From assembly GCA_903813345.2 (NCBI GenBank), contig CAIIXF020000001.1, positions 3,534,001-3,598,000 of the forward strand: a stretch of DNA of 64,000 nucleotides, in the 5' to 3' direction. Below the pieces are notes generated by a model. That model was not told where the DNA came from, did no database searches, and was given only the letters and a program-made list of their open reading frames with translations. Below, in pieces: positions 1-64,000 of the stretch. Every line of letters begins with the position of its first letter. Within the stretch, counting starts at the first letter, position 1. The translations under genes were made by a program, and so were the position numbers. The stretch comes from Owenia fusiformis. Its lineage: Eukaryota.

Positions 1-112
1 TAAAAATAAAAACATGTATTAGCATTTGAGATAATGTGTGGGAATATATTATGATTGGTCAGAAAGTGCTGATGCATAATTAGCTATGCACGAATTTGTA
101 TATTGACCATAC

Positions 113-1542
113 CTGAAAAATATGTGATCTTTTAAGCCCTCTGGTGGGTTCCATTGAACTTGTTTTTGAAACTTGTGAACTTTATTTGATTGTGTAACGG
201 CACTCTGCAAGAGATCAGCGTCATGTATTATTACATTTGCACATTAGTATATAGTCATGGTTAATTTTAATTCATATAGTTTATCAAGCCCTACAATGAT
301 GAAGTTGTAGTCAATTTTTAAAGATTTGCTCTGGAAAAATTCACACCTATAGAGTGGGCCATAAAATTGGAACATATTTTGGCTATGAGAGCCATGTTTT
401 ACTTTTGGAGAAAACCTCAAATGCTTTAATCAATGAAATTTGAATCAAGATTATTTGAAGGGTAAACATGGTGATATGAAAAAATGTCTCTAATACACAT
501 ATACTCAATGCACTAATAATTGCTGATGACAACTCAGAGAAATATACAAATTGTTAATTTATCTTTTTCATTTTCACAAATAATCAGGAGATCTTAATCT
601 GAATATTTGTAGATTTAGCTCCCTTGATATAATACATTTTTATTTATTAATTGACACCACGTCCTAGTAACATATTACATAAATACATACATGGTATTGT
701 CATGCTATGAAAATAATTGATATAATGAAGGAAGGTATAATCAATGGAAAAATTGTTCAATATTTGTTGGCCCACCCTGTTTGTGTAAAAGTCTTAACTA
801 TATTTTATATGAAGATTAGCTATTCTACTTTGCCTACAATTAAATGCCATTAAGCTTACCTCTCGTTTTATACACCTCATTGTTTTCAGCTCATTGTCTG
901 TCACTGTAAAGTTCCCTAGAGCTTGGTTTTGGTTCAAAGATGGACTTGCCCTCCTGGCTTGAAGGAAAACCCCTTCAAACCATATTTCTGATGTGTTTCG
1001 CATTGTCACTGAAATAAAGATTATAAGGTGAACTTCTGTGTTGCATTTATTTGTCCTCTCCTTCCAGATAAGAGCAGCTCATTTATATTTGAGAAAAATG
1101 TTAGGATCCAAATTCAAAAAGTATATCATCGTGAGTCTAAATTGTTATCGATCTCACAAAAATTGAGAGCTGGATAAATAATCCACAGATGCTCCAAACG
1201 GTCCAGATTGCACATCTTTCTCTGCCTACCTTAATCATTTAAAGATATTGACCAAGTTTACATTATAAACAAGGTATTTGTTATTAATTCTTTAGTTTAC
1301 TTAACCAAAATTAGTTCCTTGTATTTTTTCACTTGTAAATGTATACCTTTTACTGGTTTTCCTGGTGTATAGTACCCTCCTTCATTGATCTCCAACAGAA
1401 ATGGAGCTGCTCCTTTCTGAGCAATCGCAGCATGTCCTGATGGAAACATGTCTACACAAGATCCCTCTGGTGGTCCACCAGGATATGACATCACAATTGG
1501 TAATGCTACCATTAGCATAACTGAGAACGAGGCCAGTGTCAT
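113..1542 (-). CDS. Reeler-domain secreted protein (defense-protein / ferric-chelate-reductase-like N-terminus), 5' part. Exons 1347-1542, 860-1008, 113-204; continues beyond the left edge.
   Basis: Signal peptide MTLASFSVMLMVALPIVMS is followed by Reeler motifs YPGGPPEGSCVDMFPSGH...PF, FEGVFLQARR...GNF...C and SAVTQSNKVHK...WNPP...IFFR. GT-AG boundaries have consistent phases (1, 0, 2). Confidence 0.85.
350..779. mobile_element. Degraded Tc1/mariner-type MITE in the Reeler gene intron
   Basis: Imperfect TIRs: TAGAGTGGGCCATAAAATTGGAACATATTTT at the left and AAAAATTGTTCAATATTTGTTGGCCCACCCTG at the right. Termini resemble the CAGGGTGGGCCA element at 23101. Confidence 0.55.
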
Positions 1543-4500
1543 CGTGACTTAGCTTTCTCTGTCTGAATATATGAATAATCACATTTTTATGTCATAGTTA
1601 GTGTTAGGGTCAGCCAGCACATGATACATTTAGAGATTTTTGTCAAGGAAGGACATGGTCAATCAGAAGGGTGTGGAGTTCTTAGATTAACAGCCAAATG
1701 TATCCTCCATAATGTCAACACTATCATGATTTACCATGTAGGTCATAACAAGGGGAAAAATTGAACAGGGGAAATGTTCAAACAGGAGCAAAGTTTAAAC
1801 GGGGGGGGAATGTTCAAACAGGGCAACGGGATAGTGTAAACAGAGGGAAAACAAGGGGATTAGTTCAAGAAATTGTGAAGATCAACATTATAAGTCAGAC
1901 TCAAAGCTAAAATGACCTAGTGCCTATTTGTAATCTTAAAAAATAACCTTTTTCCATTCACTTTCACCATCAGCTGTCTGTTTCAAACATGTTTTGTTAA
2001 CACATAATTTACTTTTAGTTAATTTTAATTTCAAGCAATCAAAGGGGAATAAAAAATTCAAAAAGCTATCAGTTGGGAAATAATGCAACAAGAGATAATG
2101 CAATGTTTTAATTAAGATAATAATTATAAGAAATCGGGAACTTACCAACGATCAGTTTCTGTGTTTTTCTAAATAAGTAGTCCTAGATACTGTTTGCCAA
2201 GAATGGGGTGTTTTCTAGAATCCAAACGTCATACTTTATTGCATTTAAGTGTAAGATAGTAGCTACTTGCTAAGTGTCTCAAGTGCCTAATTCATTAAAA
2301 TGACTTAGTCAGGTCATTATCTCCCAAAAAATATATATTTCTGTTCTGTACTTTGGTTTAGTTTCCTGATAAGAATGTATCATATTTCTACATTGTTTCT
2401 GAGTAACTTTTTGCTGAGTTAAACTGACTTGATTTCATATCCAACATGTGTCACTGAGCATACCCTATTAGCAAACATAATAGTTTAGGAATGTAATTTT
2501 AATAATTAAATTGCTTATTCATTGTCTGAACATATTGCGATAATGAGAATGTGCACGTGTAGAATATATAGTTCATAATACCAACACGACGCACTAGTGG
2601 TTGTAGAATTTAAATGACATCACTGAAGGATTGTTTAAACGACATCATTGTAATGCTAGTCTCTGTCATTTATGGCTCATAAATCAATTCAGCTAACCTA
2701 GAGTTCATATTGTAATTGTCATGTCCATGTAACTATATCACCAGTTGTTAAATGAACTCCAACTCATGTAATAAATTCTAATTAGGCCTTGAGAGTATGT
2801 AGTTTTCACAGTCTTAAGTGTGACATTTAATAATATTGTCCAGTTGCATATTTATTATTAATTGCTTAGGGGTAATTGTTGATTGTTCATACTTAGATCA
2901 ATCATGATGAGACATCTGTTTTAAAATGGTTTGATTTGTAGCTGGTTGGGTGCTAGAGAAATTTTTTATTACCATGGTAACCTATATTGCTCAAATTCTA
3001 AGATATGTAGCATGCCTATAATATAAGTGATTATTGTTCTTTCTGGTCAATCTGACCATGATTTCTTAAATTATCACTGGGAAAATGCTACAAAAATGTA
3101 TAAATAATACATATTATGATCTAATATGTTCCCAGTCCCGCTTAAGTCACATGATGAATTGCAACATATGAAACAAGGGAAAGGTTAATACATTGTTACA
3201 GATGTTTGGTTTTTCAAATATCAGTAATTTTACTGATTTTCACCTTAAGCTATTTTGATAGCTGTAAAATATACTAATTTTCCTTAATGTGAATTTCTCA
3301 ATTCATGAATTTCAAACATAATTGGTATTCACCTTGGATATCACAATAATCTTATAATAAAATGCTAATAAAAATATGCAATTTGTAAATATTTTATTTG
3401 ATTGTGAATTACAACAATATTTGTCAGTTTACATACAAGATACAGGCATATCCCAAACATTCAACAATCACTTAAAGCAGCTTCACAAGTATTCGTGGGA
3501 GGTAACAAAAACAGGGAGGTTACAAAGAAAGTCAGAAGGGGGTTACGGAAGGGGGAGGTAAGAAGGCAAGGAATGAATGGGGGGAGGGGGTAAGGAAGGA
3601 AGGCAGCAAGGAAGGGTGGAGGGGAATGAGAGGGGCCAGCTGATCATAAATTGATAAATTATGATAAAGTTGTTTTTAAATAGGGAATAATGACCCTGAA
3701 AATGAGAAGCCCGGAGGAGAGTAGAACAAAACCTGTAATTCTCTTTAAGAATACATAAAATGGGTGTTATATATGAAACACAAACAGGGCATGCGAAATA
3801 TCACCACCTGCCATTTGTTACATGTGGTGACATAAAACAGCAGGCAGAGTTTGACGGACAGGTGGTCAAATTTGTGTGTTTGTTTATATGGGGGGGGGGG
3901 GGAGAGAAATGCTATTCCACCCAGAATACTTGATTCACCTCACATTCATAAAGATTCCACATGTTTTGCATAAAAATAAACATCCATACTTCTATAGTTC
4001 TGACATTATGCCACTAGATGGCTGTAAGCCCATTCATCATCAGCATTTTGGCAATTTTTCTACCCCCTTCCCCAAAATATTCCCTCGTTGATCCCCTGTA
4101 TGAAGCTAGGTTGCCAACCATAGCCCAACAGTTTAAAACATGTGCATTCCCATCGGGCAAAGTGCCCTGTATGTATATACATAATATGTACACCCGTTTT
4201 AAGGCAAGAAAACCTCACACTGTAATCACATTGTCAGTTTCTGCCTTATTCAAAAGGGGTACATATTTCACATAAATACCATGTACTTTTAGGCTAACAA
4301 AACCTAAAAGTAACATTTTATAATAATACATGTATGTCTGTATAAAAATTGAGATAAATGAAGTTGGAAGCTAAACCCCTTATTTGAAACATCATATTTA
4401 CTTTCAATAATTTTTATAATAAAGCATCAACATGCAAAATGTCACCACCTGCCATTTGTTACAGACACTAATTGCCAGACACAAACTGCTGTCACAGATG

Positions 4501-5645
4501 AGTCGGGAGAAAGTAAGAATATGTCACAACCAAAAGTGGTGACATAATAACTTTAACTAAATTGAACTAATACAAACAAATTCATCAAAATTAATAATAA
4601 CCATTTTTCTCATTTTTTAAAGTGACTCTGACTTTAGTATGAATAAGTGAGCACGTGTGGTGGCTGTGCTTTAAGCAATATTTAACTTTTGAACACAACT
4701 GTTATATTGTACACTGTACTCTCGGTCTCCCGTTAATTAAAGGGCCATTTGCACTGCAAATGTCTACCCTGCATTGATCAATTCTTCATTTACAAAGCCA
4801 CCACAGCTTTAATATATTTATGTACAATATATGTGACATCACAAGTTATATTCATCTTATTTACAAATATGATATGAACAAGTTCTTGTACTACATTTCA
4901 TATGTGCAAAATCAAATATCTTGACTATGTAATTGTCCCTCCATTTTCAATATTTTTTTCTGGGAAATAATATTATTTATGCAATTTGTTTGGTTGAAAT
5001 AACGTATATGGTATTACATTTGACGATCTGTGGTCAAATTTCCACTGATTTAATCATATTTTCCAGATCATATTATTCTGTAATAAAATTCGATCTCTAG
5101 CACCTTGTGAAAATCAGAGAATACACGAATATTAGCTGTATTTAACTCAAATAATTTAAAACATGTAATATTAATATATTTTAATCAAGATTTAAATATC
5201 TGACAAAAAATCCTGGTGGGGTATAATATCTCTTTTAAAATATAACTTTCAAATAATTGATCATAGTTTTAGACACTTGTACATGTTTTATATTATGTAG
5301 TTATCTTATATACAATTACATACAGAATTCAGCTTTTCAAGTGGTCCTAAGTGTTGAAAATAAATATTTTTATATTATCTAAGTCTGAATTCTGCAATGT
5401 TAACGACATTGTAATGGTAGGATACTCAAGTTTAAATTTCTAATTTTGTTTCCTTGAATATTCTTCCATTTAGGTAGGCCTATTAAAATAAAATTCCTGA
5501 ATAACAAATTGATTCCCACTCTGGCCACCTTAATTTACTTTATCTCACTACAGAATGTGAATTAATCTACATGTTTTAATAGTAATAGCCCTTCTAAAGC
5601 AATAATACTGACTTGATTTATACGACAATGGAGCCTGTTATACAC

Positions 5646-5782
5646 CAGGGTTTCAGTGCTTCCTCACAAAGCATTTTGACAAAAATCTTCGTAACGAAGG
5701 ATTTTGTACGTGTGTAACCCTCAGAAATACTTCAATAGAAAGCTTTTCTGATAAAATATCTTGTGGCGAAGCACTGAAACCC
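5646..5782. repeat. Short inverted-repeat element (MITE-like)
   Basis: GGGTTTCAGTGCTTCCTCACAA pairs with TTGTGGCGAAGCACTGAAACCC; a poly-C run follows. Confidence 0.55.
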
Positions 5783-6416
5783 CCCCCCCCCCGTTTCATT
5801 TAAATAACTAATGTGGGGATCAGGTGATGTATATGTAGTTCTATTGGCCATCACCCATAGTCTTTGCAAATGTTTATTGTATGAAGTGAAGTGAAGTTTC
5901 TACATAAAGAAAAGCTAAATTGAAATTGATTTTTCATTGAATCGAAATTTGACATAATTTTTACTCAAATACCTACTTGTGTGATCTTCACCTTTATTAC
6001 TCACTGGTTTAACAAATCCCCTAGTCATGATTTCAGCAATACAATTAACAGTGTCTGTATGTGGACATAGCAACACATCACATCTCTTCACTTAAAACAT
6101 TCCTTCCAAATTCCTCTAAAAAAGGTGTATGAAAATTCGCTTTCTCTATAACTTCATCATGGTACGCCTCATGTATATTGTGTCTGTATTATCCATTACA
6201 CTATGTACTTTTCGCATACCAACTCCTTAGTGTTTCTTCTTAAAAACCAAGCCTTTTAAACATATTGTCCTGTGCCACATTGTGTGATAAATTGTCTTCA
6301 GGTGTCTCATATGCGTTGAAAATATTGTATTTTAAATTATTCTTTTATATCTGTTGGATATTCAGTGATGCACACATCCAGTTCAGCTATGACGTGTGAA
6401 TGATAAGTGAAGTTTG

Positions 6417-9400
6417 TTATTTTGGTCGTGTTCTCCTAACAGCACGCTTGATGGTTCGCTTCTGGCCACCAGCAGAGGGGGCTGTAGGCTGGAAAGGATT
6501 AGATGACACAGCCGCTGGTTGAGCGCTGAAACAAGAATGATTTTTATTAAATGGTAATTTCTATATATTTACTTCAATTTTTAAACTGTATGGTGGTTAT
6601 TAAGCCTATCACAAGTTCTTATGCCTATATATTATATTAACCCTCTGATTGCCATTAATTAATTCCTCATTAAAGCACACATATATCATGATATCATGTG
6701 ATGGCTAATGATTATGTTCAACATAAATAAGAACAATTACATATGAAAACCTACTTAAAGCCGAATGCTGAGCCTGGAGCAGTGGCTTGAGGGGCAGCTC
6801 CACCAAAGTTCATGCTGGGAGCAGCACTTCCAGTGAAGTTGAAACCTTGGTTCGCCTGTGGAGCAGCAGGGGCCGCAGCCTGACCAAAAGCAAAGCCCGT
6901 GTTAGCTGGCTGCTGAGGATCCGCTGCAGCTGGCTTTTCCTGGAGTTCATAAATTCAGAAATTGGTTATAGTTTTTACTGAAGTTACCGCTTGTTTATTG
7001 GAAACTCCAGGGAGTTGCTTTATGGTTTGTAAAAAAGACTATTTTGAATTCTTTTTAAAAGGATTTTCAGAGGAGATGTAACCTAAAATCAAGACCAATG
7101 AATGACCCTACTCACCTGTCCAAACTGAAAAACTCCACCAGATGGGGGTGCTGTTGATGCCTGGGCCCCAAAGTTGAAGCCTGTAGATGGTGCTGCATTA
7201 AACGCCGGTGGTTGGGCTGAAACATGATATCAATGACATATATAGCATGCTACCTATTCTATTACTACGTGTATCATGTAGCATTTGATGAGATTATGGA
7301 ATAATTGTTTTATGAAAATGTAATGGGCTAATTGCTCTTTTAACTTTCTAGAGGGGGGCTAATAATTATGTTGAATGATATAGAAATAAATAACAATAAC
7401 CTATAAAAAACATTGCTCTTGAAGAACCACACATGAGTTAATACAGTTAAAAGATGTGCAAAATTATAGGAGGATCAAAAACACTCTCAACAATGTTACA
7501 AATGGAATAGGAAAATAGAATATGAACAACGGCATACATCAATTGAATGTACTCACTTGTAGTTGGGGCAGGAGCACCAAATGCTGGAGCTGGAGCAGCA
7601 GTTGTATTACTACTCTGTCCAAATCCACCAAAACCTCCTATAATATTCATAAAGTATGAACAGTGGTGGGATGAGACTTCCATCAAAATGTATAATTCTG
7701 TATGTTTGTAATTGAATTGATTTCTTGTATTACCAGGGTTTATTAATAAATCAACATTGACCATTTCCTTATTTTATGTGGAAGAGATTGAGTAAAGTAG
7801 AATAAATCATGTTTAAACAGATAATAAATTGCTGATCCCTCCCCATGAGTCAATATGGGGAATATTTCTCTACCATTATGTTCACTCACCAGTAGTGCCC
7901 AATGTTCCTGCTCCCCCAAGTGTTCCTGCTCCCCCAAGTGTTCCTGTACCACCAAGTGTTCCGGTGTTGGCCCCAGAGACTGGCTGCCCAAATGCAAATA
8001 CCCCACTGGGAGCTGCGGCTGGTTTCTCAGGTTCTATAATACAATTAACAAATAGTGTAATGTTCTCCAAAGGATATTTCCTCAATTGAATGAAAAATAC
8101 TTATTTCATTCTCCCTATATTGAGAAATATCCATATAATATAATGAAATGGAATCCATAATGGACAATAAGTCATTTTCAAATTCTCAATAGGAATCTCA
8201 TGGGATTGCATGAATACTTCCCATCATATTTGGACAAACCATTTTGGGTCCTATGCAGCATGAGGAGTGACTTTTAATAATCAAAGATAAACAACAAAGA
8301 ACAACGGTCCTTTTAACTAGCTCATACGAGCCCCTAGTAAATGATACCTCACCTTTAGAGCCAAATGCAAATACAGCATTGCCTGCAGGCTTAGCTGTTG
8401 AGTCACCAAAGTTGAAGCCAGATGTTGGGGCAGATGAGCCAAATCCTGCAGTTGTTTTCTTGGATGCACTGGGACCATCATCACCTGAAACCATTGAAGC
8501 TTTTTCTTTATAGCCGGTCAAAACATGTGAGATGTGGCTTTCTTTTTATTCAAAATATTGAAAATTGACTGAGGAACCTCTGAACGAAGTCAACATTAGA
8601 AAGCCATTAGCTCAGTTTACCAACCAAAATGAACGAGTAGAAAGTAAGACACTATCTGTTGTTTAGTGAATATCCCGAGGAGATGAATATGATTTTCACA
8701 AGAGGAATTAGCAACAGTGAATTTTCATGTGAGGAACTGGAGGGAATTAACATTTTTTAAGAATATTTTCACAAATCAAATATTCCTCAGTGATATTCAC
8801 CAGGAACTATGAGTAGTATCATTGGATAAGATTACTGGCTCCCTATCTACTTATGTTGCAAAATAAATTGAACAAAGTAATTGTAAATATGGTCCAAAAG
8901 TATATCCAATGGCACTTACTATCAAGACTGCGTTTTTGTGTGGTCGGAGCACCAAAAGATAAAGTCTTCTTAGTATCATCAGTCTTTGCACCAAACATAG
9001 GAGCAGTTGATGACGCACCAAACACTCCAGCTGAAGGGGTAGATGAAGTCGCACCAAACATACCAGCTGCAGGTGTAGTCGATGGTGCTCCAAATGTAGA
9101 AGATTGTGTACTTGCACCAAACCCACCAGCAGTTGGAGCACTTGCAGATGTTGCTGTTTTACCAAAGCTAAACCCACCCACTGTGCTGGAAGTCACGTCA
9201 GACGATGGCGCTGATGTTGTCTTGGATGCATCTCCAAAGGCAAATCCACCAACACTTGAGGTAGAAGTAGCTGGAGCACTAGAGGTATCTTTACCAAACA
9301 CAAAGCCACCAACAGCAGGTTTAGATGGGTCGCTAGCTGTTGTAAGAGCAGTCTGTCCAAATGCACTTTTGAATTCTGTAGTAGCAGAACCAGAATTCAA

Positions 9401-12400
9401 ACTTCCTGAACCAAAACCAGAACTAGTTGTTACTAAAGATTTAGGAGCTCCAATAGCAGTTGTGGACGTTTCTGTCTTTGCAGTTCCAAAACTAAAACCA
9501 CCAACTGGTTTGTCATTGCTTAAGCTACTCAGGCCACTAACAGCTGATGCTACTGTTTTCGTTTTTTCGTCTGTCTTAGAATTACCAAACTGGAATCCTC
9601 CTATAGTTTTTATAGTATCTGCTTTAGATGTTTCACTTGAGCCTAATGTAGCTCCAGCTTCTTTACTTACATCTGTTGAATTAGTAGTGGCAGTTACCCC
9701 AAATTTTATACTACCTAGCGTGGATCCTTTAGTACCACTTGCACTAGAGGCATCTTTGTCAGTATTTACTGCTCCAAACTTGAATCCCCCAGTTGCTTTA
9801 GGTGCTTCGGATGCTTTATCATTTGACTGATCACCTCCAAACTTAAATCCACCTGTGATTGCTGGTTTACTGCTTGTATCACTTGCTTTGGCATCAGTGT
9901 CTTTATTTGAGCTAGCAGCACCAAACTTGAAGCCTCCACTTACATTTGATATTGTATCTTTTTTAGAGTCGGAAACAGTGCTTCCAAATTTAAATCCACC
10001 ATTGGAGGACTGTGGCTTTTCTTTGTCATTATTGTTTTTAACTCCCAAAGTAAGACCACTGGTAGTTGTTATTTTAAGTCCACCTGATGATCCTGCTGTT
10101 GCAGTTGCTGTAGAGGAGCCAAATGAGAAGCCCCCTGAACCAACAAATCCTGAACTGGGAGCAGAACCAGGCTTGGGTGTCTCGCATGCTATACACTTTG
10201 ATGCTCCTTCCTTGTTTGTTACCATGCATGTATCACAATCCCAAGCTCCAGCAGGTTTTTTGAATTTATCACCTAATGTATTTGGTATATTTGCTTTTAT
10301 ACTGCTAGAAGGTTTAGGATTAGGGGTCTCACAGGCTATACATTTAGCCGAGTCTTGTTTGTTTATTATCATACAAGTAGGACATTCCCAGGTAGTTGAA
10401 GTAGTTGATGAGGATGTAAGAGTTGTATTGCTTTTAGTATCACTGCTAGTAGCAGCAGGTTTGCCTGTTTCACATGCGATACATTTCACTGAACTGGCCT
10501 TATTGTTTACCATACAAGTAGGGCATTCCCAAGTTCCATTCTGCCCCTTTTCAAAACCAGCCATCAGGCTTTGTGATTTCCTGGGCTTGGGCTTAGCAGA
10601 TGTACATGCTGCACAACTGTTGAGCTCATTTTTATTGTTTATCATACACACTTCACACTCCCATGTGTTACTAGACTTTCCAAATTTAGCTCCTGCTGTA
10701 TTAATGAGAATATTGGAGGCTGGGGGTTTAGATACTGCATTAGGCTTTGATGTCGTACATGCGACACACTTAGAGTCCGATTCCTTATTGTTAATCATAC
10801 ATGTAGGGCACTCCCAACTGCCAGCAGGCTGTTTAAAAAGACTGCTTAATGGGGGCGCTGCTGCAGACACCTGGAGAACAAAAACCAATAATGTTATTTA
10901 AACCATGATATAAGCCATATTCAAACCCTCCCAGTAAATAGCCTGTATATATTCATTGTAACCTGATTCTTACATTCAACGTTTTCAATCATCTTCGGAT
11001 TTTGTAGAGAATAAGATTTACTTTTCACATTGCAACTGCAAGGTGTCTTTTTTAATATATAGTATATGTACCTTTGACCAATCATTGGATATTAGACACA
11101 ACATATTTACAAATGCTTCTTACAAATGCTTCTTACAAATTATTGCTCTTCTGGATGTCCCCTAACTGTGGATCATCAATCATTTTTCACAAGCTTGTTA
11201 TTGAATAACCTTCCTAATCAATCAATTAATTCAAATACACAACAGCTATTTCTCATTATTTTATACATGCAATTACACGCTAGAAGTACCTTATTAGGAC
11301 TTTTATCTTTATTTTTGCCACCTCCTAGTATATCCATGACACTGCCAGTCTTTAGTTGAGAGGCGACCCCTACCCCACCACGCTGAGATACCTGGGCCTT
11401 AGGAGGTGAAGAGGGGGCTGGGGAAGAGGGGGCAGGAGAAGAGGTGGGTTTCGAGTTGGCTGCTTTCCCCAATATATCCATAACACTGCCTTGCTTCAAC
11501 TCTGATGCAGCTTTAAATCCACCTAAGGATCAAAACATATGAAATAAAATATAAAATGCTCAGCTGCAATACTGCAACAAACATTAAATGTGTTGCATCA
11601 CATGCAACAACAGATCATATTCAAACACTCATTCCTAATACATCTAATACCTGATACCATGCATTTCAATGAGTGATAACAACAATTTATCTAATACTCA
11701 TATAGGGACAATACCTGAATTTCCAATATCAGTCTTGGTTGGTGGGTTGAATGTAGCTGCAGTTTTGACACTAGCGCCTTTAGCAGACTCCTGCCTCTCT
11801 CCAGATTCATTCAGGGACTTATCAATAGGAGAGCTGAACTGGAATCCCTGGATAAATAACAATAAATATTCATGACACATGCATAGCCAATGAAGTATGA
11901 ATTTTATGTTGTTTGAAGTTAAACATTGCATATAAGCATGCAGGGCTTCTATGCAATGTTGAAGTAGGAGACACATGAATGACCAAATGATGTTTTGAGA
12001 TTGGTTGAAGGGAAATCAACCAAAAAATAATGTCATTTAGAATACTTTGTGAATTTGTATATGAGACTTTAAAATAATAATTCTGAGATACACTTACAGG
12101 ACTGTTGACGGGGCTCACACTTCCAGGCGTTTTGTCTCTGATCATTATAGGCGACGCGAACTGAAATGCGTTTCCTCCACTCATCAATGACGATGGCTGC
12201 CCTATTGGGATTGGTGGAGACTTGGACGCTGTCATTGCTTTAGTGTTTGACGGAGCAGGAGTAGAGGTAGCAAAGCCAAAGTTTATTTTCGGCACTGAAC
12301 TGAGGTTTAATTGCACATCTGTAGGTAAGTTTGGAATTTCCATAATGTCTTCATCGTCCTTTTTACTGGAGTAATGTGTGCCCTTCTCACGTCTCATCTT

Positions 12401-15400
12401 ACCAGAGGCTTTAGACTGAGGGGCTGAATAGGCATTCTCACTGGAATCAACAAATGAACTTATCAATGAGAGTGTTTGCAGCCTTATGTCATGTAAAAGA
12501 AGAACCTAGTAGGTTAATTTTCATATCAGCTTGTCTACAAGGTAACAACATACCTCATGTTTGAGAGTGCAGCCATTGGGTTGCTAGGTCCTGCCTGTGC
12601 ACTACCAGTACCATCTAAGGCCACTATGGGCATCTGGGTGTTTGCAATATGGCTCTGCCTATTCTTTGCTATGGATGCATGTGTTGGGACATTTAGCTTG
12701 TTTATAGGTGGACCCAATGAAGGTGTCTGGAACAACAGGATAATAATATTATAATATCACTACAAGTATTTATGTAAAGAAACTTGTTTCAATAAAATAT
12801 TTCATTATTCAAACATTTTAAATATGTGTAAATATAAACCGCTGGTATAATGTCCTCTACATTTTTGTTTGTTCTTAGTCTCTTACCTCAAGCCTACTCC
12901 TCTTAGCTGGTGTCTGTAGACGAGCTGGCCTCCTGTAGCTTGTAGGCTGAAATACAGGACAATATTAGCACATTCTACAGTCTACACAGTGAAATTTCAA
13001 AATGTCCTCAGATCTATGCTATATAAAATGCATCATACCAAACCTGGCTTACATAAAACAACAACATATATTGCTATTGAATAGCGAATAGTTTGAACTC
13101 AATTGATTTAAAACAAAAATTCAGTTAGAACAATCCTGCTTCGGATTATGGAAAATACATGCACAGTTCATGAAATACACTCAAGCATTAACTTCATTCT
13201 TAGAAAAACAATATTTGCAAATGATAATATGTGACATATGGACTGTTGTTTAGGGAAAACAGCCTCTGAAGTGGGCATTGTGCTACAACCTAAGGAATAA
13301 TACTGATATACTTACTGTGAAAGACAGGACAGAATCTGAGAGGGCTGAGTTAGATGATGGAATTTTCTTGGCATCCTGAAATAAATATGGAAATGATGAA
13401 TAGATCTACCACAGGCAACTTGTATTCATAATGAAGTATTCATGAATGATTGGATATTAACAAAACAAAATTATAAAACATGTTTTTCTGATCGTGATCA
13501 AGTCAGGACTTGATAATTTACGAAAATAAATATTTTCTCTAAAATAAACAAAATGCATAAGAAATTGTGAACTTACATTCAATGGTGTGGACATCTTCTC
13601 TAATGTGTCCATAATACGTTTTGCAGTAGTACTGGTCAATCCTGAACCTGTAGATCTATTCAATGGCTTCACTTTCACTTGTTTCCTAATGGGCATCGCA
13701 ACCTGAAACACAACAGTCAAATATAACATGTACATTCAAATAATCATATATCGAACATTTTTGAACAGTTTCAATATACAGAATTTTTGCTAATGCATGA
13801 AAAGGAAGAAATGCGATGTAAAATAGCTGAAAAATAACTGAATTGAAATGAACTTCATAGCATAGTTAGCATTGCACTCTAAAGGTTACTTGAATGTGTT
13901 CATGTACCTGATAGGGTGTCCCTGGTTTGCTCTTGGACTTTCTCTGTGAGGCAGCTCCACCAAATGTTGTCTTCCCAGGGTAGTAAGGTGATGTTAACTG
14001 ACTCTCTCCCAGGATTGAGCTCCCTCCAGCCTATATAATTTACACATAAATAAATGCTAAATTCAGGGAAACAACAATATAGGGGAATAAAAATTAGAAT
14101 GAATGATTAAACCCATGTTCAATCTTTCCAAGTAAATAGCTTACAGTTCTATAGCATTACTATATACAGGGATCAATCTTTTCAGAGTGAAATTCCCAGA
14201 CAATTCTCAGCAATTTTTTTTTGAATTTCAGGATTTTTTGCTTCACATAGGCTACCCAAAATAAACTCTATACAAACAGGCTTTTATGAACTCTTGATGC
14301 CAAATTCCCTAATATTCTCTGAAAAAATTCCCAGGTGGGCAATAACAATGGTTTAAGATAAGACATTATAACATAACATATGTGAATTATTCGGATGTCT
14401 TGTACTGACCATGGATGAGTGTGCAGGTGTTCCAAAGATGGATGTATTAAAGGAAGGTCTTGAACTCTTTGCTGCAGACTGAGGTCTAGATCTGGAGGCA
14501 CTTGTATCAGACCACAGGAAACTTGCATTCATTGAACTGTTTGCACTCCTCTCTAGAGTAAACAGAAAATATCACTTTTAATACAAGTTTCAAATATCAT
14601 GTTGATATGTATCTCTTGAAGATGTGTAACAATTGGTGTAATATGTTACATACACAATTATGCAGAAACAATCCCGATATTCATACATTTCAACCAATAG
14701 TCTAAAATGGGACAAATTGAGGTTTCACATACCTGTAGTATCGTTCTTTGATGCAGTTGTATCTAGTTTATTCAGGGTGTCTCTCACTGTAAGGTCTTCT
14801 CTCAGTTGTTGAATTTTTGATTCATTCAGTTGCAAGATATCTTTCTGGTAATCCCGCCTGTCTGGATGCGGAATCATCGAGGAGCAACCACTGGTCGATA
14901 CTGAATAGTCGCTCTTGTCAGATTTATTGTCTATCTCTCCTAGAAATTAAACATATTTGTGTATTGGTTGTGCAACAGCATACAGTATTAATTTCTTGTA
15001 TATCTCACTGGACACCAGTACTTATCCGTATTACATAACAGCATTGGATTAATTTCCTGAATACTGCAGATTTTTGTAATTCTAAACCTTCCCTATGTAA
15101 TTTCCTAATATCTAGTTTCCTGCACTTTATGTACTTGGTTATCCTCTACTCTTTTAATTCAAGCTCCTTGTGTAACTGTAGCAAACATACTATTCTTTAA
15201 CCAAATAAAACGACAACAATATACATGGAGCTTGTAGAATTGTTTTTCATCAATTATCAAGTTTCACAGTTAGCTTAATGATACAAGTGTAGTGTTATGA
15301 GTATAACTGTTAATCAAACCATACAAACAATGACTTCACACATCACGCATATTATGACTGATCAAATGAAGCCATTTGCGGTGTTAAACAACATCAGTTT

Positions 15401-17223
15401 ATTTGTTTTTCTAAATTGAGCCAATATTCTCAAATGAGGTTTCAAAAATGATTTTTACACTGAGCAATTACAACAATGAGTTTCAAAAGTCTAAAAAATT
15501 CAACTTATCAAATGGAATTTATTAATATAGTGTTCAGTTAGTTACCAGTGTCAGTCTAAATGTTATTGAGTTCTGTACAAAATATATACATGTTCTACAT
15601 TGTATAAAATAATTTTCAGAATTTCTGAAATAGTTTTTAACTTCATTTGATTCAATTGGTACAGATTAAACAAAACAGCAAAAGGTCATCTATCTGGGTA
15701 ATTGATAACTTACTCTAAACGATCACATGAATGAAATAGCAAAGCCTGTCACTTATCTGGGTAAATGTTGAATATATTGTAAACGTTATAGAATGAATAT
15801 CAACTGTTCCAGAGCCACAGGAAATTGTTAAGGTGGATGAAAAAATTACTAAAAATATTCTGGGTGTACTACATACCATTTGGGAGATCAGCTTGTGGTT
15901 GTGGTGCACTCCGAGTTGGCCGTTGTTGTTGCTGTTGTTTTTGTTGTGCCTTATATGCAGTAAATGGCACATCTGCAGGTGGCGATACAAAAGGCCGACT
16001 GCGGTCACTCTGTGTCTGACCCAGGCCACCTGGCTGGAATGTTGGCGTACTATGTCGGAAGTTTGATGAGGTATCTTGTTGAATTTGTGGAGTCCTCAAT
16101 GATTTTTCATGCTGTTCATACTGTTCTCTGTAGAAATCATTGACTTGCTGAAAACATAGAGCAACACTGAATCCTCTAATCCTGTTCTTGCTATTATACT
16201 GAAGAGACTACCACACTAATGGGTAAACAATAATGTTTCTGACAAATCACAAATCTTTTATAATTTCTTCTTGACATCACAATTGGAGAAAATGTAATTT
16301 TTAGATTCTTAACTTAATGACATAATTATTATAGACTTGCTTTGATTCTGGGGCGATTACTACATTAAGTTACCTGATTTTGGTGAGATGTGCTGGGTGA
16401 ACCATCTTCAATCTGTGTTGTGACAGGACTTTGACTTCTAGAGAACATCCATGATGGAAGATATTCCTTCACTCGACCAAACAGAGTCTGTAATAACAAT
16501 GTGCACAGATGTATTGATCACTTTATTCAAAATATGACAATGGCCTAGCTTCCATTAACATGTGGATCTACATGTACCTCAAAGAGCTGGCAGATAATTG
16601 GTTAAATTGAAAATTGGAGCTTTATCTATCAGCGTTTGTCTGTCTATTTTAATATAAAATGCAAGCAAAATTTGAATGAAAAATCCTTGAACATAGGGCA
16701 AAGGGGGTAACAACTACGTGAGGTTACTGACACATGGCACTTGGTAAAAATTTAAACTTCTTACTCACGCCATATTTGATTTTGGAAAAAATAAATCTTG
16801 CAAGATCTCCATTCGTGCAATATCTCCATTCATGCAAGAAAACTTGGATTCTTTAGAATCAGGAAATAGAGCCAATATGACTTTATGATCAACACAGTGT
16901 CGAAGTGACCCCATACGTCGGAATTACCAAAACTCCGTTGTAGATATCACTGTTCTTTTGCTTGTCTCTACTCAGACGCATTTTTTTAATTTCTGTAATT
17001 CCTCAATTGAAATCAAGTTAATTGACTTTATCCGTTCAAAACATTCTGAATATACAATATGAGCCACCAAACATAATGATTGATTCAATGAAAACTGATT
17101 TTTGAAATTTTTTTAATTTTATTTCAAAATTTTGGAAAGTTGACTGACCTTTTTACGCGCATACGGCTTCGGCGGGGCATTATTTCGCCTCTGTTTGATC
17201 TTTCCTCCGCCTTCCTGTGACAT
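6417..17223 (-). CDS. Nup153: Nuclear pore basket nucleoporin Nup153, 20 coding exons: 17149-17223, 16374-16487, 15877-16147, 14733-14939, 14410-14552, 13908-14030, 13577-13702, 13316-13375, 12887-12946, 12554-12726, 12098-12440, 11715-11847, 11290-11522, 8920-10870, 8353-8484, 7890-8033, 7557-7637, 7116-7216, 6755-6939, 6417-6525 (about 1587 aa)
   Basis: N-terminus MSQEGGGKIKQRR...PKPYARKK and amphipathic LFGRVKEYLPSWMF. Nup153 motifs STSGCSS, PSFNTSIFG, SPYYPGKTTFGGAA and TAKRIMDTLEKMSTPLNDAKKIP. Five RanBP2 zinc fingers, a long FxFG region, and a basic C-terminus RTIKRAVRRTRPK*. All introns are GT-AG with matching phases; summed CDS is 4764 nt, divisible by 3. Confidence 0.95.
10170..10820 (-). 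other. Five tandem RanBP2-type (W-x-C-x2-C-x3-N-x6-C-x2-C) zinc fingers in Nup153 exon 14
   Basis: WECPTCMINN, WECEVCMINN, WECPTCMVNN, WECPTCMIIN and WDCDTCMVTN, each followed by CxxC, in ORF 8843..10888. Confidence 0.93.
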
Positions 17224-17299
17224 GCCTGCCTACAGGCTCCAATTGTAGCTTAGATCTTGAAATATTCCTTATTTTAGAAGAAAATATCTCTTGTCACGT

Positions 17300-17395
17300 T
17301 ATTTTGAGACAAAGATGGCGGCAAAGACTCTGCAATATGATTGGCCAGGATTTCCAGGGCTTTACGTCACTTCCTCAAATTTTGCCGGGAAATTC
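17300..17395. promoter_or_regulatory. Probable Nup153 core promoter (TATA-less, housekeeping type)
   Basis: About 90-170 bp upstream of the ATG: YY1 motif AAGATGGCGGC (17312-17322), CCAAT box (ATTGG, ~17340) and composite CRE-half/ETS motif ACGTCACTTCC (17364-17374). Confidence 0.5.
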
Positions 17396-17466
17396 AAAAT
17401 ATGTTCCATATCAAGATACCATCATTGAATCATTGTTTTTATCATTAAATTTCATGTTTTCAAACA

Positions 17467-17676
17467 TAGGGGTAGCCAGGGGTTGCGATGGGTGCACACC
17501 AAAAAAAGTAATTTGTAAGATTTGCTGAAAAACATCAAGAAATAATTAATTGTAGTTTGAAATGTTTAGAATGCATCCATGGGGATTTTAAAGAATTCTG
17601 GGGGTTTGGGGTTCGCTTCGCTCAAAGTGATGCAATCCAAAAATCGCACCCTTTGACAATTGCTGGCTACGCCCTG
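17467..17676. mobile_element. Short non-autonomous TIR element (GGGGTAGCCAG...CTGGCTACGCCCTG)
   Basis: Terminal inverted repeats with imperfect flanking duplication TCAAACA/TCAAATA. Confidence 0.55.
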
Positions 17677-17851
17677 TCAAATAAGAAAATGAATAAACCG
17701 TTTACATAAAAAACATATATGTAAATAATATCCTAATAACGATGACGATGATGATGGTGTATGAATATATAAGGAAATATTTTGATTCGAGTTCCTTAAA
17801 GATTAATCAACAGCATCTTTGGCGATGATGATAAGTCTTTAATGCACTACG

Positions 17852-18031
17852 CAGGCCCGTAGCAAGAGGGGGAGCTAGGGGAGCGGAAGCTCCCCCCTGG
17901 CCAAAAATTCTTTCAAAATCATGCAGTTTTCACCATTCTGAGAATTTTTGATGATTTTTTGCCAATATCGTAAAAAAGCTCCCCCCCTGGAAAAAAGCTC
18001 CCCCTCCTGGTAAAAGCTGGCTACGGGCAAG
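17852..18031. mobile_element. MITE with CAGGCCCGTAGC termini, same family as 50592-50770
   Basis: TIR CAGGCCCGTAGC...GCTACGGGC. Its internal AAAATCATGCAGTTTTCACCATTCTGAG occurs reverse-complemented at ~50675-50703. Imperfect 5-bp TSD CTACG/CTATG. Confidence 0.65.
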
Positions 18032-18198
18032 CTATGCACCCCTGTACTGGGTGCATTATCTTCAACACAGTGTTCAATATCAATAAACCGTCCATATCAC
18101 TACAAATTATTCTGGATTAAAAAAATTTCAAGATAAGCTAAAATCGCTGAGCGTTATTTCAAAACTTATTCTAGGATTGCCGGAACCTTTGGCATTTA

Positions 18199-21100
18199 TA
18201 GTCCAGTAAAAAACACAAAAATAAAGGAAAAAATTGCAAAATTTTTTAAACCTGGTGAAATCAATGTGTCTTGGTAAGTAAAAAAACATATCAAAAATCT
18301 AGAAAAATCTAAGAAGTGGAAGACTATGAATTTTCGTGCTGAAGATACCCCCCTCAATGGCCCCCCAAAATGACTACAATTTATTTTTAAAAAAATTATC
18401 ACACTACTTTCTTTTTAAAGTGTCCCTTGTTTTTTCATGTATGTATTAGAAATATATCAAAATTGATAGTTTCATAGAAGAAAGTTTGAAAATATTCAGA
18501 AAATTTCATATTTGTATGTGTACATGACCTTACCTTGTATGCATTTTCACCCATTTTTCTCTATAAATGCCTATAATTTGATCATTAGACATAGTGATGA
18601 CTTTTAAAAATTCACGAGAGTTGTCCTTCTATCAGATATGAGACACCATGAATATCAGATCTGTAGGTAAATTTGTTTGACAGAAAAAAATTATTTAAGT
18701 TCTTATAATTTGTTCATTTTCTAGGGCCAGTTTTAGGGTCAGGATGAGCGCAATATCAATACATCATCCTTTTAAAATAAGAGGTATATCAACCAAATAT
18801 TCAACATATTATTGTGCCAATGATGTGTAAAATACAATAAAATATAATTTTGTAGATGAACAGAAAAAATTTATGTTCTTAATTTTGACAATTCTAACAT
18901 CATGGGGCAGGGGTGAATTGAAAAGTGGGCGTGGCACTTTTTGGTTACATTTCCGATTTATTTTATGTTGGTAGTGTTATCACAGTCATTTTCATTGGGT
19001 CATCGATCCCATTATCGTCAATTGATCATAATTGGTCAATAGTAACAATGGGTCGCAAATTACTCACAGTAGGTCATAGTAACAAAACGTGATTATGTAA
19101 AATGTGGGCGGGCCAGGGACACCTACTTATTATCTTAACTACATTTTTACTTTAAAAGATTATCAAAGGAGCTCAAACAATTTTCAATCTAATTGTTCCG
19201 CCTGTAATTATCACAAATGTTCTTATTTTTTTATTAAGTGCTTCAGCAATAGCCTGATAAGTGAAAATATAAATAATGTGACCTCAACCGCTAAAATAAG
19301 CTGAGGTGCTGACTAAGTTGCGATCCCATTCAATTCATGTCATTTGCAATATATTGACTATGAGAGTATTCTACCATATGTATGTTTAGAGTCCATGTTG
19401 TAATGTTGATTCAAAACTCTGCACTGTGTTCCAATCCCCAGAGAACATGCGGCTCAACCCCTAGAAAGTAACATCCCATACCTTAATATGGTAGAGCACT
19501 TAGACTATATAAGATAGTTCAGCTACCAGATCCTAAGATGGTACAGTCTACAAACTCTAAATTTGGGCACAGCCTTCAGAGTCTTAAGAGGGGAACAGCC
19601 TCCAGAGACTAAAATGGTTCAGCCTCCATTGTCAAAGATGGTTATAGCCTTAAGAATCTAAGATTGTACAGAATCCAAAGTCTAAGATGAATACATCCTC
19701 CAGAATCTAAGATGGTACAGCTTCTGAAGTCTTAGATGAATACATCCTAAACAGAATTTAAGATAGTACAGCCTCCAGAGTCTAGGATGAATACATCCTT
19801 CAGAATCTAAGAGGGTACATCCTCCAGAGTCTAAGATGAATGCATATTCCAGAATCTAAGATAGTACAGCCTCCAGAGTCTAAGATGAATTCACCCTCCA
19901 GAATCTAAAATGGTACAGCCTCCAGAGTTTAAGATGAATACATCCTTCAGAATCTAAGATGGTACAGTCTCAAGAGTCTCAAGATGGCTCAAGAGCCTCA
20001 GCCTCCAAAGTCTAAGATGAATACATCCTCCAGAATTTTAGATAGTACAGCCTCCAGAGTCTTAGATAAATATATCCTCCAGAATCTAAGATGGTACAGC
20101 CTCCAGAGTCTAAGATGAATACATCCTTCAGGATCTAAGATAGTACAGCCTCCAGAGTCTAAGATGAATATATCCTCCAGAATCTAAGATGGTACAGCCT
20201 CCAGAGTCTAACATGAATACATCCTTCAGGATTTAAGATAGTACAGCCTCCAGAGTCTAAGATGAATACATCCTCCAGAATCTAAGATGGTACAGCCTCC
20301 AGAGTTTAAGATGAATACAATCAATACATCCTTCAGAATCTGAGATGGTGCTTGCAATCTCTACCCATACAAGTGGGTCAACAAGGCCCCAACATACTTT
20401 AACACCTAGAAATTGATCATTGACCTTGGAATGACTTTGACCCATAACATTGACCTTGACTTCAGGTTACCTTATCATTGGTCGTCAAGGGTCACAGCAT
20501 CCGCCCAGGATCTTAAAATGCCAAATACCGAGATATTGACCTATGATCTTAATAGGGTACTCATTGATCCACTAAGAATATTGATCAAGCATGATGACTC
20601 AAGGTTGAAGGGTCTAGAAGGGGATATCCAGAGAGACAGAGAGTGAGAGACATGGCCTGGCGTATTTTGTAGTAAGAATATACTACAGTAGCAAAGCATG
20701 TGTCTTAACAAACATCATTATCAGTTAAGTTGCCATAACAACCATGTATCAATATTATCCAAACTTAATTTTGTTAGAATCATACACAAAATAACTCTTG
20801 AAAAGTGAATGTAATTGGAACAACCTGTTAAGATATAAGGATTATTTGAAATGATCTCTAGCCACTATTTGCATTCATCATTATGTTGTGTTACTATGGC
20901 AACCATTTGACCAATCATGTTCAGACTTAATTACCATATCAATTTATAATATCTGTATTCATAACCCCTATAAATTATGACTGTGATTGATACTGTCAAA
21001 ATAAAATTGTTAGAAAATGTAACCAAAAGTAACACACCCACTTTTTAGTAGATTGAGCAGTAGTCACCAAATATCAAGTCCAGAGTCATAGACATCCATG

Positions 21101-21598
21101 AGTTCATCATTTTTATCATGTTATCTTATTGACAACTCCCTAAATATGTTTCAAAGGTCAAATTTGTGTTCATTTGGAATAACTTAACTTAATAACTTAA
21201 TAAGATAAGCAGACATTTGTTTTTAAGGAAGCTTTGAATTTATCCAAAATATTCACAGCTTTTGTGTAATTAAATTGTGTTGCCATGGTAACCACTTCAC
21301 CAATCTACAGTATATCAAACTTGCCATGTTAACTGACTATGTATAGCTGCATGATCCCTGAAAATTTGAATGTGATTTGGGGTACATAACAGGAATTATT
21401 AAGGTTTATCAAAGTACCCCCTCATAAAAGTACCCCAGGGGGTATTAATGGTGATTTTCGAAGTTTTTCACTACTTAGATTTTTCTAGATTTTTGATATG
21501 TCTTTTAACCCATCATTGTGCATTGATTACACTAGGTTTAAATACTTTTGCAATTTTTTCCTTCATTTGTCAATTTTTGCCACGGTTTTACTGGACTA
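18199..21598. mobile_element. 3.4-kb non-autonomous DNA transposon with TAGTCCAGTAAAA termini, long imperfect TIRs and a 3-bp TTA TSD (Academ-like or PIF/Harbinger-like)
   Basis: 18199-~18325 is an imperfect reverse complement of ~21460-21598, with further inverted similarity between ~18925-18952 and ~21015-21041. TTA lies at 18196-18198 and 21599-21601. No transposase ORF. Confidence 0.8.
19480..20350. repeat. Minisatellite array with a 49-bp dimeric unit (25+24 bp): CAGCCTCCAGAGTCTAAGATGAATA-CATCCTCCAGAATCTAAGATGGTA
   Basis: Directly visible; period 49 (CAGCCTCC at 20097 and 20146). Degenerate at the left end, more homogeneous at the right. Confidence 0.92.
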
Positions 21599-22233
21599 TT
21601 AGCCTAGTGGAGACATTTCATTTCTGGAAATGTTAAATGAAGTTTATTTTGGGGGATTAAAGTTTCCAGTCGTAGCAATGTTTACATAAATGATAGAGAA
21701 TATCTTATGCTGTATCACTTTCAAAGTTGCATCTCTATTTGCATATTAACATATCTGGCTAGTTTGCAAGATAACGTTTAAATCGTTGCAATATATTGTT
21801 CATGTAATCCATCCAGAGAATAGATACATATTAATTTCATCTAGCCATTGCATACAATGGGGATAAAAATGAAGGTTATATTTATTTATTTGGTCCTGAT
21901 GCTGGCGGTTGGATTTACAACAGGTTTGAGCAACATGATATAATTTTTGAAATGAGAAACGTGACATCACTGAATGGCATGGTAAACTACTTAAGCAAAA
22001 ACAATTCTGAATGAAATAAATATTATACATCTTTAAAGTATAAAAAACAATAGATGGCAAAGCACTTCAAAAATATGATTTCAATATAATTTGTCATTTA
22101 TAAGATTTATATTGCGTCATGCTGCTAGCGGGTGTCAGTGAGGGTCTAAATGTGAAAGGGTGTCATCATGTGTCCTGACATAAAATATAATTATATTGTT
22201 TCGAACAATTATTAATCAATACAATATTTTCAG

Positions 22234-25200
22234 GAGCGGATAATGGGCATACATTTATTGGACCATTCACTGTGAAGGACGGAAACAATAGAGATCTGTT
22301 TTTTAAAATATACTACACCAAGGATAAACGTAATTCACTTTCTTGGTATAATGCAAAAGCATATTGCGAAGGAGAAAATGGTTATTTAGCAAAGCTCGAT
22401 TCTTCTCAAGCAAATGATGGAATAAAAAAGGCATTAGATGAACAAATAATAAGCTTACCTAATTTAAGTGCGAGCAAAGGTTTTTGGATTGGATTAATTC
22501 AAGATAGAAATGTAAGACAAAGTAGCAGTTATTACTGGATTGATGGTGAGCGTCTTTTGCATTTACACTGTGATATAGTAACTAAGTAATAGTTCATACA
22601 TTTTTACACGTCACTAGTAACTAAGTAATAGTTCATACATTTATAGTTCATACATTTTTACACTAGTAACTAAGTAATAGTTCATACACTTTTACACTAG
22701 TAATTAAGTAATAGTTCATACATTTTTACACTTCTTATCTTTAATATAATTTTACATGTTTTAAATTGAATAAACGTTGCATTCGCATAAATATTTCCAG
22801 AATTCAATTTTCAAAGCCTTGAATGCACAAGAAGCACGCAGTTGTCATGTAGAAGGGAGGCCACTGCGGGTGGAGAAAATACCAATGAAGAATCTTGCAG
22901 AAAGAATATGTGTTGTTGGACCGGGACAGAATGTGTATTCCCAAAAGGAACACCAAATAGTAAAAATATATACCTAGTACTACATTATTAAAAAACAAAT
23001 TAAAAAATATTATACTCCCTCTTTTGAAACCCTTCCTATTTGAAATAATATTAACGTAATATGACATTTCTATATGGATCTTTCAAAACAGTAGGTTATA
23101 CAGGGTGGGCCAAAAAACCCAATACCCAACTTTGAATCAGGATAAAAATAGCTATGTTCAATATTATACATTGATTTATATATCATTTTAAAGGTAATCC
23201 ATTTTCAAACAATTTGGTATATAACACTATGTCATGAAATCAATATTAAAGTTTTATTATACTTATTTGGGAGGCCGGGTTGCTTTTTAAGGTCTCCAGA
23301 TTTTAGGGAGAAAAAAGTAAATCTGCGGAATAATGTTAATTTTTTATTTATAGAATGTCATTTTGTTAGGTGAATACATGGTTCTATACGTGCATAGTGT
23401 GACTAAACGTTTTGTTTATGAATTTCAGTGTTGTTTACTATCATTAAGCACTCAAAAGGGGTCTGTTAAAAGACATTAAACATATATGTGACGAGGATTT
23501 TATTTTGTAACAAGACATTGCCTCGTACCATAGATCAAAGGAGACATTGGCATTCCTTTGTGAATAAGGTGTCAATTTGGTTGATCTTGATGCTTGACCA
23601 CCCACTAGCCCCGATGCTAATGTGGTTGATTGCCATACATGGAGCAATCTCAAGGAAATGGTACAATCACAAGCATCCAATAAACAGCATTGATGAGCTG
23701 AAACAGAATCCTAAAGTGCTAAAATGAATTGCAACAGAAATCTCTCAATAAGGCTATTGATAGATTGCACTACCACTTGAAGCTTATTGTTGACGCAGAG
23801 GGGGAAGGGGGGGGGGTGTATTGAGCAATTGTTAGAATTGGTTAAATAAATAAAGTGTAAAATGTTATTAAACAGCACTGCTATTTATAAACAATAAATA
23901 TAGTCACACAATGATGCAAATATCAATATCCAAGCATGTATTCACCTAACAAAAAATGATATTCTATAAATAAAAAATTAACATAATTCCTTAGATTTTG
24001 CTATTTTCCCCCTAATATCTGGAGACCTTAAATAGCAACCCGGCCTCCCAAATAAGTATAATAAAACTTTACTATTGATTTCATGACATATTGTTATATA
24101 CCAAATTGTTTGAAAATGTATAACCTTTAAAATGATATGTGAGTCAATGTACCATATTGAATGTAACTATTTTTATCCTGATTTGAAGTTGGGTATTGTT
24201 CTTTTTGGCCCACCCTGTATATTCATATATTGTGCCCAACAGTACGACAAGACAATTCATGTGAAGTAGAAGATAGATTCAGAGACGCTTGCAAAGGTAA
24301 CAATGGCAACCCTACAACATGCAGAGCAGATAAAGACTGTTGCTACCGGCGACCAAATGACAACCAGTATCCAACATGTTTCTACAAACATAGTTTACCA
24401 GGTCCACTGGGTGAGTCTTAAATTAAATCTATGATACATAGCATATACTTGTATAGTATAATATTGTAATCCCTTTGTGAAATAAGTTATCCGAAAAAAC
24501 TTTAAAAACTAAACTCCATGTTTAAACACTACAAAAGTCATCTCTTGTCAGATAAACTGTAAGAATACCTTTTTCAGTTCACGACCTCAGGAGTAAAAAC
24601 TCCAAGAGACCGATTAAAAATGAATTATAACCAAGAAAACGGTATCAAAAAGATGAATAACTATTTCAATTTTGAATGTTCCATAAAACATCATCACTGT
24701 CATTCCGACTGAAGTATCCAATTTTTAACATTTTAGGTTATACCGACTGGGGCATAGGTAAAGGAGGTACGGACTCAAATGATAGACGCTGTGGGATTCT
24801 ATGGCAAGATTTTAGTTGGCAATGGGATCACCAGAAGTGTCAAAGCAACAATGGAAACAATGTAGGATTCATCTGCCAATATCGTAAGTTGTTTCACCTT
24901 ATGTTGTAGTATACTACTATTTGTTTGGACATCGTATCATTAGAATTTAAAATGTATTATGATTTTAACACATTACATTCGAACATAGACTGGCTCACAA
25001 GTGAGTCAGTATTTTACATTGTACAATGTTATAAAGTTATAAACTATACGATATAAACTATATATATGCTACAAATTATAAACAATATATCTTTTAGGCT
25101 ATAAACTATACATTCCGATAAATTATAAACCATTTCAGCTGTCATGCCTTCCACTATCTCACCTTCTACAACAATGGAGCAAACCACAGCAGCGACAACA

Positions 25201-28200
25201 ATTACAACACAATCAACGACTACAACCTCTACAACAATTGAAACAACACAGTCACCAATGACGACAACCATAGCAACAACAATACCAATACAAATAGTGG
25301 ATACCACATTAAGTGACACAACAACAATTGACACAACAGTAGCTGAAACAACAATAGTCGACACAACAATGGTTGACACCACATTGGCTGAGACGACAAT
25401 AGTCGATACAACAATGGCTGACACCACATTTGCTGACACGACAATAGTTGACACGACCATAGATGAGTCAACAGAGGAACCATCTACAACTCCACTTGTG
25501 ATTTCATACAGCACAACAAGACATTCTGTTTCTACCAGCCAAGAGTTTGAGTTGACCACAGCCCGTGAAATAGCTGGCACCACTACTACGGACCGAAGTT
25601 CTGCTGTTCCTCCATCAACAACTGTTAGTATTGCCCCATCATCGTCAGTGCTAACATCATCATCTACAGCATCATCAACGGCTACAGTAGCATCAACAAC
25701 TTCATTACCATCATCATCAACAGCTGCAGCAGAATCATCAACATCAGCTACACAAATGTCTTCTACAATAGGTGAGTTTATTTTGGTTTCTATTGAAGAC
25801 ATGAGATCCTCCAAATTTTATGATTTCACTTTTTCAGAACACACGAGGGATACCAGTAAAGACAAGCAACTAAACAATAGCAACCAAATTCTTGTTATTC
25901 TTGTTCAAGTTCCATACTTGCAGGTCCAATTCAAATCAAAGTTGTTTAAAATTATACACAACATCACATCCATCGTGTCTTGGATAAACCAACAGTCGAT
26001 AGACAAAATTATTTGTAACATCCTGGTTGCAACACTTTGTGCACTGATTCTGTGATGGTATTGGGGTTGTCATTAGATGACACTCTAAGAATAATGTGTA
26101 TGAAAGCAATTCCAAAATAACTGGCTATATTTGGAAGATAATTGGGGAGGAAAGAAAATGTTTTATTCAAAAAGCCCCCTGAGGTACTGAATTGGTAAAG
26201 CGTGTACTATACACTTACTTATACATGCATAAGGCTGATGAAAATGACAAAATGATGGATGTAACACAAGAAAACTTTATTTCCATACATTTTATAATGT
26301 TGTATTTCCGGGCCTCAGATCAAGAGGGTCCCATCATTAAAAAAATGGACGGTTGGGTCACAATTTACATCAGTCAAAATATGTATCAATTGATTCGAAT
26401 CATGTTTTTGATAAAGAAAAATAATTATGTTAACCATGCATTTCCAATATTTTAGATTTAGCATCAATTAAAAGGGAAAGAGAGGAATCTGATAGAGCTG
26501 GTAAAATTGGTAAGTATGAAAACAATGCAAGTGAACAGAATTTAAAACTAAGAGAAATAGAAGGGACAACAGAGCGTTACTCAAATGTTACAAGAAACTT
26601 TTTTAGCAATCTACAGTCGGTGAATTTTAGAAGTGTTTTCAAAATTAACTACTGTCGTACGTATTATTTTATATGTTCTGACAGACAACTTCAGTGAAAA
26701 TGTGTATTTATAAACTACATTAAATCCTCGCAAAACAATTAAATAAGAACATCTGATTAATTCTAATTTCCCCGCCCTCAAGCCACACGCGTTCATATAT
26801 TCTGAACGGCTCGGAATGTAGTTTTGAAATAACGTTTCTTGTTATGTTACACCCTATGCACATCTTGATTCACAAGGTTTCAGTTTCTTCAACTTGTGTT
26901 ATGACCATCTTGGAATTCGAAGATGCCCTATGCAGACGGAGTTTGATGTATACTGCGTCAGAATGAATTACATACTATTTTTACAATTTTATTGATATCA
27001 GGTGTCAACTACACATATATGAGTATATTTCAAATCAAAACAGCTAAGTTTAAGAAATATCGCAAATTTAAATTCAATAATGACCGCTCATTTCTGCCGC
27101 ACCAAATATTCCCCACAGGCTCCGTCTACATAGGGTGTATTATGTCAATCATTCGTCCATCTTTTTTCCACCATAATTGATATGCAAATGAAGTTAACAG
27201 TTCGATGAAAAATATGAACTTTTAAACGACTGTGTTTGTCTAATTTGATATCTAGCCCTACTATCACACCAAACTAGTTCTCACTACGTTCTCGAAAACG
27301 GGCTTCAACTGTATACGAACGGACTGGACCTACTAAGAACCGTTTGGGATCTATTTACAAACTTCATCGAACGTACTCGAACGGGTAGGTCCTCTTGAAC
27401 TTAGACAATGCTCGAAATGTTGTCGTGGTCGTCACGTTCTATTATTTGAACGAGTGACAACGTACTAACAACGAGCTGGACGTACTACGAACGGAACCGT
27501 CGTACTTCAATCATACTAGGGACGTTTTAACAACGAGTTGAACTGTCTGAGGACGTGTTGAGAACGAGGTAGAACTAAATGCAAACGGGATTAAACTGAT
27601 TAAGAACGTATTTAACACTGCTTATGAACGAGCTAGCAAAAATATAGCTATCACACCAAACAAGTTGCCACTGCGTTCTTCAAAACTGGTTTTAAACTGT
27701 GTGCGAACGGAATGAACGTAGCTGCAACTTTCTAAGGTCTATTTACGAACTTCATGAACGTTCTCAGACGGGAAGGTGATTTTAGAATTTTGAATCGATT
27801 CAAAATTCGATGGCGACCATACCGTTCTGTTATCAGGTCATGGTGACCTTCTAGACTAAGGGACGTTGCACATCGACCTGGTGCGACTTGAACGAACTGC
27901 GAATGAGATGGACGTATTGAAGACTGTTTATGAACGAAGTAGCTAATTATTTCAGACATATTTCCCGACCACAGCCAGATTAAGCCCGTTTTACGACTTT
28001 TTCGTAGGACTGGCAAGAACGGGTAAGAACTAGTTTGGTGTGATAGCAGGGTTAGTGAGATTACGATTTTTTGTACGTTTTTGTACGTGTACGTGGACGT
28101 GTAGAGTTATGGTCCTCTGTGGATTAGTTTAAAGGTATACGGAAAAATAATTGTAATTAGGTACCTGGAAAAGTGAATTGAGAGCGGGGTGGTAATCCCC

Positions 28201-31200
28201 GGGGTCGAAATATTACACGCTCACGTACAGGTTCCCTTAAAACGTGTAACTTTGCCTCCCTACTAGCTACAAAGACATAACTTGATACCAGCTAAATAGA
28301 TTTCTTAGTTTCTGAAATGTTTTGTGTAGAAAAGCAGGCAAATGCAATAGACTTTTTATTTGAGTCTATATGTTATAATTGAGTGAGGAAGGATACTACT
28401 GTTATTAGCTTATAAGGGAGGTCGACCTTCACGTTTTAAGAGGACTTGTACGTAAACGTGTGAAATCATTGTCATCTAGGGATTAGTTCATAATACTACT
28501 CGTTCAAGTTCTCTAAAAACGTTTAGCGTGAGCTTTAATTTTAACGTCACTTACAGATCTATACGTTGATACATTTACCAAACCAGTCTGACGTAATTTA
28601 TCTACTCCCTGAATCTGAAATGTCGTAGATCCACACCGGAATAGCCTGACAACGGTAAAATCAGATATCGTTGTCACAAATGGCGGACATAACCGTCGCT
28701 TCAAGACTTTAATCACTTGGTCCTCATTTCATGGGATTTTATCGTCGCTAATCCTGTGCATGCATTAAGCTCTTGTGATGATGTATCATATGAAATCCCA
28801 ATTTCGATCAAATTGGGTCGTGAATCGCAACAATATAGCGTCTTCGATATCGTCAATGACAACGGAATCTGAATTTGAAATATTTACAAAGACAACGGCA
28901 TATGGTAATACAGTGTCTGTTGTCCCGTATCTCATTTTGATCGGTTAAATTAAAGACTTTATTTCGATGGTAGAACATTATTAAGTGAATAATGAGTATA
29001 AAGACACTTTGGTTGATTGTTGTTCTAAAGTCTAGATGCTCTATTAAACATACAGTTCATGAAAATCTAATTGAAAATACGGTTATGTCCGCCATTTGTG
29101 ACAACGTTATCTGACTTTACCGTTGTCAGACTATTCCGGTGTGAGATCTACGACGTCGAACTGGGCCAGACGGGTTTGGTTAGGCGTACATTATCATTGA
29201 CGTGACGTGTTGACAAATCGAAATCCAGTAAAACTATGTTATTTGAATTTGTATACTTATTTATTGAATTTATTTGGATGCTATTGTATACTTTTCGGTT
29301 TGGAATTATACAGACATGATTATAGTACTATATAATAACACAACTAATAGCTAATACAAGAAAACACTGTGATTGTAAGGAAATTTAACTGTTTACTTAA
29401 TTTTTTTTAAAATCCAAGTTGTGAACTCAAATGCAAAATTATGTAATGTTTGTTGTAATGTTGTAGATGCTACACGCCATTCATTGTTGTTTGTTTGTAA
29501 GGCTGTCTTATCTGATACCATTCTTAATTTCTGTTACCAACTTTCTGAAAATATAAAATAAATAGTGATATAAATATGCTGAATATTATAATCAGTATGT
29601 GATTGATGTGTTAAGTTGTGGATGTTACAAAACGGAAAAATGACGTTGCATCCTTCAAACGCAGGGCTCCAGATATAACTGACGCATCAACAAGAGGGAA
29701 GTTGTTGATGACGGGAGCCGTGCGTCCGGAGGTTGTGATACTGTTGCTTTATGAAGAGGCTTACATTCAACCTGTTGTTTATACTTTTCTTCCATCTGCG
29801 ACATGAAATAGTGAAGAGTCCCGAACATCTTGTAAACAACCTCGGCTGCATCATCACTGATGTGGAGACCCTTCATATATGCCATGGCGTCACACATCTT
29901 TCCCATGTGCTCGGTGTTCCAAGGGGCGTCCAATCTGACTTGACGTTTTGCTCTCATGTTTTCCACCTCCTCTTTGGCTTCGTCGATGATGTCTTCTTGC
30001 TTGGGAATATTGTGTTCTCCATCAATGGCACCTGCCAGCTCGGCTCTCAATTGGCAGACAACGTGCATACGCTTCAGTTGTTCCCATACATAATCACGCA
30101 TGGCGGAGTCATCGTATGTTTCACCTTCTTCCGCTTGTTTTGTCTCAGCAAGGAGGCGTTTAAGAGTTGCCACCATTCCACTCTTGCTATCCCTTTTGAC
30201 TGGGCCACTCAAAGTTGCGGGGACAACCAAGAGCATCAGGGCCAGGGAAACAGTCACAATATTCATCTTGAAATCTGGAAAAAATGAACAATTATCAGTA
30301 CATCCTTGTTGCAATTGATGGATTGAGATCTACTGCAACTTTTGCTTTTTGTTTTTGCATAGAATGATGGAAAATTCAAATCTCAGACTGAAAACTTGAA
30401 AAAGTTGAGGTTACCCTTGATTATCCAATAAAATATAAAGAACTTATCTCGTTTTTTAAATTGATTTACTTGGAGTATTCGCAGCGAGAAACAATGCGAA
30501 GAGGTCAGAACAATTTATAATTCCAACTCCAAAACTCAACCCAAAACAGTTGAAACTTAGGTAAGTTAGATACAATTGAAAATCACAATTAAACTTGAAT
30601 ATTGCAACTTTCACTTTGAAAAATAAAATAAGGTTGAGTTTAAAACTTTTCATGTGCTTTTTAAGTTTGAAACTATTCAAGAGACTATTAAGGATACTAT
30701 AAAAAATACAAATTAGACCAAAATACAATGCTTTTTCTTGAAATGTTTATTATTTTGTATTTCTGAAGTGCGATACATTAATCATAAAATAATTGGTGCT
30801 CGTCAAAATTTTTTGAATAATTCTTACCTTGTTTGGTCAGACTCTCTCACTCCTATGGGAACTAAAAAGTGGTACCTTGTTGGTGGTAACCCAAGATTTT
30901 AAAGTCCTAGGCTATTATGTTATTTTATAAGATTTATAAGTTTGTTTTGGACCCCATTGTGAGAATTCTTATATAATGTACAGGGTGCTTCGCTATTTAC
31001 AGTCTACTTTAAAAGAACATATTTCAAGGTTTTTCATCAAAATATTTATTTGATCTATTTATGCATCGTTTTTTTTGTTTCCACTAAGTACATTATGTGA
31101 TATTTTGATATTAACCCTCTTTTTAGTATAGTCACGCGGTACTAACTTCGACCGTTAATTTGAATTTTTGACCTACCAGATGTATGAAAATCAAAGGATT

Positions 31201-34200
31201 GCGAGTCTCATACTGCACCGTTTTTTCAAACTTGTTCCATTCAAAGCATAACAAAAATGACTTTTTGTATCTTTTTATTTGAAATTTCCACAGAATGTGT
31301 AAAATAATGGCAGCCATTGGTGTGACGAATTTCATTTACTTTCCTTCAATTGGAAGAACAAATTGGTTACTAGTATGGTCACGCTTCTTCAGACCTTGAT
31401 CGATCTGACGCATCATTAGTAAAATGTTGTTTGTAATTTACTGTAAACACATATTTTGGCAATATCTGTTAGATTGGCAAAAATGGGAGCAAGGATATGT
31501 AATATTTCTGTTACATGGCAAAAATGACAAGCCATAGATAGGTTGACTTCAAATTCATACAAAGGACGCAACGTCGCGATGCCTCAAAGATTTTGACCAA
31601 TATCTGTTAACGTTGCAATGAATTATGGGATTTGACATTTTTTATTTGTTACACAATAACTTGAGAACTCATTGCCTGATTAACTTTAAATTCATACAAT
31701 GATCACCAATCTTCAAACTTAGGATAATATTAGTTACCGTTGGATATGGAACTTGCACAGATACGTTTTCACTTTATGTATTTATTTAATTGTCATGGTT
31801 ACAATTATAAATACTTGTACTTTAATACATCGGAAACAATTACCCCAGGCTCCAATCCATGTGCAATCAAAAATGATCGTCAAAAATGTTTTGTTATGAA
31901 TTGATCAGATTGTGGAAACTGTTATGTTGTCTAAGTCCTAAACTTTTCTGCATGAGATGTCAAATTGGCCATTTCTAATTCTTGCCTTTCCCGAGGCCTT
32001 TCCCATCTCTAAGATGCTGACACTGGGAGATGGCTGAAACAAACTCTGTTGTCAGGTTATGTTGAAATAATTGATGCTTGAGATCGTGAGCTTAGTTATT
32101 TTGTCGTGATCAGTTTAAACGGTGTCACTGTTCCGTCTCACTCTGTACTCTGAACCTTGTCAAAGGGTGAGAACGTTTAATACCTAGAACACGTCGATTT
32201 AAATCCCCTTTCCAATATCATTTTGGCACTGCCAAGAAGACAGATTGGTGTTCATTTCAAATTTAAATTTATCGATTTAGTTAAGCTCTTTAAAGGGTTG
32301 GTATTTGGATTAACTACACGGAAAACAAGTAATTCTTATTCTTAAATTCCAACTAGTTAGCCACTATTATTTTCTCATTGGAATTTTTATTCATGTTTGA
32401 AATCGCTTTTGTTACACAGCCGATATTAATGATGTTGTAGCTCTGCAATAACAGTGTCTGGATATTTAAAGGACATTTAAACTTGAACTGCTCCATCAGT
32501 GGTCCTCGTGAGAAATCATGGCCTTCTGTTAGCTTATTTCTAGAAGTCATATTTCTAGTTAACGACAGAAAGATTACGCTTTGCAATAGTTCGACTTCGC
32601 TTTTTAAAGAGAGCTTCGTCTATACTCTTGGAGCGGGGTACATAAAGATGGGATGAGTATCAGAATCGAATGTATTATCGTTATGTACTTGAATATCGTC
32701 CCATATCTTTTCTAGGATGTTAGTGATACTCCCATAGGCTTCGGGAATAGTAGTAATACTATGTATAATAAAGTTTCTTTCTCTTTCTCCGTCCATCACA
32801 TCATCTTTTATGGGAATCTGGTGCTATCCATAACACTTTTCAACCATGGGCTTTCAACTAACTGAAAGCCCATGCTTTAACCCAGCTCTTAATTGGCAGA
32901 CGTACATACCATGGGCGTCTTCTTGAACTCACTGTCCTGTCTTGTTTTAGAATGAGGACGTCTCATTTGTTTCATATGATTCTTATTGTCTTTTTGACTG
33001 AACTAAGCTTGGGTTCGACAGCAAACAACACAATCAAGGTCACTGGATAAACTGCAATATTTGCAATGTTGGGCAGTGCGCAATTGAATTGCAAACGCAA
33101 AATTGCAAGACTGGGACGGAAATAAATTTCCATACTACAGTATCGATGAAATCTAATTTATGAATTTATACTTTCCAAATTTTTAAAGATATTCAAAAGT
33201 TTTAACATTTTATAAGCACACTACTATACCTAACACCTAGAAATGCATAAGATACTTTGTTTGTCTAGTTGAATTGTTTAATATATTTTTGAAAGTGCCT
33301 TACTAGCATCTAATTTTCAACCGATAAACCATTCATAAGGAACAGACAAATAAAAACAAATACATAATCATTACTAATGAGCCAAATGGGTTGCTCATGA
33401 ACACCAAATGCAAGGTATAGTAGTGTGTAAGTGGTAACGAGCATCTTAGCGTCTTTGGATGATATATACCAAATATAATATACTTTAAAACCTGGCAAAC
33501 AAATGGTAAACAATAAGTATGCCCGGGTATATATGGTACAAGTATATATACATTTTTGAAATTAATTAACAAAATGGACAATTATCGAATGAATTATTCT
33601 CGATTCTGTAACACGATCGAATCTGGACCAATTTTGAGGCTTGATATAATATTCAGACATATCTAGACAAGGTGTGTCCGATTCCACGCAATCAGAAAAC
33701 GCTATTTCAAGTAACTGCATGCTATTATTTCACTTTATTATATACCTCAAATGTATTCTAGATGCTCATTGGCTTATTCATGGTCACATGACATGGAAAG
33801 TCCTAAATCCCTGCTTTCAGGGAAGATGAATTGTACTAATCACCAGTTAGGTCATGTGACCAGTCAATAGTACATTTTATCTTCCCCCAAATCTGAGATT
33901 ATAGGAGTTGAAAGGTAAAATGCCTTTAAATGCCAATAAGAACCTGTGAACATTTGATATTGAAATGAAAAGACTTCTCATTTTGTTTTTGTTTACAGAG
34001 TACTTATCAGGTATATAACAAAACAAATAGTGACTGCCACATTTTCGGGAAATAGTGTAAAAATTTTCCTCTCGGGAATATCTATTTGTACAATATTACC
34101 TGCAGAAACAATGCACTGAACGATATCTAATTTCCCGGGGAAAATTGCCGCTCATTACTTGCATTCTTGACCGGCAATATTGACCGCCACCATGACGTCA

Positions 34201-37135
34201 CATATTGCTTAGGTCGATATAATAAAATTAATGTCTTCTAAACTAGCACTAAAGTCCCTAGAACTGGCCTGGCAAGGTGGTAATAATATATGATACCGAC
34301 TGACACAAACAGAAGTGACAAATTGACCCTGATTGCAAAATTTTTCGTTCCACATTGCACTGAGTCCAGGGCTTAAATCCTAAATACAATCTTACTGAAA
34401 TATTCAAAATACAATCGCTTGCAATAGGAAAATTCCATATCCACAAATCGTGGATAAGTATTGTTTGCTTCCAGTTGAATATATACAATTGAAAATTTAA
34501 TGAGCATTGGAAAAAGGTTTAGCCTCCCCGTTGCTAAATAGAACTTCAAAATAATCCGGATTTTATTGCACAGTTAATCCACCTTTGGCTAATAGAGAAA
34601 TTTCCAATTGCCCCTGCAAGATTGTAACTCTTTTAAAAAGATTAGTGAATGTATAATTGTCAAAATGTGAATACACTGCTTATGAGATATGTCTTATGTG
34701 ATATAAGGTCAATAAGGGGGTTGCTATATTTATTTATTTATTTATTTAGACTTACACTTTTAAAACAGTGGCTCACAAAAGGAGCATCGACATTCATTAA
34801 AAAATTATGTACATACAAAAACCTATAGTTTACTAAAATAATGGTAATCATGGTTTTCCAGAATATGGTATGTACACCTCTGTTAAAAACGTTTTAAAAC
34901 AATTGTCAAATTGTTTTCCTATTTCATTCCCCACATTATAAAAACATATATAGCTGAATAAATAGCTGTCAGCACTTGTTTCTATTTGTTTTGGTTGGGC
35001 CAGACTGCCATAGGCTTCAATGGTAAAAACTTGCAATAGTTACTTAATTTCATGATTTATCAAAAAGTGTTCTAAAACTCTGTCTAAAACTCGAATGGTA
35101 TACCCTGTTAATGTACATATTGTGATTAATCATGAGCATTTTAGTTGTTGAATGAATAAACCAAGGTTTTTAAAAAGATCATTGGAGACTTGGCCAACAC
35201 TTTTTGAGAAAAGTTGAAAAGGTTTTGGAAAAAGATTTGAATAACATAACTCTATGAGTTCAGTGAAAATTTATCTAAAAGTCAGTAATAACTTTGATTT
35301 ACTTCACTGTTAGAACTTCTAGAGAAGTTAAGAAGAAAAATACTGTTCAATGAAATACTAAAAAATGTTTTGTATAATTCTTCAGGAATGTGGATTGGAA
35401 TTGGCGTTGGACTTCTTGTGCTGATAGTACTTGTAATACTTCTCATTGCCTTCCTCACAAGGAAAAAGTAAGATTTCATTTATCTAATTCATTTCAATGT
35501 GCATGCTGCATGAATAAATTAAGATAATGGTGGCTGATTTAATTTGGATCTTTAACTTTCATCACACTGTCATTGATCTTCACTTACATCACACTATAAT
35601 TCATGCATGTTTCAATTTTCCCATACTTTATTGAGCACCCTTGATAATGCTAAACTATACACAAACTGCAGCCTATTGCAATAGCTTACGATAAGATGGG
35701 ACTTTCAGCTGTGCTCATCTTTCTACGAGTCTCATCTTATCAGATAATTATTTTAGAATAATATCTAAGGTCGCTTTGCTTTATAGATGGCGTATCATTC
35801 AGCCTCGTAAATGGGCAATAAAAACACCACCAATGAGACAATCAATTCATCCACAGCAATTCCCTAGTGAAAATCTATGTCTTGTTAATTGTAATGAGAA
35901 ATATCAGAATGGACTCCTTCCCCCTATCCCAGGTACTTTTATTTTCATGTCAAATTCCCCGAAATTATAAATATATTTCTTCTCCAGTGTTATTGAAGGT
36001 CTGATAAATATTTACAAATGGGAAAAATGATTTACATTTCAAATCATATGATTGATCAGAGAATAGTTGGTTATTTGTGACAAAATTGAGGGAAATAATA
36101 GCTTTGGTTGCCTTAACTTTACTGGGCTGATGATATTTAGCATTAACATTGAACACTGGAACTCACCTAGTTATGCTGACGATACGTCAGCGTAACAAGA
36201 TGGAAGAACTTCCGGCTTCGTTTTCGGTAAGATATTTTTATTTCTCGATTCTACACCACTTATAAGTCAAGTTGTGGACAATAATTTGGCTCAAAGCTAA
36301 GGAAGATAGCCTAGTTTGAGAATATGCAGGCGGTTCTATATTGCCAATGTGACAATATTCATGAAGATCGTCAATGTAACAAAAGCGAGGGACTAAATAT
36401 TTGAATTGCGTCTCCGTTAATATACTAAACAGAACCGCCTGCATATGTGGTGTGGAATCGAGAAATAAAAATATCTTACCGAAAACGAAGCCGGAAGTTC
36501 TTCCATCTTGTTACGCTGACATATCGTCAGTGTAACTAGGTGAGTAGCAGTGATTGAAGGATATCTAATCCATTCTTATTTCTCATTTTAGACAACCAGT
36601 TCGAAAACCAGAATTTGCAGAAAGAGAGGATAACACTTACATCGATGACGTAGATCCTGTCATGCTAACTAACCCGTTATATGAACAGACTCAGTCGCCA
36701 CGCAACTCAAAGATCAACATTGAGATCTCAATTGGGGAGAGCGGTCAGGTGACCACAAATGGAATGAGCATGCCAACGGGGAAATCAATATCATCGATGC
36801 GGCTCAGTGGAGGCACAACCAACCCAGGGTATGAGATGATGAGTATAAGAAAAGAGAATGACAGACAAAGTCCAAACCAAGACTACGAGATGATGGGTAT
36901 GAATGGCAGTGACAAACAAAGTACATTAAAATCTGACTATAGCGTTCCCAGAACTGGGAGTGAGCTGTCTGGAACAGAGTCTGAGTATGACACTCCTAAA
37001 GTACAGCCAGACTATGACACCCCGAGGTATCTGGGAAGACTGCTTCCCGCTCCTCCAGCATATTCCAAAGACAAGCCAAAGGACCCATGGGATATTCAAG
37101 TCGTTGAGGGATGGAATGCTCAATCTAAAATTTAA
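22234..37135 (+). CDS. Type-I transmembrane C-type-lectin / trefoil / mucin receptor. Exons: 22234-22545 (CTLD N-half), 22801-22959 (trefoil-like 1), 24243-24410 (trefoil 2), 24737-24883 (CTLD C-half), 25139-25771 (Thr/Ser mucin stalk), 26456-26509, 35386-35467 (TM), optional 35787-35932, last exon 36592 or 36600 to 37135. Probable signal-peptide exon near 22105-22137.
   Basis: CTLD motifs SWYNAKAYC...LAKL, FWIGL, YWID and YTDW...C...W...C...FICQY. Six-Cys CC-containing modules, a Thr-rich stalk, TM MWIGIGVGLLVLIVLVILLIAFL followed by RKK, and a Tyr-motif tail. Extracellular introns are all phase 1. Start codon not resolved. Confidence 0.8.
22575..22732. repeat. Intronic tandem repeat, ~34-38-bp unit TAGTAACTAAGTAATAGTTCATACATTTTTACAC, about 4 copies
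   Basis: Directly visible. Confidence 0.85.
23101..24217 (+). mobile_element. Internally deleted Tc1/mariner-superfamily element (DD37D/maT-type) with ~290-bp TIRs and TA TSD
   Basis: TA|CAGGGTGGGCCAAAAA...TTTTTGGCCCACCCTG|TA. The internal relic at ~23500-23700 reads QDIASYH...*PPTSPDANVVDCHTW...SIDELK, with 37 codons between the last two catalytic Asp and in-frame stops. Confidence 0.9.
27255..28052. mobile_element. ~800-bp non-autonomous TIR element with an internal diverged direct duplication
   Basis: TA|GCCCTACTATCACACCAAACTAGTTCT...AGAACTAGTTTGGTGTGATAGCAGGGT|TA. The segment starting at 27261 recurs, diverged, from 27648. Rich in GAACG. Confidence 0.8.
28578..29179. mobile_element. ~600-bp MITE with ~100-bp imperfect TIRs, flanked by TTA
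   Basis: GTCGTAGATCCACACCGGAATAGCCTGACAACGGTAAAATCAGATATCGTTGTCACAAATGGCGGACATAACCGT (~28622-28696) is the near-perfect reverse complement of ~29079-29155. Termini CCAAACCAGTCTG/CAGACGGGTTTGG; TTA at 28575-28577 and 29180-29182. Confidence 0.8.
29655..30266 (-). CDS. Unrecognised secreted preproprotein (203 aa), nested antisense in the receptor intron 26510-35385
   Basis: Signal peptide MNIVTVSLALMLLVVPATLS, four KR sites including a furin-type RAKR|Q, and GC-richer coding-like composition. Splice acceptor at 30275-30277 just before the ATG, candidate 5'UTR-exon donor at 30826-30827, minus-strand AATAAA at 29260-29265. Confidence 0.8.
   Translation of the reverse strand: MNIVTVSLALMLLVVPATLSGPVKRDSKSGMVATLKRLLAETKQAEEGETYDDSAMRDYVWEQLKRMHVVCQLRAELAGAIDGEHNIPKQEDIIDEAKEEVENMRAKRQVRLDAPWNTEHMGKMCDAMAYMKGLHISDDAAEVVYKMFGTLHYFMSQMEEKYKQQVECKPLHKATVSQPPDARLPSSTTSLLLMRQLYLEPCV
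36154..36552. mobile_element. 399-bp MITE with ~100-bp TIRs (CACTG...CAGTG) and a perfect 6-bp TSD ATTGAA
   Basis: ACTCACCTAGTTA...AAGATGGAAGAACTTCCGGCTTCGTTTTCGGTAAGATATTTTTATTTCTCGATT is mirrored at ~36456-36546. ATTGAA at 36148-36153 and 36553-36558. Confidence 0.9.
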
Positions 37136-40061
37136 TCCTTGTTAGGCATATTGAGCTTCATACATTCAAAACTTCTAACTTAGTAATTTGCATTGTTGAC
37201 TCAATAGTTGAAACCATATTCAGGTATAACTCTGCTGTGTAGTGTGTATTGTAATCACTGAGAAGAACACGGCATTTGATACCCTTTGCATTCGTTTGAC
37301 TTCACTTCTTAAAAGAGAGCTTCGTCTTCACTCTTTCAAACTAAAATAAACCTGTGAACTCACCGCACCAATCAGTGTTCGTCGGCCAAATTTGACCGAC
37401 GTTCTTTATATGGTCATTCCTTCTGACGTCATCGTTGAGCCCAGAATTGACCAATGACATGCGCATATTTAATTAGAACGCATTTGGCGCATGTTTCTTC
37501 AAGCTCGCTGATTGGCATGGAAGGTCAGCGCGTACGTCAACAGTGATTTACCCAAACTGTCACCGGTACCCATCGTTGGGGCGGGGCTACTAAACTGTAA
37601 TATGGTCTCTACTAGGCAGAGTGTAGTTTAACTAGACTCTGCACGCAGGGTAGGCATTTGAGCAGATGAGTTAGAAATATATGAATTTGAATGTTGTGTC
37701 TCTATATTTACATTGGAAATTTTAGTTCATTATCTATTGTACTGTGTTAGGTTATACAATTCATGTACCAAAATATCTACATGTGGTGTGATTCCAGCAT
37801 TATACGTACCTAGGTTGCTGTTTATATTCCAGAAATATTACGAATTAAAAACCTTTTGTACATGTATGTACAAAAATATAAATGTACATGCCATTGTTAT
37901 CTGTTAGATGGCCAATTCACTGACTATTGTCTATGCCGTTAGATAAAAGAGGAACTTCTGAGAACTTGGATAGTACTGATAATGTCAAATCTGTAACTGC
38001 ATTGGTATATTTAAGATAGAAATTGCAAATGCAATCGATCAGTTTGAAAAAGTAAGGAAGTCACTTTAGCAATTAGTTCTGATGCATGGAAAGGCCAGTA
38101 TAAAAGTAAATATCAGAGGCATAGCCAGGATGAAAAATAAGGTGAGGCAAATGTAAACATGTGAGGCAAATAAGGCATATGTAAATATATGTTGATATCC
38201 TTGTAGGAGTAAATGAACTTTTAAAGGTTTTTCAGCATTGTGTCAATGGGGATTTAGCCCAACCTTTTTATTTAGACAACTAGAAAATCATTAGAATTTG
38301 AATAAAGGTAAATAATGCTGCAAATCAATGTTGTTTTGATAGAAAATTACACCCAGAATTCAAATATGCCATCAAATAGAAATAAATGTTAGTCTTTAAT
38401 GGTTAAAAATGCAGATCTCCTAAAATCTCATTAAAAAACGAGACTTTAACAAGATTTCAAAGCTGTATGGAAAAAGGACCATTGCCTCTTTGCCCCATTT
38501 CGGCTGCATTCATGAATAATTATTCTATTATGCATTAAAATCAATGAACAAATTACTTATATTTATATCACAAAAATGTATTTGTTTAAATTTTAGAACT
38601 GGGTATTTCCAGTGCCATATTATGTACAAAGACAGAGCGAGCTTTATGAGCAAACTACGCCAAATTGCAGTAAACAATATCATACATTTAACTGTACATA
38701 TTTATAATACAACTTTACATTCTGAATAAAATGGAAAATTCTCCATAATAAAGTATATTGTTCATTTACCATTTCAGGTCTATTATGCAGAGCTGATGAA
38801 TCTCATGCACACTTTTCTTAATAGAAAAACTATAACAACTTGAAATTATTTACATTATTATCAACAAGAAATTGCCAACAATAAAAGATCCACATATACA
38901 GAGAAAAGTGCTTAGAATTATATAGATTTAAATTTCTTAAAAGCATTCAATTATATGGTATCCTTTGCTTTGTTAAATCTGCCAACGTTAGAATCCTGAG
39001 AACCAAAATGCAACAATACAATGCAGTGTTTCACATTTGTGAATAAGACTTCCAAAAAGTCAATATTTTTAAGCACGTTTCACTGAATAATCTTCATAGG
39101 GACATTTATGCTAAGTCCAAAATGCATACAATAATATCTATACTAAACTACCTTACATCTTTATCTTATAGTAAATAAATTAAATCTTGCATTTTATGCT
39201 ATATAAAAGGTGATGTCACTTGCACATTTGGCAATTATATACAATGTACACGGACACACCGACACACCTTTAATTCAATTATATTTTGCCAGCAAAACTA
39301 GCAGTTGTATCTTGAATACCTAGATTGAGACATTTATTGTACATTCAAATATTTGTTTTCAAAAATTACCTATCAGATAAAAACTCAGTAATATCTACAT
39401 GGACAAGATGCATACATTAACTGCTTATTTCATAAAAATGTTTACTTTAGCTTAATCCTAACTTTAACAGCTGAGGAACAGTACATATCCTTATATAAAT
39501 GATTTACATACAAGAGAAAATGTCAGTACAATATTCTATATATATTTTATATATTCATGATCATGAGTTACTATAACTTTTATATCTGATTTCATTTTTA
39601 AAGTACACATTCTCTAAAAAGCACCACATTCCGAAAAGAAAGTCCTACTTAAATGTCCAAGAAATGTACGACATTCACATATAATGTATTGTATATAATA
39701 ATGTCTCAACGAAAGTGTATGATTATGTACAATGCTATAAATGAAGTGAATATAAGTGCAAAACATACAAATACACACTAATATGCACAATATATGCCAT
39801 TACATGGACACACCCTGTTTAGCATATCACTTAGCTAAACACTACATATAAATAAGAACATTATTTTGTGTCTAAAATTGCACTAGAAAACAGCTGTGGC
39901 ATGCACTAATGCAAGCAGAATCGCACATTTTTATGATTTTCCACAATGAATGATGAAAAAGTATTCAACAAAAAAATCAAAAAATATTTTAAATGAATGA
40001 AGAGATGTCAAAATATTTTGTGTCATTTTCATCAGGAGAGTCACAAAGATGTTGATTTTGC

Positions 40062-40265
40062 TACAGCTGTATGATGTCCAGCCACTAAGCACAACAGCTG
40101 TATGATGTCCAGCCATTAAGCAAAAAAGCTGTATGATGTCCAGCCATTAAGCACAACAGGTGTATGATGTCCAACCATTAAGCTCAACAGTTTCATGATG
40201 TCTGGTCATCAATATCTACAGCTGTATAATGTTTAGTCAATCCTTATCTACAGCTGCATGATGCT
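40062..40265. repeat. ~31-bp tandem repeat (ACAGCTGTATGATGTCCAGCCATTAAGCACA), about 6 copies, in the presumptive Ror 3'UTR
   Basis: Directly visible, ~85 bp downstream of the Ror stop codon. Confidence 0.85.
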
Positions 40266-40348
40266 CAGTTATAAGCGCAAGTCACACTATTGTCTCATAC
40301 TGTGTGCTACAAGCACTCCTTATAAGGAGTCTGGCGCTTTGATGGATT

Positions 40349-43300
40349 CTATACTGAATTCTTGGGGTCGGGAATGTAGAGATGTGGGTGCGTGTAATTA
40401 ACATTGGGGTAAATACTGCCATTCTTATTGTTCATAATGTTATTGCTGGTGGGACTATGAAGCTTATCCAAATTATTTGTATTGTTATAGTTGTTTGGGT
40501 ATGGGTCATTACGTTTGTAGTTATTTGAGACAGATGAAGCAGAGCTGTTATGAGCCGAGGATTTGTGGCTGGAGACAGAGGGAGGGGGTGAGGGCTGTTT
40601 ATAGATGGGGCGTTGGTACATCAGTTGAGGCTGTTGCTGCTGCTGCTGTTGTTGCATCATCTGCTGCTGCATCATCTGATGTTGTTGTAACAGTTGATAT
40701 GGGTTGACTGGGGGTTGGGTGGGTGGTGGGATTGTGGTTGGCATGGGTCGGTGGCCTAAGGACTGATTGGTTATCTGGCTGGTCTGGGTGTTGTTACTGG
40801 GTCCAGTAGAGTGATGGCTACTAGGTGCACTACTAGAGTGGCCAGATTGGCTGTGAGCAACATGGTTATGTACAGCTAAGCTCTCACCACGCCAATGACG
40901 TAACCTTGTGTTAATCTCTCTAAAGTGGGGCCTCCTACCAGCTACCTCATGCCAGCATTCTATCATGAGCGTATACATGCGAGATGGGCAGTCATCGGGA
41001 CAAGGCAAGACTTGACGCGCCCGGATCATTTCAATCACTTCCTGGTTAGAGAAACCGTAATACGGCTGGAGTCCATAGCTGAATATCTCCCATAATACAA
41101 CCCCATAGCTCCATATATCACTCTCCACTGAGAATTTGCCATAGAGGATAGCCTCTGGGGGCATCCAGCGTACTGGCAACAAGCTCTTGCTCTGTACTCG
41201 ATAATAGTCCGATGAGTATATATCTCTGGACAAGCCAAAGTCTGAGATTTTGACAGTCACATTTTCTCCTACTAATATATTCCTACACGCAAGGTCTCTG
41301 TGCACAAAATGGTGGGTGGCGAGATATTCCATTCCTGCTGCCACCTGATTGGCTATATAAAACATGTCTGATTGGTCGAGGACGTGAGGTGTGGTATCGT
41401 CATCACTGATTGAGACATCTGAATGTGGGGAGTGAGTTTGGAGGTACTCATGTAGGTCCCCATGTGCCATGAACTCAAATAACATACAGTGAGGTTCCTC
41501 TCTGAGACACACACCTATGAGGCATACAATATTAGGGTGCTTTAAATCCTCCATCAAATCAATCTCCTTTTTGAAATCAGTCTGTGTTTTAGACGCTGCA
41601 TTATCTTTCACTGTTTTGATTGCTACTTTAGTGATCGCATGCTCTGATGGGTAGCCAATGAGCTCCCCTTTGTACACCTTGCCAAATGCTCCCTCTCCAA
41701 GTTCCTGGAGGAATCTTATACAGCTCATGGGGTATTCGGTTGATCTGAGGCTCTGCTTGGAGGTCAAAGGACTCAGTTCCATGTTGCCGTTGGAGCGCTT
41801 TGCGGTCTTATCCTTGAGTGCTTGTTTGTTTCTCTTGCACATGCATATTATGAAGAGAAGCAGTGCTAAGGCCAGAGGTACCGCGATACAAGGGACGAGG
41901 ATCATGATGATTTCACTAACGCCTTCGCTGCCCTTTACTTCAGCTGCAAAACACAACAGATGCCAATATCAACACATGCATTAACAAAAAAGAAGAAGAA
42001 TGCAATTCTAACTGAGCATGTTAAATGGCAAGTGCGTGTCTATGTCTTCATTACACTGGATGTGGATATGAACCAGTAAAGAGACACAATGTTGTTCACT
42101 ACAATAGAAAACTTAAAGGGTCTAAACTCTTACCAAACCAAATCATGAAGTTTCATCAAATTCTAAGCTAGCAGTGTACAATGATGTTTCATACTCAATA
42201 TCATTCTAGTCTAGACCCTTTAAATACATCAGTTTCAAGCTTCTAGGTGTAAAGTTGATGTTATTTTACAACAACACATTTCAGAAATACATCTCCAAAA
42301 CAGCAAATTCAAAAATCATCTACAAAACAAAACTGAAGAATGAGTAAAAAGGCATGCTAAAAACTAGTGCTAATGCAAATGTCTTAAAATAATGAACATG
42401 ATGATGAGATAAAAATCTAATTTTACATTCCCTCTTCAATCAATGTAACAGACAATATTTTCCAAAAATGTAATTCTCCTTAGTTGATATGAAAGAAGTA
42501 ATGCTAATTTGCATTTGCAATGACACAATTGTTTATGTCTATAAAGGGTCTAATTGGGGTGTCTATCAGGTGTCGCAATCAGTGGAATGCATATCTGTTT
42601 ACATATTTGATGCCAAATACTATTCCAGTAACTATGGGAATGAACTGGATTGTTCCTTGGTTGCTATGGTAACTAGCACTGTTGCCATACCGACTCAACT
42701 TCCTATAATAAACTGAAAAAGAAAATTTGGGATGAATGGAGGTACAGAATAGAGGAACAAAGGCAAGAACTTGTATGACATGTATGTACCTAAAGTCTGA
42801 AGTGAAGTAACCCTTTATCAAAATAATAATTAAAGACTTATGAAATCATTTTATCAGTCAAGGTTGCTACTGAGGGTCCATTGTTTGATACAAAGAATCA
42901 ACATTGAGAAAAGATAAATGCAGTCTCTGGATTATAAGTTCAATTAATAAACAATCCACGAATTCTGAATCTGTAGCAAAGGTTATTTATTTATACGATA
43001 AGACAGAAATTATGATTTTATGAAACTTCCACCACATATTTCAAATGGTAACTTTTAAAAATATATTAAAATTAAAAATATCAAATCAGCAAATAATTTG
43101 GGAAAAGTTGTATTTAATTTAATCAAGACATCATGCTTTACTGTACTCAGGAAAGTACAAAATAGAGGTAAACTTATTTTAATAAGATGCAATGCCATGC
43201 CTGATGTAAGAGTCACTTTATGAGAGAGTATCAAAGAATTATCTCAAGGTTTTGTATCCAACTTATTCAAATAAAGAAAGTAAATAGAGAGGCATCAAGC

Positions 43301-46300
43301 TCCTAGCAATAAACTTGTATTCTTGACAATATAAACTCTCTTGAAATTAATCAATCAGTCTTATTTATTAATTATTATCATAAGATAGTGTTCATTTTTG
43401 TTTACTTAATTCATCTTGTGAATGCATGGTTCCGAACATCATTCATGTCTCGAGCCCTTCTTTCAGAGGATGCATTAAATTCTTAAATTCACTGAATATT
43501 TACAAGACTCTAGACAGCCTTTAGACTTCCTTATTATAAAGTAAAATTACTTAAGATTACTCTGTAAATAGCATGGGGTCCCATCCGATAATACTATTTT
43601 CAAATCAACTTTGCATTAACTTGTGACTGAACATAATGAAGAAGCTAAATTTAAGTCTACTCCTTTATACTTTATTTGCTTGATATACTTACAGCATTTA
43701 GGTATAGAGCATAGCTCTCTAGGAACATTGGGGTTTCTAGTAAAGCACCAGGGGGCATCTTCCCTGTTTCCAGGGTTACGGCAATAATTGTGGTCACCTG
43801 GGAAACAGAAAAATACATTATTCTGTAACATTTAAAGAAGATATGGATCATACAAATCAAGTTTATATTCGAGGCACACCCATGATATAACATCCAAACC
43901 TCAGACATACTGTCCAATGAAAACCCTTACGCCCATAAATAATATAGCAAATCATAGGAGAGAATTTGTATCATGTGTAATCTTAATAAAATATTAACTA
44001 ATAATACCAGCTTAATAACTTATTCATTAACTTATGATTGATTTCTAATCAGCTGGCACTTCCTTTAACTTTTCTGAAAATATGAGTTACTAAAATGGAT
44101 ATAAAAATGATCATAGTTGTTTTAATATTCTAAATCTAAAAAAATGCTGATTCTCAATGCGCATTAAGATAATTAACATTTTGATATTGAAAAGAGTTAA
44201 ATAGTTTATGTAAGAAAATAATCTGCTATAGCTGGTGACAATGTACAATGAAATACAATGTATGCATAAAATGTGTATAATGAAATACAAAACATTGAAT
44301 TGATATGATGATCATACCTAGTTCAGGAAAACTTGAAGTTTGGAAAAAACTCATTGGATTGTGAGGTGAGTTTTCGTTCCACTTTTGGCACTCATATCCA
44401 GACAGAGTGTGACTCACTGTGCCTCTGTAAGTGTTCCCTGTCCCATTGTAGCATGTATGGCCTGAAATATATCATAAAAATTTACATGACAGAAAATTGA
44501 TGAAAAATATCAAAATGTTCAAAAATTTATCAAGTCAAATACACCTGTAATAGGAAAGGGGAGGGAAGTAGTTAAATGTCACTAAAGGTGTCAGCACTCT
44601 CTTGCAGTACTAAGAAGTGATTGAAACCTGTAGTGCCATCTTTTAATGTGATTCAACTCTATCAGATACCGTATATTCCTGTAAGGTGAGACAGAGAATA
44701 ATATTATTAAACAAGTATAATCTATCTAAACTAAACTTAACTTAAGAAGAAGAAGTTACTTACGTATATCTAGATTACGGCTGGGCCCAAGAGCACCAAC
44801 GCTGAGACAATTGGCAGCCTCAGGGGTCCCTGGTAGGGGGAGGATATCACACTTGGGTAGGATAATCTTATCAGCTAAAACACAAAAATGCACGCATAAA
44901 TAAAATATAGAGCAGATGAGCAGATTTTTACAATTGTTTCCACGTGAACAAATTGACTTAAGGATGTGTCACAACTGAAAAGTGAATTATTACAACGTAA
45001 ATTCCCATCCTTTTGTGCTAATTACCATGTGTATATGACCTTGTTTTTATGTTTTGAGCAAATATGTTGAGAATTTATTGTTCAATTTGATTAAGACCTT
45101 TTTCCTAGGTGACAGATTTGTGAGCTGTTATCATAGGTGAAACTGGCAGATTTGAGAATATATTGTTTCTCGAGGCAATCTAAAATGTTCAGGTAAACTT
45201 AGCATCAAAGCTTAGTTTAATGTCCATAAAGTCAAGATGTTCGAATGTATAGACCTTTGCTTGATACAACTTGACTTTTACAGCAGAAAGGTGCTAGAAA
45301 GAAGTGAAATATTGACCCATTAACCATCTTTATATCCCCACAGTTTTTCACTCACATGGAAAAAGCCCACACATTTCTTACATTCTGTTTTCCAAGAGCT
45401 GAAGAAGGAACATATTTGAAGCTCATTTATCAAAAATAGTTTTGATTGTGTAACACTTGGATTGATATGAGAGGAATACATAGACATGTGTTACATAAAT
45501 CATTTCTCCAGACAGATTACTTGTACAAGACATACTCTACAGATAGCGCCTAATTAACTGTATGTTCAACCAAACCAACCCCTAACTGTGCAACCAAAGC
45601 TAAAACACATACCTATTAAAGGATTGGCACTTGCAATGAGAAACTCATTTTTGCATATCGTATCCTCTAAGGCTACACATTCCTCTCTGCAGATTTTCTT
45701 CGGTTTGGGTTTTGGTCCGCTGTTGTCACATAGCGGAAATGCATTGAAACAGAGACTGGGTATTGCGTATTTTGCACAATTGGCAGATAGATCACTAGAC
45801 TGGGCTATCACAGAATATGCAGCTGAAAGAACAACATAGACAGTTTTAGATTTCTATAATAGCAAATGGCCAGTTGCATTTGCTAAGGAACACCAAATAA
45901 TCAAAGGTTATTATTAAGTTTTTATTTTTCCCATAATATTTAACCAGGTATCGCAATCGGGCGTCATGACATACGTGGTTACAGAATTCAACAAATGAGA
46001 ATTTCCAAGCTATTCACATCATTATAACTTGTTTGGAAAGTAAACCTCACAATCTGTTGTTATGCTATTTCATTGAAATGTGACAACAAATGTAAAAAAA
46101 ATTATTCATTTCTATTATTTTCTCTACAAAATCCCAAATTATTTGATGAATTTCTCGTACTTGCTAATCTCTCATCTATCTGCTTCTGTTGAACCTTAGA
46201 TGTGACATAGATGCTTTTGTTGGCCAGGAATTTGTGACACGCAGCACCCTTGTATGGTTGACAGAACCCTTCCATCTGTCTAGCTTCCTCTCCATACATT

Positions 46301-49300
46301 CTGAAAGAATAAAATACAGAACATCAATATTTTTTATAAATTTTGCATAAACTAAACTCAAACTAGATAACAGCAACTGCAAAGCTCGGCAAATCCCATC
46401 GAACAGCCATGACTGCCATTTTTACAAAATCCTTCTACTACTTTTTCAGTTATAGCAAAAATTGTAAATAAAGCACATAAAAATGGCCACCATTTTTGAA
46501 ATGGTTGCTCACTGCCAAATTGTCATTAGAAGGTGTAATATGCTTTTAAGTCGGCACGTATAGAATTTCAACAAAATTGCACATACGAGGGGTGATCCAA
46601 AAGTCTTGGACGCCTCGCTGTAACTTTGCTATTTTCTTATATAATTACGTGAAAGTTTCAGAGAGTAAAGATTAACATCTTAACAACTTTGTGTATAAGT
46701 TTCAACAGAAAATAATATATTTCAGCTACTTTTCTAAATGTTTTTTAATACCGGGTCCCTGCCACCCGGAACGGTATTTAAATATAGCAAATCACGTCAC
46801 ACCTGTTGTAATATGGTAAATACTTTAGGTGCAGGTGCACAACCTAACACCAGTCACGATATGGGAGAATTTCCGATTTTCAGGCTAAGTGCCATCTGCC
46901 ATAATCATTTTCACATATTAAGACCTACTTTTCAACATATTTTCCGCGAATTTGAACACATTTTTCATACCGCTTTACCAATGAATAGAAGACATTTATG
47001 AAACCGCCATTGCTTATGTGATACAAATGCTGCTGGAGTGCCACTCTAAACCTCATACAATGAGTAATAAAAAAATTTCAACCCTCCTTTTTTGTAGAGA
47101 AAAGGAAGAAAATCACACGGAGCCATATATAGACTGTATCGTGCATATGGTAGCTGCTCAAGGTCAATAATAGTGAAAATATCTTGTACTATTCTTTGTT
47201 CCACTTTGATTTCTTTCATGTTCTGTATTTCAGCAGCCATCTTGCAGCAAAAATGATACCAGAATGAGGGTTGCTTGTCTGATGTCATTTTCTTAGAATT
47301 TGACAGATACGTGACATATGTGACATTATAACTAAAACACAATTAATTGGTTGAGTAGTAACAAAGGAAGTAAACTAACATGGTTTAACATTCAAAATTC
47401 AAAGAAAGATAGTGGTCAAGACTTGCGAAACAAGTGAAATGGCGGCAACATTTAAGGCTGAAAGTTGCCATGTGCGAATACCGTTCCGGGTGGCAGGGTC
47501 CCTATATTAAAAACTATCTAGAAAACTACATAAAATATATCATTTCTCCATGAAATTATTACACAAAGTAGTTAGGTTGTTGGTCTTTATTATTGGAAAG
47601 TTTAAAGTAATTTTATCAAAAACGAACAAAATTAGAGCAGGGCGTCCAAGACTTTTGGATCACCCCTCGTACATACTTATAAACATGAGCAGGGGAATTT
47701 GTCCCACATATGTGCACATGAGAAGTCAAGATCTAAGAAGTGGTATTATGATCGCAGTGATATTATAATCTTGGTGGCATATGATCTTGGTTGTATTATG
47801 ATCTCAGTGATATTATAATCTTGGTGGCATATAATCTTGGTTGTATTATGATCTCAGTGATATTATAATCTTGGTGGCATATGATCTTGGTTGTATTATG
47901 AGCTCAGTGTTATTATAGTCTCAGATCTTGAAGTTTTCAAGTGTCTTGGCATGATCCCACATTTGTTCTACATACTTCACTAAATGGTTCATTAGGATGA
48001 GGAATACCAGTTATGTGAACATACATAATATAGGTATCGCAATCAGGCTTCATGACATGCGTGGTTACAGAATTCAACAAGTGAGAATTCCATAGCTATT
48101 CTCATCATTATATCTTGTTTGGAAAGTAAACCTCACAATCTGTTGTATGCTATTTCATTGAAATGCGACAACAAATGTAACAATTATCTTGAGTATAATA
48201 CACATACCAGAACATTCTTAGCTATGGAAACGTCTAAATCCATTGTGAAAAGAACCTAAGATAATTTAGTCCCAGTCAACTGCCCTTTATAGGTCCTTTG
48301 CCTCCACAGAGTTAATTGAGAAATGTAATGCTTGGGGGAGGGGGGGATTCACTGAGAAAACAACTCCAGCATTGATTCATGCAATACCAATAATTAAGGT
48401 TCAATTGATTCTTTTTCTTTATATTAACCAACAATCAATAGTGTATAAATGAATTCTTATGTTCTTCAATAACCAATATCTTGTTTTTGGTAACCTTGCC
48501 TGCTTAGATATCCTTGGAGATGCCAATATCAGCCACAACATGGTTTTATGATACAGTGTATGATAAAAAACAACTAGGAATTTTTGTTTGGTAAAAGAGA
48601 AGTCCAAAGAGATGCAGTATTTCAACAAGATAAGAACTGTTTGATATCAAGGGATTTTTACCTACAAAGATGAAGGGAATGATTCTAAAGAAACAAACAA
48701 ACAAAGATGGCCAAATCCTTCTGATACAATCAAGGTGGTTGCGAGAAGTGCATTGAAAGCTGAAAATTATGTAATGTTTTTGGTCGAGAGGGACGATAGG
48801 GACGATAGATCAAAGGGAGAGGGACGATATATCAAAGAATACAACTCCTCACTTCAACTCATTTTACAGGCAATAATAAAACTCTTAAAATCTGAGAGAT
48901 TACCACCAACATTGAACAAAGAATGTGAAAATATATTTCAGGTGATTTTCAGTAAACCTTTGACATCTGATTGTAGGCCAATAAATAAAACTGATCAACG
49001 ATACAAAGTATAATCAAAAGCAAGTAAAAACAGCTTTGATATAAGAGGATAACAAATCTCAACGCAGACAGCCCAACTTATTTGAGTTTAAACCAATTAA
49101 AGAATAGGATTAATCTTCACAATGGTCCTATAAGTTACTCATCAGTTTTCAAACTAAATGATACTCTTTAAAATTCCTTAGTAGTTACTCCTTTTTCTGA
49201 AGTGAAGGGGCTCTTTTAACATTTTAAGTGCCCCAATTTATCTGCTATTGATGTTTTAACAAGATACTTTGGGAGATTTCTACTGAAGTGATCCATAGAC

Positions 49301-52300
49301 ATCACAAAGTATCAATTAAAAAGAAAGTCCTCATAAAAAATACTTTGAAGTTTCAAGCAGATTTAGTGGGATATTAACCCATGGACTCTCAAGATTATTT
49401 TCCTCTCTTAAAAGCTCATGATTAACCCATTAATTGTTAGAATAAGATCCATGTAACATGTCCAATAGACAATAAATGTAAAAAAAAATAAAAATGGATT
49501 TTTAATAAAACACAAAGAACCAATTTATTTATGATACATTCAATTCACATTCATTCAGTGTTGCCTAACTTGTATCACAAAGTATAAGCTTGGATTGATA
49601 AAGATAATTCAATCTTGGAGACAAAATCTATAACAGCAATTATTATTAGCAGTCCAAAAATATGACACAAGAAACACATCAAATGTCTTGCAAGACAGTG
49701 CATAAAATGTAACTGCAGTAAAACAACAATAAGATTTTTATAGCACTGGGTAACTTAATGATCTTAGTTTCACTAAGCTGTCATAAGCTCGAGTCATCCC
49801 AGCATGCTTATATATCACATGTCCCTCTGCATAGAGCGATCCTGGCAGTAGAAAAAGAAACACTGGGAGAACAATTTGCTGTTGAGGAAGATCAGGTAGT
49901 TTAATCAATAAAATCAGTTTCACATTTTAGTTTCAGTGATTTCATCTAACCTTTGAGGATAGGTGAAAATAGGCGAGACAAATTTAATCCAAGTGTGATG
50001 AAATCCTACCATTATAGTTCAATAATATCAAAAGATGTCTGAAAATTCAGTCTGTAAAATCAGGAATGTTTTAAAAAGTTGGCGAGGTAGTGTTGCCTCA
50101 CCTGACTCATTGGATATATCAGTTATCATTGTTATCATTGTGTGAAAGAACTGGCAAATCCATAATCTCGCCACAATCCCTTGTGACCTCCCACGCCACA
50201 CACCTCGACACAAGGGTGAGGGTGGAAAGGAGGATGGGTCCAGAGACTTACATTACAATTATAACAGTTGACTTACCCAGTGTCATAAATACCCCCATTC
50301 CAGCCAGTATCAGGTGTGTCAGGCAGGTGCTCCTTGTAGTAGTCTATACCATAGGTGTCATCAAACTCACTGTTATCACTGTCTCCTAGGTTAGGATCAT
50401 CGAGATCAGGCTTGGCATTTGGGTTTGGTCCTGGAAATAAAGATTAGATAAATAAATATAAATATGATAAGCCAGTGTACTCTTTTCAGGATGGGAAGAA
50501 AATGTATTTGTTAATGACATAATTTAGTAATTCTTCATTTCACTAATTCAATAGTGAACAACACAATTCCAGTTCTACAATGAACAAGTGACAGGCCTGT
50601 ATCCAGGATTTGCCGAGGGGGGTTCACTTTTTGAAAATGTTGGTCCAAAAATGGCCAAAATCACTTAAAAGGTGCTCAGAATGGTGAAAAACTGCATGAT
50701 TTTGAAAGATCTTTTGGCCAGGGGGGGGGAGGTTCGCTTAAACCCATGGAACCCCCCTGGCTCAAGCCTGAGTGAAATCAATAGGCAAGTGTTTTCTAAC
50801 TGATCTCATCAAAAAAAACAATTAAAGAAAGAAGAACTAGAAATCTTTATATTAGCAATTCATGAGCTGATATGGAAAGAACCGGCGAGATATCTAGAAT
50901 ATGTATCAGCCTTAAATTCTGATCTTGGAAACATTCTACTGAGTTGATGCCCAGCTTAAAGGCATCTATATTCATTGTATATTCTCCTGATACAATCTCT
51001 TTACTTTTGTTCAGGGGAGAATCAAACACAAAACTTTTTCTTTTAAGATTTTCATACTTTGACTGTTTACAAGAGTGCGATTTAATTCAGTACCATATAT
51101 ATTCTTAAGTCTAGAAATCACATTTACTTCAATATTGAAACATATCTTTGATTTCTATGCTACTATGTGTATATGGGAAAGCCATCATGGTTCAATAATT
51201 TGGATGCCTTGACATATTTGCAACAAGTTGCAATCAATTCCTGCTAATCTCCACTGAATGAGGAATCAGAAGCTATTACCCGACCTGTCATGCTACAAAT
51301 ATCCCTGTCAATATTCAATCAACCCTGTCAATATTCAATCAACCCTGTCAATATTCAATCAACCCTGTCAATATTCAATCAACCCTGTCAATATTCAATC
51401 AACCCCTGCCTCAGTCCTTTAACAAACAACTGAACCATACAGCAGTATCCTGTTGCTGTATCTATTGATATGTGATGTTTCTCTTTCAATGATTCCGTGG
51501 GTCAATAATGCTAAAACATCAATGTCCTTTATATGGATCCCCTATAACCTCATAATTATCAAAATCCAATTTTAATCAAACTAATAGGGGAACTTTTATT
51601 TACTGTATCGAGTAAAACGAATGAAGTACATAATACAATAAATTAATTTTCATTTTTGAATGATGACTTTGGTTTGTATTCTACCTCAAATTAGTTATAT
51701 TGACAAAATTCTACTCTCCAGTTATTCCACCATGCCCTTGGAAATAGCAGAGTTAATTGTATGAGACCCATGGGACAGTAGGCCTGATTGATTGACAACT
51801 GCATTGACATAGAGCTGATGAATAATGAACTTATATATGTGATTTCACTTATAATGCTACACAGCTTAGAAGAAATGATTATTTTCTCATTGATGGCAAT
51901 TATTTCTTGAAGAAATCCTCACCCCAACCACTACTACTATTGAGCCCTGTATTTTGAGGTCCATAATATGCCAGTAGACAAGATTATATATACAGTAGAA
52001 CCTGTCTAATTGAAACGCCACTGGAACCAGCCAAAAGTGTTTGGATTAGCAGGTGTTCACATTTTAAGTGGGACTGAAAAACAGTGTTCATATTGAGAGG
52101 TGTTTGAATATACAGGTATTATATCATTCATATCCCAGTGACTGGTACTCAATAGTACAATATTGTAGATATACATGTATTGATTGTATTCACAAAGAAG
52201 ATCATATTCTATATCTTAAGGATTCTGTGCTCAGGAGGATGATGCATTCTATTAGATTACATTGGTATGGGCAATACATAAATCATCATATTTACGTCAA

Positions 52301-55300
52301 GTGATCAAAGAGAATACGAGAGCATCCCAACTTTTCTTCAATAAGAAAAACAGAATGGGATTCTTCTCTGACGTTTATGCGGCTTTAAACAACCCCAATA
52401 CATGGTGAAATGCAACTGTTTCATACATGCACATCACCAGCGCATTCAAACCCAGCTGTCATGAAACTTATGAACAACTGGAAGATAAAATACAGGCAAA
52501 TATATATATTAATGCCCAGAGAGACAAAATATGCACTTGGAAACCACACAAATTACACTTGTTCAGTTAGACCCAAAAATACCATTCATTCCATAAAATA
52601 ATAGCATATTACCTGGTGTCAAATTGTTGGATCATACTAGTTTTCTCATATAGTGAGGAAACAAATAAATAACAGTGCAGTGAAATGAACCACACATGGG
52701 GTATGATTTACCCTCACCAGACTATAGGGATAACTTCAAATAATGAATGTATCTTTTTCAATGTCTTTGTGACATGACAACATACCTTGGAGCTCATATA
52801 CCAAAGTCTCAAATTATGTAAAAAACAACAACAATAGCACCAGTCAAAAAGAAGAGCAGCGACCACCCACTCAATCTATTGCGGCTCAAATATGTTGTCT
52901 TGTTTGTTGTTTCTTACGGCTCTATTACATTTAAGTGTTCTATCAATGTCCATGTTGTTAGGTTTTCCGCAGAAACATCTATGATAGGTAAAGATGAGCC
53001 ATGAGATAGGGTATCATATAATGTTATATTACACTACCAGGAGAAGTCTACACATAAAACTGAATACAGCTTATGCAGGCAATTACTTAAGGGTAGGGAT
53101 TAACAGGTAATCTCTAGGAATAGGGTTTCTAAAGATTTTAGAACAAAAGCAGGGATTATATAATACCATTATCAGATCCCTATTGCTTCTAGGGGTTAAG
53201 GTCTACAAATTAAAAGTGAAGGTACCATTTTAAAGGTGGGAGGGTGGGGGTTACGTCATAACTATATTGATTACATATCTAATCAATGTTGATTTGACCT
53301 GACCCTTTAACTCCCAGTTTTGTGGCCATGAATTGAAAATGACAGTGAAAATTTTAATTCCCGATAGGCATATACAAGTTCTAACCATTCGGATGGCATC
53401 TCCACACCAATTCCATTGCTTATGCTGGTTGGCATAAATCAAAACTAGAGATATATAATTATAGGGAAACAAGTTGAACATATCCTCTCACAGTATGCGC
53501 CACAGTGAAACACAACCACATAAATTACAGCTTTTCCTAATTAGCGCTCAGAACTGACTGTAAAACACCAAATCAGCTTTGGGACAAATTCATCATATTT
53601 GGGGGTATATACTATATAGAGCAGCCAGCCGTGGTTGTTGGTTGGTGGAAATAAATTGCAAGCACAGTGTGTTCCCTTTGGGATGAATAACAAAATGCGC
53701 AGCCTCCTTGGGGTGTAAGACTTTCACGCAACACCTGGCATTAGTAGTTGGCTAATTATCTCAGATCGTTGAGATCAACACTTAGGACTGAAGTGCATTG
53801 ATTTACAACTGCACTGACTGATGATTCTGCAATGTTTTCCTCCTCCATTCAGAAAATAGCTTCTTTTGATATTCTACTAATAAGTATTTTATGTATTACA
53901 GTCTATTTAATCAAAAAAAAATTTGCAACTTCAGCAAATTGTGACACAAACACAAAATGTGATACCAAAATAATTTTCATTTCCGACAATTCTCCATAGA
54001 ACACATCAAATGATGATATCACATTACATTCAGTAAGATAAACGCGCTTGAAATTCCCAGGCCAAAATGTGTCTCTTGTGATGACTTAAGAGGGAAAATT
54101 ACATAGAGAAAAAGACAATGTATGCAAACATCTAACAATTAGGAAATAGAAACTCTACAAGCCTACTAAAAGCCTATATTACATTAGCAAAAGGCAATCT
54201 ATCTTGTCAATGGCTAAAGCAATCTTAGCATCACTTCAATGAGGTATTCCGCCTTTATCCTGATTCGGGGATTATAGTGATATAGCGTAAATCACCTATG
54301 ATGTATCGTTTACTAGCTCATCCATCATTACTCTGATCAGATTCACCTTCTAATCTTAAAACAGCTTGTATATATAGGGCATACATGGTATACAGGTATG
54401 TGTGGCTCTAGTGGAACTTTCAACCGGAATTTTAACGTAACAGTTTCATACTTTGTTCCTTTTTGTATTGAATCTCTTTCCAACAAGCCATGAAATGTAA
54501 AAAGATGATAAACTGATTTGAACATCAATGTAGATTAATGATGATGATGTTTTCTCTGAATTATGTAATATGACTGTTTTTATGACGGCAGCTCTATCAT
54601 AATTATATGTAATCGAAGAAAATCAGATTGATACAGTCAAGTTCAGTTGATAACTCAATATCCTCATTTGTTTTCGGATTAGAAAGGCACAGGAAGTCAA
54701 TCTATATGCACTTCAAAATATATACTGTACCGTTTCAAATATCCTGTTCATAAACTGTATGCAATAATACTCTATTTTCAGCACTATTAATTTCAAAATT
54801 TATTTATATCAGAAGCACAGGGGATGATTAGTACATTATACCCATTGTAATTTTCCCAGAAGTAATTTTCTTTGAATACTACATCAACAAATGTGATTAT
54901 GTAATTTCCCTTCAATCTGAAGCCAGATTTCTTCAAACAATCGATTTTAATCTTTGAGGTGTCACCGTTCACAAGTAGAAATTGCATCACAGACTAGCAG
55001 TATTACAATATTAGATCATTAATATCAGTTTAATCGCCTTTTGAAAAAGAGGAATAGGAAACTAGAGAGGGTTAAACAATGTTAAGAGGAAATTACAATC
55101 ACTTTCTTATGTACAAAACCCTAACACTCTCAGAAAAAATTGTGCTCTATGAATATTTATAGCCTATCAATTTCTTGGAAAAATAATATCATTTTCTAAA
55201 GAAAACAGTATCAGTTCTTATTCAATTAGTGAAATATGTATGAAAAGTATTAGGTTAGCAGAGTAACTATCAGTGATGTATGAAATGTAACAGATAAGGC

Positions 55301-56073
55301 TAGGTAAGGGTAAGCAAAATATATTTTATCCCGTGTATATTCACCTGTAATTTGAAACCAGACTCATATGAGTCCAGTCTTTCATCCTACCCCTATCTAC
55401 TTCAACTCAAGAGGGGTGTGTAGGGGAGGGGGGGTCACAAGGGGTGAAGGGGTGGAGAAGTGTATATAAATACCTGGCAGTATGGTCAGCTGACCAGAGG
55501 TTGATTTTCTCCCATATTGGTTGAGGCCCTGACAAGCAAATGTTCCAGCATCATCCATCTGAAGGTTATCAAGTCGCAGTCTGTAAACAAAAACATATAG
55601 GAATGACACAATCCGGCAAAATGTTAATACATACAGATGATTTCATTTCTATCCCACACTAAGATTATTTGTGATGTAATAAAAATCAGTCAGCTATGGT
55701 TTCTGATTAATTTTATTGTTTTAACAAAACATGGATAAATTGCTAAATAGTTCTTTTCCAGGAATGGTTCAATGCTTCTGAAGGATCCTTGGGAGATTTT
55801 TTGTGTAGGTATAGCATATAAACAAACAAACAATACAAAAAGAAAGGAACAAACAGACAAACATACTATTAAATCACCATTGTAAATACCTTGATCCCCA
55901 ATGTGTGCGTTTAATGTTGATCCTTCCTCCCATGTCTTCATTCTTCAGAGATACCTCATTTCTGAACCACCTATATCTTGGTGCTGGGTCACCTGTTATC
56001 TCACACCTGAGTCTCAGTGACTCTCCCGTATACTTTGTCATATTCTTCATCACAAAATCTACGCGTACATAGC
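40349..56073 (-). CDS. Ror: Ror family receptor tyrosine kinase, 5'-incomplete. Exons: 55890-56073 and 55474-55580 (Ig), 50277-50430 (acidic linker), 46161-46300, 45613-45822 and 44764-44874 (Frizzled-like CRD), 44318-44461 and 43693-43797 (Kringle), 40349-41943 (TM, kinase, Ser/Pro/Gln tail). About 916 codons recovered.
   Basis: Ig: [20 protein letters not shown]...WGSRLRLDNL...[21 protein letters not shown]...[10 protein letters not shown]...ICREEC. Kringle: [11 protein letters not shown]...HNYCRNPG...PWCF. Kinase: [41 protein letters not shown]. Intron phases are consistent. No signal-peptide exon was found in 56074-64000. Confidence 0.96.
45946..46095. repeat. ~150-bp dispersed direct repeat, copy 1 (copy 2 at 48032-48180)
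   Basis: AGGTATCGCAATC...CATGACAT...GTGGTTACAGAATTCAACAA...GGAAAGTAAACCTCACAATCTGTTG...ACAACAAATGTAA is found in two adjacent Ror introns. Confidence 0.9.
46586..47669 (-). mobile_element. Deleted mariner element with TA TSD
   Basis: TA|CGAGGGGTGATCCAAAAGTCTTGGACGCC...GGCGTCCAAGACTTTTGGATCACCCCTCG|TA (29-bp perfect TIR, longer imperfect). The minus-strand relic [18 protein letters not shown] resembles the mariner motif HPPYSPDLAPCDFFLF. Confidence 0.9.
47743..47915. repeat. 50-bp tandem repeat, about 3.5 copies
   Basis: GTATTATG recurs at 47743, 47793, 47843 and 47893. Confidence 0.9.
48032..48180. repeat. ~150-bp dispersed direct repeat, copy 2
   Basis: High identity to 45946-46095. Confidence 0.9.
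50592..50770. mobile_element. MITE with CAGGC...GCCTG termini and 5-bp TSD AGTGA
   Basis: AGTGA|CAGGCCTGTATCCAGG...CCTGGCTCAAGCCTG|AGTGA; internal sequence shared with 17852-18031. Confidence 0.75.
51303..51405. repeat. Perfect 20-bp tandem repeat (CCCTGTCAATATTCAATCAA) x5
   Basis: Directly visible. Confidence 0.95.
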
Positions 56074-57394
56074 CTGCAAATACATAAATGTGAAATCAGG
56101 GTCAAAACATATTTTACACAATTTTTAGCATAATAATTTTTATATTTCTTATGTAAGTGCTTCATTTTAAGATTTTGCACATTTATATTGAAAGTAATTA
56201 TACATTTGTTATTAGTCAATATATACATTTGTTGAAGATTTGAGGGTTTCGCAGACAGAGTGAGATGCAATTGTTTATCATCTAGAGCCAGGTTTAATTC
56301 TGAAATCTATATCCATTTATTCCAAATACTACATTGTTTCATTCGTAATTTTTTTCAAACAAATTCAGATCAAAGGATTGGCCAACATTTCCATTAATGC
56401 CTGGCTAGAATGTGATTCTATAAAGGTAGGGTTTACGACTGTCTGGATTGTCTGTTGAATTTCGAATATTGCCCTTCATTGTCTATTGGCATTTGCAATG
56501 TCATGCCCCTGTTATGTTAACATCCCTATTAGAGCATGAATTAGCCAGTGTCTTGTTCAAATCCATTTCTATGGATACAGCACTTATCAAGTTAGAGTAG
56601 CTAAGCAGTGGTACATTGTATTACCCAAGGTACCATTAGACAAAGAGTGCTGTAATATATCAAATTACCAATATCAACATTAATGCCCTTTTCAATTGAG
56701 GTTTATCTTCAATTGCTACTATTCTAGTACAAGCATTTTGGGACAAGAGTGAACCGTTACTGCCTGATCCTCCCCCTGTTGGGAAAAGACTCTGACTTAG
56801 AAGCTGAGTTCATCAAAAATACCTCATTATCCAATAGATTAAAATTCAACAGGTTACATATATCAGCTACCTACAAGGCACCCTCGTTGGGACTCACTTA
56901 TTTCCATATAATGAAGAACAATTGCTTTCTAGTAATGAATCCAGTTGAATTGTCCCAGGAGATCACTTGGAAAGGCAATTAACGAACTTGATGTCATAAC
57001 AAGCAGACAAGGAGAATAAGTTAGATTCGCATACAGTCTGTCTATCTACCGCATACAGTCTGTCTATCTACCCACGGGGAAATTATGGTTGACCCTTTTG
57101 TGATGATGATTTTGCAATTTCCGTAAAAAAATCGAAATAGTTTTTACATGGTGGTTTGCAATCTAACAGGAACATTAAAAATCAATTTTGACAGGTCGAT
57201 GACAAGATTGTCCAGTTTAGGAAGTTTTATTTGTTCATTTTCTCATGAACGTTAATGTTGGAGGAAATTGAAAAGTTTATCGCTGGTTACAGATGTTAGA
57301 CCACTGGACTAGTATAGCAATGATGTATAACTGAACATTCTGAGAACGGATGAAGTACAGAATATGAATAGTTGATAGCAACATGTGATACTGC

Positions 57395-57655
57395 CAGAAT
57401 GATATGATACCAGAATGATATGACATAGGATGGTATGGTATGACACGATATGACATGGCAAATATAACATGATATATGGTTTTGTATGGCATCAATTTGA
57501 TATGACATAGGATTTTATGGTATGGCATGGTTTGGTATGATATGGCATATTATGATATGGTTTGGTATGGTACTGGAATGAAATGACATAGGATGATTTG
57601 GTCTGATATCAGTTAATATGACATGACATTCTAAGACATAATTTGGTATGACAGA
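57395..57655. repeat. Degenerate pentanucleotide microsatellite (ATGGT/ATGAT/ATGAC)n
   Basis: Directly visible. Confidence 0.8.
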
Positions 57656-60600
57656 ACTGTAAGCCACTCTATGGTATGAATCATTATAAATGCATTATTC
57701 AATACAAATGTATAAAATATAACAATGATCAATACAAACAATCCCAAATTGATGCACCATACACCATCTAGTATATTGTAGACTACAATGTCATCTTAGC
57801 ATTGGCTGTTACAACCTGCCTGTCATAAATCTGTGACATTTCCACCTTTATTAACATGTTACATATCACCAAAACACATGTTCTCAGGGCCTATATAACG
57901 TATGCATTACATCATTACACATGTCAACTTTAATTGAATTTCCGCTTGATATATACTTTAGCTATTAACAATCATATATTTTATAAATAGGGCTTGTAAA
58001 ATTAATGAGAATATGTAAATCATTTTTTGGAAGTTTTAGTATAAATGATAATATATGGAGAATGATTTCTTGAATATTATCTCAACCAAACTTTTATTAA
58101 TAGCTTCATTCCAAAGGAAAATGAGCAATAAATGTCCATATTTGATATAAAAGTGATGTATTTGTTGACCTTTCTTGAAAGCTGATTTTATGATATACAT
58201 ATTTTCATTTTTGATTTCATAAGCCATAACCAGAAGTATGTCTAAGTGTTGTATTTGGCAAGTGAAAGGTACAATATGTTTTGCAATGTTACCATCTGTT
58301 GATGTTATAGATAAAAAGGGGTCATCCATTGGTTACTGTCTTGTGGCCTTCATTTACGTGCAATATTCATAACTCCAAGTAAATCTTAGAATGTTTTGGA
58401 GCAGGCCACATCCATGGTAAAGATCTACTAATAGCATTGAATAAAATAGGATCTGCATCCTATTTGCACCCAGATCAAACCAATAATTACACCCAATTGA
58501 GAATTCCAAATATGGGATACCTCAGACATTGTTTCATGTGAAACATGTTAAAATGAGAATTTGCAAGTTGAAATCCCGGTAAGGACATGGCTGTCTGATA
58601 ATTTAAATGTCCATGACTTGGAGTCAGAGGCAGACATTCACACGCAAAATATATAGATCATCCAATATTACCAAAAATTAGTTAGCCAGAAAACAATTCA
58701 TTAAGGTGAAACATTCTGTGAAATTCTGGCAATAATAAGGACAAACTCTTTCGAAACAATTGAGATACTTAGAGAACCTTCGGGCTAAGTGTACACTTGT
58801 CCACTTGTGCTAGCATACTGCCCCTAGAAAACTCACAGTAAACAAGATCATTAGACATAAATACTGCACCAAGTTTTCTCCAAAAATTACATACATCCTT
58901 TTTCATGTGAATCAAGAAATTGTCCTTCAGATCTTCAGATATGTTCAGATCTTGACAATATGGTGAGGACACGGGAGTATTATGCCCAAAACTCAATATA
59001 TCATTAACAATATTCCAAACAGCTTCACTGAACTAATAAACAATGAGCTTGAAATTAATGGAAACACTGGACAATGTGGCATTGCGATCAAGAGAATTGA
59101 ACTTTTGACTGACATTGTTGGGTTGGGTCAAAATTTGGAAAATGTGAAGTAACTAACTTTAAGGAATCTTTCTGTATATATCTTGACATGAGATGTAATA
59201 TAGGATATGCTTCTTATGTTTATGCCATGTTGAATTGGCAATCAAGGAATGAAATGAATAGGTTTGGCCTTTTAATGAATGTAAGTAAGTTTGTTTCATG
59301 TGAGAAAGGAACCTGGGTGGTTAGGCCATCAACTTAAGACAAATGTAGCAATAACCATGGAGGAAATTATAAACATTATGATAAGGGAAAATACATACCA
59401 TTCATTTCTACTAAATTTTAACTTCTTGAGATAATAAGCTATTGAGCAATCTTATCTCCCTTTGGATCCTCTTTCGATCACACGTATAATAAGCATCCCG
59501 CCACATCAATCTAATAGACATTCTATATATAAACACCCTACTCATGATATAACATAAGAATTCAATGACTCTTCAACAGAATTTAACTAAATGTGGTGAA
59601 AAGCTGTTGAGAATTGAATGAAAACAGAAACAGAAAAGAAGAAGATGTTTTTTACGATGCAGACAAAATACTACAAAGCCTGCTCCTTGGTAAATCATGG
59701 TGTAATGTTACGTGGAATCACCTTTCTACCCAACATGGAAACCATCAATGTTTGAGAGAAGAGCTAAAAATCACCACTAAGAAATGCAGAGCATGTAAAA
59801 CACGTCCATCGTTATAAACACTGCTTAACTTTACATATAGTTTTTGTGTTTCCTTGTTGAAATCAGCGGGACCTCCAACACAGCCCCATGTTTTCTGGTC
59901 ATTTGAGATGGCAAAATATGGAGAGACCTTTGATGGTGATACGACTGAGAGAATTCCTCATGAAGATGAACATGTTAAACATATGCATAATTTAACCTAT
60001 GCCTTGGAAATGATTTCACTGATTAAGATTTTCTCAAAATGCATCAAAATCACAAATTATCTCAAATACTTTATATCAGGGTAGAATTTATATGTATTTC
60101 TAAAATCTAATAAAAAATAGCTACAAACAATAATAAAATGTCTGTTATACTGCATCATTCCATTTCACTGATGAGTTTAAAATGCAGCTTAGGGGTACAG
60201 AAAAGTAAAATATTTTGCTTCAATGTACTTAGCTGAATCATCCCCAAATGTCTAAAGTATGGGAAAACACCAACATAGGTGCCACACAGGCTTCTATATA
60301 TGATATCCCAACACAACAAAAACAAAACAAAGATTGGAATTACCTTCAACCTCGAAATGAGCACTCTACCACTAAACTAACTAAGACCTGTAGGCTGATT
60401 CTCGTTCATACCTCACTATAGCTCTTCTAAAGAACACATTGAAACGTTTTGACCTTCAAGTCAAAGTCTATGAGTTAACAACAGAGGTGTCACCCTAGTC
60501 ATTTGTTTTTAAGATAATTACAGGTGGTGATCATTCCATTTTAGTCCTGAACACCTTCAGGGAAAATAAATGAAACGTAGGTTGAAATATGGAGATGAAA

Positions 60601-62119
60601 TGGACCATAAATGTCATTTCATATAGAATGTACACTTACAATATGGGTAAATGGGATATTTCTGTATGCCTTTTGGACAAATTGAAAAAAATGCAATTGT
60701 TATTAAAACAAATGATAAAACATTGGGAGTATCTAATGCACTAATCAAAATGACTACAAATCCAACAGGCAGTTCATATTCATAATGAATATGTTTTTTA
60801 TCACACATATTTACGTAAGATTATCTTGATTTCTAATTGTTAAATAATTGCTGAAACAGTGATATGTTAAATATACCCACAAGGGGCATTCAATAACATT
60901 TCAAATTAACAAAACTCAAGCAGAGACCAATACTGACCATTTAGTTCAAGTACACGTCAGTTCAGAAAAATAAACTGATCAGATTCAATTTTATTTATTT
61001 GTTATTCGAGAAATCTAATCATAAGATAAGAACTCTAAATTTACCTAGCTTAGCATGAATCCGGAATACTAAAAGTTTTTTTTGTTATAAACAACACTTT
61101 GAGTTATTCTTTTGTCAACTTCATACCCTCAATTAGTTGAAAAGATTTGCCAAAAGTAAATGTTAAGCGACTTGAAACCATAGGAACCACTGGGATGGGG
61201 ATGACTTTAAGCCAAAAATATTACGATGACGACTATGGCCTGTCATGATATCGACATCCCTGTGTTATGTTAAACACTGGTTGTATAGGTATGATCAAAC
61301 AAGTGTATATGCCTACTGTGGTACTCTGGTGGCACGTCAAACATATTTTGATATGTTGATCATCTGTTTGAGATGACAGGTCTGTTAGAGCATGTATGAA
61401 ACCTGTGGAGTAATATGTAACAATGCATATTTGGACATATTTGTGTCTCCATAAGTTTCAAGTAAACACAGGTATGATGTGACCCATCACATAGGTGACA
61501 TGTACATATTTAAAGTACAAGTCAACACTGGAGGCCAACTTTATTTCAATTTCAATTATTCAAAGTTCAGTGTAAATCTACAATACAAACTGTGTGGTAC
61601 GGTTTAACTTATTGTTAACTGCTGTTCCTCATGCCTTATTTTACAATAGAGAAATCCCCCCCCCCCAAAAAAAAAACTCCCAAGAACAATATCGAAAATT
61701 GCTTTGGTTTGAAACACAGCTCTCAAATCCAACCCAGCAATTCATGATGAATACCAATGAGTGTAATAAAAAAGCTCGTATAGAAAAGCAATTAATAAAA
61801 CCACTATCATCATGGGTCATTTGCCATTGCCATAAATCCCAGTCTTTAGCTGCTGGTGATCATTATGGTCTTCTGTTTATTTCTATCATTTATCCCTGAT
61901 GTATAGTTTATCATTGAGATACATGCAAACAAGTTCATTGCTAGTGAAGTGATGGACATTACAGTGACTTATAGCAGGAAAAGACAAGTGTACTGCATTG
62001 AATGAGGAAGTTCCTGTTGATCAATTCAAGTCAAGTATGAACTAAAGCGCTTAATCTCAATAGCATGATGCTTGACATTGTATTTGTTTGATGCATTCCT
62101 GCTATCTCTTACCCAAGAA

Positions 62120-62380
62120 ATACCCACATATATTATATACCTGTACCCATATACTCCTACCCCATAAAATATGCATAGATATACCTCTACCCCATAAAAT
62201 ACCTACATATATATCACCTAACCATGAGAATCTCCCTTTTATCCACAAAACATCCAAACACATAAAATGCCCATCTATACCCTTACCCCATAACATACCC
62301 ATTTATACCCTTACCCCATAACATACCCATCTATACCCTTACCCCATAACATACCCATTTATACCCCTACCCCCATATTT
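62120..62380. repeat. Degenerate ~28-bp tandem repeat (CCCCATAACATACCCATTTATACCCTTA)
   Basis: Directly visible; cleanest at 62270-62375. Confidence 0.8.
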
Positions 62381-64000
62381 AACCCCTCCCACCTGATCAT
62401 TCACGTAAACCTGGTGCACACATGGGCATTGAAGGCCAATATGGCTAAAAGCAACATTAGTTTGGTAGACATGGGCAGAGTTGTGTAGGCTACATGCTTC
62501 TCAGTTGTAGATGGTGTACCATTACCTTGGAGATAGCGGGATCACATGGAATCCAGGTAAGCTTAGCCTTCAGGTTAAGTAGACCAAACTTCTCTAACTT
62601 CTACACATTGATACATTGATAGCATTCATGATCTGCTACCTTTAACTTTAACGTTGTATTTCAGTTCCCCAAGAACAGTTGATGGTTTCAGGACATTAAC
62701 CTCTGCGGGAATTGTTTGATTGGATTAATTGCATGAGGTATTCTTAATTTTCTCTGTTTGTACCTTCCCCAAAATTATAGCTTTCAATTTTGGAAAATAA
62801 ATCAATTTGAAAAAATACCGTATCATTTATTTTTAGCAATCCTTATTGTACCTGTATGTTAACATTAAATCCTCTACCAAAGATGGAAGAATTCCTCAAA
62901 AATTTGTCTCTATATATCGGTAGACCCATAGTCCCCTCTATCCCACAATTCTTTTAGTCCCACAGTCCCCTTAGTCCCATAATTCCCAGTGGCCATTGCA
63001 TACTTGGCCTAACCAACTTGGTGAGCAATTCTCACGGAGAGGTGGATAACTCCAAGGAAGTAGCAAAGAATACTGATAGCAGCAAATGTGTGTTACCATG
63101 CATGATGCCTCATATCTCATTAGATAACACAGTGAAACTCTCCTAGAAATATCTCTATGTAACTGACAAGGCAAAAATAACTAGTCATTTAAAGTGAGTG
63201 ATACCACATTTACACCTATCATCATTTGGAATTTGTTGTTGAAATATACAGAAATTGAAGATGTGAAAAGTTTGAGATAAATTATATTGAGTATGTATTG
63301 GTTAAATTCAAAATATTATTTTAAACTATTTCTGGAAATTAACAACTAATTTAGTAATGTGATTTGCACTAACAACTGGTCATTCAATGGGTACAAGCAT
63401 TCTGATTTATCCAACCCTCTCGATACGAATTAGAATAAAAATTTCAAGACTTATGGGACAACCCTCGTATTTAATGCTTGTAGAGTATTGTAGAACTCAA
63501 ACTGTGACAAAGGTATTTTTTAATAAAATCCATATTTAATGTTATTGTAAGAAATAACATGATCAATATCATATCAGTTTTTCATATTTCAACAAGCACA
63601 ATTACAACAGAAAAGAAAGATTTAGCAACGACAGAATGAATGTGCATTGTCCATTATTTTCTTAATGATTAATAAATGAACGAGATATTCACTAATCACT
63701 ATTCACTAATTCATCTGTCACCTGACTCATAAGAGTAACTATTGTCCCCATTTAGACAACCCTTTTGAAGAATTAATTTAGTTCACATAATGTTGCAAAG
63801 ACTCCTCTTACAACAACAACAAAAATCTAAAAACCAAATCGGATTAAGTTGATTAAAGTTGCTTTTGAAAAATGAAATTACAGTGAAAGTGTCACATCAG
63901 AAAATAATACCCACTCTCTATGATGAAATTTCATGATTCACTAAATACGAGGTAATGACATCTTGCATGACATGTCATATTATCTTAACTCAGAACATGA

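Follow-up and report, generated by a model that had tools for sequence, protein, structure and literature searches.

A C-type lectin domain in the annelid Owenia fusiformis interrupted in its long loop by two six-cysteine, trefoil-like modules

The window analysed here (the whole 64-kb stretch of DNA, from the marine annelid worm Owenia fusiformis) carries on its forward strand the gene whose parts are listed in Table 1, and a deposited O. fusiformis protein of 516 amino acids (P0001) contains the products of exons 2 to 5, all present and in the same order. The first-pass annotation of this DNA had given two exons with phase 1 at both ends, set between two lectin half-domains; a reading of the sequence and a script confirmed the borders of exons 2 to 5, each of them phase 1-1 with AG before and GT after, and the two half-domains and both cysteine spacings were found exactly as it had described them. 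P0001 starts with MLAVGFTT, at the second methionine, downstream of the first ATG in exon 1, and the hydrophobicity of the leader encoded by exon 1 suggests that it is a putative signal peptide. Threonine and serine together account for 105 of the 210 residues of exon 6 (69 T and 36 S, with 10 P), and its tandem repeat lies at 25314-25466 with 10.2 copies of the 15-nt unit. A long, repeated Thr/Ser/Pro-rich region together with a hydrophobic leader is what marks a mucin-like (PTS) protein, and the gene encodes both, O-glycosylation of the region being a prediction.

Between 25700 and 33000, a scan for hydrophobicity turned up no open run of 20 hydrophobic residues that could belong to a transmembrane exon, and no second copy of exons 2 to 5 was found by tblastn within the 64-kb window. 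The repeat element in intron 3 is probably a non-autonomous DNA transposon; sequencing depth over it exceeded the depth over its flanks by factors of hundreds to thousands, and its open reading frames had no Pfam match. An Rfam scan of 20000-30000 gave no match.

Table 1. Coding exons of the gene and repeats within its introns (positions in the window)
Feature	Position	Strand	Description
Exon 1	21869..21923	+	ATG at 21869, GT donor after 21923; ends in phase 1; leader MKVIFIYLVLMLAVGFTT
Exon 2	22234..22545	+	N-terminal half of C-type lectin domain (CTLD), end ...FWIGL...YYWID; 100% identity to P0001; X3 contigs span 22231-22491
Exon 3	22801..22959	+	First nested six-Cys module, phase 1-1; divergent trefoil-like, short-loop type
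Exon 4	24243..24410	+	Second nested six-Cys module, phase 1-1; trefoil (TFF/P-type) module
Exon 5	24737..24883	+	C-terminal half of CTLD, GYTDW...RRCGILW...WDHQKC...FICQY; three of the four canonical CTLD cysteines
Exon 6	25139..25768	+	Thr/Ser-rich mucin-like region; 15-nt (5-aa) tandem repeat, about 10 copies
Exon 7	26453..26520	+	Short charged segment DLASIKREREESDRAGKI; 3' border approximate, from GT after ...GGTAAAATTG; P0001 sequence
Last coding exon of deposited model	28326..28382	+	...EKQANAIDFLFESICYN, stop; placed by tblastn of P0001 on the window
Intron 2 tandem repeat	22576..22734	.	34-49 nt units; outside the protein
Intron 3 repeat element	23097..24221	.	225-nt terminal inverted repeats 23097-23321 / 23997-24221, 90% complementary; outside the protein

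Exon 2 alone matched the Pfam Lectin_C profile (PF00059) with 33.9 bits (E 5.6e-08, profile 2-58 of 107; curated cut-off 22.6) and the whole of P0001 matched it with 32.2 bits over residues 43-145 (profile 2-82), the C-terminal half of the Owenia domain lying beyond the reach of the profile. W93-I94-G95-L96 and the cysteines C53, C240, C256 and C268 are invariant in an alignment of four sequences (A1), these cysteines being the canonical ones of alpha1, of beta3, of the position after beta4 and of beta5, and WIGL and the four canonical cysteines are common to Owenia and the canonical CTLDs of struthiocalcin (4uxm), mannose receptor CRD4 (7l63) and Reg3alpha. The two halves are separated in Owenia by an insert of 110 residues (P0001 113-222), whereas P0022 and P0014, which are also canonical CTLDs, can be aligned through the insertion site with no insert. 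The accessible text of PMC7618208, in which the role of the WIGL motif is defined, places the long loop region of CTLDs between beta2 (WIGL) and beta3, which is where the Owenia insert lies, and so the proposal that the insertion is in the long loop was upheld. The same accessible text gives two motifs for calcium site II: the triad EPN/QPD lies in the long loop, and WND belongs to beta4. Owenia has neither of these calcium-dependent carbohydrate-recognition motifs, with K-G-G aligned to the E-P-N of P0014 and W-D-H aligned to its W-N-D (alignment A2), and because of these replacements canonical calcium-dependent sugar binding by the Owenia CTLD appears unlikely.

When the same split architecture was searched for elsewhere, it was found in the nemertean (ribbon worm) Lineus longissimus and in five unnamed records. 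A phmmer search against 1.84 billion representatives gave 15 matches at E<=0.001, among which P0002, P0005 and P0012 have the split, and a profile search added P0023, P0024 and P0025. A word-indexed profile search among proteins of near lengths brought up P0012 and a single perlucin-like protein and no others; as it missed P0005, the size and range of the family are certainly underestimated. The Lineus protein is P0002 (XP_064624380.1, 'mucin-2-like'), and all of these relatives bear automatic names only, with no further description. In each of the six the CTLD is interrupted after W-x-[DR] by a six-Cys module, as it is in Owenia; across 7 proteins the insert occupies the same site, 18-24 residues after WIGL, in 12/12 CTLD units, and finding it at the same place in every unit is more than chance would provide.

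The relatives carry one module per CTLD, whereas Owenia carries a tandem pair. P0002 contains two of these interrupted CTLDs and, like Owenia, a Thr/Ser-rich stalk after the lectin part. A hydrophobic C-terminal stretch in both P0002 and P0005 looks by eye like a transmembrane segment. Pfam ZP-C is matched in P0023 and in P0025; in P0024, which has no ZP match, a similar region was recognised by eye. At the EPN and WND positions of alignment A2 Lineus has E-P-S and W-D-D.

An AlphaFold model of the Owenia domain aligned with 4uxm at Z 13.4 (rmsd 2.6 Å, 126/131 residues, model 2..270), with pLDDT 70-82 in the CTLD parts, and Z was at least 8 for 516 of the 1000 chains compared; its predicted fold matched canonical CTLDs such as the three named above with Z 12-13, nearly all of the reference chain being covered. 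A model of a Lineus unit likewise aligned with 4uww (Z 15.2, rmsd 2.3 Å, 123/130 residues). The two CTLD halves are thus predicted to close into a single complete fold in both Owenia and Lineus, and the Lectin_C match, the conserved cysteines and the alignment of the model over residues 2-270 support the assignment of both halves to one CTLD and, with it, the earlier reading of a domain within a domain. The inserts had pLDDT <50 in both AlphaFold models (the input alignment held 9 sequences), and neither their trefoil fold nor their placement relative to the CTLD was reproduced confidently, so that, of an arrangement in which the halves close and the trefoils loop out, the models bore out the first part and left the second at low confidence. 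Matches to beta-trefoil lectins were set aside, as theirs is an unrelated fold.

Splicing was assessed in the contigs of run X3, which consist of exon sequence and leave out the introns between GT..AG borders, from which we infer that this run derives from RNA; runs X1, X2 and X4 had intron coverage and loose ends resembling a transposase adapter, and were treated as DNA-like and excluded from the splicing evidence. The three junctions predicted by the first-pass annotation (22545>22801, 22959>24243 and 24410>24737) were all present in X3 contigs, together with 24883>25139 and 25768>26453, each of them in a single contig of this one run, and contig 20 connects 24243-24409 with 24736-24858.

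These contigs bear on the possibility that exons 3 and 4 are cassette exons, such that skipping both restores a plain CTLD and the nested form is one regulated isoform. As each of the four exons is phase 1-1, any combination of them would remain in frame, and a joint of exon 2 to exon 5 would form the codon GGT (Gly), reading WIDG-YTDW, which resembles the canonical W-x-D-G...Y-x-x-W. However, no exon-skipping joint occurs among the 15 joints listed of 33 (contigs of this kind drop rare or minor isoforms), while the spliced contigs seen include both exons, as does the deposited P0001; moreover the 12/12 CTLD units carrying a module come from 7 proteins with independent annotations, and this speaks for inclusion as the normal functional state. 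We therefore regard the cassette model as unlikely.

Trefoil domains have a three-loop fold with six cysteines within about 40 residues, joined by disulfides I-V, II-IV and III-VI. The six-cysteine pattern C-C-C-CC-C was found in 13/13 modules of the 7 proteins. Exon 4 has cysteine spacings of 9, 9, 5, 0 and 11 followed by CFY (C-x9-C-x9-C-x5-CC-x11-C-FY) and matched the Pfam Trefoil profile (PF00088) along its full length (profile 1-43 of 43) with 20.2 bits and E 5.6e-04 against a cut-off of 21, or with 15.2 bits when scored within the whole of P0001; its best PDB sequence match was TFF1/pS2 (1ps2_A, E 0.07), with the whole trefoil domain spanned. Exon 3 has spacings of 7, 15, 4, 0 and 5 followed by CVFP (C-x7-C-x15-C-x4-CC-x5-C-VFP), a pattern that matches the short inserts of the relatives, and it had no Pfam match and no PDB sequence match. 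Against a profile of the relatives' inserts, exon 3 was the best of 402 targets with 17.1 bits (best shuffle 12.3) and exon 4 scored 10.9 bits (shuffle 9.9), these small profiles giving only a modest separation of the Owenia exons from shuffles. The nearest named clusters in the ESM Atlas were Trefoil for both exons (score 0.85, with 178/256 features for exon 3 and 179/256 for exon 4), and these are to be taken as leads only.

Among the relatives, P0002 (53.7 bits, in 2 stretches), P0005 (29.4) and P0023 (29.2) scored above the 21-bit Trefoil cut-off and P0025 (20.8), P0012 (17.7) and P0024 (16.2) below it. In P0005 the Trefoil match (residues 118-160, profile 1-43 of 43) lies inside one Lectin_C stretch (residues 51-212, profile 3-107). 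The trefoil identity first proposed was thus supported by the six-cysteine pattern and by the relatives that pass Pfam, with exon 4 falling just short of the cut-off and exon 3 giving no match; for exon 3 the cysteine pattern, the weak family profile and the language-model lead point to a divergent, trefoil-like module. A recent tandem duplication giving rise to exons 3 and 4 was considered and rejected, BLASTP having matched the two only in the region of Cys III to CC, with 7/17 identities (E 0.021).

The accessible text of PMC7221086 ascribes lectin activity to TFF domains, and the sugar contacts that it gives for TFF3 are an Asn or Asp before Cys II and a Trp before Cys VI, residues which mark the lectin activity of TFF1-3, not the fold. 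Exon 3 has Ser and Glu at these positions and exon 4 has Ala and Thr. The Asp and Trp contacts are found together in only 2/13 modules, both of them from Lineus, which thus keeps these contacts as well as its E-P-S and W-D-D remnant of the calcium site, whereas Owenia keeps neither; with these contacts missing from its modules, TFF-like sugar binding in Owenia is doubtful.

The modules might instead not be trefoils at all: in this lineage the long loop would have been elaborated with disulfide-rich sequence that merely mimics the C-C-C-CC-C pattern. Such an origin would suit exon 3, with its lack of Pfam and PDB matches, and a score for exon 4 that stays under the Trefoil cut-off, and it would also suit loop lengths that differ from the TFF1 alignment (in the short type only 5 residues separate Cys V from Cys VI), the low confidence of the insert models and the absence of TFF ligand contacts from 11/13 modules. 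It sits poorly, however, with the three relatives that pass the Trefoil cut-off (P0005 over the full length of the profile), with TFF1 as the top PDB sequence match of exon 4, with the D-C...PWC-Y-Y-P kept by both Lineus modules and with the Trefoil leads for both exons in the ESM Atlas. It also sits poorly with the gene structure, as exons 3 and 4 are each a single exon with phase 1 at both ends, and the accessible text of PMC7350206 describes TFF modules as typically single class 1-1 exons that have been shuffled; this agreement favours the earlier reading of exon shuffling, and we consider a non-trefoil origin of the inserts distinctly improbable. An annotation or assembly artefact, in which the exons of two genes were merged or a pseudogene is decaying, is extremely improbable, as spliced contigs link exons 2-3, 3-4, 4-5, 5-6 and 6-7 with all frames open and the same order of parts recurs in the nemertean protein and in the five unnamed records, even though the spliced contigs reach only to exon 7, the 3' part (the last coding exon, past a highly repeated stretch) being that of the deposited model, and this model starts at a codon other than the upstream ATG.

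The CTLD and the trefoil are both textbook domains, and it is their nesting that seems to be undescribed: a full-text literature search covering main texts found no description of a trefoil module in the loop of a CTLD. The initial impression that the architecture belongs to no characterised family therefore held as regards the literature, and it did not hold as regards uniqueness, since this site is occupied in the relatives too, there by one module. In the accessible text of PMC7350206 and PMC7221086, known TFF mosaic proteins resemble the Owenia protein in having a class 1-1 exon module in secreted, mucus-associated proteins with a mucin-type region. They differ in that their modules stand beside other domains, as described in the accessible text of PMC7350206, whereas the Owenia modules stand inside the loop of another domain, and the partners that this text names for TFF mosaic proteins do not include a CTLD host.

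We favour the explanation that this is a real, expressed Owenia gene encoding a secreted, mucin-like glycoprotein with a CTLD whose loop carries two nested modules, and we give this explanation as a whole, with the steps of origin and function that follow, a probability of roughly 0.75. The architecture would have had a single origin, in which a class 1-1 TFF exon was inserted into an intron interrupting the CTLD loop, and Owenia would later have acquired a second module that is now very divergent. The modules would stand out from the CTLD on its upper lobe, where ligands bind. With its EPN and WND motifs lost, the Owenia CTLD may serve mainly as a rigid scaffold, with a binding surface provided or remodelled by the nested modules. 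The protein, with its Thr/Ser-rich stalk, may work in the manner of the TFF-bearing integumentary mucins of frogs, as a component of secreted mucus or of the tube lining, with a head that binds glycans or partner glycoproteins and so cross-links the gel; we infer that the head functions in binding mucus glycans.

The architecture is expressed and common to at least an annelid and a nemertean, and is therefore a selected one and no accident of annotation. It offers a clean natural case in which the shuffling of symmetric exons places a domain in the middle of another domain, and it indicates that the CTLD long loop tolerates a disulfide-rich guest of 50-110 residues. It also gives a testable system for the combination of two lectin-type modules, with the TFF sugar contacts present in Lineus and absent from Owenia, and it extends to spiralian invertebrates a link between TFF modules and mucins that the accessible literature reports mainly from vertebrates. 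More tentatively, and with rather more doubt than confidence, these proteins may form a spiralian lectin-in-lectin family, in which the CTLD gave up its calcium and sugar site to become a rigid scaffold presenting exchangeable TFF modules at the canonical binding site; such a family would go back to one event, in which the long-loop intron received a class 1-1 TFF exon before annelids and nemerteans split, and would later have been put to new use on mucin stalks, on membrane anchors and on ZP polymers. If this is true, the family would represent a natural instance of binding modules grafted onto a loop of a CTLD framework, and would provide an invertebrate origin for the partnerships of TFF modules with mucins and with ZP domains.

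Exon borders and phases were read from the DNA itself and by script, and the coordinates and motifs of the first-pass annotation were all found to be correct. [quoted passage not shown] The junction codon between exons 2 and 3 is GAA (Glu); joining exon 2 directly to exon 5 would make GGT (Gly), giving W-I-D-G-Y-T-D-W. The deposited protein of this gene from the annelid Owenia fusiformis (P0001, 516 amino acids, “unnamed protein product”) is 100% identical to the translation of 22236-22544 and contains exons 2 to 5 in exactly the genomic order. Its first residue is the second in-frame Met encoded by exon 1 (MLAVGFTT), and an upstream ATG at 21869 adds MKVIFIYLVL, giving a fuller signal-peptide-like leader.

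Exons of the split lectin gene (window positions)
Feature	Position	Strand	Remarks
Exon 1	21869-21923	+	hydrophobic leader
Exon 2, CTLD N-half	22234-22545	+	AG/GT borders, phase 1 both ends
Exon 3, first six-Cys module	22801-22959	+	AG/GT borders, phase 1 both ends
Exon 4, second six-Cys module	24243-24410	+	AG/GT borders, phase 1 both ends
Exon 5, CTLD C-half	24737-24883	+	AG/GT borders, phase 1 both ends
Exon 6, Thr/Ser-rich	25139 to about 25768	+	
Short exon	starts 26453	+	
Last coding exon	28326-28382	+	

Contigs of four sequencing runs (X1 to X4) were compared with the locus over 21700-28600. Those of X3 were confined to exons and skipped introns at GT..AG, from which we infer that X3 is an RNA run; those of X1, X2 and X4 extended over introns and look like DNA libraries. 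All three junctions expected of the split domain were present in X3, each in one contig (22545>22801, depth 28.2; 22959>24243, depth 34.6; 24410>24737, depth 34.6, the shorter flank being 123 nt long), as were 24883>25139 and 25768>26453 (one contig each). Transcripts of the gene thus include both modules, if X3, the single run giving RNA support, is taken to be RNA. With all phases being 1-1, it is possible that exons 3 and 4 are used as cassettes, but this is unsupported by the spliced contigs seen and by the relatives described below; no exon-skipping joint was among the 15 joints listed, in contigs that drop rare forms. Allelic differences were seen at 24752-24753 (GGC>GCT, Gly>Ala, in X1, X2 and X3), at 22852 in exon 3 (AGA>AAA, Arg>Lys, in X3) and, synonymously, at 24771 and 24774; in the runs compared, exons 3-5 showed no difference that would break the frame.

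In intron 2, units of 34-49 nt (resembling TAGTAACTAAGTAATAGTTCATACATTTTTACAC) form a tandem array of about 5 copies (22576-22734). Intron 3 carries, at 23097-24221, a repeat element about 1.1 kb long whose 225-nt terminal inverted repeats show 90% complementarity. In the runs compared, it is covered hundreds to thousands of times more deeply than its flanks. It is a probable non-autonomous DNA transposon, and none of its ORFs had a match in Pfam. Some contigs joined 23119 to 24202, so interior-less copies exist elsewhere. The stretch 27244-28167, in the intron before the last exon, resembles a repeat of very high copy number or a satellite-like element: contig depths there add up to about 100,000-230,000 for the DNA-like runs and to about 5,000-7,500 for X3, and rearranged joints within it are numerous. 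A search of 20000-30000 against Rfam gave no match.

Exon 2 matched Pfam Lectin_C (PF00059; 33.9 bits, profile 2-58 of 107) and exon 5 gave nothing meaningful against Pfam (sub-threshold Peptidase_S74, 13.9 bits, E 0.071). The proposal that the inserted exons are trefoil (TFF) modules held in part. Exon 4 matched the whole Trefoil profile (PF00088; 1-43 of 43, E 5.6e-04) yet scored 20.2 bits where the cut-off is 21 (15.2 bits inside full P0001), and its top PDB sequence match was human TFF1/pS2, spanning the whole trefoil domain (E 0.07). Exon 3 has the cysteine pattern but no match in Pfam or among PDB sequences. The nearest named ESM Atlas clusters for both exons were Trefoil (178 and 179 of 256 features), at a score of 0.85 which by the tool's own calibration is a lead only. 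Likeness between exons 3 and 4 is limited to the region from Cys III to CC (7/17 identities, E 0.021), and their recent duplication was rejected.

Searching 1.84 billion representatives by phmmer with residues 1-270 of P0001 gave 15 proteins at E<=0.001, of which P0001 and three others have the split: P0002 (XP_064624380.1, “mucin-2-like”, 837 amino acids, from the nemertean Lineus longissimus) and the unnamed P0005 (260 amino acids) and P0012 (449 amino acids). A profile search of longer proteins added P0023, P0024 and P0025 (also unnamed); a near-length profile search gave few matches and missed P0005, so that the family certainly extends beyond these 7 proteins. A C-C-C-CC-C module starts 18-24 residues after WIGL in 12/12 CTLD units, making 13 modules as only Owenia has two. 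Cys V and VI are separated by 8-12 residues (the long type) in both Lineus modules, in that of P0005 and in exon 4 of Owenia; in the short type, made up of Owenia exon 3 and all eight modules of P0012, P0023, P0024 and P0025, exactly 5 residues lie between them. When a profile of the relatives' inserts was run on 402 targets (the two exons and 400 shuffles), exon 3 ranked first (17.1 bits; best shuffle 12.3) and with the long-type profile exon 4 came first by a small margin only (10.9 vs 9.9 bits). Ordinary CTLDs (P0014 and the Haliotis perlucin-like P0022) aligned across the site without an insert. The split is shared with the nemertean and with five unnamed records, and the architecture is kept across two phyla.

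Pfam Trefoil was above cut-off in three relatives (P0002, 53.7 bits in two stretches; P0005, 29.4 bits, residues 118-160, profile 1-43 of 43; P0023, 29.2 bits) and below it in three (P0025, P0012 and P0024; 20.8, 17.7 and 16.2 bits). These scores make it unlikely that the inserts are instead a non-trefoil, Cys-rich elaboration of the CTLD loop; the spliced X3 contigs contradict a reading of the split gene as an artefact. The precomputed Pfam list for P0002 has PF00059 together with PF00088, and in P0005 one Lectin_C stretch (51-212, profile 3-107 of 107) encloses the Trefoil stretch, which is the nested architecture as Pfam itself would describe it. In P0023 and P0025, a pair of trefoil-split CTLDs occurs in one protein with a Thr/Ser-rich linker and a match to Pfam ZP-C; of the two, P0023 alone has a Trefoil score above cut-off. 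No Pfam ZP match was obtained for P0024, in which a region looks similar by eye to that of its ZP-bearing relatives. This pairing of Trefoil and ZP is like that of vertebrate ZP1/ZP4, except that in P0023 and P0025 the trefoil is nested in the lectin domain.

An AlphaFold2 model of the Owenia head was made from a 9-sequence alignment (mean pLDDT 59.8). Model residues 2..270 aligned to complete CTLDs, best to struthiocalcin-1 (4uxm; Z 13.4, rmsd 2.6 A, 126/131 residues). Z was at least 8 for 516/1000 PDB chains, and the titles of the 50 listed entries point to CTLD-type proteins. A Lineus unit (mean pLDDT 61.8, residues 80-160 below 50) best matched 4uww (Z 15.2, rmsd 2.3 A, 123/130 residues). 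The halves are therefore predicted to close into one CTLD. In the Owenia model the CTLD parts have pLDDT 70-82 and the inserts fall below 50, so the models speak to the closing of the lectin halves and not to the fold or placement of the modules.

In the CTLD layout outlined in passages of PMC7618208, WIGL lies within beta2 and WND within beta4, and the long loop region (beta2-beta3) is where calcium sites I-III and the EPN motif are located. The insert therefore lies upstream of the EPN position and within this loop region, in agreement with the proposed site. In an alignment of Owenia, Lineus and ordinary CTLDs, Owenia has K-G-G and W-D-H where P0014 has E-P-N and W-N-D, and thus canonical calcium-dependent sugar binding by the Owenia CTLD is unlikely; Lineus has E-P-S and W-D-D. 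According to passages of PMC7221086, TFF3 contacts GlcNAc-alpha-1,4-Gal through two side chains only, an Asp preceding Cys II (replaced by Asn in TFF1 and TFF2) and a Trp preceding Cys VI; binding is abolished when they are mutated. Both residues occur in 2/13 modules, both from Lineus; the Owenia modules have Ser/Glu and Ala/Thr there. Judged by these residues, both canonical sugar sites are degenerate in the Owenia head.

A full-text literature search, covering the main text of articles, turned up no account of a TFF module lying inside a CTLD, in keeping with the first-pass annotation, which recognised the architecture from no characterised family. The matches read were on beta-trefoil lectins, TFF reviews naming no CTLD host, and a table of Trefoil + Zona_pellucida for ZP4. 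The proteins are already in databases under automatic names only, and CTLD and TFF are each known; it is their nested arrangement that seems undescribed.

TFF modules are described, in passages of PMC7350206 and PMC7221086, as single class 1-1 exons shuffled into mosaic, often mucus-associated proteins, and as having lectin activity. We suggest that a class 1-1 TFF exon entered an intron splitting the CTLD loop, that it may have been retained because a surface loop of the upper lobe can accommodate the termini of a small disulfide-locked module, and that a second module would have been gained later in Owenia. The CTLD-TFF head would be carried on the exon 6 stalk, which is 50% Thr+Ser (105/210 residues) and contains a 5-residue repeat; no transmembrane exon was found in a hydrophobicity scan of 25700-33000. 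The protein is therefore probably secreted and mucin-like, contributing to mucus or to the lining of the tube. Its head would bind glycans or partner glycoproteins, a putative role resembling that of the TFF modules in frog integumentary mucins.

Follow-up and report, generated by a model that had tools for sequence, protein, structure and literature searches.

The described systems closest to the gene reported here are the convertase-processed pro-proteins and prohormones, a class defined by function and not by sequence, with which it would share a signal peptide, a pro-region that is acidic and closes with R-X-K-R, additional KR sites and a Gln at the new N-terminus. The R-X-K/R-R motif is the furin consensus, and an N-terminal Gln commonly cyclises to pyroglutamate. 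Polychaetes also possess arenicin-type precursors of antimicrobial peptides, in which a BRICHOS domain is combined with a cationic C-terminal peptide.

The window (the whole stretch of DNA that was analysed, i.e. 64,000 nucleotides of contig CAIIXF020000001.1, positions 3,534,001 to 3,598,000, forward strand) comes from Owenia fusiformis, which is a tube worm. Its minus strand carries a three-exon gene spanning at least 29260-31161 and probably nested within a plus-strand gene. We consider, with a probability of about 0.5, that this Owenia fusiformis locus is a protein-coding gene in its own right and that its 167-aa secreted product is cut at RAKR into disulfide-tied chains. The initial annotation had described a minus-strand ORF with a signal-peptide-like start, four KR sites, an acidic spacer and a Gln directly after RAKR, all of which are present in the sequence. 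It had also placed this ORF between the ectodomain and transmembrane exons of a receptor gene. The host features, from which we conclude that the nested gene likely lies inside a lectin/mucin receptor-like gene, are the following:

22191..22586, plus strand: C-type lectin domain exon (Pfam Lectin_C, E 5.7e-09, 37.1 bits for a cut-off of 22.6)
25129..25771, plus strand: Thr/Ser-rich, mucin-like exon (by inspection)
35386..35467, plus strand: transmembrane exon, entered in phase 1 (from splice joints)
36592..37132, plus strand: exon for the cytoplasmic tail, in which Tyr motifs recur (from joint 35467->36592 and a contig)

The mucin-like exon is followed, after 25771, by a putative phase 1 donor (G/GTGAGT) without read support; the two downstream host joints, 35021->35385 (cut +1) and 35467->36592, are both GT..AG. 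The proposed location thus agrees with the coordinates, but no read joining the host ectodomain exons to the transmembrane exon was found. The cytoplasmic tail gave no match when compared with longer proteins. One further joint, 37300->32606, which goes backwards, is an artefact: at 32606-32629 there is a repeat copy similar to sequence located immediately past the end of the part of the window to which reads were aligned.

The organisation of the nested gene, as deduced from the window sequence and from the reads and contigs of several sequencing runs (X1, X14, X15 and X16 below), is:

29655-30266, minus strand: ORF of 203 codons, from ATG to stop (window sequence)
30828..31161, minus strand: exon 1, a non-coding 5' exon (X1 contig with the joint to 30274)
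30275..30827, minus strand: intron 1, in the 5'UTR, GTAAGA...TTCCAG (joint and drop in depth)
29765..30274, minus strand: exon 2, with 8 nt of 5'UTR, the 167-codon CDS and one base, the first, of the stop codon
29766-30266, minus strand: 167-codon CDS, all in exon 2 (sequence and reads)
29545..29764, minus strand: intron 2, GTAAGC...TTTCAG (joint in two X1 contigs)
29655..29765, minus strand: optional C-terminal extension, codons 168-203 and stop (requires retention of intron 2)
29260..29544, minus strand: exon 3, 3'UTR (X1 contigs and motif positions)

The nested gene gives rise to transcripts from which two GT..AG introns are spliced out, and it is under strong regulation from sample to sample. 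Contigs were analysed for X1 alone, 13 of the 18 listed runs carrying part of the stretch; X1 was taken as RNA by guess, and its spliced contigs argue for RNA. Joint 30274->30828, CT..AC on the plus strand and hence GT..AG on the minus strand, is supported by a single X1 contig, of depth 162.7, and a single X14 read, and the X1 depth was 4673.9 over 29932-30342 versus 2.06 over 30343-30753, within intron 1; the 5'UTR intron that had been proposed is thereby confirmed. The second joint, 29544->29765, reveals an intron that the initial annotation did not have; it is GT..AG on the minus strand, unambiguous in position and present in two X1 contigs at a depth of 1649.6. Exon 3 is represented in X1 by a contig covering 29377-29507 (depth 1201.2), with others extending to 29286. 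In the handful of raw reads available from X14 and X16, the orientation was constant: all X14 reads at 30891-31069 have their first mate on the plus strand, and so do all CDS reads in X14 (depths of 0.79/1.43) and X16 (0.43/0.96), versus none in the opposite orientation. The host tail reads are mostly first-mate-on-minus, i.e. opposite to those of the nested gene, the host strand being fixed by its own GT..AG joints. A minus-strand transcript, the absence of which would have undermined the initial annotation, thus exists, and it is spliced.

Both ends of the gene required adjustment. Exon 1 is given at its minimum length, the X1 contig ending at the start of a repeat (~31165), and as a 5' end it is provisional for X1, in which the exon 1 junction contig is far shallower than the CDS (162.7 versus 4187.7). 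The TATA-like motifs noted previously do exist (TATAAA at 30938-30933 and 30929-30924) but lie inside transcribed sequence, which reaches 31161 in the X1 contig and at least 31069 in X14. Similarly, the gene does have its own AATAAA, in two copies (29274-29269 and 29265-29260), but both are in exon 3, outside the interval 29655-30900 first attributed to the gene.

Removal of intron 2 joins T(29765) to AA(29544-29543) and so creates a stop codon directly after E167. The main product in X1 is therefore a protein of 167 aa with two Cys, since splicing removes codons 168-203; the unspliced form was found in X1 as a contig (29658-29794) with a depth of only 16.4. The 203-aa form has Cys at 71, 125, 168 and 202, so that the count is even in both isoforms (two in the main form, four in the intron-retaining one). 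The four Cys announced earlier, one before and three after RAKR, hold only for the rare form: C71 does precede the site, but C125 is alone after it in the main form. The extension has a GC content of 0.495, near that of the CDS (0.477), the rest of intron 2 being at 0.273; the openness of its 36 codons is not significant by itself (0.08 and 0.24).

Is the ORF translated at all? A non-coding antisense or intronic transcript, with a long ORF either fortuitous or recently born and untranslated, would account for the lack of homologues, for the absence of the ORF from the deposited protein set of the collection searched (see below) and for the five upstream ATGs, with their short uORFs, in the long form of exon 1. 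We regard it as very unlikely. The ATG at 30266 is downstream of in-frame stops, and, given the base composition of the window, only about 0.008 stop-free frames of 224 codons would be expected in it. The GC content of the CDS (0.477) contrasts with that of introns and UTRs (0.27-0.32), and in the ORF it is uneven across codon positions (0.58/0.32/0.53), as in coding sequence. The X1 contig covering 29872-30149 (depth 4187.7) has no difference from the window; overall, X1 showed 0 differences in 415 nt of coding contigs versus 14 in 612 nt of non-coding exon contigs (Fisher p 0.0013), a contrast drawn from 5 relevant pieces among 8 listed out of 1348. The signal peptide, the even number of Cys and the motif layout also fit a secreted protein.

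A functional link with the host, as ligand of the surrounding lectin/mucin receptor gene or through co-regulation, had also been raised as a speculation. The argument for it is solely positional, the nested gene being on the opposite strand between the ectodomain and transmembrane exons, and we hold such a link to be highly improbable. The ratio of nested to host depth was about 190:1 in X1 (4187.7 versus 22.3) and below 1:1 in X14 (0.79-1.43 versus 2.91), depths being biased in the runs found by means of the nested gene; in X15 the host tail was at 1.13 and the nested CDS at 0. Since nested and host levels shift more than 100-fold relative to each other between runs, co-regulation is not supported, and the nested gene would act independently of its host.

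The 167-aa main form is acidic (pI 5.3). The elements of the protein considered below are:

30207..30266, minus strand: signal-peptide-like N-terminus, residues 1-20 (by inspection)
29943..29954, minus strand: R105-A-K-R108, then Q109, matching the R-X-K/R-R convertase motif
29766..29942, minus strand: putative C chain, Q109-E167, 59 aa (composition)

By inspection, residues 3-15 are hydrophobic and are followed by P16, with T18 at -3 and S20 at -1 before G21; the N-region is devoid of basic residues. This start and the motif layout give the protein the look of a secreted pre-pro-protein, as originally suggested. KR occurs after GPV (K24R25), ATL (K36R37) and EQL (K65R66), in addition to the RAKR site, and residues 91-103 form the acidic spacer. 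The 203-aa form contains 14 Met and 6 His; the putative C chain has a pI of 5.48, 7 Met, 3 His, C125, and 6 basic for 9 acidic residues. Two single-sequence AlphaFold runs gave helices only, at mean pLDDT of 39.0 and 43.1, values which make helix positions indicative only. In these low-confidence models five helices span residues 27-166, RAKR is at the end of helix 90-106, before a loop, and KR36-37 and KR65-66 are inside helices and followed by Leu and Met. The last helix is amphipathic (0.005 of shuffles match its moment), and residues H120, M121, M124, M128, M131 and H135 of the C chain fall on one helix face (helical-wheel angles of 200-300 degrees).

From these features a scheme of maturation can be proposed. 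The protein would enter the secretory pathway and shed residues 1-20, likely by cleavage after T18-L-S20, and would adopt a helical fold with a C71-C125 disulfide. A convertase of the furin/PC type would then cleave after R105-A-K-R108 to give two chains: an N chain of acidic character, from about residue 26 to 106, and the Met/His-rich C chain Q109-E167, whose first residue may be a pyroglutamate. KR36-37 and KR65-66 are probably left uncut because they are predicted to be mid-helix and precede Leu or Met. Judging from the motifs, RAKR cleavage probably yields two chains tied by one disulfide: with one Cys on each side of RAKR in the main form, a single link is what fits, the four-Cys version of the earlier two-chain proposal being confined to the rare form. 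The rare intron-retaining mRNA would append a coding-like tail of 36 residues bringing a second pair of Cys.

The other way to read the same protein is as an uncut, single-chain secreted helical bundle with one disulfide. Such a protein could be a ligand of the cytokine type or a carrier, or could form part of the matrix, tube or mucus. Five predicted helices over residues 27-166, a Cys pair like that of certain helical cytokines with one disulfide, and an acidic product abundant in X1 agree with it, and dibasic sites in folded helical proteins often go uncut. It is set against by the full convertase motif that RAKR constitutes, at a predicted helix end or loop and right after a strongly acidic spacer, a layout usual for the boundary of a pro-region; besides, with a pLDDT below 50 the fold is not assignable. 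We view the uncut form as possible, though well short of likely. That the protein is a precursor of classical neuropeptides or prohormones, with cleavage at each of the four KR and release of short peptides from few neurosecretory cells, is distinctly unlikely, in spite of the signal peptide, the four dibasic sites and the acidic spacer. The four KR are preceded by V, L, L and A; none follows Gly, and there is therefore no amidation signal. No internal repeat or repeated peptide copy was found in the protein, two of the sites precede Leu or Met inside predicted helices, and cleavage would yield long, acidic fragments that contain Cys. Moreover, a depth of about 4000 in one run is not what such a precursor leads one to expect, nor is the lack of any relative in Capitella, molluscs and the other annotated animals of the protein collection. 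Because the transcript is abundant in one run and near absent elsewhere, a secreted protein made in quantity at a given stage or in a given gland seems to us a better reading than a classical neuropeptide.

The search for relatives bears out the earlier failure to assign a family. Pfam gave no family at E<=10 or E<=0.1 for either isoform (203 or 167 aa), either chain (N or C) or the tail; a word-indexed search of a 5.8-billion protein collection, restricted to near lengths, gave no match, and the ESM Atlas no usable one. The sole phmmer match among 1.84 billion representative proteins was a 569-aa bacterial repeat protein (E 7.5e-4, 27% identity), which we attribute to chance matching of helical repeats. 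The PDB hits were likewise attributed to chance: ubiquitin chains (E 0.04-0.5) and designed armadillo repeats (E 0.006, no stretch passing); the query is predicted all-helical. Viral and metagenome contigs gave 5 and 168 pattern matches, respectively, none of them confirmed, and Rfam had no match over the whole window. As a control, the neighbouring ROR exon retrieved its own annotated product (named Owenia fusiformis) and 4301 relatives from the same collection. Since the ORF is absent from a collection that holds the ROR product, the nested gene looks unannotated and lineage-restricted. There was no sign of transposon cargo or of a repeat-derived ORF, either of which would have gone against the initial annotation: neither 29250-31600 nor the protein has a second copy within the window, and raw reads cover the CDS at low depth and in one orientation, unlike the flanking repeats (27055-28287 and 33220-34452), where reads fall on both strands and many of their ends are loose. 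Four peptide fragments of the protein had no occurrence in the literature searched; a paper on the Owenia nervous system, in the portion available, covers four conserved amidated peptides only.

A bolder version of the two-chain reading, which we deem unlikely, is that of a lineage-specific disulfide-linked factor with a Met4/His2 face on its C chain and a C-terminus switched by the stop-creating splice, founding a new hormone-, cytokine- or metallo-peptide family. The face, next to C125, would bind a soft metal of the Cu(I) type or serve for pliable receptor binding. If true, a newly evolved family would exist in the lineage that is sister to the rest of the annelids. More soberly, the nested gene is an ordinary orphan secreted gene, without bearing on long-standing open questions; its value is mainly that of an annotation correction and of a candidate for expression and peptidomic work. 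If the main reading holds, the deposited protein set of an annelid that serves as a key reference lacks an abundant secreted protein for which no relatives are detectable, and small lineage-restricted secreted genes located in introns escape annotation. The locus would also be a compact case for the origin of a new convertase-processed protein and for a coding 3' end turning into an intron.

How does the nested protein compare with known systems? Relative to arenicin-type precursors, no BRICHOS domain was found (no Pfam match at E<=10) and the C chain, with its pI of 5.48, is not cationic. Cystine-knot ligands (neurotrophin, TGF-beta, Spaetzle) carry at least six Cys downstream of the furin cleavage point; here there is one in the main form or three in the rare form, in a protein predicted to be all-alpha. 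The features of amidated annelid-type neuropeptides, i.e. Gly before dibasic sites and repeated copies, are absent. Granin/proSAAS/7B2-like proteins resemble it in being acidic, helical and abundant, in their multiple dibasic sites and in their low number of Cys, but it is much smaller and has no Pfam match, the comparison being one of general properties and not of sequence. With class-I helical cytokines, leptin-like, it would have in common secretion, a chain of some 150 residues predicted to be all-alpha, and a pair of Cys; it differs by five predicted helices (pLDDT 39-43, too low to support a fold) instead of the four of their up-up-down-down bundle and by its internal furin-type site. 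As in insulin/relaxin-type hormones, two disulfide-linked chains are predicted to arise from one precursor by dibasic cleavage, but the six-Cys framework is replaced by 2 or 4 Cys, no connecting peptide is excised and Pfam gives no match. From the convertase-processed pro-proteins it differs in having no sequence relative, conserved bioactive motif or amidation signal, and in that its cleavage is predicted. These are nevertheless the proteins it most resembles: an N-terminal signal peptide is recognizable by inspection and the R-X-K/R-R motif seems accessible, as judged from the low-confidence model.

The minus strand carries a 203-codon ATG-to-stop ORF at 29655-30266 (224 codons from stop to stop), and the base composition of the window predicts about 0.008 stop-free frames of 224 codons over all six frames. 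Among the 39 stop-to-stop frames of at least 90 aa in the window, 8 reach 200 aa, and the other seven of these coincide with recognisable exons of neighbouring genes or run antisense to them. All the features which the initial annotation had listed for a secreted preproprotein encoded antisense to the receptor gene, from a signal-like start to an abundance of Met and His (14 and 6 residues in the 203-aa form), were found in this ORF:

Residues 3-15: hydrophobic N-terminus, with P16 and small residues at -3/-1 before G21
Residues 24-25 (after GPV), 36-37 (after ATL) and 65-66 (after EQL): KR sites
Residues 91-103: acidic stretch (the spacer)
Residues 105-108: R105-A-K-R108, then Q109
Residues 71, 125, 168 and 202: Cys

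The base composition is that of a coding sequence, with a GC content of 0.477 (0.58, 0.32 and 0.53 by codon position) against 0.27-0.32 in the introns and UTRs of the nested gene. In X1, a sequencing run seen as contigs, two coding pieces (415 nt) showed no difference from the window whereas three non-coding exon pieces (612 nt) showed 14 substitutions and 8 gaps (Fisher p 0.0013, indicative only, the pieces being among 8 listed of 1348). The number of Cys is even in both isoforms described below (2 or 4). A 182-codon open frame lies antisense to the CDS (29739-30287, +); since no read of the raw runs covers it in the plus-RNA orientation, it is a side effect of the higher GC content of the coding region.

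Read evidence was drawn from the stretch 25000-37300, with the X1 contigs and the raw RNA reads of runs X14, X15 and X16. The 5'UTR intron that had been predicted is borne out, at 30275-30827, by a GT..AG joint on the minus strand (30274->30828) present in one X1 contig (depth 162.7) and one X14 read. A second intron, 29545-29764, had been overlooked: its joint (29544->29765, also GT..AG on the minus strand) is carried at an unambiguous position by two X1 contigs, with a depth of 1649.6. Its donor follows the first base of codon 168, and splicing joins this T to AA; the stop codon is therefore created by splicing and the product of the main mRNA in X1 is a 167-aa protein ending at E167. Thus the four Cys exist in the 203-codon ORF, but the main product has two. 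The form retaining intron 2 was seen in one X1 contig (29658-29794) with a depth of 16.4, i.e. about 1% of the spliced form. The 36 codons skipped by the intron have a coding-like GC content (0.495 against 0.273 in the rest of the intron), and their openness is not significant alone (0.08 with an intron-like composition, 0.24 with their own); they may represent an alternative C-terminus that is rarely used, or the former end of the coding sequence, recently turned into intron.

The depth of X1, 3933-4674 over exon bins versus 2.06 over intron 1, and its spliced joints speak for an RNA run, the type being otherwise a guess. In the stranded raw runs, all CDS reads had their first mate on the plus strand (0.79 and 1.43 for X14, 0.43 and 0.96 for X16, versus 0); X15 had no reads there. 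The tail exon of the host gene, which is on the plus strand by its own GT..AG joints, gave mostly the opposite orientation (2.91 versus 0.53 in X14). The RNA of the nested gene is therefore minus-strand, as claimed initially and as its splice joints also indicate.

The transcript extends further than first proposed at both ends. Upstream, an X1 contig follows it to 31161 and X14 reads to 31069 or beyond, which places the TATAAA motifs (30938-30924) within transcribed exon 1. Downstream, contigs run to about 29286, shortly before two AATAAA signals (29274-29260). In-frame stops precede the ATG at 30266, and the long exon 1 contains five short uORFs. In X1, the sole examined contig with the exon 1-exon 2 joint (depth 162.7, versus 4187.7 for the CDS contig; 30828-31161 versus 29872-30149) enters exon 2 by only 29 letters, as at a graph branch; the main 5' partner of the CDS in that run may thus be a different 5' exon, or a haplotype with under 95% identity. 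In the stretches 27055-28287, 28699-29109, 30754-31575 and 33220-34452, each of the three raw RNA runs has reads on both strands, the summed X1 depth is very high and loose ends are many (e.g. 27256, 28046, 33217, 33427). These probably represent interspersed repeats that are expressed and that flank the nested gene within the intron of the host.

The window also holds other genes. A large minus-strand exon at 8846-10897, in a gene continuing to about 16200, has five RanBP2-type zinc fingers (Pfam E 7.5e-33) and FG-rich sequence, probably belonging to a Nup153-like nucleoporin. The exons at 40352-41968 (kinase) and 45569-45853 (Fz domain), also on the minus strand, form a ROR-family receptor tyrosine kinase gene; the deposited Owenia ROR protein, marked partial, spans no more than 80% of the 539-aa frame of the exon. 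The kinase exon retrieved 'unnamed protein product, partial [Owenia fusiformis]' from NCBI at 100% identity, along with 4301 receptor-kinase relatives from annelids, molluscs, arthropods and vertebrates, and so serves as a positive control: the collection includes the deposited proteome of the species and many animal proteomes. With the nested protein, Pfam gave no family at E<=10 for the whole or its parts, the word-indexed protein search no match, and phmmer over 1.84 billion representative proteins no self-hit. The sole phmmer match, a bacterial repeat protein, was taken as spurious. PDB sequences matched at chance level only, scans of the ESM Atlas and of viral and metagenome sequences were blank, and no paralogue or repeat was present within the window. 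Given the positive control, the nested gene appears to be absent from the deposited protein set. No HMMER-detectable relatives were found in annotated animals and the gene is likely restricted to the oweniid lineage, with the proviso that fragmentary transcriptome contigs of other annelids may lie outside the collection. As initially stated, no family can be assigned.

What emerges is a regulated, spliced mRNA whose acidic 167-aa product (pI 5.3) begins with a signal-peptide-like segment. Its reading as a putative secreted pre-pro-protein stands. Two AlphaFold runs without alignment predicted helices only (27-46, 53-82, 90-106, 118-131 and 138-166), with a pLDDT of 39-43, too poor for a fold search. 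Processing can be sketched from established rules, namely the R-X-K/R-R convertase consensus, carboxypeptidase trimming and Gln cyclisation. The signal peptide would be cut near S20/G21 and the secreted precursor after R108, RAKR coming after the acidic spacer where a predicted helix ends. The sites KR36-37 and KR65-66 would probably escape cleavage, since Leu and Met come next and both sites are embedded in predicted helices. This would yield an N chain of about 26-106 (pI 4.65) and a C chain, Q109-E167, of 59 residues (pI 5.48), each with exactly one Cys, so that a C71-C125 bond would tie them together. The C chain has 7 Met and 3 His, and H120, M121, M124, M128, M131 and H135 share a 100-degree arc on one of its helices, beside C125. 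Speculatively, this face might offer a pliable surface for binding or a site for soft metals. The amphipathic character of the last helix is significant, its moment being reached by 0.005 of shuffles; the anionic character of the protein argues against an antimicrobial peptide of the common cationic type.

The host would be a lectin/mucin receptor-like gene, with the following candidate elements:

22191-22586, plus strand: Lectin_C exon (E 5.7e-09)
24182-24418, plus strand: trefoil (P-type)-like ORF (19.1 bits, below the Pfam cut-off of 21)
25129-25771, plus strand: Thr/Ser-rich mucin-like exon
35386-35467, plus strand: TM exon
36592-37132, plus strand: Tyr-motif tail

The trefoil-like ORF lies between the N-terminal lectin exon and an ORF (24676-24906) without a Pfam match, whose motif suggests the C-terminus of a lectin domain. 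Reads splice the TM exon to the tail, and none in 25000-37300 (X1 contigs, X14-X16 reads) links the mucin and TM exons. The two nevertheless likely belong to one gene, because both junctions are in phase 1 and would make the same Gly codon; the protein search found no full-length host protein. An X1 contig (depth 22.3) splices to the TM exon a short upstream exon (about 34985 to 35021/35022, +), whose terminal ATG is in a different frame from that of the TM exon. Being preceded by a TATAAAAA-like motif (the two within 34937-35022, +) and without a usable in-frame start, it looks like an alternative first exon, with an internal promoter, of a TM-plus-tail transcript without the lectin ectodomain.

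Co-regulation of the two genes had been thought conceivable. The nested-to-host depth ratio is about 190:1 in X1 (4187.7 versus 22.3) and below 1:1 in X14, bearing in mind the bias towards a gene in runs retrieved with it, and the host tail was seen in X15, where the nested CDS was not. Expression of the two is uncoupled, and the proposed link between them does not stand. To conclude, the initial annotation was largely correct apart from the second intron, with its consequence for the Cys count, and the promoter motifs, and the nested gene adds a new, orphan case to a familiar class of genes.
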